From Eledone cirrhosa (taxonomy: Eukaryota), in contig OZ024741.1 of NCBI GenBank assembly GCA_964016885.1, positions 317,316,001 through 317,380,000 on the forward strand: a DNA stretch of 64,000 nucleotides, given 5' to 3'. Every line of letters begins with the position of its first letter. The stretch's first letter is position 1. Below the pieces are notes generated by a model. It did not search any database. It saw only the letters and a list, made by a program, of their open reading frames with translations, and was not told the origin of the DNA. A program made the translations under genes and the position numbers. This document shows, in pieces, positions 1-64,000 of the stretch.

Positions 1-789
1 TGTTTAAACATTTTTAGTAACACTTAGACAATTAGTTATTATATAACATTTATAACTTACCTTTCTGTTAAACTATCTTGTAAAATTCATATAAGTTATC
101 TCGCTTCTTTGACTACTATGTTTAATGAACGTTAATTTTTTATTCCCACGAACTCATACACACGCACACACACACACAAATGTTCTAAAAATGTTCCTTT
201 TGCTCTCCTATTTATCATATAATTGTAGCCCCATCTATGTTATATTCTCAGTTTTCCTCTCTTCTGCACCGATATGGTTTAGTCATTGAAATTTCTTAAT
301 GACTTAACCTTTATTTTAATTATAGATACATTTATTACCGTTTAATGCTTCTATAAATTTTATCGTTCTATTCTAATAATATTTTTATAACTTCACTTAC
401 TAAATGATAATAGACTTTATAATTTCCCATTTGTATAAATCTAGCTCTATTTTAGTGTATGTTATCCTTCTTCTTTCTACTTGAGTTATTCCTCCATCAA
501 AAGTGAAGCATTCACAAAGTTCTTGTTCCAGATTTCCAGATTTCTCATCGTAGTAAGAATATCCCGTCCAGTAAGGCCAGTGTCCTTTCAAACAGTCCTG
601 ATGGTTATGTTTGAAGATCCTACTCCGTGTTTTACATCTGGTGACCAGAGAAGCAGTTTCCTTGCAGGTTCATCGGGGCAGGAAACATGACTAGTAAGAG
701 CCAAGCGACGAGATAGAACTGTCGATGAAACTCGTAGCAGATCACTATAAAAAACCTTTTTGGTAGTGTGACTTGTTGAACACTACACG

Positions 790-1300
790 CGTTGAACACT
801 ACACTTGTTGGACACTATACGTAACATCTAGGTGCAGGAATCATCAAGTCTCCTTGAGCGAGTGACACTGAGAGTCCGGAGTTCTGAACCATATAGGAAG
901 ATGGTTTTGATTGTAACTTTGAAAACTTTGAACTCAGATCTTGAGATGGGAGCTTTCTAGATTGTGAATTTATTACACTCCATGCTTGACCAATTCTGGT
1001 GTATTATCATAATCAGAGTTAGTGTAACCACCCAGGTATTTTAATTCTTGAATCAATTCGACGATAGGAGAACCGTCAGAAACATGTAGTGGACTGAGAT
1101 TGGATGGATTCAAATGCATTAATTTAGTTTTTGAAGGATTGAGAAACTAACCCACCTCCTGGCATGCAGTCTCTATATGATGAAGGAGGTCTTGGGCTGG
1201 TATGATGGTATCTTCCTGAAGAGCGATGTCATCTGTATAGTCAAGATCAGGGAGCACAATAGCTTGATGACGGCGATACGACAACTCTTGTTGGTTATCC
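790..1300 (-). pseudogene. Degenerate RTE-clade reverse transcriptase fragment
   Basis: Minus strand reads ...LDYTDDIAL... (FADD-equivalent) near 1250-1225, then GLSLNPSKTK-like and YLGG-like motifs; disrupted by stops. Confidence 0.6.
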
Positions 1301-1511
1301 GTCAGTATCTGTGATGGCAGTGAGAAGGGTGTACTCCAAACATATTAAAAGATTTCGTCCTTTTTTATCTCATCCTTTGTAATGATATATTAGAGTTAGT
1401 AAAATATATATAGTTACTGAACGTAAATATGTTATCATTTATAAATTATAATTGCTATGTTAGGCTGCCATACTTTTAACGTTTTACCTACAATATCTAA
1501 ACATTATAAAA

Positions 1512-1631
1512 TAGAAATAGAAGCTTTCGCCGCATTTTTTACCAAAGAAATTTTATTTTAGAGGGTTCTAAACCTCACTGTCGCGCTAAATTTTCTTTGG
1601 TAAAAAATGCGGCAAAAGCTTCTATTTCTAA
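1512..1631. repeat. Fold-back inverted repeat (~42 bp arms); same family as 19610-19790
   Basis: agaaatagaagctttcgccgcattttttaccaaagaaattt ... aaattttctttggtaaaaaatgcggcaaaagcttctatttct. Confidence 0.8.
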
Positions 1632-1706
1632 TTTCAAACTCGCTCACTGTTTCAAAACATTATAATTTAAACATTTACTTTCATTTTCTCGCATTGGGAC
1701 TTAATT

Positions 1707-1769
1707 GATTCTGATGCGCTATTCTTGCAACTGTTCCTTCCTGTTAGTCTAGCGAAACGTTCGTAAATC
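1707..1769 (+). ncRNA. Type I hammerhead ribozyme motif with one core substitution
   Basis: Stem I gatt/aatc; core CTGATGC (A9>C); stem II gcta/tagc; GAAA; stem III ACGTTCGT; GUA site. Confidence 0.55.
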
Positions 1770-1851
1770 TATTAACTACTTTAATAATTGTTTCTACTTT
1801 TGGCACAAGGCCATAAATACTTTTATAATAATCCTTGTTTAAACTTTCGTT

Positions 1852-1930
1852 TTATATATATATACACACCCACACATGTGCATATATATATATATGCACA
1901 TATATATATATATGCACATATATATATATA

Positions 1931-2005
<75 letters not shown>

Positions 2006-2090
2006 GTGTGTGTGTATATATATATATTTATATGTATATATATATATATACACGCACATACATACATATATATATATATAGAGAGAGAGA
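1852..2090. repeat. (TA)n-rich microsatellite
   Basis: Direct inspection; the ORFs called here are artefacts. Confidence 0.95.
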
Positions 2091-2397
2091 TACGTATATG
2101 TATCGTTCTTTTTCTATTAAATTAAACTTTGTTATATCTTTCAAGCGTTTACATGAATTTTAATTAATTGTATTTAATTAATTGCTTCATATATGACTTT
2201 ATATATTTTCTCAATTATTTTTTTTATTTTGTGACATCTATTATATTTTATATATAGATTATTTTTTTGTAAATTTATGCTTTAAATTTTTTTTTGTTTA
2301 TGTTTATACTTTATTCATATTTTAAAATTTCTTTTCGAAAAAATAATTAATTTTCATGTCTCTTTCTTTGTATTTTTAATTATTTGCTTATTTATCT

Positions 2398-2545
2398 CTG
2401 GTTTCAGTGATTAGACTGTGGCCATGCTGAGGCATCACCTTCATTTTAGTCGATCATATAGACCTCACTACTTACTTTAGCAAGTGATGCTTGGTTTCTG
2501 AAACTGCTGAGTCACGGGATATGAACACAGACACAAACGTAAGCA
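2398..2545. mobile_element. SINE fragment (related fragment at 48527-48580)
   Basis: gtttcagtgattagactgtggccatgctgaggcatcacc resembles gtttcagccatccggctgaggccatgctggggcaccgcc at 48541. Confidence 0.6.
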
Positions 2546-2561
2546 TAGACACACACACACA

Positions 2562-2712
<151 letters not shown>

Positions 2713-2829
2713 ATACATATACATATGTACCAAGGATTTCACAAATTTTCCAATACATATATATATATATGTATGTATAGTAAATGAGTGGAGAAAAACG
2801 TGGTCGGCTGTACAATAGGGTTTATTGAA

Positions 2830-2940
2830 AGTATTAACAATTGTTTCATTAGTCCGGTGTGTCTAAAAGTCGCTGATCGTTAGAAGCCACGTCACTCGGT
2901 TTTAATTACAGTTGATAACCGATCAAATCATCAGAATACT
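2830..2940 (-). ncRNA. Type I hammerhead ribozyme motif with long stem II (Penelope-like terminus)
   Basis: Minus: agtatt-CTGATGA-[~80 nt, tcggt/accgg pairing, imperfect base]-GAAA-CAATTG-TT-aatact; palindromic stem III; AATAAA follows. Confidence 0.65.
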
Positions 2941-3360
2941 GATCTGTGTACATGATACAGTGTGCTAGTATTTATAGATACATGGGAGGATAACATAAAT
3001 GAAACAATAATTTATTACACTGACAAATATCTCCCTTATCATATCATCTATTCATACCACTTCTCTCACTTTTTCCATGTTACTATTATTGTCATTACTT
3101 TTTATACTTCTATCCCTCTCATCACTGCAACCCCCGCCCCCCATCACTACTACTACTACTACTACTACTACTATTATTATTATTATTATTATCATTATTG
3201 TTATTATTATTATCATTGTTTTCATCAGGGCTTCCGAATGATTTCTCACGAATGAAACAGTTCTAGTCTTGTAGAAGCTTTTCTATATTAAATATTTATA
3301 CTCTGCTTTGTATTGAGTACCTTACTTACTGTGGTTACCCCCGATTGAACCCAGGATAAA

Positions 3361-3854
<494 letters not shown>

Positions 3855-4350
3855 TTAGATATATTTCTTTATTAGCCACAGGGGCACAAAAGAAGGGGAC
3901 AAATACAAAGGGGGAAGTTTACATACAATAAAAACGTGTAAAATGTTATCACAGATGGAATTTAAAAGTTAGTCGATTTTCCCCAATAGAGGGAGACAGT
4001 TTATATGGGTAACACATACCCCCGAAAAAAATGTGCAACCCTCATCTCCAGGAGTACGAAGAGCTTGTACTCCTTTCCTCTCCTCCTCCTTTTCCTCAAC
4101 CTACAGGCTGATATAGAGAGAAGGCCCATTCACTCGGGCCATTCTCGCCACTTTCACCCACCTTTCATAAAACTTGCTGGGGTACAGCACCTCTCTCTCC
4201 ATCCTGATTCTTCTTCCAAAGTGCTTATTTGAAAAAAAGAATCAGTTGTTGGCCGGAGAGAAAGGTGTCTGACCTCAGCCCTTTCAACCTTGTCCACCAT
4301 ACAACCTCTTTCGCCATAGCTATCACACAAAGGAAAACCGCCTCTCCTTC
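3855..4350 (-). mobile_element. Tx1-clade 5'-truncated copy T2
   Basis: ORF2 C-terminus plus 3' UTR ending ggctaataaagaaatatatcta; 5' junction abuts the (GATA)3 of the next copy. Confidence 0.88.
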
Positions 4351-7300
4351 AGATAGATAGATAACTTTCTTTTTATTTGCCACCAGGGCATCAAAGAGTG
4401 GGACAAGTACAATGGGGGGAGTTTACATAAAAAAGCGTCCTCAATAAGGAGGAGGCAATAACAAGATATAAAAAATAATATATAAAATATAACAAAAATA
4501 AATTTAATAACAAAATCCTCAATAGGGAGGAGGCGCCTTGGGAGGTCACACACACCCCCGAAAAAAGTGTGCAACCCTTCTCCTCGGGAGCACAGAGAGG
4601 CGGTGCTCCCTTGATCTTTCATCTTCCACACCTATAGTCTGATGTAGAGTGAAGGCCCATTCACACGGGCCATTCTCGCCACTTTCACCCATCTTTCATA
4701 AATACGGCTGGGTGCAGCACCTCTCTCTCCATCCTGATCCTTCTTCCGAAATGATATCGGAAGAAACGGACCAGTTGTTGGCCAGAGAGAAAGGTGTCTG
4801 ACCTCAGTCCTTTCAGACGCGTCCACCATACAAACTCTTTCGCCATGGCTATTACACACAGAAACACCGCCTCTTCTTCGTTTTTGAAGAGGGGGGGCGG
4901 CTTGATCGTTACAATAGCCTCGATGGTCAACCGGATCGGTCCCACCCTTGACAGCAGTTGTTCCACATAGCCCCACAGATCGGCAATGCCCGAGCAGTGT
5001 ACCAATGCGTGTGCAACGGTTTCCTCGTCGGACACGCATCTGGGACAGATCTTTTTCGAGGGGTCCCTACCCGGTCGCCCGTGTCTGTAGAACCTTTCTC
5101 GAACGGGCAGAGCCCCTCGGTAGCACTGCCAGGCCAGGGGCCTCTGGAAGTTGTGCATGGGTCCCGGGCTGAATGTTCTACCGAACAGGTTGGGCAGTTC
5201 GTCTTAATGCGTGTTTACGTATCATTAGCCACGGCATCCCCAGCCCTCCTTTCGAAGGGGGTTGACAGCAGATGGATCTCCTCACCATAGGAGCCCGCTT
5301 CTTCCAAAGGAATTGGAAGAGTGCGCGCTCCATTTTGGCGAGCGTTTCTCTTGGGCAAGGCACGACGGTCATGCGGTAGTAGATGACGGACGCTATATAA
5401 GTGTTCGCCACCTCCGCCCGACCTTTCAGGGACAGTTTGCACTCGGCCCACTTCTGGGTCAGTGCAAACACCCTGTTCGTTACCTCACCCCAGTTCTTCT
5501 CCACCTGGAGGTCCGGTCCGAACCAGACCCCGAGCAACTTCACCGGGCCCTCCGTCCAGCGCCGGACGACGTCATCGGAGGGCATCGATCTGCCCCTCCA
5601 AAGGGGTGCCCTGCAACAACTCCAACTTCCGCAGTAGTGGCTCGAGAGTCAACACATACAGAAGGGAGGAGAGAGGGCACCCTTGTCGGATGGACCGCGC
5701 GATTTCGAACGGCTCCGAGAGGTAGCCGTTCACCTTGACCCTAGAGCAGATGCGGCTGCTGTGCATGGCATTGATCCAGCTCCTGAAAACGGGTCCGAAG
5801 CCTGCCGCCGCTGGCACCGCATCCAGGTAACCATGGTCGACCCTATCGAACGCTTTAGATTGATCCAAGTTGATCAGGGCCCCACCAAAGCCGGGTTCGT
5901 TCCCAACCCTCTCTATGATGTATCTCATGAGGTGGAGGTTGTCGTGAATGGACCTGGGCGGGATAGCATATGTCTGCGCATCTCCCACCAGGTTTCCCAT
6001 GACAAGCGCCAACCTCTTTGCTAGCACCTTGGCCAAAATCTGTAACTCTATATTTAGCAGAGTTATGGGCCTGAAATTATTTATATCGTCCCCCTTGTTC
6101 TCGTCCTTCCTCACTAGCGTGACTACGCCCTTGGTCACACCACAGGGAATTCTCCCGTTCTGTTGCCAGTTGCAGTAGACCGCCTCGAAGAGATCGGGGG
6201 ACAAGTCCGGCATAGCTAGATATAGTTCGTATGCAATACCATCGAGACCCGGGGATTTGCGTTTGCCGCATTGGCTCAGCACGTCCTCTATCTCAGCGGC
6301 TGAAATCGGCTCCTCGCAGGACTTCGCCTCCCTGTCCGAGAGACGCGGCAGGCCGTCGAGGTATGGACCGAAGTCCACTTCCCCAACCGGCTCCCCGCCC
6401 CTTCCGAACAATCTGGCAAGAAGCTTTTGAAAAGCCTCGCACATCTGCCTAGGTCCAAGGATCACCCGTCCATCCTGGTCTCGCAAAGACCGGATAGTGT
6501 ATCTACTCCCTCTTTTGGCTTCTCTCACGCGGGCCCAGCTAACAGTTTTGGTCCCCTCGTTTCCCAGAGCACCTATTTTGCTTCGGACGATGCAGCCTTC
6601 GTGTTTCGCGTCGAAGAACTGGCCCAGGGCCGTTCTCGACGCTAGCACTCTGGCCACGTCGCCGCTTCTAATTGCCTCTTCTACACTATCTACCAACTCC
6701 CTTTCCTTCCTATTTCTAATTGAGGCTAACTCCTTACTAAATTCTATAGAGACTACTCTAATCTCTCTTTTGAGAGATCCCCACCACCTGCTGTTGACGA
6801 TGGCGCCCGTCAACCGCTCCTTAACTAAAGTGCTAATCCTGTCCCTGTAAGCCTTACTTGCCGGTAAGGACAAGTTGAGCTTCCAGTAACCGGGTCCCTG
6901 TCTATGCGTTCTATTAAGGTTGACCATGCAGGTCACTAACTTATGGTCTGAATAGCCAACCATGAGCATTTTTGGACAACTTAAAAAGTCCCTATCCTAA
7001 CTAAGAACCTATCTAGGTACGATCTAGATTGACCGCTACGGTTTGCCCAAGTCCAGGTTGGCGCAGTCGGAAAATCTAGTCGATATCTATCGGCCAGGTC
7101 AAATCGACCGATTAACCCTTTGAGGCTGTTACACCCCTCTCTATCGGGACAGGCCCTACGTAGTCCCAACGTGCATCTAGGATACCATTCCAGTCCCCCA
7201 CTAATAGCAAGGAGCGGGACGTCCCCAGAAAAGTCTCCAGACGATGGAAGAAGTCCGGCTGAGTTGACTCGAAAGGGCCGTAGACGGCTACCAGCCTAAA

Positions 7301-8473
7301 CGCTCCGCCTTCACCACTGCCAAGGTCCAGAACCACTAGTCGACCCTTCGGGTCCAAATGTACTGTCTGTGTTGCGAGACCCAGATGTTTTTGCAGCAGA
7401 ACGACAACCCCACCCCCACCACCGAGCTGACAGAGAGATGCGTGCATCTCAAAGTCATCAAAGGTGGGGGCCAGCTGTCGCACGTTGCTGATCCGGGCCT
7501 CGCAAATAACCATCACATCTATACGTTGTGACCTGAGGTCATTTAGAAGCATTGCTTGCTTCCAAGTTGAACCCAGGCCACGCGCATTTAGACAGCCGAC
7601 TCTTAGCATAGCCATGTTGGTGGTGAAGAGAAAAGGTACTTACCTCTCTGCGTCCCGGGTATCGGGCTCTTCGTCTCCTGGGGACCAGGCTGCACAATTT
7701 CCATGGGGGTGTTGGAGTGGCTTTTTGGTGGGGTGGTGGTCTCTGGCGGGGTGGGGACGGAGATTTTTGGTGGGGAGGGGGCGTCAGGTGGGGTGGGGAC
7801 GTCTGGAGTGGGAGTGTCTGGGGTGGGGGTGGGCAAACATTTCAAAAGGACGCGGTTATAGGGTTTGACGCATGGGTTACCTTCGTCGTTAGGAAATTTT
7901 TCCTTTAACTGTTTATGTGTGTCCATGGAGATGCTAATCATTTTAAGATTAGGATTCTCTGCAGAGTGTGTAAAAGTTTTCACTTCGGTCTCCACCGAAG
8001 GGTTTTTATATATGGTGTCTGTTAAGGTTTTATTGTTAGTATTTATGTAGGTGTAACATTTTTGTTGTGTTGTGTTGCTTTTTTTCTGTGGTTCTTGTGT
8101 GTGTTTACGTTTTGTAGTAGGTGTTTTGTTTTCAGGAGGGAGTGTTTTTGTTTGTGCTGTTTGCGTTGCTTATATTGTGTTTGTGTGTTTGTTGCATTTT
8201 TGTTTATGTTATGTCTTTTCTTTTTTCTTTTTACTGGTCGGAAAGGCTCTCCCTCACCGTCACTGGGTGATGAGGCCTCATCCGTGTTGTTGGGGAGGGG
8301 TACATTTTGAGGAGCTGTTATGTGTGTGGGTGTTTCTGGAGTTGTTTTAGGTGGGGAGGGGTTGGATGGGACTGTGTTTGCAGTTTGGTTTGTTTTTGTG
8401 TGTTGTTGTTGTGGTGGTGGTGGTGGTGGTGGTTGTGTTGTTGTGTTGGGTGTCGGCAGTAGTGCCTTTTTTT
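4351..8473 (-). mobile_element. Tx1-clade copy T3, 5'-truncated within ORF1, inactivated
   Basis: APE endonuclease (LRVGCLNARGL, GDWN, YLDR, SDH), RT (QGCPLS), C-terminal CPRC..ETVAH..HC. Frameshifts near 7110 and 6975; internal deletions near 5600 (about 165 nt, removes YADD) and 5200. (GATA)n at both ends. Confidence 0.93.
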
Positions 8474-8591
8474 ATAGATAGATAGATAGATTGTGTTAAG
8501 TATTTCCGTAGAAAAGGTAAAGGAAAGAAGGGTGGTCTATGTATAGTACAGAGCTATTTAATTATGTGATAAACAACACAATATAATTATT

Positions 8592-8657
8592 CCATTACCC
8601 AAGGTTTCACGAAGTTAGACGATTCTAACAGAAACATCTAGTTCCTTCATCAGATGA
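8592..8657 (-). ncRNA. Hammerhead ribozyme motif (mirror copy)
   Basis: tcat-CTGATGA-aggaactagatg...cgtctaacttcgt-GAAA-ccttggg-TA-atgg; one mismatch near the base of stem II. Confidence 0.65.
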
Positions 8658-8658
8658 G

Positions 8659-8724
8659 TCATCTGATGAACGAATCAGACGTTTCTGTTAAAATCGTCTA
8701 ACTTCGTGAAACCTTGGGTAATGG
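8659..8724 (+). ncRNA. Type I hammerhead ribozyme motif
   Basis: tcat-CTGATGA-acgaa..agacg/cgtct..ttcgt-GAAA-CC(ttg)GG-TA-atgg; predicted cleavage after GUA at 8720. Confidence 0.78.
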
Positions 8725-8751
8725 AATAATTATATTGTGTTGTTTATTATG

Positions 8752-8844
<93 letters not shown>

Positions 8845-8845
8845 A

Positions 8846-9494
8846 GGTAGATAGGTAGATAGATAGATTTCTTTATTTGCCACAAGGGCGCACAAGAAAA
8901 GGGGACAATTCAAAGACATGCCGGAGATTTTACATACAGTCGTGTAAAAAATATAAAACAAACAATTAAAACAATCGAAATCCCCAATTGGGAGGAAGCG
9001 CCACAAATAGGGTGTTTAATACCCCGTCGATAGAACAACCCTCAACTTCAGGAGCGTGTTGTGTAAGTGCTCCTTTCTTCCTTTTGCTCTCTTCTTTAAC
9101 CTACAGGCTTATAAACAGAGAAGGCCCAATCACTCGGGCCATTTTTGCCACATTCACCCACCTTTCAGTAAATTTACTGGGGTGCAGTGCCTCCCTCACC
9201 ACTCTGATTCTTCTTCTAAAGTGATACTTAAAGAAGGGAATCAATTGTTGTCCGGAGAGAAAGGCATCTGTCCTCAGTCCTCTCAATATCGTCCACCATA
9301 TAACATCTTTCACCATAGCCACTGTACAGAGGAAAACCGCCTCTCTTTCGTTTTTTGAAAGAGGCTGGCGGTTTGATCCTTACTATGGACTCGGCAGTCA
9401 ACTGGATTTGTCCCATACGCGACAGCAGTTGTTCTGCATAGTTCCACAGGTCGGTTACGCTCGGGCAGTGTACAATTGCGTGCAGGACGGTTTC
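8846..9494 (-). mobile_element. Tx1-clade 5'-truncated copy T4
   Basis: ORF2 C-terminus (ORF 9101-9322) plus 3' UTR with AATAAA; GATA repeats on both sides. Confidence 0.9.

Positions 9495-9555
<61 letters not shown>
9495..9555. repeat. (GATA)n tract between T4 and T5
   Basis: Direct inspection. Confidence 0.97.
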
Positions 9556-9556
<1 letters not shown>

Positions 9557-9787
9557 ATTTCTATTTATTTGCCACGAGGGCACAAAAGAAGGGGACATTT
9601 ACACAGTGGGGGAGTTTACATAAATCGAGTAAAGAAAAAAGGAATAACAATAATAATATAACAATAAAAAGTCCTCAAAAGGGAGGGGGCGTGTTGGGGA
9701 TTGCACATACCCCCGAAAAGTGTGCAACTCTTTTCGCGGGGGAAGCCCAGAGAGGAGGCGCTCCCCCTTTCCTCTTCACTTCTTCAC

Positions 9788-12700
9788 CTACAGAACAATG
9801 TAGAGAGAAGGCCCATTTACACGGGCCATTCTCGCTTCTTTCACCCACCTTTCATAAAACTGTCTGGGACCAAGCACTTCTCTCTCCATCCTGATTCTTC
9901 TTCCGAAGTGGTATCGGAAGAAGTAAACCAGGTGATGGCCGGAGAGAAAGTCACCCGACCTCAGACCTTTCAGGCGCGTCCACCACACAACCTCTTTCAT
10001 CATGGCTATTACGCACAGAAAGACCGCCTCTGCTTCATTTCTGAAGGGAGGAGGCGGCTTGATGTTCACCACAGACTCGGCGGTTAATCGAATCGGCGCC
10101 ACACGCGACAGCAGTCGTTCGACGTAGCCCCACAGATCGGCAACGCCCGGGCAGTGTACCAGTGCATGCGCAACGGTTTCCTCGTCGCGCACGCATCTGG
10201 GACAGATCTTTTTCGCGGGATCCCTGCCCGGGCGCCCGTGTCTGTAGAGCTTTTCTCGAACGGGCAGAGCCCCCCGGTAACACTGCCAGGCTAGGGACCT
10301 CTGGAAGTTGTCCATGGGTCCCGGGCCGAAAGTTCTACCGAACAGGCTGGCCAGTTCGTCCTCCTCCATGCCTAGCGACTCTCCAAGGGTGTCGTCGCCC
10401 CTGCTAGCCACCAACCCTCTATAGAATGTCGAGGTGGATTCTCCACTGACAGTCGGGTCCGCTTGCCAGATAGCCGTGAGCGCCTGGGCACACTCAGTGT
10501 GCCAGTTGCCCAGTTTTCTCGGTCTTTGCTTCACCCAGGATTGCAGTTCGGTGAGCGAGACGAGCTGTGGGAAGGCTCGCCTCACAAACGGGGCCCACAC
10601 CGGCTGACCGTTGAGGAATACCTGTAGATGCCGTAGCCTCAATGCGTGCCTACGCATCAACAGCCACGGCATACCCAGCCCTCCTTTCGAAGGGTGCTGG
10701 CAGCAGATGGATCTCCTCACCATGGGAGGCCGCTTCTTCCAGAGGAACTGGAAGAGCATGCGTTCCATGATGGTGAGCTTTTCCTTGGGGCAAGGCACGA
10801 CGGTCAGGCGGTAGTAGATGACGGACGCTATGTAAGCGTTCGTCACCTCCGCCCGACCTTTCAGTGATAGTTTGCACTTGGCCCACTTCTGGGTCAGCGC
10901 AAACACCCTGCTCGTCACCTCGCCCCAATTCTTCTCCACCTGGAGGTCCGGTCCGAACCAGACCCCGAGCAGCTTCACCGGGCCCTCCGTCCACCGCCCG
11001 ACGACACCGTCTAACGGCATCGGTTTGCCCCTCCACGTTCCGAGTTGCAAACCGACTGACTTGTCCTGGTTCAGCTTAGCCCCCGTCAGCCTTTCGTATT
11101 CCTCCAGTAGGGTGGCGATCGCCCCGATTTCCGAGGCGTCCGCCACCATTACTGTTACGTCGTCGGCATAGGCCGAGACCGCTTTGTGCAATCCCGGTTC
11201 CAGGGGTATGCCCCGCAGCAACTCCAACTTCCGCAGCAGTGGCTCGAGAGTCAATACGTACAGAAGGGAGGAGAGGGGGCACCCCTGTCTGATGGATCGG
11301 GTGATTTGAAACGGCTCCGAGAGGTAGCCGTTTACTTTAATCCTAGAGTAGATGTTGCCACTGTGCATGGCAGAAATCCAGCCCCTGAAAACGGGTCCGA
11401 AGCCCGCCGCCGCTAGCACCGCATCCAGGTAACCATGGTCGACCCTATCGAACGCTTTAGATTGATCCAAGTTGATCAGGGCCCCACCAAAGCCGGGTTC
11501 GTAGCCAACCCTCTCTATGATGTATCGCATGAGGTGGAGGTTGTCGTGAATGGACCTGGACGGGATAGCGCATGTCTGCGCGTCTCCCACCAAACCACCC
11601 ACCACAAGCGCCAACCTCTTCGCCAACACCTTGGCCAAAATCTGTAACTCTGCATTCAGCAGAGTTATGGGCCTAAAGTTACTTAAGTCGTCCCCCTTGC
11701 TCTCGTCCTTCCTCACTAGCGTGACCACGCCCTTGGTCACAGAACAGGGAATTCTCCCGTTCTGTTGCCAGTTGCAATAGACAGCCTCGAGGAGTTCGGA
11801 GAACAAGACCGGCATAGCTAAATAAAGTTCGTATGGTAGACCATCGAGACCCGGGGATTTGCGTCTGCTGCATTGGCTGAGCGCTTCCCCGATTTCAGTG
11901 GCTGTGATTGGCCCTTCGCAGCACTCCGCTTCGCCGCTCGAAAGACGCGGTAGACCGTCGAGGTATGGACCGAAGTCCACATCCCCGTCCGGCCCCCCGC
12001 CACCTCCGAACAGTCGAGCAAAGTGCCTTTGAAAGGTCTCGCACATTCGCTCAGGTTCAAGGATCACCCGTCCATCCTGGTCTCGCAAAGACCGAATGGT
12101 GGATTTAATCCCACTCTTGGCTTCTGTCACGCGGGCCCAGCTAACAGCTTTGGTCCCCTCGTTTCCTAAAGCACGTATTTTACTTCGGACAACGCAGCCT
12201 TCGTGCTTCGCGTCAAAGAACTGGCTCAATGCCGTTCTCGTCGCTAACACTCTGGCTACGTCTCCGCTCCTAATCGCCTCTTCTAGTTTATCTGTTAACT
12301 CCCTTTCCCTCCTATTTCTATTCGCCGCTAGTTCCTTACTGTAACCTATCGAACTTACTCTAATCTCTCTCTTTAGAGATATCCACCACCTACTGTTGAC
12401 GATCGCTCCCGTCAACCGCATCTTAACTAAGCTACTAATCCGGTTTCTGTAATCTTTCTTTGTCGGTAAGGACAAGTTCATCTTCCAGTAACCGGGACCC
12501 TGTCTATGCGTTCTATCAAGGTTGACCACGCAGGTCACTAATTTGTGATCTGAATAGCCAACCATGATCAGTTCTGGACAACTAAATACGTCCCTATCCT
12601 TACTCCTAACCAAAAACCTATCTAGGTACGATCTAGATTGTCCACTGCGGTTTGCCCAGGTCCAGGTTGGCGCAGTTGGACAATCTAGTCGAAATCTATC

Positions 12701-13216
12701 GACCAGGTCGAATCGATCGAGTAACCCCTTGAGGCTGCTACACCCCCCTCTATCGGGACATGCCCCTGCATAGTCCCAACGCGCATCTAGGATTCCATTC
12801 CAGTCCCCCACTAAAAGCAGGGAACGCGACGTTCCTAGAAAAGTCTCCAGACGTTGGAAGAAGTCGGCTCTCTCCGCCCCGAAGGGAGCATAAAGACCGA
12901 TCAGTCTGAAAGCCCCGCCTTCACCACCTCCGACGTCCAGCACCAGTAATCGACCCCCCGGGTCCGAGTGAACAATCTGTACGTCGAGAGTCAGACGTTT
13001 ATCCAGCAGTACGGCAACTCCCCCCCCGCCTCCGGGTTGACAGAGAGATGCGTGCATCTCAAAGTCATCGAAGGCGGGCGCCAGCTGTCTCACGCTGCTG
13101 ATCCGACTCTCGCAAACAACCATCACATCTATACTTTGTGACCTGAGGTCACTTAGAAGCTTTGCTTGCTTCCAAGCTGAGCTCAGGCCACGCGCGTTCA
13201 AACAGCCAACTCTCAA
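9788..13216 (-). CDS. ORF2: APE endonuclease, reverse transcriptase, C-terminal CCHC
   Basis: 1142 aa uninterrupted. Motifs: LNARGL, E, Y-P, GDWN, YLDR, SDH; KSPGLDG, FRPITLLN, LDQSKAFD, QGCPLS, YADD; CPRC..H..HC. No AUG at the expected start. Confidence 0.93.
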   Translation of the reverse strand: MRVGCLNARGLSSAWKQAKLLSDLRSQSIDVMVVCESRISSVRQLAPAFDDFEMHASLCQPGGGGGVAVLLDKRLTLDVQIVHSDPGGRLLVLDVGGGEGGAFRLIGLYAPFGAERADFFQRLETFLGTSRSLLLVGDWNGILDARWDYAGACPDRGGCSSLKGLLDRFDLVDRFRLDCPTAPTWTWANRSGQSRSYLDRFLVRSKDRDVFSCPELIMVGYSDHKLVTCVVNLDRTHRQGPGYWKMNLSLPTKKDYRNRISSLVKMRLTGAIVNSRWWISLKREIRVSSIGYSKELAANRNRRERELTDKLEEAIRSGDVARVLATRTALSQFFDAKHEGCVVRSKIRALGNEGTKAVSWARVTEAKSGIKSTIRSLRDQDGRVILEPERMCETFQRHFARLFGGGGGPDGDVDFGPYLDGLPRLSSGEAECCEGPITATEIGEALSQCSRRKSPGLDGLPYELYLAMPVLFSELLEAVYCNWQQNGRIPCSVTKGVVTLVRKDESKGDDLSNFRPITLLNAELQILAKVLAKRLALVVGGLVGDAQTCAIPSRSIHDNLHLMRYIIERVGYEPGFGGALINLDQSKAFDRVDHGYLDAVLAAAGFGPVFRGWISAMHSGNIYSRIKVNGYLSEPFQITRSIRQGCPLSSLLYVLTLEPLLRKLELLRGIPLEPGLHKAVSAYADDVTVMVADASEIGAIATLLEEYERLTGAKLNQDKSVGLQLGTWRGKPMPLDGVVGRWTEGPVKLLGVWFGPDLQVEKNWGEVTSRVFALTQKWAKCKLSLKGRAEVTNAYIASVIYYRLTVVPCPKEKLTIMERMLFQFLWKKRPPMVRRSICCQHPSKGGLGMPWLLMRRHALRLRHLQVFLNGQPVWAPFVRRAFPQLVSLTELQSWVKQRPRKLGNWHTECAQALTAIWQADPTVSGESTSTFYRGLVASRGDDTLGESLGMEEDELASLFGRTFGPGPMDNFQRSLAWQCYRGALPVREKLYRHGRPGRDPAKKICPRCVRDEETVAHALVHCPGVADLWGYVERLLSRVAPIRLTAESVVNIKPPPPFRNEAEAVFLCVIAMMKEVVWWTRLKGLRSGDFLSGHHLVYFFRYHFGRRIRMEREVLGPRQFYERWVKEARMARVNGPSLYIVL

Positions 13217-13221
13217 TTGAT

Positions 13222-15084
13222 CTATTTTGGTGTTGAAAGTGAAGAAAGAAAAGCACTTACCTCTCCGGGTTGCGTAATTTCCATGGCATCAGGTGTGTTG
13301 GGTGGAGGGATGTTTTGTGGTGGTGTGGGGGTACACGTGTGTGGTGGGGTTGGGGTATTTGGAGTTGTGTCAGGGAGAGGGGCGGTTATGGGGAAATCTT
13401 TCAAGAGGACGCGATTCAACGGTTTTAAACAGGGGGGGCTCACGTCCCGTCTAAATTGTTCTTTTAAGGAACGATAAAGGTCCAGAGGGACCTTTATCAT
13501 TTTTAAATGGGTGAAGTTCTCTGTTGAGATAAAGTTTGGCCCTTCGGTCTGCACCATAGGGTTATTGTTTATTAATTTAACCAGTTTTTTGTTTTCTTTA
13601 TTTATATATGTGTATTGCAACGTCTTTTTTTGTGATGCTGTCAATGTTTCGGAGAGGGGAGGCGCAGATTTATTTTTGTTTGTTGAGGGTGGGGTGTTTT
13701 TGATTGGAGTTGGTGTTTGTGTGTGGGTTATTTGTGGTGTGCTGGGTGTGTGTTTTCTTTTTTTTCTTTTAACTTGTCTGAAGGCTTCTCCTCCTTCTTC
13801 TTCAGAAGTTGGGGGAAACTCTTCAGCGCTAGGTGGGAGGGACGTGTTGTGTGGTTGTTTTTTTTTTGCGGGAGGGGTAGATTTGTTACTGTTTTTTTTA
13901 TTATTTGTTTGGAATGGGTTTTGTGGTGGTGGTGGTGGTAATGTTTGTGTCGTGCTTGTGGTTGGTAATGGTGGTGGTGATGTTTGTGTTGTGGTTGGTG
14001 GTGGTGATTTTTGTGTCGTGCTTGTGTTTGGTGCTGGTGGTGGTGATGTTTGTGTTGTGTTTGTGGTTGGTGGTGTCTGTATTTTGTTTGCTGTGTGTGG
14101 TATTAGTGTATTTTTGGAGGTGGGTGGTGCTGGTGTACTGTTTGTGGTGGGTGTGGGCAATAGTCCTTTTTGGGGGATACGTTTCGGGCAGTTAGCCTTA
14201 ACGTGTCCCCTTTCCATGCATAAATAGCATGCTGGTCTTCTCCCCTCTACAATTATGTCTATTGGGGTAAGGTCATCCAGCCAGATGCGATCCGGGATTT
14301 GTGCTATTCTTTCGGGCCTCATTTGGACTAGTATGTCGAGGCCCATTCCCAGGAACGCATCTCCAGTTGCCTTCCCCATTGACAGCATAGTGTCTTCGCC
14401 CATATCAATGAAGCCAGCAATAGCCCACCAGAAGTCCATTGTGGGCAGCATTGTTTTTACTTTTACCCTCTGTGTTCTTCTACCCATGTAGGAGGGATAG
14501 AAGCTATATGTTGTCGACGAGAGTGGGCTTAGGGAAAGCTGAACCGCCGTTTCTTTGTCTCTTGTTAGGACCGAAATGCTGCCATAGAGTCGGTCCTTTC
14601 GTATGAAGAGAATATTCTTCATATAGTCTTTTAGGACTAACTCTATTTCCATTTGGCTGGGCTGTGCTGGCTTTCTTGACTGGTTTAGTATAGTTCTGTA
14701 TATAACTGTGTTTTCTGCTCTGGCTTTCTTGAATTCTGGGGGGGAGTTAATGGAAAACATTCCGTTTTCCCCCAAAACAATATGTTTCTTTGCTTCGGCC
14801 AGTTTTTCTCTGGCGGCAGTTAGGTCAATTGGTGTGTATGTAATGGATTGCTTTGTTTTCTGGGCGAAAGTTGCCCTGTCGTTATTTGTATTATTTTCTG
14901 TTTGTTTGTTTTCTGTTTGCTCATTTTCCTTAACATTTGTTTTTTCATTTTGTTTGTTTGTTTCAATGTCTAATTTTGTTGTAATTATTTTTTGTTCTTC
15001 AGACTTGGGGGGCGTGGCAGAGCTAATGGCAGACATGTCTGCCATCTTTTCCGCCATGCTGCCAAGAAAGAAATTTTTCGGCAA
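13222..15084 (-). CDS. ORF1: gag-like nucleic-acid-binding protein with zinc knuckle
   Basis: 620 aa; CX2CX4HX4C (CYLCMERGHVKANC); Pro/Thr-rich tail; KRKKRK. Likely ATG at 15057. Confidence 0.88.
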   Translation of the reverse strand: MPKNFFLGSMAEKMADMSAISSATPPKSEEQKIITTKLDIETNKQNEKTNVKENEQTENKQTENNTNNDRATFAQKTKQSITYTPIDLTAAREKLAEAKKHIVLGENGMFSINSPPEFKKARAENTVIYRTILNQSRKPAQPSQMEIELVLKDYMKNILFIRKDRLYGSISVLTRDKETAVQLSLSPLSSTTYSFYPSYMGRRTQRVKVKTMLPTMDFWWAIAGFIDMGEDTMLSMGKATGDAFLGMGLDILVQMRPERIAQIPDRIWLDDLTPIDIIVEGRRPACYLCMERGHVKANCPKRIPQKGLLPTPTTNSTPAPPTSKNTLIPHTANKIQTPPTTNTTQTSPPPAPNTSTTQKSPPPTTTQTSPPPLPTTSTTQTLPPPPPQNPFQTNNKKNSNKSTPPAKKKQPHNTSLPPSAEEFPPTSEEEGGEAFRQVKRKKRKHTPSTPQITHTQTPTPIKNTPPSTNKNKSAPPLSETLTASQKKTLQYTYINKENKKLVKLINNNPMVQTEGPNFISTENFTHLKMIKVPLDLYRSLKEQFRRDVSPPCLKPLNRVLLKDFPITAPLPDTTPNTPTPPHTCTPTPPQNIPPPNTPDAMEITQPGEVSAFLSSLSTPK

Positions 15085-15258
15085 AAATAGATATTTATTT
15101 TACCCCCTAAAAAGGGGGTAAATGCAAAAATGTTTCCCTAAATAACAGGGGTTAGTGTTCCAAATGTGTTGCACTAAAAAATTTATCCGGTACTTACAAT
15201 AGTAAGGGTAAATCCCGATGGAATAGCGGAGCCGATGCGAAGCGTGTCTTACTCTATC

Positions 15259-15292
<34 letters not shown>

Positions 15293-15660
15293 TCTTTCTT
15301 TATTTGCCACAGGGGCATGAAAAAATGGGACATTACAAGACGTGACGGCGGGGGTTTGACATAAAATCTTTAACAATGATAAATAACAATAAACTATATA
15401 AAAATAAAACAATTGACATCCCCGCTACTGCGGGGTTGTTTTACACCCCGTGGATAGAACAACCCTCAACACCAGGAACACGTTTTGTAGGTGTTCCCGT
15501 CTTCCCTCTGTTTATCTTCCTCGACCTACAGGTTTATATACAGAGAAGGCCCATTCACCCGGGCCATTTTCGCCACATTCACCCAACTTTCAGCGAATTT
15601 ACTGGGGTGTAGCATCTCTCTCTACACTCTCACCTTCCTTATGAAGTGGTACTTAAAGAA
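15293..15660 (-). mobile_element. Tx1-clade 5'-truncated copy T6
   Basis: ORF2 end plus 3' UTR; (GATA)n at 15260-15292 and 15661-15672. Confidence 0.9.
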
Positions 15661-16183
15661 GATAGATAGATACGAGGGGTTTTCGCAGTTTCCTTCCGTC
15701 TACCAATTCCACTCACTTGACAATTGATCAGCCTGATACGGTAATAACTGTAGGTAATCAGATCAAGACTCCGTACTGTGGGGGTTAAACCCAGAACTAC
15801 ATGTTAGCTAGACGAACTCTCTCACCACTCAGCCATGCCAACGCTTTAGTCATACTTTTATACTTATTACTTTTAAGCATATTATTATCTTTGCTTTTTG
15901 TTATTATTCATCTTAATTAGTTGTTTATTTCCTTTTAGTTTATATGATTTTTTAAAGTTCTTTATTGATTGAATGGTTTTTATCGTTATTTTCTCTGTGA
16001 TGCAAAGCTTCATTTGCATCATGTTTTCTACATAAAACAGCGGAACAATGGTCATTAAACAATTTAAGTATTTTTCTCACTCTCTATTTTTATTTATTTC
16101 TCTGTGTATGTATGTATGTATGTGTGTGTGTGTGTGTGTGTGTGTGCGTATATATTTATACATATATGTGTGCATATAAGAGC

Positions 16184-16303
<120 letters not shown>

Positions 16304-16318
16304 ATATATATATGTATG

Positions 16319-16351
<33 letters not shown>

Positions 16352-16391
16352 AAGCATAAATATATATATATATACATATATATATGAATAG

Positions 16392-16480
<89 letters not shown>

Positions 16481-16790
16481 AAGCATTAATGCAATTATGT
16501 AAATTTCGAAACGAAACTTCCGTTGAAAAGCATCTCCGGCCATACATTACACTGTTATCCTTAAAAGAAAAGTACATGTGACCAGAGTCTATGTCACTTC
16601 CAGTTTTCAGATGATTGTTTATTGCGTAATACATACAACGACACATACATGCTTCTCACTAACTGTTGGATATACTCTTATTCAACTACGCGAGCTCGCA
16701 CACCCACACCCACACACTCACATGCATGCATGCATACATACATACATACATACATACATACATACATACATACATACATACATACATACA

Positions 16791-16824
<34 letters not shown>

Positions 16825-17430
16825 CATGGTGGCTGCCAACTCGTTTTCGAGTACGGCCACTACTTTATATCCATGTAGGAGAACCCCTACCAATGCACGA
16901 GTGTGACTTTTTAGTCCAGCCAGCGACTTGAAAGCTCTGGTACAAACATTACACTTGTGACAATTATTGACACATAGTGCTGGACCCATGGTACCATGTG
17001 ACGACAAGTGCAGAGAGATCTCCAGATATAAAGCAATGCCTGTGCCGTGAAGCTTTTATAGTGAGCAAAGGCACTGCACAAAGCCAGTCCCACTCTCTTA
17101 ACCAAGATGATATTTACCAAAAGGAAGAACAAGTCAACATCATTGGATACCATCAGGGTTGCAGGTGTTATATCAGAGTCCTCCTTCTCCTAGAATTCTG
17201 CCTTGACAAAGGCTAAGGGGTCATCTCTCCCGGTGATTTTGGATGGCCATTGACTCTTAAGAGCTCCTTTGCCCTTTGACAGGTTTTGTTTTTAGTCCTG
17301 CAGGATGTCCAAAGTCACCCTCCTCGCCAAGAAACCTTGGTAGGGTTGCCAGTTTAGTCGCCAACGACCCGACCATGGGACAGATTGTACTGGGATACAT
17401 GTTACCAGTAGCACCAACTGGTGACCTGAC
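16825..17430 (-). mobile_element. Rearranged RTE-like LINE remnants between (TACA)n tracts
   Basis: C-terminal C2H2-type motif CNVCTRAFKSLAGLKSH on the minus strand; GC-richer 5' UTR-like block at 17250-17430. Confidence 0.5.
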
Positions 17431-17478
17431 ATCATACATACATACATACATACATACATACATACATACATACATACA

Positions 17479-17509
<31 letters not shown>

Positions 17510-18220
17510 GTATATATAAGAATAGACTAAAATAAAATTATTTCAATCATACTTTAAATAGCTCAAATACTATATAGACTAAAAACTATAACTTTTAGAG
17601 CTTCATTTTTTTCAAAAATTATATTTAAGAATAAACATTTACAGTATATTAAATGCAAGCATTGCAAGCAAAAATATATATTTTAAAATAAAGACATCAT
17701 TTCAATTACAAATTCGTACTTATACCACAGTTTCGTTATAGCAAAGAAATAGATATGAATTAAGATAATTAATTAATAAATTAAGACACCGTAAACTCAT
17801 CAGTAAGTAATGTCTTATATATATTTATATAGCGTAGTTGGCACAGACATTGGTACGGCAAACCAAAGATGTGGGCTCTTGTCCCATGTACATCAATACT
17901 CATCCTTATAAGTCGGCAGACCTCACAAAAATTCTATATCTCTGTGATGTAGTGTTTTTGCATAATATGCCATGAAACTACGTAGTCGAGGAGTAATGAA
18001 GGAATTTAGGTATGGTATATCTTATTAATTATATCTAATGTTTCTTCTTTCTTTATAATGTATTATATAGCTCTGATACTGAATCAATCTAATCTATTCG
18101 GATTATTTTGTCCCAGTTATTCATAGAGCAACATCGGTTGAAGTTGGCACCACTAATTCAAGGATATATGTGGATATATTCATGTATATGTATGTGTCCG
18201 CATGTATCTGTGTGTTTCTT

Positions 18221-18271
<51 letters not shown>

Positions 18272-18912
18272 TGTTATACTTGGGGAGGGTCATATTGCTG
18301 TAATAATATTTGTTAATCTCATCCATTTGGTTTTAATATATTGATATCTCTAAATCTATAACATTTGCTATAATTCCACTTCTTAAAGTTTCATAAAATA
18401 TATACGTATATAATTCTATCTTTTTTTAAATTTTAATTTTAATTTTAATAATTTTTATTTCTTTATTTTTATTTCTTTAATTTTTATTTCTTTAAAAATT
18501 ACTTCTCTTATAAATTAATAAAAAAAAAATTTTCTCAAATTTTTCAATATTTTTTCAATATTTTTTCAATACTTTTTCAATATTTTTTCAATATTTTTTC
18601 AATATTTTTTCAATACTGTATCAATATTTTTTCAATATTTTTCAATAGATTTATAACCACTAACTGATTCTGGCTAAATGTATCTTTCAACATCTATACT
18701 TATTTTGACTAAATAGTCTCACTCTAACGAATAAATAAATTAAACCGGAGTTTTTTGGTATCTTCCCATTTTAAATCATTTAAATATAAATATTCTTATT
18801 AACTCAGTTAATTTAATTTAATTTATCTTAATATTTATTTACATTAAATACAAAACCAATATACCCCATAACTCATTAGAACAATTATCTATAACATGAT
18901 ATACCCATCTAT

Positions 18913-18947
<35 letters not shown>

Positions 18948-19338
18948 TGTATTTATTTATTTATCTACTTATAACAGAAGAAAAATATTATATTATAAAC
19001 AAATTTAAACAACTAATAATCGTAAATACACGTGCTATTAAGATATATACTTAGAATATATTTCCCTCAAATTAATGTTATATGAGATTTTATTCATCTT
19101 CTCTTGTTTCTTTCTTCTCTCTCTCTCTCTCTCTCTCGCACTATTTTATCCTCCTCTTATCTCTTCTCTCTCTCCATAGTCGTTTAAATAAACGGTTGTT
19201 TTTCAATTATTTACATATTCATTTGCATATTCACACATAAGTTTGAAAAATTCCTAATATATTTCCACTATCCAGTGAATTTCCAACCGATAAGGTATGA
19301 TTTTCATGGGTATGTCTCTATTTATAAAACAAACTTTG

Positions 19339-19401
19339 TATTTTATCTGATGAAAGCGTACCAATGTTTCTTGGTACCCTTGAAATATATATAATAAAAT
19401 A
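19339..19401 (+). ncRNA. Type I hammerhead ribozyme motif
   Basis: tattttat-CTGATGA-aag.gtaccaa/ttggtac.ctt-GAAA-TATATA-TA-ataaaata; predicted cleavage after 19393. Confidence 0.85.
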
Positions 19402-19535
19402 AATATAGTTTTATAAATATAGTTTCCATTTATTTAATATCATTGAATATTTACTCCAGTAAACTGTCGAGTGCTCTAAAACAGTTATAAACATTTAATT
19501 TGTTGGACTTCCAACAAATTAAATACCCCTTCTAG

Positions 19536-19591
<56 letters not shown>

Positions 19592-19771
19592 TATAAGTAA
19601 ATTTGTTTTGAAACAGCGGGCGAAATTTGAAATTTAGTAGACATAGAAGGTTTCGCCGTATTTTTGACTAAATAAATTTTAGCCTTCTAAAACCTTCTAA
19701 AAATGGAAAAGGATGAGTATTGAGGTTTAAACCCCAATATCAGGCTAGAATTTCAAAAATACGGCAAAAAC

Positions 19772-19833
<62 letters not shown>

Positions 19834-19898
19834 TATAAACACATATATATAGTCTAACAAATATTATTACAGCAATATGACCCTCCCCAAGTATAACA

Positions 19899-19966
<68 letters not shown>

Positions 19967-20031
19967 TGTTATACTTGGGGAGGGTCATATTGCTGTAATA
20001 ATATTTGTTAGACTATATATATGTGTTTATA

Positions 20032-20087
<56 letters not shown>

Positions 20088-20267
20088 GTTTTTGCCGTAT
20101 TTTTGAAATTCCAGCCTGATATTGGGGTTTAAACCTCAATACTCATCCTTTTCCATTTTTAGAAGGTTTTAGAAGGCTAAAATTTATTTAGTCAAAAATA
20201 CGGCGAAACCTTCTATTTCTACTAAATTTCAAATTTCGCCCGCTGTTTCAAAACAAATTTACTTATA

Positions 20268-20341
<74 letters not shown>

Positions 20342-20475
20342 CTAGAAGGGGTATTTAATTTGTTGGAAGTCCAACAAATTAAATGTTTATAACTGTTTTA
20401 GAGCACTCGACAGTTTACTGGAGTAAATATTCAATGATATTAAATAAATGGAAACTATATTTATAAAACTATATT

Positions 20476-20538
20476 TATTTTATTATATATATTTCAAGGG
20501 TACCAAGAAACATTGGTACGCTTTCATCAGATAAAATA
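20476..20538 (-). ncRNA. Hammerhead ribozyme motif (inverted copy of 19339-19401)
   Basis: Reverse complement of the above. Confidence 0.85.
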
Positions 20539-20736
20539 CAAAGTTTGTTTTATAAATAGAGACATACCCATGAAAATCATACCTTATCGGTTGGAAATTC
20601 ACTGGATAGTGGAAATATATTAGGAATTTTTCAAACTTATGTGTGAATATGCAAATGAATATGTAAATAATTGAAAAACAACCGTTTATTTAAACGACTA
20701 TGGAGAGAGAGAAGAGATAAGAGGGGGATAAAATAG

Positions 20737-20772
<36 letters not shown>

Positions 20773-20921
20773 AAGAAACAAGAGAAGATGAATAAAATCT
20801 CATATAACATTAATTTGAGGGAAATATATTCTAAGTATATATCTTAATAGCACGTGTATTTACGATTATTAGTTGTTTAAATTTGTTTATAATATAATAT
20901 TTTTCTTCTGTTATAAGTAGA

Positions 20922-20952
<31 letters not shown>

Positions 20953-21633
20953 ATAGATGGGTATATCATGTTATAGATAATTGTTCTAATGAGTTATGGG
21001 GTATATTGGTTTTGTATTTAATGTAAATAAATATTAAGATAAATTAAATTAAATTAACTGAGTTAATAAGAATATTTATATTTAAATGATTTAAAATGGG
21101 AAGATACCAAAAAACTCCGGTTTAATTTATTTATTCGTTAGAGTGAGACTATTTAGTCAAAATAGGTATAGATGTTGAAAGATACATTTAGCCAGAATCA
21201 GTTAGTGGTTATAAATCTATTGAAAAATATTGAAAAAATATTGATACAGTATTGAAAAAATATTGAAAAAATATTGAAAAAATATTGAAAAAGTATTGAA
21301 AAAATATTGAAAAAATATTGAAAAATTTGAGAAAATTTTTTTTTTATTAATTTATAAGAGAAGTAATTTTTAAAGAAATAAAAATTAAAGAAATAAAAAT
21401 AAAGAAATAAAAATTATTAAAATTAAAATTAAAATTTAAAAAAAGATTAGAATTATATACGTATATATTTTATGAAACTTTAAGAAGTGGAATTATAGCA
21501 AATGTTATAGATTTAGAGATATCAATATATTAAAACCAAATGGATGAGATTGTTATGGAAATAAGTAGAAATATTATAAGTGTAATTATAAGTTATATAT
21601 AGTTTTGAATGTTGAACTCTGGCGATGTCAGAA

Positions 21634-22145
21634 TTTATTTATTTATTTAATTATGTATTTATTTATTTATTTATTTATTATATACTTATAACAGAAGAAA
21701 AATAGTATATTATAAACAAATTTTAAACAACTAATAATCGTAAATACACGTACTATTAAGATATATACTTATAATATATTTCCCTCAAATTAACGTTATA
21801 TGAGTTTTTATTCATCTTCTCTTGTTTCTTTCTTCTCTCTCTCTCGCACTATTTTATCCTTCTCCTCTTATCTCTTCTCTCTCTCTCCATAGTCGTTTAA
21901 ATAAACGGTTGTTTTTCAATTATTTACATATTCATTTGCATATTCACACATAAGTTTGAAAAATTCCTAATATATTTCCACTATCCAGTGAATTTCCAAC
22001 CGATAAGGTATGTCTCTATTTATAAAACAAACTTTGTATTTTATCTGATGAAAGCGTACCAATGTGTCTTGGTACCCTTGAAATATATATAATAAAATAA
22101 ATATGGTTTTATAAATATAGTTTCCATTTATTTAATATCATTGTA
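21634..22145 (+). repeat. Third, direct copy of 18910-19445
   Basis: Same sequence with small indels; ends in (TA)n. Confidence 0.9.
22037..22099 (+). ncRNA. Hammerhead ribozyme motif
   Basis: As 19339-19401; the only difference is in the stem II loop. Confidence 0.85.
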
Positions 22146-22146
22146 T

Positions 22147-22222
<76 letters not shown>

Positions 22223-22411
22223 GAAAAAACGGAGTTTAAGACTCGCATTAATCCTCTGTAATTTTATGAGTTTAAGGAATAAATTACCGGGCTCTTAATA
22301 ATACAGTATGTAGAGAAGAAAACACAAAAAGAGGTATTTTTTCAATTACAAGGGGTAGAGAACCACTATAGTGAAGGATGTAAAGACTACGGAAATTGGA
22401 GAAAATACATA

Positions 22412-22525
22412 ATAATTGTTTCTACTTTTGGCACAAGGCCAGCAATTATCCCAGTGCATTACTGGTACTTTATTTTATCGACCCCGTAAGGATGAAAGAC
22501 AAAGTTAACCTTGGTGGGATTTGAA
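22412..22525 (-). mobile_element. tRNA-derived SINE, 3' part
   Basis: Matches 31696-31880, 48800-48965 and 52302-52527. Confidence 0.8.
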
Positions 22526-22597
22526 AAAACATAATACATAATAATTAAAAGGTAAAATTATAATTGAAAACATATCGCTTTTTGTGTTTTCTCTCTG

Positions 22598-22690
<93 letters not shown>

Positions 22691-23099
22691 AGTGGGGTTT
22701 TTTGGTAGTTTTTAAATTCTTAGAAAATGTAGGATCCCAAACGCGGAAAATAAATGTAGCCATAGTAAATTGCTATATACAATAGCTTAGAAAACTGGGT
22801 AAAATACCCCTCAGTATTTCTGGAATCCTGATTGAAAGCTCTAACCATTGAGCTAGACCACCTCTGAGAACCGATTCCGTCTGAATTGGATAGCTATATA
22901 TAACAACTTTGGGTGAGATCTACATTTTATATAAAATATCGGAGCATTGGGAAGTTTTGGAATTTTTAGAAATTATAGTAATCCTAGACGCATGACATAA
23001 CTGTATTTACAGTCGACTGCTATACACTATAGCTTAGAAAATTGGGTAAAATGGTTACGGCATCAGCCATCATTTATAGCAATTGAATTTGGTTACAGA

Positions 23100-24818
23100 T
23101 ACTAGCAGAAAAACCGGCCGCATGTGGTTTTCTGCTAGCATATGTAGTGTGCATATTGGTATTATACGCAAATATATATATGTAAATTGAAAAGTAAATC
23201 GACAATATCTTCTTCTTCGCCCACTTATTTCTGAGAGGGTCGTGGGGGTAGAGTCCTTCTGAAACACTCCTTCCAGCGAGTCTGTCAGAAGCAAACATCT
23301 CTAACTGATCCAACTGGATCCCAAAGCGAGACCAGCCAAGCTCATGGATGTTATGCAACTATCTTGCTTAGGGTCTACCTCTAGATCCCTTGCCGTTTGG
23401 TTTTGCCTGTAAAATGTGTCCAGCGATTCTTTAATGAGACATTCTAACCACATGCTCATAATATCGGAGTTGTGATCTCTCAATTCGGAGAAGTAGCGGC
23501 TCTACCAGGAGTGACTCTCTGGTCTCTGAGCTATGCACTTTATCGAGTAACGTTACTCCAAAGACTCTTCGGAGTTGAGTAAGAGTTGACAGGAATACCA
23601 GGAAGACAGCGAGTTTGGCTTTTACACCTACCCCCTTCTTCTGATTGCTGAGGCTGGAGCATTACTGCAATTCTTGCACTTAATTCTGCCTCCTGCATTC
23701 CATCACTCATGAACACGTCTGGGTTGTCCAGAATTGATGGGAAAAGACTCGACGGGCTTACTCTGTGGTCCTGGTCAAGAGGCAGGTTCCTTACCTTGGA
23801 CGTCACAGTTAGTGACTCTTTTGCTTCTTCCCACATCCTGGATGCAGCGGTAAGGGCGAGAGCTACAGCATCCGCAGCTGAACGGAACATAATCCTAAAA
23901 TACCGTGTTCTGTCAGCTAACTAATTATCCAGCCTGTGGCGTTCGAGACGTTTGTGGGAGTCGGGCGACTGACAGCGAGGTTCTTATCTTCACTGGTGGC
24001 TCGCCAAACAAAGGTAACTGGTGATGCTCGTGAAGGCACTTGGCTGTTCAAACACCTCAGCATCGCTATCAGCCCAGGTAACGCTGCGAGCGTGCTGGCT
24101 TGCCTAAAGAATTATTAGAGAGGTTTCCCAGCGCTCCTCGCTATATTGTTATTTTTTGCTCTGTTAGCGTCTCGTTTGTCCACACCTTTCGCCTGCCTTT
24201 TGTTGATGTGGTCTAAGATGTGGGTATTACGTGCTTGTGTATTTTTTCTCTTTCTTTTTTTCCTTTCCCTTTCCTTTGTATATATTATATTTGTTAGCGT
24301 TTTCGTTCTGTAACCTTTATATTAAATTTTTATACAAACTAGCAGAAAAACCGCTGCGGGCGGTTTTCTGCTAGCATATGTAGTGTGCATATTTGTATTG
24401 TACGCAAATATATATGCATATAGATATATGTAAATTGAAAAGTAAATTGACAATATCTTCTTCTTCACCCATTTATTTCTGAGAGGGTCGTGGGGGAAGA
24501 GTCCTTCTTAAACACTCCTTCCAGTGAGTCTGTCAGTAGCAAACATCTCTAACTGATCTAGCTGGATCCCAAAGCGCGACCAGCCAAGCTCATGGATGTT
24601 ATCCAACTATCTTGCTCGGGGTCTACCTCTGGGTCTCTTGACGGTTGGTTTTGCCTGTAAAATGTATCTAGCGATTCTTTAATGAGACATTCTAACCACA
24701 TGCTCATAATATCGGAGTTGTGATCTCTCAATTCGGATAAGTAACGGCTCTACCAGGAGTGACTCTCTGGTCTCTGAGCTATGCACTTTATCGAGTAACG
24801 TTACTCCAAAGACTCTTT
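23100..24818. repeat. ~470 bp direct repeats (23100-23568, 24338-24818)
   Basis: Both run from actagcagaaaaaccg to ttactccaaagactctt with scattered substitutions. Confidence 0.9.
23660..24118 (+). pseudogene. Restriction-like endonuclease C-terminus of a CRE-like non-LTR element
   Basis: DGKRLDGLTLWSWSRGRFLTLDVTV..A..KY..PVAFET..LSIAI.GNAASVL, with one stop. Confidence 0.75.
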
Positions 24819-24901
24819 GGCATGTGAACAGAACTGCAGATACTAATGTTTCTGGGTATCACTCTTCATCCATTAGTGTCTGCAGTTCTGTTCACATGCC
24901 A
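24818..24901. repeat. 31-bp-arm hairpin
   Basis: tggcatgtgaacagaactgcagatactaatg / cattagtgtctgcagttctgttcacatgcca. Confidence 0.9.
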
Positions 24902-25081
24902 GCACAAGAGCAAGAATGAAGGGTTGATTCTACTGACATGGCTATAAAATTGAGGCTTGTTTGCGTCATACTTTTTTCCTATTACCCACTCTACAACCCT
25001 AAGTATTGAGTACTCTGGTGCGTTATGGTCCATCTGGTTCCTTACTACATTTCCTTCGTTATATATATATATAACGGGTAG

Positions 25082-25130
<49 letters not shown>

Positions 25131-25149
25131 CGGGTATTAGAGTGGGTAA

Positions 25150-25320
25150 TAGGAAAAAAGTATGACCCCGACGGCAGAACTCAAGCCGTTTCGACGGCTA
25201 TTTCTGGACGGGAAAAACGTATGACCCCGACGGCAGAGATCAAGCCGTTTCGACGGCTATTTCTGGTCCAGAAATAGCCGTCGAAACGGCTTGAGCTCTG
25301 CCGTCGGGGTCATACTTTTT

Positions 25321-25324
<4 letters not shown>
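25150..25324. repeat. Tandem plus inverted copies of a 3' half-hammerhead unit (also at 49055-49100)
   Basis: gtc-GAAA-CGGC-ttgagctct-GCCG-TC-gggg occurs twice on the minus strand and once on plus; CTGANGA core absent. Confidence 0.75.
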
Positions 25325-25372
<48 letters not shown>

Positions 25373-25806
25373 CACGTGTGTGTATGTATATTCATACGTT
25401 CATAAAAATACGTTCATATTTCTACATATCAACACAATACAGATAGAGATACATGCACACATTAAATTGTGTGTGGGGTGGGGTACCAAGGTGTATCTGT
25501 GAACGTGAGAAGGACAAATGTATGCGATTGAGAAGAGAGAGGGTGAGAAAGAGATTTGGTGTTGACTATAACACACCTGCACAACATCTCAGAAGATTTA
25601 ATGTTGTTTTAGATCAAATTTATACATTATATATTTCACACTTTACGATGATTGAAAAAAACAGCCGGAAAAATATAACAATTTTAATTATATATAGATA
25701 AAAAGAATGTGAAAAGCAAAAATTATAAAAGACTTCACACGCCAAAGACGTAAATAAATACGGACATACGTGTGTAAATGCACACGTTTTAAAATACTCA
25801 TACATA

Positions 25807-25866
<60 letters not shown>

Positions 25867-25898
25867 TGCGTGTGTGTGTGTGCGCGTGTGTGCGCGTG

Positions 25899-25930
<32 letters not shown>

Positions 25931-25932
25931 CA

Positions 25933-25964
<32 letters not shown>

Positions 25965-26119
25965 CGTGTGTGTGTGTGTTTAAATATATTAGCAGTTGTA
26001 TGTTTTTGTTCGAAGAGCGATTTGAAAAGAAAATGTTTTTGAATAGTGTGTGCATGCGTGTCTATACATATGAATATATATACATACATACATATCTGAG
26101 TACATATATAAATATCTGA

Positions 26120-26173
<54 letters not shown>

Positions 26174-26177
<4 letters not shown>

Positions 26178-26268
26178 GGTGTCCCAAAAAATGTATACAC
26201 CATTCAAATAAATATTGCCTGTACAGGTAATTAAAATATGTATACATTTGGGGGGGGGGGCAGCCTGT
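26174..26268. mobile_element. Small Tc1/mariner-type MITE
   Basis: ta-cagggtgtcccaaaaaatgtatac ... gtatacatttggggg..gcagcctg terminal inverted repeats. Confidence 0.6.
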
Positions 26269-26295
26269 GTATATGCACACACACACACACACACT

Positions 26296-26349
<54 letters not shown>

Positions 26350-26695
26350 ATGGCTACAAACTCTGCTAAGAGTACTGCCATCGCTTGTCAGATTATAGAG
26401 TTTGATGCACTTTTTGGCTACCGCCAGCCACACGGACCGGTAACATGTCCTGAACAAGCAACGCCTGTGCTTTGAAGGTTGTTTTTTTAAGTGGGGAAAG
26501 GCCTTGCATTCGACTAATCCCACTCTCTGAGCATCGAAAACACGACCCGAAAAGGAGAACTAGTCAACATCATCGGATGCTTCCGGAGCCGCAGAGTGTC
26601 CCTCTCCTAGAAAGGTGTTATATATATATATATACATGTACAAATGCATACAAATATGTGTATATGTATGTACAGCTGAGTATATACATTATATA

Positions 26696-27830
26696 TACTA
26701 GCAGAAAAACCCCCCTTCGGTGGTTTTCTGCTAGCATGTGTAGTGTACATATTGATATTCTTGGTTGTCCATCGTAAACGATGATGACATCTTCTTTATT
26801 GTTGTTCTCGTCTGCCGTGGGCACGAAGGTGGCTGTGTAGGCCGATCTTTGACTTGCAGGTCCGGGGACAGTGGGGGCAGGGGAAGAGACCGGAGTCACA
26901 CTGGCAACTCCCAGAGGTTACCTCCACCTCTCCCACATCGCCGCATGGCTTAGTGAGTGCACGCTAAAGAAGAAACCTGTGCGGGAAAGGTTTATAGTGG
27001 GAGGGACAGTGCACAGTGACGGTCCCACTCACTCGGCCGTAGAAGCCAGAATCCGGTGGTACGGAGGACCGTCACGACCAGAGACTTCCTTGGCTGCAGT
27101 GGATGGCCACGACGTCGTTGATATTATACGCAAATATATATACATATAGATATGATACGTCAAATAAAATCGTAATTGACTATACAGGGTGCGGACGATA
27201 TTTGTTCGCAATTTTCAACTGCTAATTTTATGCAAATTTTTTTTACTTCCGTTCTCACTCTTGTCTTCATAAAAACAGTGACTATATTTCCATTATTTAT
27301 TTTCAGAATAATTGATTATAAATAATTTTGAACCTCTAAATTTGTGGAAAAGACACGGAGTTCTTCTTGGAATCCGCGCAATACACAGAAATTGAACGAA
27401 GTCTGTGTTACACTATCTTCTGTAATCAGTAAAGTAATCCATGATACATTAAAAAAAGACAATATTATATATAAACTGCATATATGATAAACTAAAATAC
27501 TATGAACAAGGAGAAAATTAGCGACGGAAATATAAACCTTATATAACGATGCGAATATATGAACGTTTATATAAGCGATGTGATGAGTGTTAGTTATGAT
27601 ATAAGGGACACTAACCGGAAGTATTGACATTTGAAAATTTTAAAGAAGTGAATGTTAAAATAAGCAATACTTTATATATAAGAATATTTATGTTTAATGA
27701 AGAGCTACGAAATTTAGTAGATAAATTACATAATATTCATTCATTATTTATTCAAAGTAATCAAACTTATTTTACTAACGGGATAAAAAAATATAAAACG
27801 GACGCTGTCCCACACTCCTCCCTTTATTAT
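26696..27830 (-). mobile_element. Non-autonomous Helitron-like repeat with nested insertions
   Basis: Terminal hairpin ending CTAG|T on the minus strand; colinear with the uninterrupted copy at 61209-61690. Confidence 0.55.
26760..27117 (-). mobile_element. RTE-like 3' fragment with 8 bp target site duplication
   Basis: ttgatatt at 26752 and 27118; single copy of this octamer at the empty site near 61264. Confidence 0.7.
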
Positions 27831-28098
27831 AAGATGTTAAGAAACTTACAAATGTATAGCTGACGAAAAACACCATCAAATTCAGATATACATATCACAT
27901 ACATTCCTTCAGCTGATGAGACAGAAGCAAACCCACATCGCAATCATTTATTCCCGGAAAATATATAATAGATAGTTCTGGGGAAGATATTGTCTCACTA
28001 CGTCTCGGTAATCCTCGGGCGTAATATTTATAAATGGCTAGATTTTACTAAGTATATATCGGGGTGTATCCTCTCCACTAAAATTATTTGTTTACGCA

Positions 28099-28368
28099 AT
28101 GAAACATTCCCAGCACCGTTATGTAACTACCCTTGCAAACAAGACCTGGCAACTGAGGGAAAGTAACCATCAATACACCCTGAAGTGGAAAAAATTATCG
28201 AACGCGCCCCCATATCGGAGTGGTATGAGAAGCTGTCGATTATGCGACCTTGAGCTGTTCCACATCTTAAGTTCGAAGAATAGGTTACTCAACAATAAAA
28301 TTGAGAGATCAATTTATTGTAACCATAGACTCAAAGAGAAATTTTCGCACTACAAATCGAACCGTTAA
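28099..28368 (+). pseudogene. Penelope-like GIY-YIG endonuclease C-terminal fragment
   Basis: TTLANKTWQL..LKW..PY..CRLC..E..I..LN..E..C.H motif. Confidence 0.75.
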
Positions 28369-28621
28369 CCTCTTACTACCAACTGACAAACTGCATATAC
28401 TTAGACTTTATACCCTCTTATATCTAAACCCTTTAATTACCCACAAAACCATTACATATATCCCCCTCTTCTCCCTCATTCCTCTTCTATTTCTTCGTTT
28501 TCTTCCTTCCCCCTTCTTGGCTATCTTTTCTTTTCTTCTTTCTCACCCCCTTCTTTGCTTTTATTTTTGTCCTTATTATCTTTATTTTTATTTTTTATAT
28601 ATATATATGTATGTGTATGTA

Positions 28622-28696
<75 letters not shown>

Positions 28697-29168
28697 CTCT
28701 TTATATCTCCCCCCCCCCCCCTCTCTCTCTCTCTCCCTCTCTATCCATCCCTCCCACTATTATCTATTTAATTCTCTTTAACTCACTACACTCCACGACA
28801 TGATGTCTGCTATCAAAACTGAGCAAAGAATCCTTCCACCTCTACCCCTCCCACCATCTCAGTTTGTCATTCTACTACCTACCTCTTCCCCCTTCCTCTC
28901 TCTCTATACTATGCCGTCTGTCCCCTCACCTCCTGATTCCTCTCTCTCTATACTAGTAAATACAATTCCAAATAAATGTTTTTCTCTATATATTAAGAAT
29001 GATTTCAAGAGTAACTCACTATTTTGAAAATTTGGACTGTGAACAACAATTATAATTGAGTGGCTGCTATTTGCAGTATAGCAATATAAGGCTGCACTTA
29101 CCAATGAAACGGTCGTAAATACCTGGATAAAATCCTTCTCTTAATGCTTACCTGTGTTTTCTCTTTTA

Positions 29169-29208
<40 letters not shown>

Positions 29209-29616
29209 TGACAGAATAACCATGTTGCTTGTTTTTCTTTCCATCTTCGGTTAGCTTTCCCCTGTGTTGTTTACTTGTCTCACTCGCTTTACGCGTTTCA
29301 CTTGTCCCAATAACTTATTTTAGTTATTGTCGCACCAACGTGAGGTATATGATTTTTAATGCGATGAAATACCAATGATCGTTGGCAAATCACTGATGAG
29401 GGACTCATTTTATAATATGTAATCCATGTGCAACCATGCAGTATTCTTCTCCCCATATTTTTCATATATATATATATATATATGTAGAAGTTATATTTAA
29501 TTTGTTGGGATTCCAACAAACTTAAATGTTTATAACTGATATAGAACACTCAATAGATTACTGAAGTAAATATTCAATATATTAATAAATGGAAACTATA
29601 TTTATAAAACCATAAT

Positions 29617-29681
29617 TATTTTATTATATATATTTCAATGGCGACCAAGCCAATCTTGGTGCGCTTTCATCAGATAAAATA
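29617..29681 (-). ncRNA. Hammerhead ribozyme motif in a diverged copy (29480-29870) of the 19 kb family
   Basis: tattttat-CTGATGA-aagcgcaccaag/cttggtcgccatt-GAAA-TATATA-TA-ataaaata. Confidence 0.78.
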
Positions 29682-29993
29682 CAAAATTTGTTTTATAAAT
29701 AGTGACATAACCATGGAAACCAACCTTGACGGTTGAAAATTCGCTGGATAGGAAAATTTATTAAGGGTAATTCAAAGTTATGTGTGAATATGCAAATGAA
29801 TGTCCGAAAAATTGAAAAAATAACCGTTTATCCGAATTACGCTGTGGGAAGAAGAGAGAGAAAAGTAAAATATTACTGTTAAGGGATATATGTAGAAATA
29901 GAGTGAAATATATATATACATATACATATATCTATTTATTTATTTATTTATATACACATATATTTGTATACATACACATATACATACATACAT

Positions 29994-30074
<81 letters not shown>

Positions 30075-30719
30075 GTGTGTGTGTGTGTCGATATTTGCCA
30101 TTGTATCAATTACCTATATATTGAAAACAGTAATTGGAAGGCAAATATGTAAATTCATTAGAAAATTCTAATTAGTCTGAGTTCAGATTTAATTAACTGC
30201 TTTTGAAGCACTGTCTGACTAATTGCTTTTAGATTTAAATATAGAAAGATTTCCTCAAATGTCATTACTTTGACCTGGGGTCAGCTTCCGAAAGTGTCTC
30301 GTTAATTATTCTAGGACCCCATCTTACGCGGTTGTGAACTTAAATGGGTGGAAACTATTTTTTAAGAAAATAAATTTAAAAAAATGTCAAACTCTTAACG
30401 TTCTATTCCCCATGAAACAACACACCCTAACGTAAGGAAGAAAAGATTACTCTTTAGCACTCATTTTTGTCCAGAGTTTTTTTTTTTCAACATCTAGTGA
30501 TTCTGATGTTATGTCTTTCCCAGCACATTGACGTTCATAGGCACTTTTAGAAACAAAGGTCTTGGACATACGCGGTTTTTTTAGTAAAGCAATGGTCTGG
30601 TGAGTAGAGTTCTTCTTTTGTAGTAGAATATCATCATATTGGATTTCGTTGAACATTCAAACACGCTATAGTCATAAAAAATGTTGAAAGATAAAAACAA
30701 ATGGCGAAGTTTAGTGCTT

Positions 30720-31307
<588 letters not shown>

Positions 31308-31308
31308 C

Positions 31309-31571
31309 TTAATTAGTTCATTGTTAAACAATCGTTTCAGAGGGTTCATTGACCATGATAGATCAATATAGTGACTAATCTATTGTAGTTATGGAACTCC
31401 ATATTATTAGTTTCAATACTATAAATCCATCTCGCCCTCTTCGTCAGAGATGGACCTATGGTATCAAGACTAATAATATGAACTTGTATAACTACAATCG
31501 ATTAGTTCCTATATCGATTTATCATAGTCAATCGACATTTTGAAACGATCGTATAACAATGGACTAATTAA
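31309..31571. repeat. Diverged fold-back hairpin containing a hammerhead core
   Basis: Minus: CTGACGA-agaggg...ccctct-GAAA-CGATTG-TT; the right arm has GAAACGATCGTA. Confidence 0.75.
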
Positions 31572-31606
31572 GCACTAAACTTCGCCTTTTTATTATCCAA
31601 TATACA

Positions 31607-31683
<77 letters not shown>

Positions 31684-31695
31684 AATAATAATAAT

Positions 31696-31882
31696 AATTG
31701 TTTCTACTTTAGGCACAAGGCCAGCAATTATCCAGTACATTAATGGTACTTTATTTTATCGACCCCGTAAGGATGAAAGGCAAAGTTAACCTCGGCGGGA
31801 TTTGAACTCAGACTGTAAAGGGACGTAACTATGCTAGAAAGCTTGACGTCCAACCCTCTACAGATACTGCCAGTTCACCGAC
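31696..31882 (-). mobile_element. tRNA-derived SINE
   Basis: Box B GAGTTCAAATCC on minus; (TTA)n tail; same family as 52302-52527. Confidence 0.8.
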
Positions 31883-31883
31883 C

Positions 31884-31929
<46 letters not shown>

Positions 31930-31932
<3 letters not shown>

Positions 31933-33256
31933 TGACACTGAAGAAGGATACAAGTATTTGGGTGTTCTGGAGGCTGATGACATCAAGAACAAAAAAAATG
32001 AAGGAATTGATAAGATCTGAATACATTCGGAGAGTAAGGAGGGTATTAAAGTCACATCTGAACAGTAGGAATGCCATAAGTGCAGTAAATTCCCGAGCTG
32101 TGTCTATTATTAGGTACAGTGCGGGAATTCTGAGATAGAATGTTGCTGAACAAAAAGAAATGGATAGGAAGACTAGGAAGCTATTGACTATCTACAACAT
32201 GTTCCACAAGAGGAGTGATGTCGATAGACTCTACTTAAGGAGATCTGAAGGTGGAAGAGGTCTTATCAGCATAGAGGACTGTGTTCAGATGGAGAAAAAC
32301 AACCTACACAAATACGTGACTGATAGTAAGGAGCCAATGTTCAGAACTGTACTGAAGGAGAGGACAATAGACCAGGAGATATCCAAGGAGGAAATAACAA
32401 CAAGGAGAAAGAGCAGCCTTCATGAAAAATCCCTTCATAGTACCTTCTTTGAGAAAACTGAATTCAGAGATCCACAGACATGGAACTGGTTGAAAAGAGG
32501 AGACCTTAAAAAGGTTACAGAAGGAATGCTAATGGCTGTGCAAGCGCAGGCCCTCAAAACGAAGTGGTTGAAACACCATATTTACAAGGAGGAGGCTAGC
32601 CCACTGTGCAGGATCTGTGGAGAGAGAGAGGAGACTGTGGCTCACATTGTATCCGAGTGTAAACACCTAGCCCAGACTCACTATAAGGGCTGGAGACATG
32701 ATGTGATGGGCAGGGTGATCCACTGGCACCTATGCAAAGTAAACAATTTACCACATTCTGAGAAGTGGTATGAGCATAAGCCAGAGGCGGTGATAGAAAA
32801 CGATCAGGTGAAGGTGCTGTGGGATTTTAGGATACAGACGGACAAGAAACTGGAACACAATAGACCTGACCAGGTGGTTTTGGACAAAGAAAAAAGATCG
32901 TGCCTGATTGTAGATGTGGCCTGCCCATTCGACACGAGAGTGCAAGAGAAGGAGAGGGAGAAAATTAACCGATACCAGGACTTAAAGTGGGAGGTAAAAA
33001 GGATTTGGAACTGCCATGAAGTCAAAGTGGTCCCGATTGTCATAGGCGCACTAGGTACTATCTCAAAAAGTTTCCAGGGATGGTTAAAGAAAATTGGCTC
33101 CTTCACGCTTTTTGGAACGCTTCAAAAGGCATGCTTGCTGGGAACAGCAAGAACCCTCCGATACGTCCTGAATATCTGAGGCTGCAGGTAGTGGCTTGAT
33201 ATTCATTTCAACAAACTTTCCAGTTAACTAACATCACTGACTGAGACTCAAAGAGT
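31930..33256 (+). mobile_element. R4/Dong-like RLE non-LTR element, family A, 5'-truncated
   Basis: YKYLG, GGRGL, CRICG..ETVAHIVSEC, RHD, RPD..D..P..K..Y (ORF 32160-33179); (TAA)n on both sides. Confidence 0.9.
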
Positions 33257-33289
33257 AATAACAATAATATAATAATAATAATAATAATA

Positions 33290-34760
33290 AAAACTTACAA
33301 ATATCTAGGTGTTTGTGAAGGAGACGAAATCAAGCACTCGACAATGAGGGAAAGGATAAGGAAGGAATGTTACCACAGAGTGAGAGCAATCTTAAGAACG
33401 GAATTGAATGCAAGGAATAGGATCGATGCCATAAACACGCTTGCCATACCAGTAGTAACCTACAGTTACAATGTCATCAACTGGTCAAGCACAGAGATCC
33501 GTAGGCTCGATGAAAAAATTCGAAAATTCTTAACCATGCACAGAATGCATCACCCTAAAGCAGATATAGATAGAATATATCTCCCTAGGAAAGAAGGAGG
33601 ACGTGGGTTAATCCAGTTAGACATTGCGTTGAAAACTGCAACAATTGGATTATCTACATATCTAAGGGAATCACATGATTGGATGATCAAACTCGTTTTG
33701 AAACACGAAAGCATCAAAAGATCATATTCCATTACAAAAGATGCACAAAGATACAGTAATGGACTACAAATTTCAGAAGTCCCATTTACTGCTGAAATGG
33801 AAAACACAGAAAAAGCAAAGCAGGTAAAAGAAAGAACTGCTACAGAAACTGGCTAAGAAATGGCAAGAAAAGCCTCTGTATGGAAAATACCGAGAGCGAG
33901 CTAACAATCCTGATATTGACAAAACTTTAACCCATCAGTGGTTGGCATCCTCTGGACTGAAATCGGAGACTGAAGGACTGATTATATCGGCACAAGATCA
34001 GTGTCTGCCAACAAAAAATTACCAAGCCGACATAATAAAAAATGGGTGCAGCCCATTATGCCGTGTATGCAAGAAACTACCAGAGACCATTTAATTTCAA
34101 TGTGCAGTCCTATAGCTCCAACCGAATACCTAAACAGGCATGACAGAGCTGCACAATACATACATTGGATAATGTGTAAGCATTTTGACCTTCCCCATCA
34201 AAAGAATTGGTGGGAGCATCAACCACCTCCCATACTTGAAAAAGATCACATCTCAATCTTGTGGAACTTTAGCATCCAAACAGACCGAAAAATAGATGCA
34301 AATAGACCTGATATAATATTGAAGGACTTCAAAAAGAGGGTATGCCTGCTAATTGATATGTCTGTTCCAATAGACAAGAATGTATCTATAAAAACATTTG
34401 AAAAATTGATCAAGTATAAGGACCTGGAGATAGAAATTGGAAAAATGTGGAAATTGAGAACTAAAACAATACCAGTGGTTGTAGGCGCTCTGGGAATGAT
34501 ACCTAAGGGGTCTAATGATTACTTATCGCAAATCCCAGGAAACCCGCGAATAGGAGAAATACAAAAGATAGTACTAATGGGAACTGCCCATATACTAAGG
34601 AAGATTCTGTCAATATAAGTACATCACAAGTCTAAACACTAAAGATGCATGTGTGAGTATGTAAGCTCTTTCTTGAACATGGCGGACCTTGTCTCTTGAG
34701 GTCACTGGTTGTGACTTGGTGATAACTCGTATGAACATAAAGCAAGATAAATGCAACTGT
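33290..34760 (+). mobile_element. R4/Dong-like element, family B, 5'-truncated
   Basis: Near-identical to 46748-48240, with two small frameshifting deletions; (TAA)n on both sides. Confidence 0.9.
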
Positions 34761-35187
34761 AATAATAATAATAATAATAACAGATGGTGGATAGAAGGTC
34801 GAGAAATCGCTCCCGTAAGTTTTGATTTTTTAACATATTTAAATCAATTGTGAAATAACAATTCTTAGTACAAATGTTGCATAAAACATCCAGCTTGAGT
34901 TCCAAAAAAATTCGGATCCACAATATATTGTTATATCGCTCAAATATTCAATTTTGTATTATACATTTTATATTCAAAAAGAAAATGGTTATAAATGAAA
35001 GAAAACCCCTCTGTCTACACTATATAGAACAGCCAAATAACAGCAATTTCACCAACATCAGAAACTAGATACACCACCTACCCCATCACCCTTCTGTGTA
35101 CACTAAACACAACAGCCCGATAACGGCAATTTCACCACCACCACCACCACTCTCAGCATAATAATAATAATTACTATTACTATTGCC

Positions 35188-36445
35188 TCAAGTTTTAGTT
35201 TTAACAAAATGTTTAATTCCAATATTATGGGTAAATGTCAACACATATACGCAACTAACGATAATTTCACTAAAGATAATTTCACCACCAATACCACCAC
35301 CACTACCACGATGAAAACTCTGGTCAAGTCGACTCAAATGTCTACTCCAACTTCAACACCATCACTACAGTAATACGACCACATCACCACCACCGCTGCC
35401 TCACTATCGCTACCGCCGCTATTCTCTCCCACTACCTCCTGCTAGTTGCTGCTAGCACAGCACCGCCACCGCCGCCGCTGCCTCAATATAACTACCGCCG
35501 CTATTCTCTCCCGCTTCCCCTGCTACATTGTAGAATTCCCACTAAAAGAGGAAAACATCAAAATATATAAATAGACTGAATTGATGACCTGGTCAAAATA
35601 AAAAAAATAAAAATAAAAAAATAAAAATCAAGTTTTAGTTTTAACAAAATGTTTAATTCCAATATTATGGGTAAATGTCAACACATATGCGCGACTAACG
35701 ATAATTTCACTAAAGATAATTTCACCACCAATACCACTACCACTACCACGATGAAAACTCTGGTCAAGTCGACTCAAATTTCTACTCCAACTTCAACACC
35801 ATCACTACAGTAATACGACCACATCACCACCACCGCTGCCTCACTATCGCCACCGCCGCCGCTGCCTCAATATCACTACCGCCGCTATTCTCTCCCGCTA
35901 CCCCCTGCTACATTGTAGAATTCTCACTAAAAGAGGAAAACATCGAAATATATAAATAGACTGAATTGATGACCCGGTCAAAAAAAAAAAAAACAATAAT
36001 CAAAATCAAGTTTTAGTTTTAACAAAGTGTTTAATTCCAATAATATGGGTAAATGTCAACGCATATACGCGACTAACGATAATTTCACTAAAGATAATTT
36101 CACCACCAATACCACCACCACTACCACGATGAAAACTCTGGTCAAGTCGACTCAAATTTCTACTCCAACTTCAACACCATCACTACAGTAATACGACCAC
36201 ATCACCACCACCGCTGCCTCACTATCGCTACCACCGCTATTCTCTCCCACTACCTCCTGCTAGTTGCTGCTAGCACAGCACCGCCACCACCACCGCCGCC
36301 GCTGCCTCAATATCACTACCGCCGCTATTCCCTCCCGCTATCCTCTGCTACATTGTAGAATTCCCACTAAAAGAGGAAAACATCAAAATATATAAATAGA
36401 CTGAATTGATGACCCGGTCAAAATTTAAAAAAAAAAAAAAAAATC
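35188..36445. repeat. Three tandem units of ~380-440 bp, each ending in an A-run
   Basis: tcaagttttagttttaacaaa at ~35188, 35628 and 36007; each unit ends gaattgatgacc(t/c)ggtcaaaa(A)n. Confidence 0.9.
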
Positions 36446-36629
36446 AAAGCAGCACAGCAACAACGAAAAACGTAAAGGAAATAAAAATGAAGAGAAAAAC
36501 AAACGGACGGACAGAGAAGGGAAGAGAAAAACTAAGTCAGACATTCAAACACTACATTACAATGAAACTTATGCTTATTTATTTTAGGGGGTTTTTCTGC
36601 CTGTTTGTTTGTTTGTTTGTGTGGGTTCG

Positions 36630-39258
36630 TCTACAGCGTGATAATGCCACACAAAAGTCACGTGGAGTGACGAAACCACCGGAGACAAGTAATTCACCGG
36701 TGGTTATGTAACCATACATTCGCCAATCCTCGATAAGAGTGTTTAAATGTCGAACCTAAACAGTTCGAATAACGGTGAAATGGAGACTAGAACGTCATGT
36801 GACAGACTCTCACCCAACAGGTACTCCCTGGCTCAGCAGCAGGGACCTGGCTGTCAACCAAATACTGCTGGTGTCGGAGGAAGAAGAAGAAGGAAAGGGA
36901 CCAGAACCAACTGGACGAAATAATTGAATAGAACTGTTATACAATGTTACCTGAAAAGTAACCCCAAGGAGAGGGGCTATAGGAGACGGATGCATAACAT
37001 CTGGAACGAGATTGGTCTATTTAAATTAGATGAACAAAAATTGGCCGGGCAGGCTCGGGTAATAAGAACTAATGGGTGGATAAGCGAGCTGGAACTGGAG
37101 GAACTGAGCAGAGAGATTAGCTTGGAGATGGAGGGTGGAGTGTGCCAGGCAAACGAGCCAGTGGGAAATGAAGGTGAAGAGGTCGAGAGAACGGAGGAAC
37201 CACCCGAAGCAGACAATGATCTGAATACTGAGATAAATAATACCTGGAACAGAGATACGGCCACTGAGGAGATGAATGCTGACGGGCTAGGACAAGATTT
37301 GGTTGACATCCTAAATTTAGTGGTAGATGAATTGAACAATGATAGTGGGAGACCTATGAACCTAAGATTTGTAGACAGGAAAAAGTTAAAAGAAACAACA
37401 GCTAAGGTAAACAAAGTCATCCCATACCTTGAGGCGAGGAGCTTTCACCAGCGCAACAATATCCTCAAAGCAACAGTAAATACGGTGAGGAAACTACTTG
37501 GTATAAAAGCGAGAGGAAACAACAGACAAGAAAGAGCAGAGCCTTGGTGGAAGAAACGACTGAGTGGTCAAATCAGGGAAATGAGAAATGACATTGGAAA
37601 GCTTGAGTCACTACTGAATGGGACACTAAAAAACATAGACACTAAAAATAGACTGGAAATAAAGTACAAAACTAGGAGGAAAAAGCTAAATATTATCATA
37701 TAGGAACTGAAGCAACGCATTGTATCAAAGAGTGCAAAAATCAGGCGATACAAGAACAGAGTCAGTCAGTATAAACAGAACTGCATGTTCGACAACAACC
37801 AGAAGATGCTGTTTAGACAGCTTGAGGGGAAAGAAAGAGTCAACGACTTGATCCCTGAGGCGGAACAAACTAAAACATTCTGGAGAGGAATATGGGAGAA
37901 GGATGTTAGACATAATGACCAGGCAGTGTGGATTGAGACAGTACAGAAGGAGATCAGTGAACAGCCACACCAACAAACTGATTTGAGTATCACAGTTGAA
38001 ACTCTTAAGGGGCAGGCCAAAAAACTAACCAACTGGAAATCACCAAGCCCAGATGGTGTGCAGGGGTATTGGATTAAAAATATAACATCCCTCCACCCGA
38101 AACTGACAACCATGTTCAATGACTGCTTGATGTCAGGTGAGGTACCAGAGTGGTTGACAAAAGGTACCACAGTTCTGATAATGAAAGACCGAATCAAGGG
38201 TAATGATGTTACCAACTATAGACCTATCACATGTCTGTCCGTAATGTGGAAACTGTTGACGAGCATTGTGTCTGAGGAAATCTACCATCACCTCCACACA
38301 AACAACTTGTTACCGGACGAACAGAAAGGATGCCGAAAGAAGTCACGTGGTACAAAGGACCAGTTACTTATTGATAAGATGGTAATGGGGAATTGCAGGA
38401 GGAGACACACTGATCTTGCCATAGGATGGATAGACTACAGAAAGGCATTTGACATGGTGCCTCATTCTTGGATCACCAAAAGCCTGGAGATCTTCAAGGT
38501 GGCAGATAACATCAGACAGTTGTTGGGCAAAAGTATGAGGTCCTGGGAAACAGAGTTGACATCAACGGGAGAATCCTTGGGAAGCGTGAAGATCAAGAGA
38601 GGTATCTTCCAGGGAGATAGCCTGTCCCCTCTGCTGTTTGTCCTTGCCCTGATGCCCCTGACCAGTGTACTGCGAAAAGTGAGAGCAGGATACAGGTTGG
38701 GAAAGGGAGGGCTTACCATCAATCACCTCCTCTTCATGGACGATCTTAAGCTCTTCGGGAAGAGTGAGAAGGAGTTGGATGTACTTGTTGACACTGTCCG
38801 TATTTTCAGCAGTGGTATATGTATGCAGTTTGGTATTAGTAAGTGTGGAGTCATTGTGATGAGGAGGGGTAGGTTGAGCAGAAGTAACGGAATCCAGATA
38901 CCAACAGGTGAGATGATAAAGGAAATTGACTCTGAGGAAGGATACAAGTATTTGGGCGTTCTGGAGGTTGATGGCATAAAGAACAAAAAAATGAAGGAAT
39001 TGTTAAGAACTGAATACTTTCGGAGAGTAAGGAGCGTATTGAAGTCACATCTGAACAGCAGAAATGCCATAAGTGCAGTAAATTCCCGAGCTGTGTCTAT
39101 TATTAGGTACAGTGCGGGAATTCTGAGATGGAATGTTGCTGAACAAAAAGAAATGGATAGGAGGACTAGGAAGCTATTGACTATCTACAACATGTTCCAC
39201 AAGAGGAGTGATGTCGATAGACTCTACTTAAGGAGATCTGAGGGTGGAAGATGTCTTA
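36630..39258 (+). mobile_element. R4/Dong-like element, family A, 5' portion, 3'-truncated
   Basis: ORFs 36924-37703 and 37785-39258 in one frame split by one TAG; NYRPITCL, EQKG, DYRKAFD, GIFQGDSLSP, FMDD, YKYLG. Confidence 0.9.
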
Positions 39259-42200
39259 TCCGTCCTAAACGCGACAGCAGGTGTTCGACATAAACCCACA
39301 AGTCAGCAATTTTCGGACACTGGACGAGTGCGTGCAGGACGGTTTCGTCGCCCTGCGCGCATCTCGGACATGCCCGGCTGACGGCACCTCCATGCCTGTA
39401 GAGTTTATCCCGAACTGGCAAGGCTCCTCGGTAGCACTGCCAGGCCAGAGATTTCTGGAAGTTGTCCATAGGCCCTGGCCCGAAAGTTCTCCCGAAGAGA
39501 TTGGCTAGTTGATTTTCGTCGACGCCTAGAGTTTCCCCAAGTACGTCGTCGCTCTTCCCCTCCACTAATCCTCTATAGAACGCCGAGGTGGAGTTTCCAC
39601 CGATCACATTGCCCGATTGGTCGAGGGCTGTGAGCGCCTGAAGACATTCCAGTCTCCAGGCGCTCCCTCTCGGTCTTCGCTTGACCCAGGACTGCAGCTC
39701 CGTCAAGGAAACGAGCTGGGGAAAAACGCGTCTAGCAAACGGCGACCACACCTGATCACCGTCGAGGAAGAGGTGGAGATGTCGTAGCCTGAGCGCGTGC
39801 CTGCGCATCATCAGCCACGGCATGCCCAGCCCTCCACGTAGCGGGTGTTGACAACAGATGGACCGCCTGACCATCGGAGCACGTCCCTTCCACAAAAAGC
39901 GAAAGAGCAAACGCTCCAGCGCAGTCAGGCGAGGCTTAGGACAAGGTACGACGGTTAGGCGGTAGCAGATGACAGACGCGATGTACGCGTTAGCCACCTC
40001 CGCTCGACCTTTCAGGGATAGCTTCCTCTCCGCCCATTTCTGGGTGAGAGAAGCCACCCTGCTCGTCACCTCGTCCCAGTTTTTGTCCGTCTGGAGGTCC
40101 GGACCGAACCAGACCCCTAGCAATTTAACCGGTCCGTCCGTCCAGCGCCCGACGACGCTGTTGGACGGCATGGACCTGCCTCTCCAGGTGCCGAGCTGCA
40201 GGCCCACTGACTTTTCCTGGTTGATCATTGCTCCTGTCACCGCTTCGTATTCTCTTAGTGTAGTGCCGATCGCCTCGATGTGTTTGGCGTTCGACACCAC
40301 TACGGTGACATCGTCCGCATATGCTGACACGGATCTTCCGCATCCTAGTTCGCGCGGGACTCCCCTCAACGTCTCTAGTTTGTGCAGTAATGACTCGAGA
40401 GTCAATACGTACAAGAGGGACGAGAGGGGACATCCTTGGCGGACCGAGCGCATGATGTTGAACGGTTCCGACAGGTGACCGTTCACTCTCACCACAGAGC
40501 AGATGTCGCTGTGCATGGCAGCGATCCAGCCTCTGAAGACGGGCCCAAAGCCAGCCGCCCTCAGGACTGCCGCTAGGTAACGATGGTCGACCCTATCGAA
40601 AGCTTTCGACTGATCTAAATTGATCAAGGACCCACCCGTGCCAGGTTCCCTAGCTACCCTCTCTATGATGTATCGCATGAGGTGGAGGTTGTCGTGGATG
40701 GATCTGTCGGGAATGGCGCATGTCTGCGCCTCTCCCACCAGACCACCAACGACAAGCCCCAACCTCTTTGCTAGCACCTTGGCCAAAATCTTAAACTCTG
40801 TGTTTAGCAGAGTTATGGGCCGGAAATTGTCTATGTTATCCCCCTTGTTCGGATCCTTTCTCAGCAGTGCCACCGCTCCTCGGCTCACAGAACTGGGAAT
40901 TCTCCCGTTCTGTTGCCAGTTGCAGTAGACGTCCGCCAAGAGGCCTCCGAACAAGTCTGGCGTCTGTACGTAAAGTTCATAGGGCAGACCATCCAAACCA
41001 GGCGATTTACCCCTTGTGCAGCCAGTCATTGCCTCCCGTACTTCAGCGGCTGTTATCGGCTTTTCGCAACACCTCGCCTCAGTGGCCGAGAGCCGCGGCA
41101 GTCCGTCGAGGTAGACACTAAAGTCCATCCCTCTACCCGGCCCCCCGCTGCCCCCGAACAGCTGAGCGAAGTGTCGCTGAAAAGCTTCACACATTTGCCC
41201 GGGATCGAGTAGCATGCGCCCGTCGTGGTCCACCAAAGACCGGATCGTGGCTTTGTTGCCACGACGCGCCTCCGCCACTCGGGCCCATTGAACGGCTTTC
41301 GTCCCCTCGTGTCTGAGAGCACGCACCCTAGCTCTGACAACGCAGCCTTCGTGCTTTGCATTGAAGAATTGGTCAAGGGCCAATTTCGCCGCAAGCACGT
41401 CGGTCGCAATGCCTTTGCTAAGCGCCTCGTCTAATTTTCTAACTAGTTCTCCCTCTGCTCTATTTTTCTCTATTGCTAAAGCCTTACTAAACCTAATCGA
41501 TTCTATTCTAATCGCTCTTTTCAGAGCAAACCACCACTTGTTGTTGACGATGGCCCCCGTCAACGCCCGCTTAACTAGTTCGCTAATCCGGTCTCTGTAG
41601 GCCTTGCGCGCTGGTAAGGACGCGTTTAGCTTCCAGTAGCCGGGTCCTCGTCTATGAAGCCTATCTAAGTCAAGCACACAGGTCACGAATTTGTGGTCCG
41701 TGTAGCTGACTATCTTGAATTGTGGACAGCCTATGCTAGACCTATCTATTTCCCTACAAAATACTCTATCTAGATATGATCTGGATGACCCTATGCGGTT
41801 TGTCCAAGTCCACATTGGCACATTCGGGAAATCCAATCGGTACCTGTCAGACAGTTCAAAACGCCTGAGCAGGTTGGTGAGGCTCTTGCACCCTCCACCC
41901 CTATCCGCTAATCCCACACAGTCCCAGCGTGCATCTAAGATCCCGTTCCAGTCGCCCACTAACACTAAAGAGCGGGACGTTCCAAGAAAGGTCTCCAGTC
42001 GCCGGAAGAAATCAGGCCGCCCTGCTCCTGTCGGGGCATAGACGGCCACTAGCCTGAAAGCTTTCCCGTCTCCGCTGGTCACGTCCAGCACCACCAGCTT
42101 ACCCTCTGGGTCCAGGAAGATGGCCCGTATGGCGAGATCCAAACCTCTCCGAAAAAGCACAGCAACTCCTCCACCGGATCCAGGACGGCTGGGAGATGCG

Positions 42201-42373
42201 TACACATCGAAGCCGCCGAAGATCGGTGCGAAGGCCCGTGCTTCGGAGATTCTGGTCTCGCTGATGGCCACTACATCTATGTTTAGTGACCTGAGGTCGT
42301 TGAGCAGGTGACCCTGCTTCCATGACGACCCCAAGCCACGCGCATTTATGCTGCCTATTCTGAGTGAGGTCAT
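39224..42373 (-). CDS. T7 ORF2 (APE and RT), C-terminally truncated, reads into the neighbouring element
   Basis: 1049 aa; INARGL, GDWN, TDH, QGCPLS, YADD, CPRC..H..QC. Confidence 0.88.
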   Translation of the reverse strand: MTSLRIGSINARGLGSSWKQGHLLNDLRSLNIDVVAISETRISEARAFAPIFGGFDVYASPSRPGSGGGVAVLFRRGLDLAIRAIFLDPEGKLVVLDVTSGDGKAFRLVAVYAPTGAGRPDFFRRLETFLGTSRSLVLVGDWNGILDARWDCVGLADRGGGCKSLTNLLRRFELSDRYRLDFPNVPMWTWTNRIGSSRSYLDRVFCREIDRSSIGCPQFKIVSYTDHKFVTCVLDLDRLHRRGPGYWKLNASLPARKAYRDRISELVKRALTGAIVNNKWWFALKRAIRIESIRFSKALAIEKNRAEGELVRKLDEALSKGIATDVLAAKLALDQFFNAKHEGCVVRARVRALRHEGTKAVQWARVAEARRGNKATIRSLVDHDGRMLLDPGQMCEAFQRHFAQLFGGSGGPGRGMDFSVYLDGLPRLSATEARCCEKPITAAEVREAMTGCTRGKSPGLDGLPYELYVQTPDLFGGLLADVYCNWQQNGRIPSSVSRGAVALLRKDPNKGDNIDNFRPITLLNTEFKILAKVLAKRLGLVVGGLVGEAQTCAIPDRSIHDNLHLMRYIIERVAREPGTGGSLINLDQSKAFDRVDHRYLAAVLRAAGFGPVFRGWIAAMHSDICSVVRVNGHLSEPFNIMRSVRQGCPLSSLLYVLTLESLLHKLETLRGVPRELGCGRSVSAYADDVTVVVSNAKHIEAIGTTLREYEAVTGAMINQEKSVGLQLGTWRGRSMPSNSVVGRWTDGPVKLLGVWFGPDLQTDKNWDEVTSRVASLTQKWAERKLSLKGRAEVANAYIASVICYRLTVVPCPKPRLTALERLLFRFLWKGRAPMVRRSICCQHPLRGGLGMPWLMMRRHALRLRHLHLFLDGDQVWSPFARRVFPQLVSLTELQSWVKRRPRGSAWRLECLQALTALDQSGNVIGGNSTSAFYRGLVEGKSDDVLGETLGVDENQLANLFGRTFGPGPMDNFQKSLAWQCYRGALPVRDKLYRHGGAVSRACPRCAQGDETVLHALVQCPKIADLWVYVEHLLSRLGRIRHLPPSDLLK

Positions 42374-44716
42374 GTTTAAAATAGAGTGGAAAAGATGGGA
42401 AAGACCACTTACCGTACTTTTGGTAGAGGAGGGATGGTTTTTACATCCCTTTTCACTTGATCGTCTGGTGAAGGGACCGTTGAATCGTCCCTTCGGCTGG
42501 TCGTCGGCTCTTCTAAGAGAATGTCTGAGTATACTCTTCGATTGATGGTTCCTCCTAGGTCCCTGAAATCACCAACTGCGTTGGGGAATTTCGTTTTAAT
42601 ATTTGTGTATTGTTTCTGTGCTATTTTTAGCAGTCTTATGTTAGTTGGCGTTTTGATTGGTGCTGGTATTATGTAGTCCTGTTGTGAAATGTCTGTGTGT
42701 TCAATTATGTAAGTCATTAGTTTCTTGTTGTGTGTATTTATTGCCGTGCATTTGTTTTTCTGGGGGTGGGGTGTGGTTCTGCTATTTTCTTGTCGTTGTT
42801 GCTGGGTGTGTGTGTTTTGTTGTTGTGTTTGCGATGTTGGTGCTTGTGGTGGTGGTGTTGAAGGTGTTGTTGGCGGTGGGGTTGTCGCCGGTGGTGATAG
42901 TGGCGCTAGTGTGGGTGGTGATGGTGTTGGTGTTGTTGCTGCTGTGGGTCTCTTTGCAGTAGACTTTACCCTTTTCTCATTTCTTTCCTCCCTTTTCAAA
43001 GGCGACGATGCGCTGCTTCTGCGTTTGTGCCTTCTTGCGACCTTTTGCCATCTCTCTCCCACCTCACACTCCATGTCTGATTCTGTAAGGTCGGGGAGGG
43101 GTACCAGCTCCACTCTTTCACTTGTTGTTGTTGGTGATGTTTGCACTGGAGTCTCTGTTGCAGCTGCATTTGGTATTGCTGTTGTTGTTGTTAATATTTC
43201 CACTGCTGCTGCTGTCTTTGATTTCCGTGGAGTGGGTATGGGTGCCACGGACCTATCGTTCCTGGTTGCCGCTTGTCCTGTTGCTGGTAGCCGTGGAGCC
43301 GGATTCGGAAGGAGGGGGGTTTTCTCCTTTCTCAGGGTCTTCTCGTTGCAGAAGGCCCTGAGGTGAGTCTTCGATCCACAGCGAAAGCATTTCGGGCGTT
43401 TGCCCTCAACACTTATGGGCAGTTGAGTGCCGTTATCGAAGTCTATCACATCCGGGATAGCTTCGATGCACTCCTGGTTGGTTTGGATTAGCATCTCAAT
43501 GGAGGAGCCGACCCAATCTTCTCTTACTTTTTTCTGTACTTGCAGTACAGTTGTTTTGTCCTCGATTCCGACGAGGACAGACGCGGCCAGCCAAGAAGGG
43601 GTCATTCCGGGGGGGACGTGGGTCAGTTTGACCCTCACAATTTTTTGCCCGCAGTAGGAGGGCACCAACACCATTTCCTCGCTCCTTAGGGTCACTACTG
43701 ATTGGGCCTTTGCCTCCTGGGGTGTGGCAAAAAGTACGTCTACGGTGGCGTATTTTTTTGCCTCGGGTGATGTGCGTTTTCCTCTGCCACACAGACCCCA
43801 AGGCTTTTTGTATTTGGGCCTCTGTGGCTCTTTCCACCCTACGGGATTTTGTACTTACTGTACGGTACGTGACCGTACAGTGCTCTTGGGTTTCGAAAAA
43901 ATTTTTCGCTGCCTTGCAGATTGCTCGGTGTCCGTTCTTTGTCACCATCTTCTTCGCTTCCTCTAATTCCTCATTTGTTATGAGGATTGTTTCCAAGTTT
44001 TTCGCAATACCTGCAAATGAGATTGGTTTTTCTCTGCTGTTGTTGTTGTCGTCAGAGCTGCTGGTACTTTTGTTGCTGCAGGTACTACGACTACTGCCTC
44101 CGCCGCTGTTGCTGTGGTTGTTGTTGGTGTTGCTGCTGCTAATGCTGTTGTTGTTTATGCTGCTGGTGATGCTGTTGCGGCTGCTACTGTTGTTTTCATT
44201 GTCACTGTTGCTGTTGTTATTACGGCTGCTACTGCCATTATTCCTGACGTCAGACGAATGAACTGGGTTTTCGTATTTCCCGCACAGCTGTTTCGTCGCT
44301 GTCGTCGTCGTCGTGGAGAAACCTTGCACGCTTTGCACGAGACTTTTCTTTTCTTTCGTCGCTTGCGAAAGAGAAGGGAGGGAGAGAGACACATTTAAAG
44401 AAGGGAGGGAGAGAGACAATCTTCTCTCTGCTGTAGTGATGATTGAGGAAGAAGAAGACGGAATGAGTGGGAGTGACGTATGAAATTTCTTTTTGGTAGC
44501 CATGTTTTTTTGTTTAAAATGAAATTTTGGGTACAAAACCCCAATAACTGGTTATTTAACCCCGAAGGGCCAAATAACGGACAGAAAGACCCCTCTCACG
44601 AGGAGGAGGGTGTCTTTATCAACAATTTGGTTCAAGTTTTAAACAATTTACAATTGTTTTAACGGTTAAAAATTACTATACCTTACAGAGCCGAGCCTCC
44701 GTCAACCATGGCATTC

Positions 44717-44717
<1 letters not shown>
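39259..44717 (-). mobile_element. Tx1-clade element T7 (distinct subfamily), intact 5' end, 3' end lost
   Basis: ORF1, ORF2 and a 5' terminus resembling that of T5; 5' flank is (TAA)n. Confidence 0.93.
42409..44503 (-). pseudogene. T7 ORF1 with one frameshift
   Basis: ORFs 43496-44536 and 42409-43695 change frame near the homopolymer at ~43753; zinc knuckle CFRCGSKTHLRAFC. Confidence 0.8.
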
Positions 44718-44757
<40 letters not shown>

Positions 44758-44758
<1 letters not shown>

Positions 44759-47700
44759 GAAACATCCCGAAAACAGAGGCTATATTGACAGTAACAAACT
44801 AGCCAATATACGAAGAAATATTGTAAAAAAAAAAGTTACTAACTGATATAGAAATTGATCAGATCAAGCTATTAGCACAAAGTCAGCGAAGGGAAAATGA
44901 AACATGTGTCAGTGAAAACGAGGTAAATTGTAACACTTCGAATCCCAGGGTTGGGGCGGAATCACTGACAACAGAACAAATTAAAGAAAGGATCGAAAAA
45001 GTGGAGGGAGTGCATGCTCAAGATGAAACTCCAAATGAAAACAATGAGATCGTAAATGATAAAGAAATGAATGAGAATGAACTTGCCAACTTGAAGGATG
45101 AAATTATGATCGAATGGATGAAAATGAAAGAATCTGACATGGGGGAACGAGACACCCTCCCTAAGATCCAGAACTCCAAACAGAACCAAAAGATAATACA
45201 CAAGACTAACATAATTATCAAAAACATTATCATCACAAACAAACTAAACATTACTGATTTAAATCATCTCTATTATGCATCGGCTAAAGTCACCACTCAC
45301 TTATGTGGAGTGAATATGAAAAAACAAAGGAATTCCCACAAGAAATCTACTTGGCAAGAGAACATCAATCGCCAAATAAACCTTCTCCGATCTGACATAG
45401 AAATTTTAACAAACTCTAAAGTAGGTGAACATGTTAAACAAACTAAACTTAGAAAATTAAAAAGAAAGTACAGTATAAAACCAACAAGTGACATAGGCAT
45501 GCTGATAGAAATAATCAAGCAAAAAGTGTCGGCCAAAGCTGCTCGTATAAGGCGCTTTGAAAAACGATCTAGATTCTATAAGGACAATAATATGTTCAAA
45601 ACCAACCAAAGAAACTTCTACAGAAAAATTGGTAAGTCAACAATAACTGCTAAATCAATACCACCCAAGGAGGAAGTGCAAGAATTCTGGGAAAAGATCT
45701 GGGCCGAAGAAAAAGTTCATAATATACATGCCCCATGGATAGACAGACAAATGAAAGATACAGCTCGCCTTGAGGAACAAATATGGGAAAATATAACAGT
45801 TGAACACTTGCGTTTGGCTCTAAGAAAAACCAGCAAATTGAAATCCCCAGGAAAAGACAAAATACCAAATTTTTGGATAAATGCCTTCACAGAGTCTCAT
45901 GAGCTGTTAGCCCAACTTTACAATGAAATAGTTAAGGAGCCAGAAAAGATACCATCATGGCTAGTTAACGGCATTACATTCCTGCTTCCGAAGAATGATG
46001 AGACAAACAATCCCAAAAATTACAGACCGATAACTTGCTTGACCACAATGTATAAAATGTTAACATCAGTCCTAACTGAATATACATATGACCACCTGAT
46101 AACAAATGACCTATTTCCCATTGAGCAGAAAGGGTGTAAACGAGGCTCATATGGCTGTAAGGATCAGCTTTTGGTTAACAAAATGATACTGGAAGATTGT
46201 CATAATAGATACAAAAATCTATCAATTGCTTGGATAGATTATAAAAAAGCATTCGATAGTTTGCCACACAGTTGGATTGAAAAATGTTTAGAGATTTTCA
46301 AAATATCCCCCGTTGTCAGGAGGTTTTTGTCATTCAGTATGAAGACATGGAAAACGACACTCCTTTTGAATAGTGAAACAAAATCACTGGAAGCTGGAGA
46401 AGTTAATATTAATTGTGGAATTTTTCAAGGTGACTCTTTATCACCGCTTTTATTCTGCATCGCACTTATACCATTAAGTAAAATGCTCAGTGAAACAAAA
46501 CATGGATATAAAGTCTATGACAAAACCATTAATCACTTGTTCTACATGGATGACCTGAAACTATTTGCAAAAAATGATGAACAATTGCAAGGGCTATTAT
46601 CCACTGTGGAGCAGTTCAGTGATGACATTAAAATGGAGTTTGGACTAGATAAATGCGCCAAAGCAACGTTCACCAGAGGAAAGCTGCTGAAAAGTTCAGA
46701 CATTAATCTTGATCGAGGGAATGTGATAAGAGAACTTGATCAAGAGGAAACTTACAAATATCTAGGTGTTTGTGAAGGAGACGGAATCAAGCACTCGACA
46801 ATGAGGGAAAGGATAAGGAAGGAATGTTACTGCAGAGTAAGAGCAATGTTAAGAACGGAATTGAATGCAAGGAATAGGATCGATGCCATAAACACGCTTG
46901 CCATACCAGTAGTAACCTACAGTTACAATGTCATCAACTGGTCAAGCACAGAGATCCGTAGGCTCGATACAAAAATTCGAAAATTCTTAACCATGCACAG
47001 AATGCATCACCCTAAGGCAGATACAGATAGAATATATCTCCCAAGGAAAGAAGGAGGACGTGGGTTAATCCAGTTAGACATTGTGTTGAAAACTGCAACA
47101 ATTGGATTATTTACATATCTAAGGGAATCACATGATTGGATGATCAAACTCGTTTTGAAACACGAAAGCATCAACAGATCATACTCCATTACAAAAGATG
47201 CACAAAGATACAGTAATGGACTACACATTTCAGAAGTCCCATTTACTGCTGAAATGGAAAACACAGAAAAAGCAAAGCAGGTAAAAGTAACTGCAAAGAA
47301 AGAACTGCTACAGAAACTGGCTAAGAAATATCAAGAAAAGCCTCTGTATGGAAAATACCCAGAACGAGCTAACAATCCTGATGTTGACAAAACTTTAACC
47401 CATCAGTGGTTGGCATCCTCTGGACTGAAATCGGAGACTGAAGGACTGATTATATCAGCACAAAATCAGTGTCTGCCAACAAAAAATTACCAAGCCAACA
47501 TAATAAAAAATGGATGCAGCCCATTATGCCGTGTATGTAAAAAACAACCATAGACCATTGACCATATAATTTCAATGTGCAGTCCTATAGCTCCAACCGA
47601 ATACCTAAACAGGCATGACAGAGCTGCACAATACATACATTGGATAATGTGTAAGCATTTTGACCTGCTCCATCAAAAGAATTGGTGGGAGCATCAACCA

Positions 47701-48236
47701 CCTCCCATACTTGAAAAAGATCACATCTCAATCTTGTGGAACTTTAGCATCCAAACAGACCGAAAAATAGATGCAAATAGACCTGATATAATATTGAAGG
47801 ACTTCAAAAAGAGGGTATGCCTGCTAATTGATATGTCTGTTCCAATAGACAAGAATGTATCTATAAAAACATTTGAAAAATTGAGCAAGTATAAGGACCT
47901 GGAGATAGAAATTGGAAAAATGTGGAAATTGAGAACTAAAACAATACCAGTGGTTGTAGGCGCTCTAGGAATGATACCTAAGGGGTCTAATGATTACTTA
48001 TCGCAAATCCCAGGAAACCCGCGTATAGGAGAAATACAAAAGATAGTACTAATGGGAACTGCCCATATACTAAGGAAGATTCTGTCAATATAAGTACATC
48101 ACAAGTCTAAACACTAAAGATGCATGTGTGAGTATGTATGTTCTTTCTTGAACATGGCGGACCTTGTTGTCTCTTGAGGTCACTGGTTGTGACTTGGTGA
48201 TAACTCGTATGAACATAAAGCAAGATAAATGCAACT

Positions 48237-48238
<2 letters not shown>
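44758..48238 (+). mobile_element. R4/Dong-like element, family B, near full-length
   Basis: RT (GIFQGDSLSP, FYMDD) and RLE (RHD, RPD, DMSVP, KY); one in-frame TAG at 47551; (TAA)n on both sides. Confidence 0.92.
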
Positions 48239-48298
<60 letters not shown>

Positions 48299-48602
48299 AA
48301 GAAGAAGAAGAAGAAGAAGAAGAAGAAGAAGAAGAAGAAGAAGAAGAAGAAGAAGAAAAAATACAAAGTTCTGTTCAAAATAATGAAAATGAAGAAACGA
48401 CACGGTAAAAGATTATGTACGTATCAATATATATAACAGTGAAGCAAATGTTCATTATTTAAAGAGATTTGAAAAGATTAAGCAAAGAATATTTCCAATC
48501 GCCTTGTGTATATATATATATATATATTACTCTTTTACCTGTTTCAGCCATCCGGCTGAGGCCATGCTGGGGCACCGCCCTTATATATATATATATATAT
48601 AT

Positions 48603-48665
<63 letters not shown>

Positions 48666-48799
48666 GGAATTGGAAATATATATATATAAAACATCTCATG
48701 TATTTACATTGAGCTATTTTTCTTACTGATAATAAGGTAGTAATAAATTACTGACCTTTCCTGTTTATAGTTGTATATAGTGTATACATAACTATAATT

Positions 48800-48965
48800 A
48801 ATTGTTTCTACTTTTGGCACAAGGCCAGCAATTAACCAGTGTATTACTGGTACTTTATTTTATCGACCCCGTAAGGATGAAAGGCAAAGTTAACCTCGGC
48901 GGGATTTGAACTCAGATCATAAAGGCACCAAAGCATGGCGTCCGACTCTCTACCGATATTGGCAA
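48800..48965 (-). mobile_element. tRNA-derived SINE
   Basis: Same family as 31696-31882. Confidence 0.8.
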
Positions 48966-49432
48966 TCCAAATATTATATATATATGTGTGTATGTATGTA
49001 TGTATATATATCCAATTCCACCTTTTCTCTCCGTATATACATATATATATATATGTCGAAACGGCTTGAGCTCAGCCGTCGGGGTCTTACTTGTTCCTAT
49101 ATATATATATTTATATATGTATATTCGGAGCGGGGTGATTGTGGTTATTTATAAGAATGTGTACGTTTAGTTAAGAAAATGATTTTCAGACAATAATCGT
49201 ATAATAATAAAAAACAGTAATCATGCGTAGTTTAATTTAGATGTGTATATATATGTGTGTGTGTATGTTTGTGTATGTGCTTGCGTGTGTGTGTATGTGT
49301 GCGTCTGTGCGTTTGTGTGTGCGCGTGTGTGTGTGAATGTGAGTTCTATATTTCGAAAGAATGTAATACATGTACGCATGTATTATTATTTACTTGGGGA
49401 AAAATGTGCTTTGTTTGCATATAATATAGAAT

Positions 49433-49463
<31 letters not shown>

Positions 49464-49562
49464 TTACATATATATATATATATTTGTATACATACATATA
49501 TATACATATGTATGTATATACGACTCTGTGTGTGTCTATATGTACACACACACAAGCACAAG

Positions 49563-49615
<53 letters not shown>

Positions 49616-50189
49616 CTAGACTTTATTTTTGTGATCTGTAATTTTCAATCTAAATAAATACATCAATATAGAAGTGAAACAGAAGCAGAAATTAGAATAG
49701 GATGAAAATAAATTCAAAACTGGAAAAATATTTTTTACAGAAATTCTAAAAAATACAAGAAAATGTAAATTAAACGAAATTTATTAACGACGCCAACATC
49801 AAGTGTAATAACAACAACAATCATAACAAAGATTATGACATCATCATCATCACTATCACTAATATTTTTATCATCATAACATCAGCAGCAACACCAACAG
49901 TAACGAGAACAAAACCAATGGTTGTTTAAAATACAAATTGAAAATGAAAGTAGAAATGGAAAGAAAAAGAAATAATAATAAACGTATGCAGTTTATTGGC
50001 AGTGAAGTTACGTGACATTAAATTAGTTTTGCTGCTGTTGTTGTTGGTTGTGAAGGTGGTGATGACGATGGGTTGTTGTTGGTTGTGAAGGCGGGGATGA
50101 CGATGGGTTGTTGTTGGTGATAGAGGGTTGAAAGCTGAAAGTGGTGGTGGTAAATGTGTAAACCAGGGAAGCTGGATCTTTCCTGTCTA

Positions 50190-51730
50190 TCTCGTGCTAT
50201 CCAAACCATCATCCCGGTATAAGCTTCTGTCAATGGATTTGGTTAGCAGCAACATCTCCAAGTTCCTCTGGTTTATTTTTTACTTCCCCTATGTTGCTCT
50301 TTAATCTTTTCTTTGCCATATCTGTAATGAAATACAAACACACAATTCACGGTAATGGAAATAATCCAAAACAATAGAGACAGGGTAAACCCGGCTCCAA
50401 ATAAATATAATTCAACTACCAGCATATAATTAAATAAGAAGGTGAGATCCTGTTCCATTCTGTGGTACAACCCAACCCACTCCTTGGGGCTACAAAAAAA
50501 CATAACTAGACTTTTTTAACATAGCTAGACTATTTTAACGCATTAGATAAATGTTTTCCAAAATCACACAATTACAGTCAAATCTTTAATCGACACATGA
50601 TTAAACTTTCTTACTCAACAACCAAAAACATAGCCCAAAATATAGCGAAGATTAATAATAGAATTCTGGAAATTAAACATAAATAGATAGCACATAATAG
50701 CAAGCACAAACACATTGATAGATTAAACAGCAACTCGAACAACAGACAGAACACCATAAACACGGATTAGACAAACCAACGGACACACAGACACAGAGAA
50801 GGAACAATGAACGGTAACGAGAATAATTGCAATTGTAGGGACCATAACAGATGTCCTATGCAAAATAATTGTTTAGATAAGAATATTGTCTATGAACGTA
50901 GTGTAACAACGTGTAGTGAGACTTATAGGTATATTGGCACAACCTCTACAAGATTTAAGGAAAGATGGTATAACCATCGCCACTCATTTAAAAGAGCTGA
51001 TAAAAGGTCTAGCGCAGCCCTGTCGGAACTGATTTCGTCGCTAAAAAACACCAAATACAATACTCCCTTTCTTGGTCAAAACTTTCACATGCTTATCCCT
51101 ATATAAATGGATCTATATCTTCTGGGTGTGACCTCTGTACTACAGAGACTTTACGCATCTTAAATAGAGCGCACAAAATTATCAATAAACGCTCTGACAT
51201 ATTTAATACTTGTTTACATAAAATATGTAAAACATTCGGCATAGTATATAGTTAAAACTTCCGTAAGTAATATAAAATAGACCATCAACTAATTAATAAA
51301 TCATTCATGAATATATAGATACATTATAAAATCACCATCAAAGTATCAATATCTAGTAATTAAAATTAATCTAAGTAAGTAAAATCTAGTCAGGAAATAT
51401 TAAAAAGTAAAAAAAAAAAAACAAATTAACAGCTCTTCCATGCCATACTATGAATCAAGCAACAAATCTGGAAACCTGATACCCAGCCAGCTTACAATCA
51501 CCAATGCCAGCAACAATAATATATCCCACAAATAACAGAACAGCTACAAGACAAATCTAGCCATATGTGTATTGGTCGGCGAGGTGAATAACACGTCCGA
51601 CTGGTAATATATCAATGTAAAATTACATCTCGTTTGTCTGAAGAGAACGTGTAAGGGAGTTATTATATAACTACCTTAAATCTTCGAAATACGTATAACG
51701 AATAAAATAGGATGTACGAATATATATATA
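50190..51730 (+). mobile_element. Penelope-like element 3' portion (linker, GIY-YIG, 3' UTR), degenerate
   Basis: ILWYNP, LDKCFP..IFNR..KLSYS, CNCR..CP..C..NIVY..YIG..FKERWYNH, CDLC. Confidence 0.88.
51633..51702 (+). ncRNA. Type I hammerhead ribozyme motif in the Penelope 3' UTR
   Basis: tttgt-CTGAAGA-gaa..taagg/cctta..ttc-GAAA-TACGTA-TA-acgaa; AATAAA follows. Confidence 0.8.
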
Positions 51731-52301
51731 GTGAAAAATTGAACGGGAACAAAACAGAGAGGCAGTACAAACAAATGTTTATTAGTTTCACGCTCTTGAG
51801 AGTGGGATATGATATATACATTGATAGACAGACAGATAGATACATATACTGCTAAGCTGAAGAAGAAATATATATTGAGAAAAAAATTAACATTAGAACA
51901 TCTGTTAACAATTCTGTTTCTTCTTTTATCTTTTTAGTTTCTTTACTGCTTTACTGATGAGAGCCATCTTATTTTATTTCAGTCTTTTTATCTTATTTAC
52001 CAATATATTCCCAATATATTCCCAATATATTCCCAATAATTTGAAAGTTCTCATTTCTCTTGTTTCTCAGTATTGCAGTGATTTATGTCAGTGAGAGTAA
52101 AGTCAGCGAATTGGTTTTGAAAGTGTCCCTCTTCTAGCCATATTGGAAATGTTTCTTCCGCACTGAAAACAGTCTTTGGCGTTTATTTATTGCTCTTTTT
52201 CTATTTTTCTTGTTTCATTTCCTACGTAAATTTATGTAAATTTTACTATAATTTATGTCCTTTAGTTATTTTATTGTAGTTGGTTTTACTATTGTTGAGT
52301 G

Positions 52302-52527
52302 AAGGGCGGTGAATTGGCAGTATCGGTAGAGCGTCCGACACCATGCTTTGTTAGCATAGAGTGACGGCGCTTTGTCTTTTGAGTTCAAATCCCGCCGAGG
52401 TTAGCATTGCCTTTCATCCATTCGGTATCGATAAAATAACGCACCAGTAATGCACTGGGGTCGATTTAATCGATTTTTCCCCTCCCCAAAAATTGCTGAG
52501 CTTGTGCCTATAGTAGAAATCATTATT
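52302..52527 (+). mobile_element. Full-length tRNA-derived SINE (a second tRNA-like SINE follows, to ~52690)
   Basis: Box A TGGCAGTATCGG, box B GAGTTCAAATCC, (ATT) tail. Confidence 0.8.
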
Positions 52528-54029
52528 GTTGTGTGAAGACAGCGTGGCCGAATGGTTAAGAAGTTCGCTTTGCAATCATTAGGTCCGACGTTCGATGCCC
52601 TCATCGCATCGTGCGCAAGTATGATTTAACAACAGGTCAACCCATGCCTTTTGAGTGAAAGCTTGTCGCACACGGTCATACTGAATCTTCCTGAGAATTG
52701 CGTTAACATTATTTGTGTTTGTCTTATGTGTGTATATGTATATGTGTATGTGTGTGGATATGTGAATATGAGTATGTATGGATGTGTAAGTATGGATGTG
52801 TATGTATGTGTGTGTGCGTGTGTTTATATGTGTGTGTGTGTGTACCTGTGTGCAAATCAACAGTACATCTAATGGCTGTCAGATGACATCTCCCTTAAAT
52901 CTCCTCTGTACCACGTGACGTGTTTTAGCAGCCTGTCTCTCTATATAACAACACGCGCGCCCACACACATACACCCACTAAATATATTTGACGAACATTA
53001 CATAATGGAATAACGGAATAACGGATTGGAACGGTTTAAGTGACACTACAATTTCAGATCAGCCTTCTTTTCTCCCTCTTCGTCCCTCTCTCTTTTCCTT
53101 TCTTTCTTTTTCTCTTCTTCTCTATCTATAGATTTATCTATCTAACGATCTCATCCTATCTCTCTGCAACTCTCTAACTCCCTCTCTCTCAATCCCTCTC
53201 CCTTTCTCTCTCTCTCTTACTTTCTCTCCCTCCTCTCTCTCTCCCATCCTCTTTCCCCCTCACCCTCTTCTTCCTCCTATCCTTCCCCCTCTCCCTCCTC
53301 TCTCTCTACTGGGACATTGCTAATACAAATGGATATATAGACGTATGCGTGCATTGAGAGTATGCATATGTATGTGTTTAAATGTTTGTCTATGTGCGCG
53401 TGTATGTGTGTTTGGGAGAGTGCGTATGTGTATGTGTGTGTGTGTATGTTTTATGTCATGTTACACAGTGTGTATATTTTACAAGCACGTGCGTATATGT
53501 GTGTAGGAACCTATCTGATGTTTATGTATGGATATATATACATTCGTTGAAAGAAGTTTGTTTTTATGTATGTGTACATGCCTGTGTTGTGTTTAAAGTA
53601 AGCCGTATGTTCATAATATATACATATATATTTACATGTATATACATACATATATATATATATATGTGTGTGTGTGTATGTATGTATATATATATATATA
53701 TACACATATATATATGTGTATATATATGAGTGTGTGTGTATATATATGTGTGTGAGAGTGTGCGTGCGTCTGTGTGTGTATGTGTTATTCTACACCACAC
53801 ATCGCTATTGATAAGATTACAGTCAAAGTAGATTATCTGTTCTTACAAGACATCATGGGATATATTGTTGTTATGAGGCATCATGGGATACATTTGTCAT
53901 GCGGAAAAATATACATCAACTCGGAGGGAGATTAACAAATGGATGGGGTTTATTAGTATTGTGAGGTCTGCTCTGGAATAAGCAGATACACACGAGTTAA
54001 TATATATATATACACACTTATATATATAC

Positions 54030-54117
<88 letters not shown>

Positions 54118-54314
54118 TTAAGGTACTATTTATGGTTATGTATGCAATAAAACCTTTGATGGTAATATATTATATATACACAAACCCTAAATAGTGAGAG
54201 ATAGTCATTAATTACTATCCTATTACCAGTAAGATAAATAGCTCAATGTAATAACATCAGGAGGAAACAATTGTAAGTAAATAAATGACTTAAACTGAAC
54301 TTTGATTACTGTAA

Positions 54315-54362
<48 letters not shown>

Positions 54363-54403
54363 CGAAACATAAGTCAATTGCATGAACTCATAATCCTTTA
54401 TTT

Positions 54404-54459
54404 ACTGCTATATATATTTCGATGATAGCCATTGAATGGCTATGACCTCATCAGGCAGT
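54404..54459 (-). ncRNA. Type I hammerhead ribozyme motif
   Basis: actgc-CTGATGA-ggt.atagccat/atggctat.atc-GAAA-TATATA-TA-gcagt; AATAAA follows. Confidence 0.87.
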
Positions 54460-54550
54460 TAGTCAGTTCTTAGATATGCCAGCTCTGTGTTTATAGTGTT
54501 GATGGTATCAGAGCCTTGGGACATATATATATATATATATATATACATAC

Positions 54551-56245
<1,695 letters not shown>

Positions 56246-56524
56246 TGAGCACCTCCAGCAAATTTTCATCTCGCAAAATCTATATAGACTCTAGTCTAAG
56301 AACCTTGAAACAGTGCTGTCTGGTATTATATATATATATATGGGGGGGGGGGGATAAGTAAACATATATGCTTATGTTGTTTTCAGCATGTACAGTCATT
56401 TTTACTGGGACCTTTGACTGAATAACTGACCGCCACCCTCACCATTGGAGGTGTATTGATGTTGCATATATATATATATATATGTGCGTGTGTGTATGTG
56501 TGTATGTGTGTGTGTACATATATA

Positions 56525-56670
56525 GAAGAAGAAGAAGAAGAAGAAGAAGAAGAAGAAGAAGAAGAAGAAGAAGAAGAAGAAGAAGAAGAAGAACTTTTAA
56601 GTGTAAAAAAACAAAGAAAAATAACAATAACGAAAGCGGGAACAACAACAATACTAACAGTGACATCAAT

Positions 56671-56704
<34 letters not shown>

Positions 56705-56745
56705 TTAACACTAAAAACAACAACGCTAACTATAGTAACATCATC

Positions 56746-56812
<67 letters not shown>

Positions 56813-56980
56813 CTAACAGTAACAACAACAACAACAACAAGATCAACAACGCTAACTATAACATCATCAATAACAACAACAACGCTAACTATAGCAACAT
56901 TAACAACAACACTAACAATAACATCAATAACAACAACAACAACACTAACAATAACATCAATAACAACAACATCAACACAT
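56525..56980. repeat. (GAA)n followed by degenerate (AAC)n
   Basis: Direct inspection. Confidence 0.95.
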
Positions 56981-57336
56981 AAATCCCTGTTTCAAGCTTA
57001 ACTTCTTATTTAATCTAAATCACTACGATCGATTATGTTGTTTCATAAAGGATTAGTTATTATTGTTGCTATTGTTGTTGTTATTGTTTTTATGTGCGTT
57101 ATTTGTGTGGCTTTGTTTGTTTTCCTAGTTTGTAATGTATGTGAGAAAAAGTATGGAAGAACAAGAGCAACAAAAAAAAATAGTGGTATTAATCTAATAC
57201 CTGAAACGTCGGTTCAATTAAGAGGAAGTTCAAGGGATAACTGGTAATCCGTGGTTTAACCTTGTTGTCCCTTAGAGAAGGGGCTTATTGTATGTATATA
57301 TATACATATATACTGTATATATATGTGTGTGTATAC

Positions 57337-57337
<1 letters not shown>

Positions 57338-57418
<81 letters not shown>
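57338..57418. repeat. (GATA)n with no Tx1 insertion
   Basis: Direct inspection. Confidence 0.95.
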
Positions 57419-57419
<1 letters not shown>

Positions 57420-57879
57420 TTTTTGTATTAATATGCGTATGTATGTACGGATATATTTATGTGTAAATATATATGTGTATGTATATATGTATGTATGTGC
57501 GTGTGTGTGTGTGTGATCAATAGACTAGTAAATCTTAATAACTCTGTTGTAAAATGGAAGATTTAAATAGGAAGAGAAAAGCAAAACATTATATTAAAGA
57601 AAAAAAAGATGACATTCTGTGACAAACAACTTATTGGAAATACAATAATGTATATAATCTTGTGACATGGCTCTAATGTAAATCTCATAGTGGACATGGC
57701 ATGAAAGTATTGTTAAAGGGTTCGCTTAGAAAACAGTGTGGCATCTTGGGTATGTAACATTTGCCAAGTCTTGTGTGTAGTAATGGGTAGACGAGACAAA
57801 AACACTGTGGAACCCGACGAATTGACTATATATGTGTTTCAAAAGGCCAGCCTTATCACACAGAGCCAAGTTAAATCTC

Positions 57880-58895
57880 TTTGACTGGCTGGCTGGATGG
57901 CTGCGTGGCTGGTTGGCTGGTTGGCTGGTTAGCTGGTTGGCTGGGCGTGTTTGGTTGGTTGGTTGGCTGGCTGGTTGGTTGGCTGGTCGGCTGGGTGGCT
58001 GGGTGGCTGGGTGGTTGTTTGGTTAATTGGTTGGCTGGCTGGATGGTTGGCTGGTTAGCTGGTTGGCTGGGTGGTTGTTTGGTTGGCTGGCTGGATGGCT
58101 GGATGGCTGGCTGACTGGCTGGCTGGTTGGCTGGTTGGCTGGCTGGCTGGTTGGCTGGTTGACTGGTTGTTTGATTGGCTGGGTGGTTGTTTGGTTGGAT
58201 GGCTGGTTGACTGGTTGTTTGATTGGCTGGGTGGTTGTTTGGTTGGATGGCTGGTTGACTGGTTGTCTGTTTGTTTCTTGGTTGGATGATTGTTTGGTTG
58301 GATGGCTGGTTGGCTGGTTGGTTGGTTGGCTGGTTAGTGGATGGATGCCTGGTTGTTTGATTGGCTGGGTGGTAGTTTGGCTGGTTGGATGGTTGGCTGG
58401 ATGTTTGGCTGATTCGTTGGCTGTTTTTTTTCTTGGCTGGCTGATGGGCTGGTTGGCTAACTGGATGGTTGTTTGGTTGGCTGGCTGGTTGGTTGGTTAG
58501 CTGGCTGGTTGGTTGGTTGGTTAGCTGGCTGGTTGGTTGGTTGGCTGGATGGTGGTTTGGTTGACTGGCTGGCTGGTTGGATGGCTGGTTGGTTGGCTGG
58601 TTGGCTTTTTGGCTGGCTGGTTGGCTGGTTGGCTGGTTGGCTGACTGGATGGATGGCTGATTGGTTGGTTAGCTGGTTGGTTGGTTGGCTGGCTGGTTGG
58701 GTGGTTGGCTGGCTGGTAGGATGGATGGTTTATTGGTTAGCTGGTTGGTTGGCTGGCTCGCTGGTTGGCTGGTTGGTTGTTGTTTGGTTGGCTGACTGGT
58801 TGGCTAGTTGGCTGACTGGTTGAGTGGGTGGTTGTTTGGTTATCTGGCTGGTTGGTTGGTTGGTTATTTGGCTGTTTCGATGGTTAGATGGCTGG
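57880..58895. repeat. ~1 kb degenerate (TGGY)n tetranucleotide satellite
   Basis: tggc/tggt/tgga units. Confidence 0.95.
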
Positions 58896-59038
58896 AACGC
58901 ATGCTTTCCATCGAATTGTAAGGAATTACTCCAACTTCAAATGTTGGTCTCTTTGATGTTGAGATGCACTACCAGAGGGCGAAATTTATACTACACGATC
59001 AGAGAAGAATTAAGTTAATACGACTATAAATATATAAG

Positions 59039-59121
<83 letters not shown>

Positions 59122-59449
59122 ATATATGCATGAATGTATGTATGCATGTATCTATGTTTGCATGTATGTATGTGTGGTGTGTGTGTGTATACATACATAT
59201 GTGTATGTCTGTGTATAGAAAAATCAATGAGTGAAGAATGTTTGAACGATGGATCCTGTATTGATTTGTTTTACATGCAACACAGTGTGTACGCTACTGG
59301 AATAAACGAGTGATATATGGACGACCAGCCTACGAAGGAAATGTCTTCACTGCGTGGTCATTCAATCTTCAAGGCTTACCAACTAAATCCCCCTCAAATC
59401 TCTCATCGTGTCATCGAGCCAACGGTGGGGAATTCCTTATCGTTCTTGG

Positions 59450-59785
59450 GCAGAGGTTCTTAAACTTTTTGGTCTAACTCCTCCTTCACGGCCACATAAT
59501 ACCCTCAGCGCCCCACCCCTATCTCCAGAGAGACCTATATGCAAATTATATAATAAATAAAATTGTTGATTTATATATAATAAATAATATATGTACTATG
59601 TATAAATAAATATTATATATTTTTTATTTGACTATATCTATATATATGTATCATTTGATATTTAATATACTATTATATCATCTCTACCACACTGCACACA
59701 CCACCCCCTTAGGCCCCAACGCTCCTCTGGACCTTCTCAATGCCCCACGGGGGGAACGGTAGCGCCCACATTGTGAACCTCGGTT
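59450..59785. mobile_element. hAT-like MITE
   Basis: cagaggttcttaaac ... ttgtgaacctcgg imperfect TIRs; GC-rich subterminal blocks. Confidence 0.5.
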
Positions 59786-60041
59786 CTAAGTACACGAGAA
59801 CTGGCGAAAGCGCATTTGTGAGTGTGAGAGAAATAATAATTTTTTTTTTACAAATTCACAGTTAGGAATGCAAGGGGACAAATTGGCAGAGTTGTTCAAG
59901 CGTTGTATGGAATGCTTTGTGGTAATCATTCCAGCTCCCTGCGTTCTAAGACCAAATCTTTTCGCCAAATCACCAGCTTTGGTTTGCTTTACATCCTTTC
60001 ACAGGCGATGAATAAATAAATCTATCTATTACTCTAATCGA

Positions 60042-60098
<57 letters not shown>

Positions 60099-60883
60099 AC
60101 TCACTCTCTCTCTCTCTCTCTCTCTCCCTCACTCTCTCTCTCTCTCTCTCACTCTCTCTCACTCTTTCTCTCTCGCGCTCTCTCTCTATCTATCTATCTA
60201 TCTCCCTCTCCCTCTCTTTCACTCTCTCTCTCCCTCTCTCTCACTCGCTCTCTCACTCTTTCTCTCTCGCTCTCTCTCTTTCACCCTATCTATCTAACTC
60301 CCTTTCTCTCTCTCTCTCTCTCTCTCTCCCCCTCTCTCTCTCTCTATCTATCTATCTCTCTCTCATCTCTCATTCTATGGAAGGAATCACTATGGTCAAA
60401 TCTGGTTTAAAATGCTCAAGACATCAAATGACGACGCCTCGACGACTCCATCAAGAATTACGGAATCAATAGTCAGTGATTTATGAACACAGCTATACTA
60501 AATAACATTCATTACAATATAATCAAATACATTGATTAACTACATAGCTATAATACTTTCAAAACACTTATGGCTTTGTTTAAATAATTATATCATTGTT
60601 TACGTAAGGATCTTTGGAAGACTTTGTCCGTGACTGGTTTCTAATTGTATTGTCAGCGACATTCTGCACCGGTAATCACAAGTGTCATAATTCCTGTTAT
60701 ACATACTCACATACTCACACATACACACGCGCGCACACACACACACACATTCACACACTCACACACACATACATACATACATATATATATATATATGTAA
60801 AAGGTAAACAGAAATAACAACACAGTCAGTACAGTACATGGAAGGTATATATTAGGTTAACGCTTGATATAGCAGGAAGAGAG

Positions 60884-60919
60884 TCTTAACGTTTCGGACG
60901 TTAGTCTTTCATCAGAAGA
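60884..60919 (-). ncRNA. Minimal type I hammerhead motif
   Basis: tctt-CTGATGA-a-agac(taac)gtcc-GAAA-CG-TT-aaga; palindromic AACGTT stem III; imperfect base of stem II. Confidence 0.7.
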
Positions 60920-61028
60920 ATGAGAAATAAAATAGATTGAGGGGACGGGCGGGATGGAATTGGAAAATATGTCTTTAGATAAAAATAACAGGTCCATTCA
61001 TGTTGGCATCTCTTGCAATATATATATA

Positions 61029-61825
61029 CAGTGTACCCCCGGCATTCGCTGTCCTGGCATTCGCAGTCCTGGTTATTCGCGTAATTTTCCTTAGAACCTT
61101 ACTAATAATTGCTCGTGGAAACCACCGCATATTCGCGGAATCGTAAATTTCTTACGCGATTTTTTTATGGCTTTTTTCGTGCTTTTTAAGGCTAAATTAT
61201 CAATAACAACTAGCAGAAAAACCTCCGTTCGGGTGGTTTTCTGCTAGCATGTGTAGTGTGTATATTGATATTATACGCAAGTATATATACATGTAGATAT
61301 GATACGCCAAATAAAATCGTAAATGACAATATACACAGAAATTGAAGAAAGTCTGTTACACTGTCTTATGTAATCAGTAACGTAAACCTTGATACATTAA
61401 AAAAAAGATGATATTATATATAAACTGCATTAGGAGAAAATTAGTGACAGAAAATTAGTATGTTTATTTAAGCGATCGCCACTGGAAGTGTTGACATTTG
61501 AAAATTTTAAAGAGGTGAATCTTTAAATAAATAATAAAATATATTTAATGAACAGCCACGAAATTTAGTAGATAAATTATGTAATATTCATTCATTATTT
61601 ATTCAAAGTAATCCAACTTATTTTACTAATGGGATAAAAAATTATAAATCGTACGCAGTCCCGCGCTTCTTACTTTATTATAGTTTAGATATACCGTATA
61701 TGCCGGACTTTATTTTACGTTATGTTTTGACGTTTATATGCAGTTTTATGGACTACGTCCAATATTCGCGGTTTTTCATTCTTCGTGGGGGTTACGTTCC
61801 TAGAGCACCCACCGGGGGAAAACTG
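61029..61825. mobile_element. pogo/Tigger-like MITE with nested Helitron-like repeat (61209-61690)
   Basis: ta-cagtgtacccccgg ... ccgggggaaaactg-ta. Confidence 0.6.
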
Positions 61826-61832
61826 TATATAT

Positions 61833-62160
61833 AATGGCTGCCCCTCGATATCGAGTATGGCCATTGGACGATATAACATTAATAATTATTATTTATTAAT
61901 TCTATCGTGCAATGCCTGTGCGTGAAGAATATTTTTAAAGTGAGGAAAGACTGTGCACTGAACCAATCCCACTCTCTGAGTGACAGTAGCTATAACCCGA
62001 AAAGAAGAAAAGATCAACATCATCGGTAACTACTGAGCCACAGGTTTTATGTCGGTGTTATCCCAGTTTCCTGAGTTGCTTTCTCCTAGAAGAATGCCCT
62101 GATATAGGCTAGGTCCTTCACTCCCAGTGGTTTAACCGCGCGATCGGGTATACAGTCCGA
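61833..62160 (-). mobile_element. LINE 3' end remnant (related to 26349-26617)
   Basis: Shared atggct..., aatcccactctctgag, acccgaaaag, tcaacatcatcgg and tctcctagaa blocks. Confidence 0.55.
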
Positions 62161-62245
62161 TTATTTCTATGCATATACATATATTAAATTAAACATCGCC
62201 AATACAGGCCAAAATCTATGGAAGTTATCAAAATTATACACATAT

Positions 62246-62325
<80 letters not shown>

Positions 62326-62418
62326 GAAGTAATTCCGTCGGAAAAGTCCAGGAAAAAAGAGTGCTCTATGTAGGTAACAGAGCTTAATAGTTATGTAATA
62401 AACAACATAAGGCAATTA

Positions 62419-62479
62419 TTTCATTTACCAGTGGTTTCTTAAAAGCAAACAAATTTTGCTTTCAATCATCAGAATGAAA
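62419..62479 (-). ncRNA. Type I hammerhead ribozyme motif
   Basis: tttcatt-CTGATGA-ttgaaagcaaa/tttgcttttaa-GAAA-CC(act)GG-TA-aatgaaa. Lies in a 62322-62660 module with a ~40 bp direct repeat at each end. Confidence 0.9.
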
Positions 62480-62659
62480 ATATCCTGGTGTAAAGGTCCA
62501 TGGTGTATGTTGGTTAAATTCCTGAAAACTGTAGAGTGCTCAACTAATCGGACTGAAAAGTGCCAATCGTATATGTAATATAGAATATGCTTCAATCAAT
62601 CCCGGTTGGAGCTGTATAAATGAAGTAATTCCGTCGGAAAATTTCAGGAAAAAAGAGTG

Positions 62660-62695
<36 letters not shown>

Positions 62696-63256
62696 GTGTG
62701 AATGTATGTATAGTATATTTTGCAATATACCGTATGTTTAATTTAAAACATTTAGAAGACCATACGCTATCAGTTTTAAAGTAGTGACAATGTCACTTAC
62801 TTCTTTTCGGCGAAAGAAGGGAGAGAAGCTGACAGTCTGTTTCACACTGGCTGGCGTTCATCGGAGCCACGTACTCCCCTGCTTTCGCCGAAAATTATAG
62901 AAGCTGGATTCTTATAGAATTCCAGTAATAATCAGTATATGTTGCACATTTTAGAGCCCATTCTGTATTTATTTCTAGTGGTAACTTTTAACGTATTTAA
63001 CTCTGTTTCTGTCGGAAGACTCCCGTAAATTTTCCGGCCCATTCTTTGATTTGTTATCGTCTGTCATGTATCTTACCAAAAGAGTGGTTTTCCAACCTGT
63101 TGCGCATTCTGATAATACAGCAAGGTCGCTGACGAAGTACAACTACAGTTTGCTATTTGTCTTGTGTAACTGCTTTTCTGTGTGCTTTTCGTGATTATAT
63201 TGATATATGAATACATATATATGTATATGTGTTTATATATATATATATATGTGTGT

Positions 63257-63340
<84 letters not shown>

Positions 63341-63391
63341 TTATATATATATATATATACATATATATAAGTATATATATATATGTATAAG

Positions 63392-63446
<55 letters not shown>

Positions 63447-63463
63447 ATATATATATATACATA

Positions 63464-63514
<51 letters not shown>

Positions 63515-64000
63515 GTGTATAAATATATATATATATACATACATATATGCACATATATATTTATTTATACATATACATACATACATACATACATACATAC
63601 ATACATACATACATACATACATACATACATACATACATACATACATACATACATACATACATACACACGTATATATAAGAAAACTGGCAGATATGCTTAA
63701 CGTTGGAGTAGTTATTGATTATTTCGTAAAACTGTACTCAATTGACCGATTGTTGCATAACTAGGAGAATGTAAAATTTATGGATAATGGTTATATGATG
63801 GTGGATAGAAGAAGAAGAAGAAGAAGAAGAAGAAGAAGAAGAAGAAGAAGAAGAAGAAGAAGAAGAAGAATGCTTAATAACGTTGACGAGAACGTATATT
63901 GCTGAAGATCGTTCTGTTATACGATGTAAGAAATAGAGGTGTGTGTAAGAGTATCTCCCTCTCTCTCTCTATCTATCTATCTCTCTCTCTCTCTCTCTCT

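Follow-up and report, generated by a model that had tools for sequence, protein, structure and literature searches.

RESULTS

A young Tx1/L1-type LINE

The window analyzed here, a 64,000-nucleotide stretch of the Eledone cirrhosa genome, contains copies of a very young and abundant LINE of the Tx1/L1 type, among them a full-length copy, T5, of subfamily F (Table 1), whose 40 best genome matches are all 100% identical over 500 nt (40/40). An RRM-like domain with a CCHC knuckle is a feature of ORF1 in the Tx1 clade, and the ORF1 translation of T5 contains the corresponding CX2CX4HX4C; no Pfam match was obtained in the portion of this protein scanned, and its zf-CCHC/RRM neighbors in the ESM Atlas (0.90 to 0.92) are a lead only. 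ORF2 matches Exo_endo_phos, RVT_1, and zf-RVT (the last below its own cutoff) and, weakly, L1 ORF2p structures, and so displays the APE endonuclease, reverse transcriptase (RT), and C-terminal zinc-binding region of Tx1 elements; the tree of relatives, built with FastTree, has no named Tx1 reference among its rows. Protein databases returned two distant relatives for the T5 ORF1 and none for that of A2, whereas ORF2 has counterparts of about 65% identity in related species (P0003), and a pattern search of the genome for other L1/Tx1 families gave two matches.

A poly(A) signal lies some 200 to 260 nt downstream of the ORF2 stop. Copies terminate in (TATC)n or in (ATT)n, repeats that may be tail or preexisting target, and they nest within one another's tails. 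APE-RT LINEs inserted in simple repeats are known from the Tx1 families Kibi and Koshi (PMC4494074; here and below, PMC numbers refer to excerpts of the papers), but those are associated with (TC)n and (TTC)n, respectively, whereas the present elements have (TATC)n or (ATT)n at both tail and flank.

Table 1. Minus-strand LINE features in the window (slashes mark candidate splice boundaries)
Feature	Position	Strand	Remarks
T5, full-length LINE copy, subfamily F	9495..15260	minus	Starts directly after a (TATC)n run; (TATC)n tail
T5 ORF1, 611 aa	13222..15057	minus	RRM-like region, CCHC knuckle, Thr/Pro-rich tail
T5 donor-like GAG/GTAAGT	13255..13263	minus	Intron would start at 13260; ORF1 phase 0
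T5 pyrimidine-rich spacer	13226..13254	minus	72% pyrimidine; predicted to pair with donor
T5 ORF2, 1145 aa	9788..13225	minus	APE endonuclease, RT, zf-RVT (Pfam)
T5 acceptor-like site	9786..9812	minus	Pyrimidine tract, then TAG/GT; TAG (9788-9790) is also the ORF2 stop
T5 3' UTR, putative terminal exon	9556..9787	minus	GA-rich start, U-rich tract, AATAAA at 9564-9569
Donor of D-type copy	7638..7643	minus	ORF1 phase 1
Donor of subfamily A1 copy	42407..42412	minus	Phase 2; TAA within is the ORF1 stop; copy lacks 3' end
Three nested ORF2 ends (3627, 4101, 4632)	3627..4634	minus	TAG/GT
ORF2 stop, 5'-truncated copy	9101..9103	minus	TAG/GT
ORF2 stop, 5'-truncated copy	15526..15528	minus	TAG/GT

A conserved donor-like site at the end of ORF1

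A first-pass annotation of this DNA had proposed that ORF2 is bracketed by splice signals, and G/GTAAGT is indeed present upstream of ORF2 in all three window copies named there, separated from the ORF2 start by 22, 29, and 33 nt and delimiting a would-be intron of 3473 nt in T5, whose donor is the best among the 222 GT sites in the stretch scored. The three sites do fall in three ORF1 codon phases, as had been noted, but phase 1 at 7638 arises from a short insert common to one other copy (L063), the parent subfamily D being in phase 2. In phase 2 donors, the ORF1 stop codon falls inside the motif, and subfamilies A1, A2, D, E, G, H, and I all have their stop there.

The donor consensus recurs in 10/10 sampled subfamilies as GTAAGT, GTAGGT, GTGAGT, or GTAATT, in phases 0, 1, and 2, a distribution that favors excision. 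Every representative scores 7 to 8 of 9 against the 5' splice-site consensus of U2-type introns, a score of at least 7/9 being reached elsewhere in the elements at 26 of 51,005 positions (about 0.015 per 30-nt window). When rows are anchored on the motif, columns -1, +1, +2, and +6 are invariant and -2 and +3 to +5 are kept in 9/10, with no invariant column in the 37 upstream or 20 downstream positions of the 10 representatives; the flanks are unalignable across subfamilies and clades. Also in favor of excision, only 25% of 145 four-fold sites in ORF2 are invariant across nine representatives. The donor is the top or joint top of 216 to 237 GT sites in eight of nine representatives and second in E, and no such site is present in 13 distant L1/Tx1-like elements whose ORF2 start is credible (best score, 6/9). 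The donor part of the earlier proposal gains strength from the site's presence in all subfamilies sampled, from variants that stay inside the splice consensus, and from its absence in those distant elements.

The spacer between donor and ORF2 is 69 to 81% pyrimidine in the other subfamilies. A conserved donor-masking hairpin was considered and rejected: the donor core is predicted to be paired in 10/10, but shuffled spacers fold equally well in 9/10, and only the subfamily B spacer stands out from its shuffles (0/500). The T5 region overall folds no better than shuffles (z of 1.36). We also discarded, for F, a 39-nt mini-intron that would begin at the donor and end at the ORF1 stop TAG; it would be very short and lead into a stop.

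Candidate acceptors at the end of ORF2

All six ORF2 ends annotated in the window carry TAG/GT (Table 1). As a conserved candidate acceptor, this holds for the (TATC)n-tailed clade but is mostly confined to it: the commonest subfamily, A, ends in TAA (it includes the 42.4-kb copy, whose own 3' end is lost), B ends in TAG/TT, and C ends in TAG/GA, all of which argues against excision. In favor of excision, TAG/GT is found in 12/18 3'-end clusters (78/94 ends, from overlapping loci), and position +3 takes any of the four bases. Three free acceptor positions are invariant in the TATC clade, which is weak evidence because the chance of this under neutral descent is 0.45 cubed, or about 0.09. Pyrimidines occupy 20/27 four-fold sites of last codons versus a 49% background (the representatives are related), a point in favor of excision. 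The RxNG..L..L-stop C terminus of ORF2 is kept at the protein level, which counts against it.

By an untrained heuristic, the stop-codon AG ranks 1/263 among AGs in T5 (F) and 1/253 in E, in favor of excision; by the same heuristic it ranks only 7 to 36 in B, D, G, H, and I, and the nearby AG of A ranks 38 to 44, which speaks against it. A polypyrimidine tract with a candidate YAG acceptor is found in F and E; subfamilies B, D, G, H, and I are middling in this respect, and A lacks the stop-codon AG. The 3' UTRs of A and C contain a long pyrimidine tract and CAG about 80 nt before AATAAA, strongly acceptor-like in A. No clear branch point consensus was seen by eye.

Predicted products and the search for spliced copies

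Joining donor to acceptor would produce a message that stops at the junction in D and E, encoding the same ORF1p as the unspliced RNA, and would add three residues in F, outcomes compatible with excision. Less favorably, predicted extensions are inconsistent, ranging from none up to 34 to 78 residues in G, H, I, and A, and a conserved peptide encoded by the 3' exon was rejected.

Retrocopies with ORF1 fused directly to the 3' UTR, which the first-pass annotation proposed to seek, did not appear: in subfamilies A, D, E, F, G, and H, about 6,770 matches to exon ends include 0 copies that lack the intron precisely. None was spliced among 379 exact matches in F, 10 variant matches in D/E/G/H (beside 1,777 intact), 21 further matches in E, or 38 and 9 variant matches in A (among 4,604). 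Four candidates were read and rejected, L253 being a match of about 26 nt in which the donor flank runs into foreign sequence and no ORF1 lies upstream, L245 and L257 being inversions, and L286 carrying a deletion that runs into ORF2. A spliced RNA would retain the entire 3' end, yet no spliced copies exist among these matches, and SINEs are reportedly mobilized in trans by Tx1 machinery (PMC4494074); both points weigh against excision. HAL1 (half-L1) elements, with ORF1 and a 3' end but no ORF2, have the structure expected of a retrotransposed spliced RNA and form genomic nonautonomous families (PMC5753468), whereas none with the precise donor junction was found here.

DISCUSSION

Excision of ORF2 as the preferred reading

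We tentatively favor, at somewhat short of an even chance, the reading that the conserved donor is a functional U1 site used to excise ORF2, giving an ORF1-only mRNA as Ty1/copia elements do for Gag. U1 snRNP would likely bind the donor closing ORF1, and some transcripts would be spliced from it to an acceptor located at the ORF2 stop or immediately past it (the stop-codon TAG in B to I; a nearby AAG or the 3' UTR CAG in A), the presumed benefit being extra ORF1p. Unspliced RNA would serve as ORF2 message and retrotransposition template, and the pyrimidine spacer, predicted to pair with the donor, would hold splicing partial. We are more hesitant about the broader possibility of a clade of LINEs in which the entire ORF2 behaves as a retained intron, with a self-masked donor and a host-controllable switch between structural message and transposition RNA. 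The ORF2-as-intron interpretation of the first-pass annotation is partly supported, its acceptor half more weakly than its donor half: of the findings it had named as adverse, two were encountered in part, the TAA stop (in subfamily A) and the lack of spliced retrocopies, and the donor itself is kept.

LINEs are thought to set their ORF1p:ORF2p ratio through translation of one bicistronic RNA. Reinitiation already yields an excess of ORF1p in LINEs (PMC5972666), which argues against a need for excision. Among the mainly open-access papers listed in literature searches, none was seen to describe a Tx1 or other LINE that loses ORF2 through splicing, and "splic" does not occur in the available text of the Octopus vulgaris repeat paper (PMC13282606).

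Drosophila copia makes a subgenomic Gag mRNA. In plant Ty1/copia elements, such as Arabidopsis EVD, a conserved U2-type donor closes the structural gene, as here, where a message for the structural protein alone is predicted alongside the full-length RNA, and the donor is better conserved than the acceptor (PMC5580714), which favors excision. Those are, however, LTR elements with a single gag-pol frame, whereas this LINE is bicistronic; the EVD splice takes out just the protease region, with early termination, whereas the LINE would lose its 3.5-kb ORF2 and keep its 3' end; and splicing is shown for EVD and copia but predicted from sequence here. Human L1 SpORF2 and SpIRE transcripts (PMC2896524 and PMC5860796) provide a precedent for splice sites that alter which ORF is expressed in an L1-group LINE, but they delete the 5' UTR or ORF1, leaving ORF2, whereas our donor closes ORF1. 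Spliced insertions make up about 2% of full-length human L1 copies; none were found here.

If ORF2 excision is real, then a LINE can use the copia solution, with a donor kept through about 45% divergence at four-fold sites, and the host could act through splicing on young copies numbering in the thousands.

Alternative explanations

A real U1 snRNP site could act without any ORF2 splice, protecting the A-rich ORF1, or sequence downstream, from premature cleavage and polyadenylation, or else aiding transcription and export of full-length RNA. We regard this as unlikely, although a universal donor beside a variable acceptor, and the failure of about 6,770 matches to yield a spliced retrocopy, speak for it. 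Upstream of the donor, A makes up 37 to 41% of the final 1 kb, and 12 of 15 copies scanned have an AATAAA or ATTAAA no more than 500 nt away, but B and I copies have no AATAAA close to the donor, intact ORF2s lack AATAAA, and top-ranked candidate acceptors exist in E and F and in the A 3' UTR. In HIV-1, a donor blocks a poly(A) site lying upstream of it. EVD has a U1 site that prevents premature termination (PMC5580714). Selection on RNA processing would be indicated by a conserved U1 site in a LINE even if ORF2 were never spliced out.

Slightly less likely still, in our judgment, is that both motifs are by-products, the donor-like one of an Arg-stop context (AGG TAA/TAG/TGA) and a termination-reinitiation spacer retained by descent, and TAG/GT of an ORF2 that closes on Leu-stop ahead of a purine-rich 3' UTR. 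In at least 7/10 subfamilies, GTAA, GTAG, or GTGA is supplied by a G and the ORF1 stop codon after it, which weighs against excision; the seven with a stop inside the motif speak for the by-product reading, but F (phase 0) and B (phase 1) retain the motif without an in-frame stop. The subfamilies descend from one ancestor, the probability of retention is about 0.02 to 0.06 (clearly free positions, 0.25 per site), which is not overwhelming, and no spliced copies were found among the matches searched; on the other side, noncoding +5/+6 are kept although neither the spacer nor the ORF1 tail next to them can be aligned between clades.

Joining of the donor to other acceptors, within ORF2 or in downstream host sequence, to give ORF1 fusions or truncated messages is very improbable: several subfamilies have high-scoring pyrimidine-rich AGs some 630 and 3020 nt upstream of the ORF2 stop, and human L1 uses several internal sites (PMC2896524 and PMC5860796), but the candidate AGs are in coding sequence and explicable by protein constraint, and no such joined DNA copy occurs among the variant matches read.

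ORF2 without an AUG in subfamily F

Close or overlapping ORF1 stops and ORF2 starts also characterize SART1 and mammalian L1, in which termination-reinitiation operates (PMC5972666); unlike these, subfamily F has no AUG, and ATA overlaps the ORF1 stop. The first in-frame Met of the T5 ORF2 is residue 35, the frame is open for 21 codons upstream of the ATA, and an AUG is lacking in 70/70 copies. This ORF2, AUG-less but apparently selected, would offer a naturally occurring example of non-AUG expression by an active LINE.

Element anatomy, age, and subfamilies

The copy T5 is a complete LINE whose 611-aa ORF1 carries a CCHC knuckle and whose 1145-aa ORF2 carries APE, RT, and zf-RVT domains (a content that agrees with the label Tx1 given in the first-pass annotation), followed by a 230-nt 3' UTR containing AATAAA and then by a (TATC)n tail. 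In the 3.0-Gb assembly, the 40 best matches to 500 nt of T5 ORF1 are 100% identical, and the 21-nt exon end of T5 has exact matches at 379 places; its subfamily (F) is therefore very young. A degenerate pattern for the ORF2 N terminus matches 8,742 places. Sorting 118 ORF2 starts (from loci that overlap) by their spacers yielded ten subfamilies, A1, A2, and B to I, of which A is the commonest, with 4,604 exon-end matches, and includes the third donor in the window. Tails are (TATC)n in the D-I clade and (ATT)n in A and C.

Features of the window, with strand where assigned
Feature	Position	Strand	Remarks
T5, complete LINE	15260 to about 9495	minus	ORF1, ORF2, 3' UTR, and tail
Second GTAAGT, T5 5' UTR	15192-15197	minus	Similar 5' sites in some other subfamilies
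ATA overlapping ORF1 stop in F	13222-13225	minus	
G-run, F ORF2 endonuclease	about 13021-13031	minus	
Head-to-tail nest	3500-15700		Elements inserted at one another's simple-repeat tails, as at many loci
RT-encoding ORFs	32139-39293 and 44827-48093	plus	Several, from another type of LINE (by eye, RTE-like)
A1 copy	about 39.2 kb		Adjoins the RTE-like RT ORFs at this point

A conserved donor-like motif at the end of ORF1

The three splice donors that the annotation had proposed in the window are all present on the minus strand, at the coordinates given there. One natural copy of each subfamily reads ACG/GTAAGT (A1), AAG/GTAAGT (A2 and B), CAG/GTAATT (C), GAG/GTAAGT (D, F, G, and H), AAG/GTAGGT (E), or GAG/GTGAGT (I), the slash marking the predicted splice site. 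The motif persists in ten of ten subfamilies, as GTAAGT or one of three variants; it is invariant at positions -1, +1, +2, and +6, whereas every flanking column varies. Although the motif served to anchor the alignment, its position is fixed at 36 to 61 nt before the conserved Leu codon of ORF2. As background, when nine of the ten copies are compared, 25% of 145 four-fold ORF2 sites do not vary, and about 53% are shared between the A/B and D-I clades; sites comparable to the donor motif occur elsewhere at 26 of 51,005 positions. Among distant relatives (20 examined of 80 metagenome loci), none of the 13 with a credible ORF2 start scores above 6 of 9, so that the motif, judged by these sequences, is specific to this LINE clade; L178, another distant relative, scores 7 at a doubtful ORF2 start. 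We consider the donor to be quite probably a functional U1 site.

Our tentatively favored reading is that U1 would bind this donor and that a fraction of transcripts would be joined to an acceptor at or just past the ORF2 end, producing an mRNA for ORF1 alone whose poly(A) signal lies in the 3' exon; ORF2p and new copies would come from RNA left unspliced. With its donor placed at the end of ORF1, the spliced message would have its stop codon at or near the junction, a position that under the 50-nt rule is predicted to spare it nonsense-mediated decay. The predicted products place the stop at the junction in D and E (ORF1p unchanged), add three residues in F, and add 34 to 78 residues in G, H, I, and A.

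For the subgenomic Gag RNA of Ty1/copia, it is the donor that is conserved, and early termination is also prevented by U1 (PMC5580714). ORF2 excision, if true, would work in the same way, although the present element is a LINE and its splicing is a prediction. That U1 binding instead protects full-length RNA without splicing is a less likely alternative. Human L1 splicing, as described in two reports (PMC2896524, PMC5860796), takes out the 5' UTR or ORF1, whereas here ORF2 would be removed; the structure of HAL1 (PMC5753468) is the end structure predicted here. The literature searched, an incomplete collection, yielded no report of ORF2 removal by splicing in any LINE.

Slightly less likely still is that the motif is stop-codon context retained by descent. 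Of the nine subfamilies assigned a phase, seven (A1, A2, D, E, G, H, and I) have it in phase 2, where it includes the stop codon of ORF1 (TAA, TAG, or TGA), so its first four letters are G plus that codon; F, in phase 0, and B, in phase 1, retain it unaided. When only clearly free positions are counted, the probability that descent alone kept the motif is roughly 0.02 to 0.06. Overall, the donor is real and clade-specific, and excision of ORF2 is a plausible prediction.

Pairing between the donor core and the pyrimidine spacer is predicted for each of the ten subfamilies but goes beyond what composition explains in B alone. In the B spacer of L096, the whole donor falls within a predicted 9-bp stem with a downstream complement, and 0 of 500 shuffled spacers match it in folding.

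Candidate acceptors at the end of ORF2

The six TAG/GT ORF2 ends reported in the window were likewise recovered on the minus strand, and a survey of 94 ends in 18 clusters (three ends broken or mis-framed) found TAG/GT, with any base at +3, at 78 ends in 12 clusters. The proposed acceptor holds to that extent and does not extend to A, which has the TAA stop (10 ends) anticipated as evidence against it, or to B (TAG/TT) and C (TAG/GA). By an untrained score, the stop AG is the top-ranked of 263 AGs in F and of 253 in E but takes ranks 7 to 36 in B, D, G, H, and I. In A, an AAG/GT follows 7 nt later (rank 38 to 44), and the 3' UTRs of A and C have a long pyrimidine tract and CAG about 80 nt before AATAAA, ranking first in A. 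Each of the ten subfamilies therefore has a candidate acceptor after ORF2, but not one common site. Because 45% of four-fold sites are invariant in D-I, its three invariant free acceptor positions (about 0.09 by chance) are weak evidence, and conservation of the ORF2 C terminus as protein in a relative explains part of the pyrimidine content. Splicing of the donor to other acceptors is very improbable. The textbook acceptor-like site in the 3' UTR (L091, L098, and L129; A and C) is absent from the TATC clade.

Search for spliced genomic copies

Retrocopies joining ORF1 to the 3' UTR, a suggested check on splicing, were sought as exact exon ends followed by anything but an intact donor in A, D, E, F, G, and H, covering for F and D/G/H the junctions in which GT opens the following exon. 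About 6,770 exon-end matches contained no spliced junction. Variants numbered 0 against 379 in F and 10 beside 1,777 intact matches in D/E/G/H; these 10, and 21 more in E, all still enter ORF2. The 4,604 matches in A included 38 variants (35 into ORF2, 2 inversions, and 1 short fragment) and 9 others, comprising small deletions and one deletion into ORF2. This absence is moderate, not decisive, evidence, because RNA lacking ORF2 would require mobilization in trans; Tx1 elements are reported to mobilize SINEs (PMC4494074). Two subfamily A copies (L245 and L257) have an inversion beginning just past the donor.

ORF2 of subfamily F lacks an AUG

In 70 of 70 F copies (L001-L030 and L292-L331), the 62 nt downstream of the donor contain no AUG, and the first Met of ORF2 is residue 35, beyond the GxLNARG motif. 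The frame appears to be under selection, since variants common to at least three segments (some from the same locus) comprise 26 synonymous, 18 non-synonymous, and 0 stop changes, with an expected synonymous share of 29%; singletons number 82, 122, and 10, respectively. Expression of ORF2 probably depends on reinitiation at the AUA or on a -1 slip at the stop; in caliciviruses, start choice during reinitiation is described as relaxed (PMC5972666). The length of the G-run ranges between 11 and 19 nt in copies that are otherwise identical (L001-L030), which could reflect slippage during copying or sequencing error; over the 1.5 kb examined, the frame stays open in 16 of the 30.
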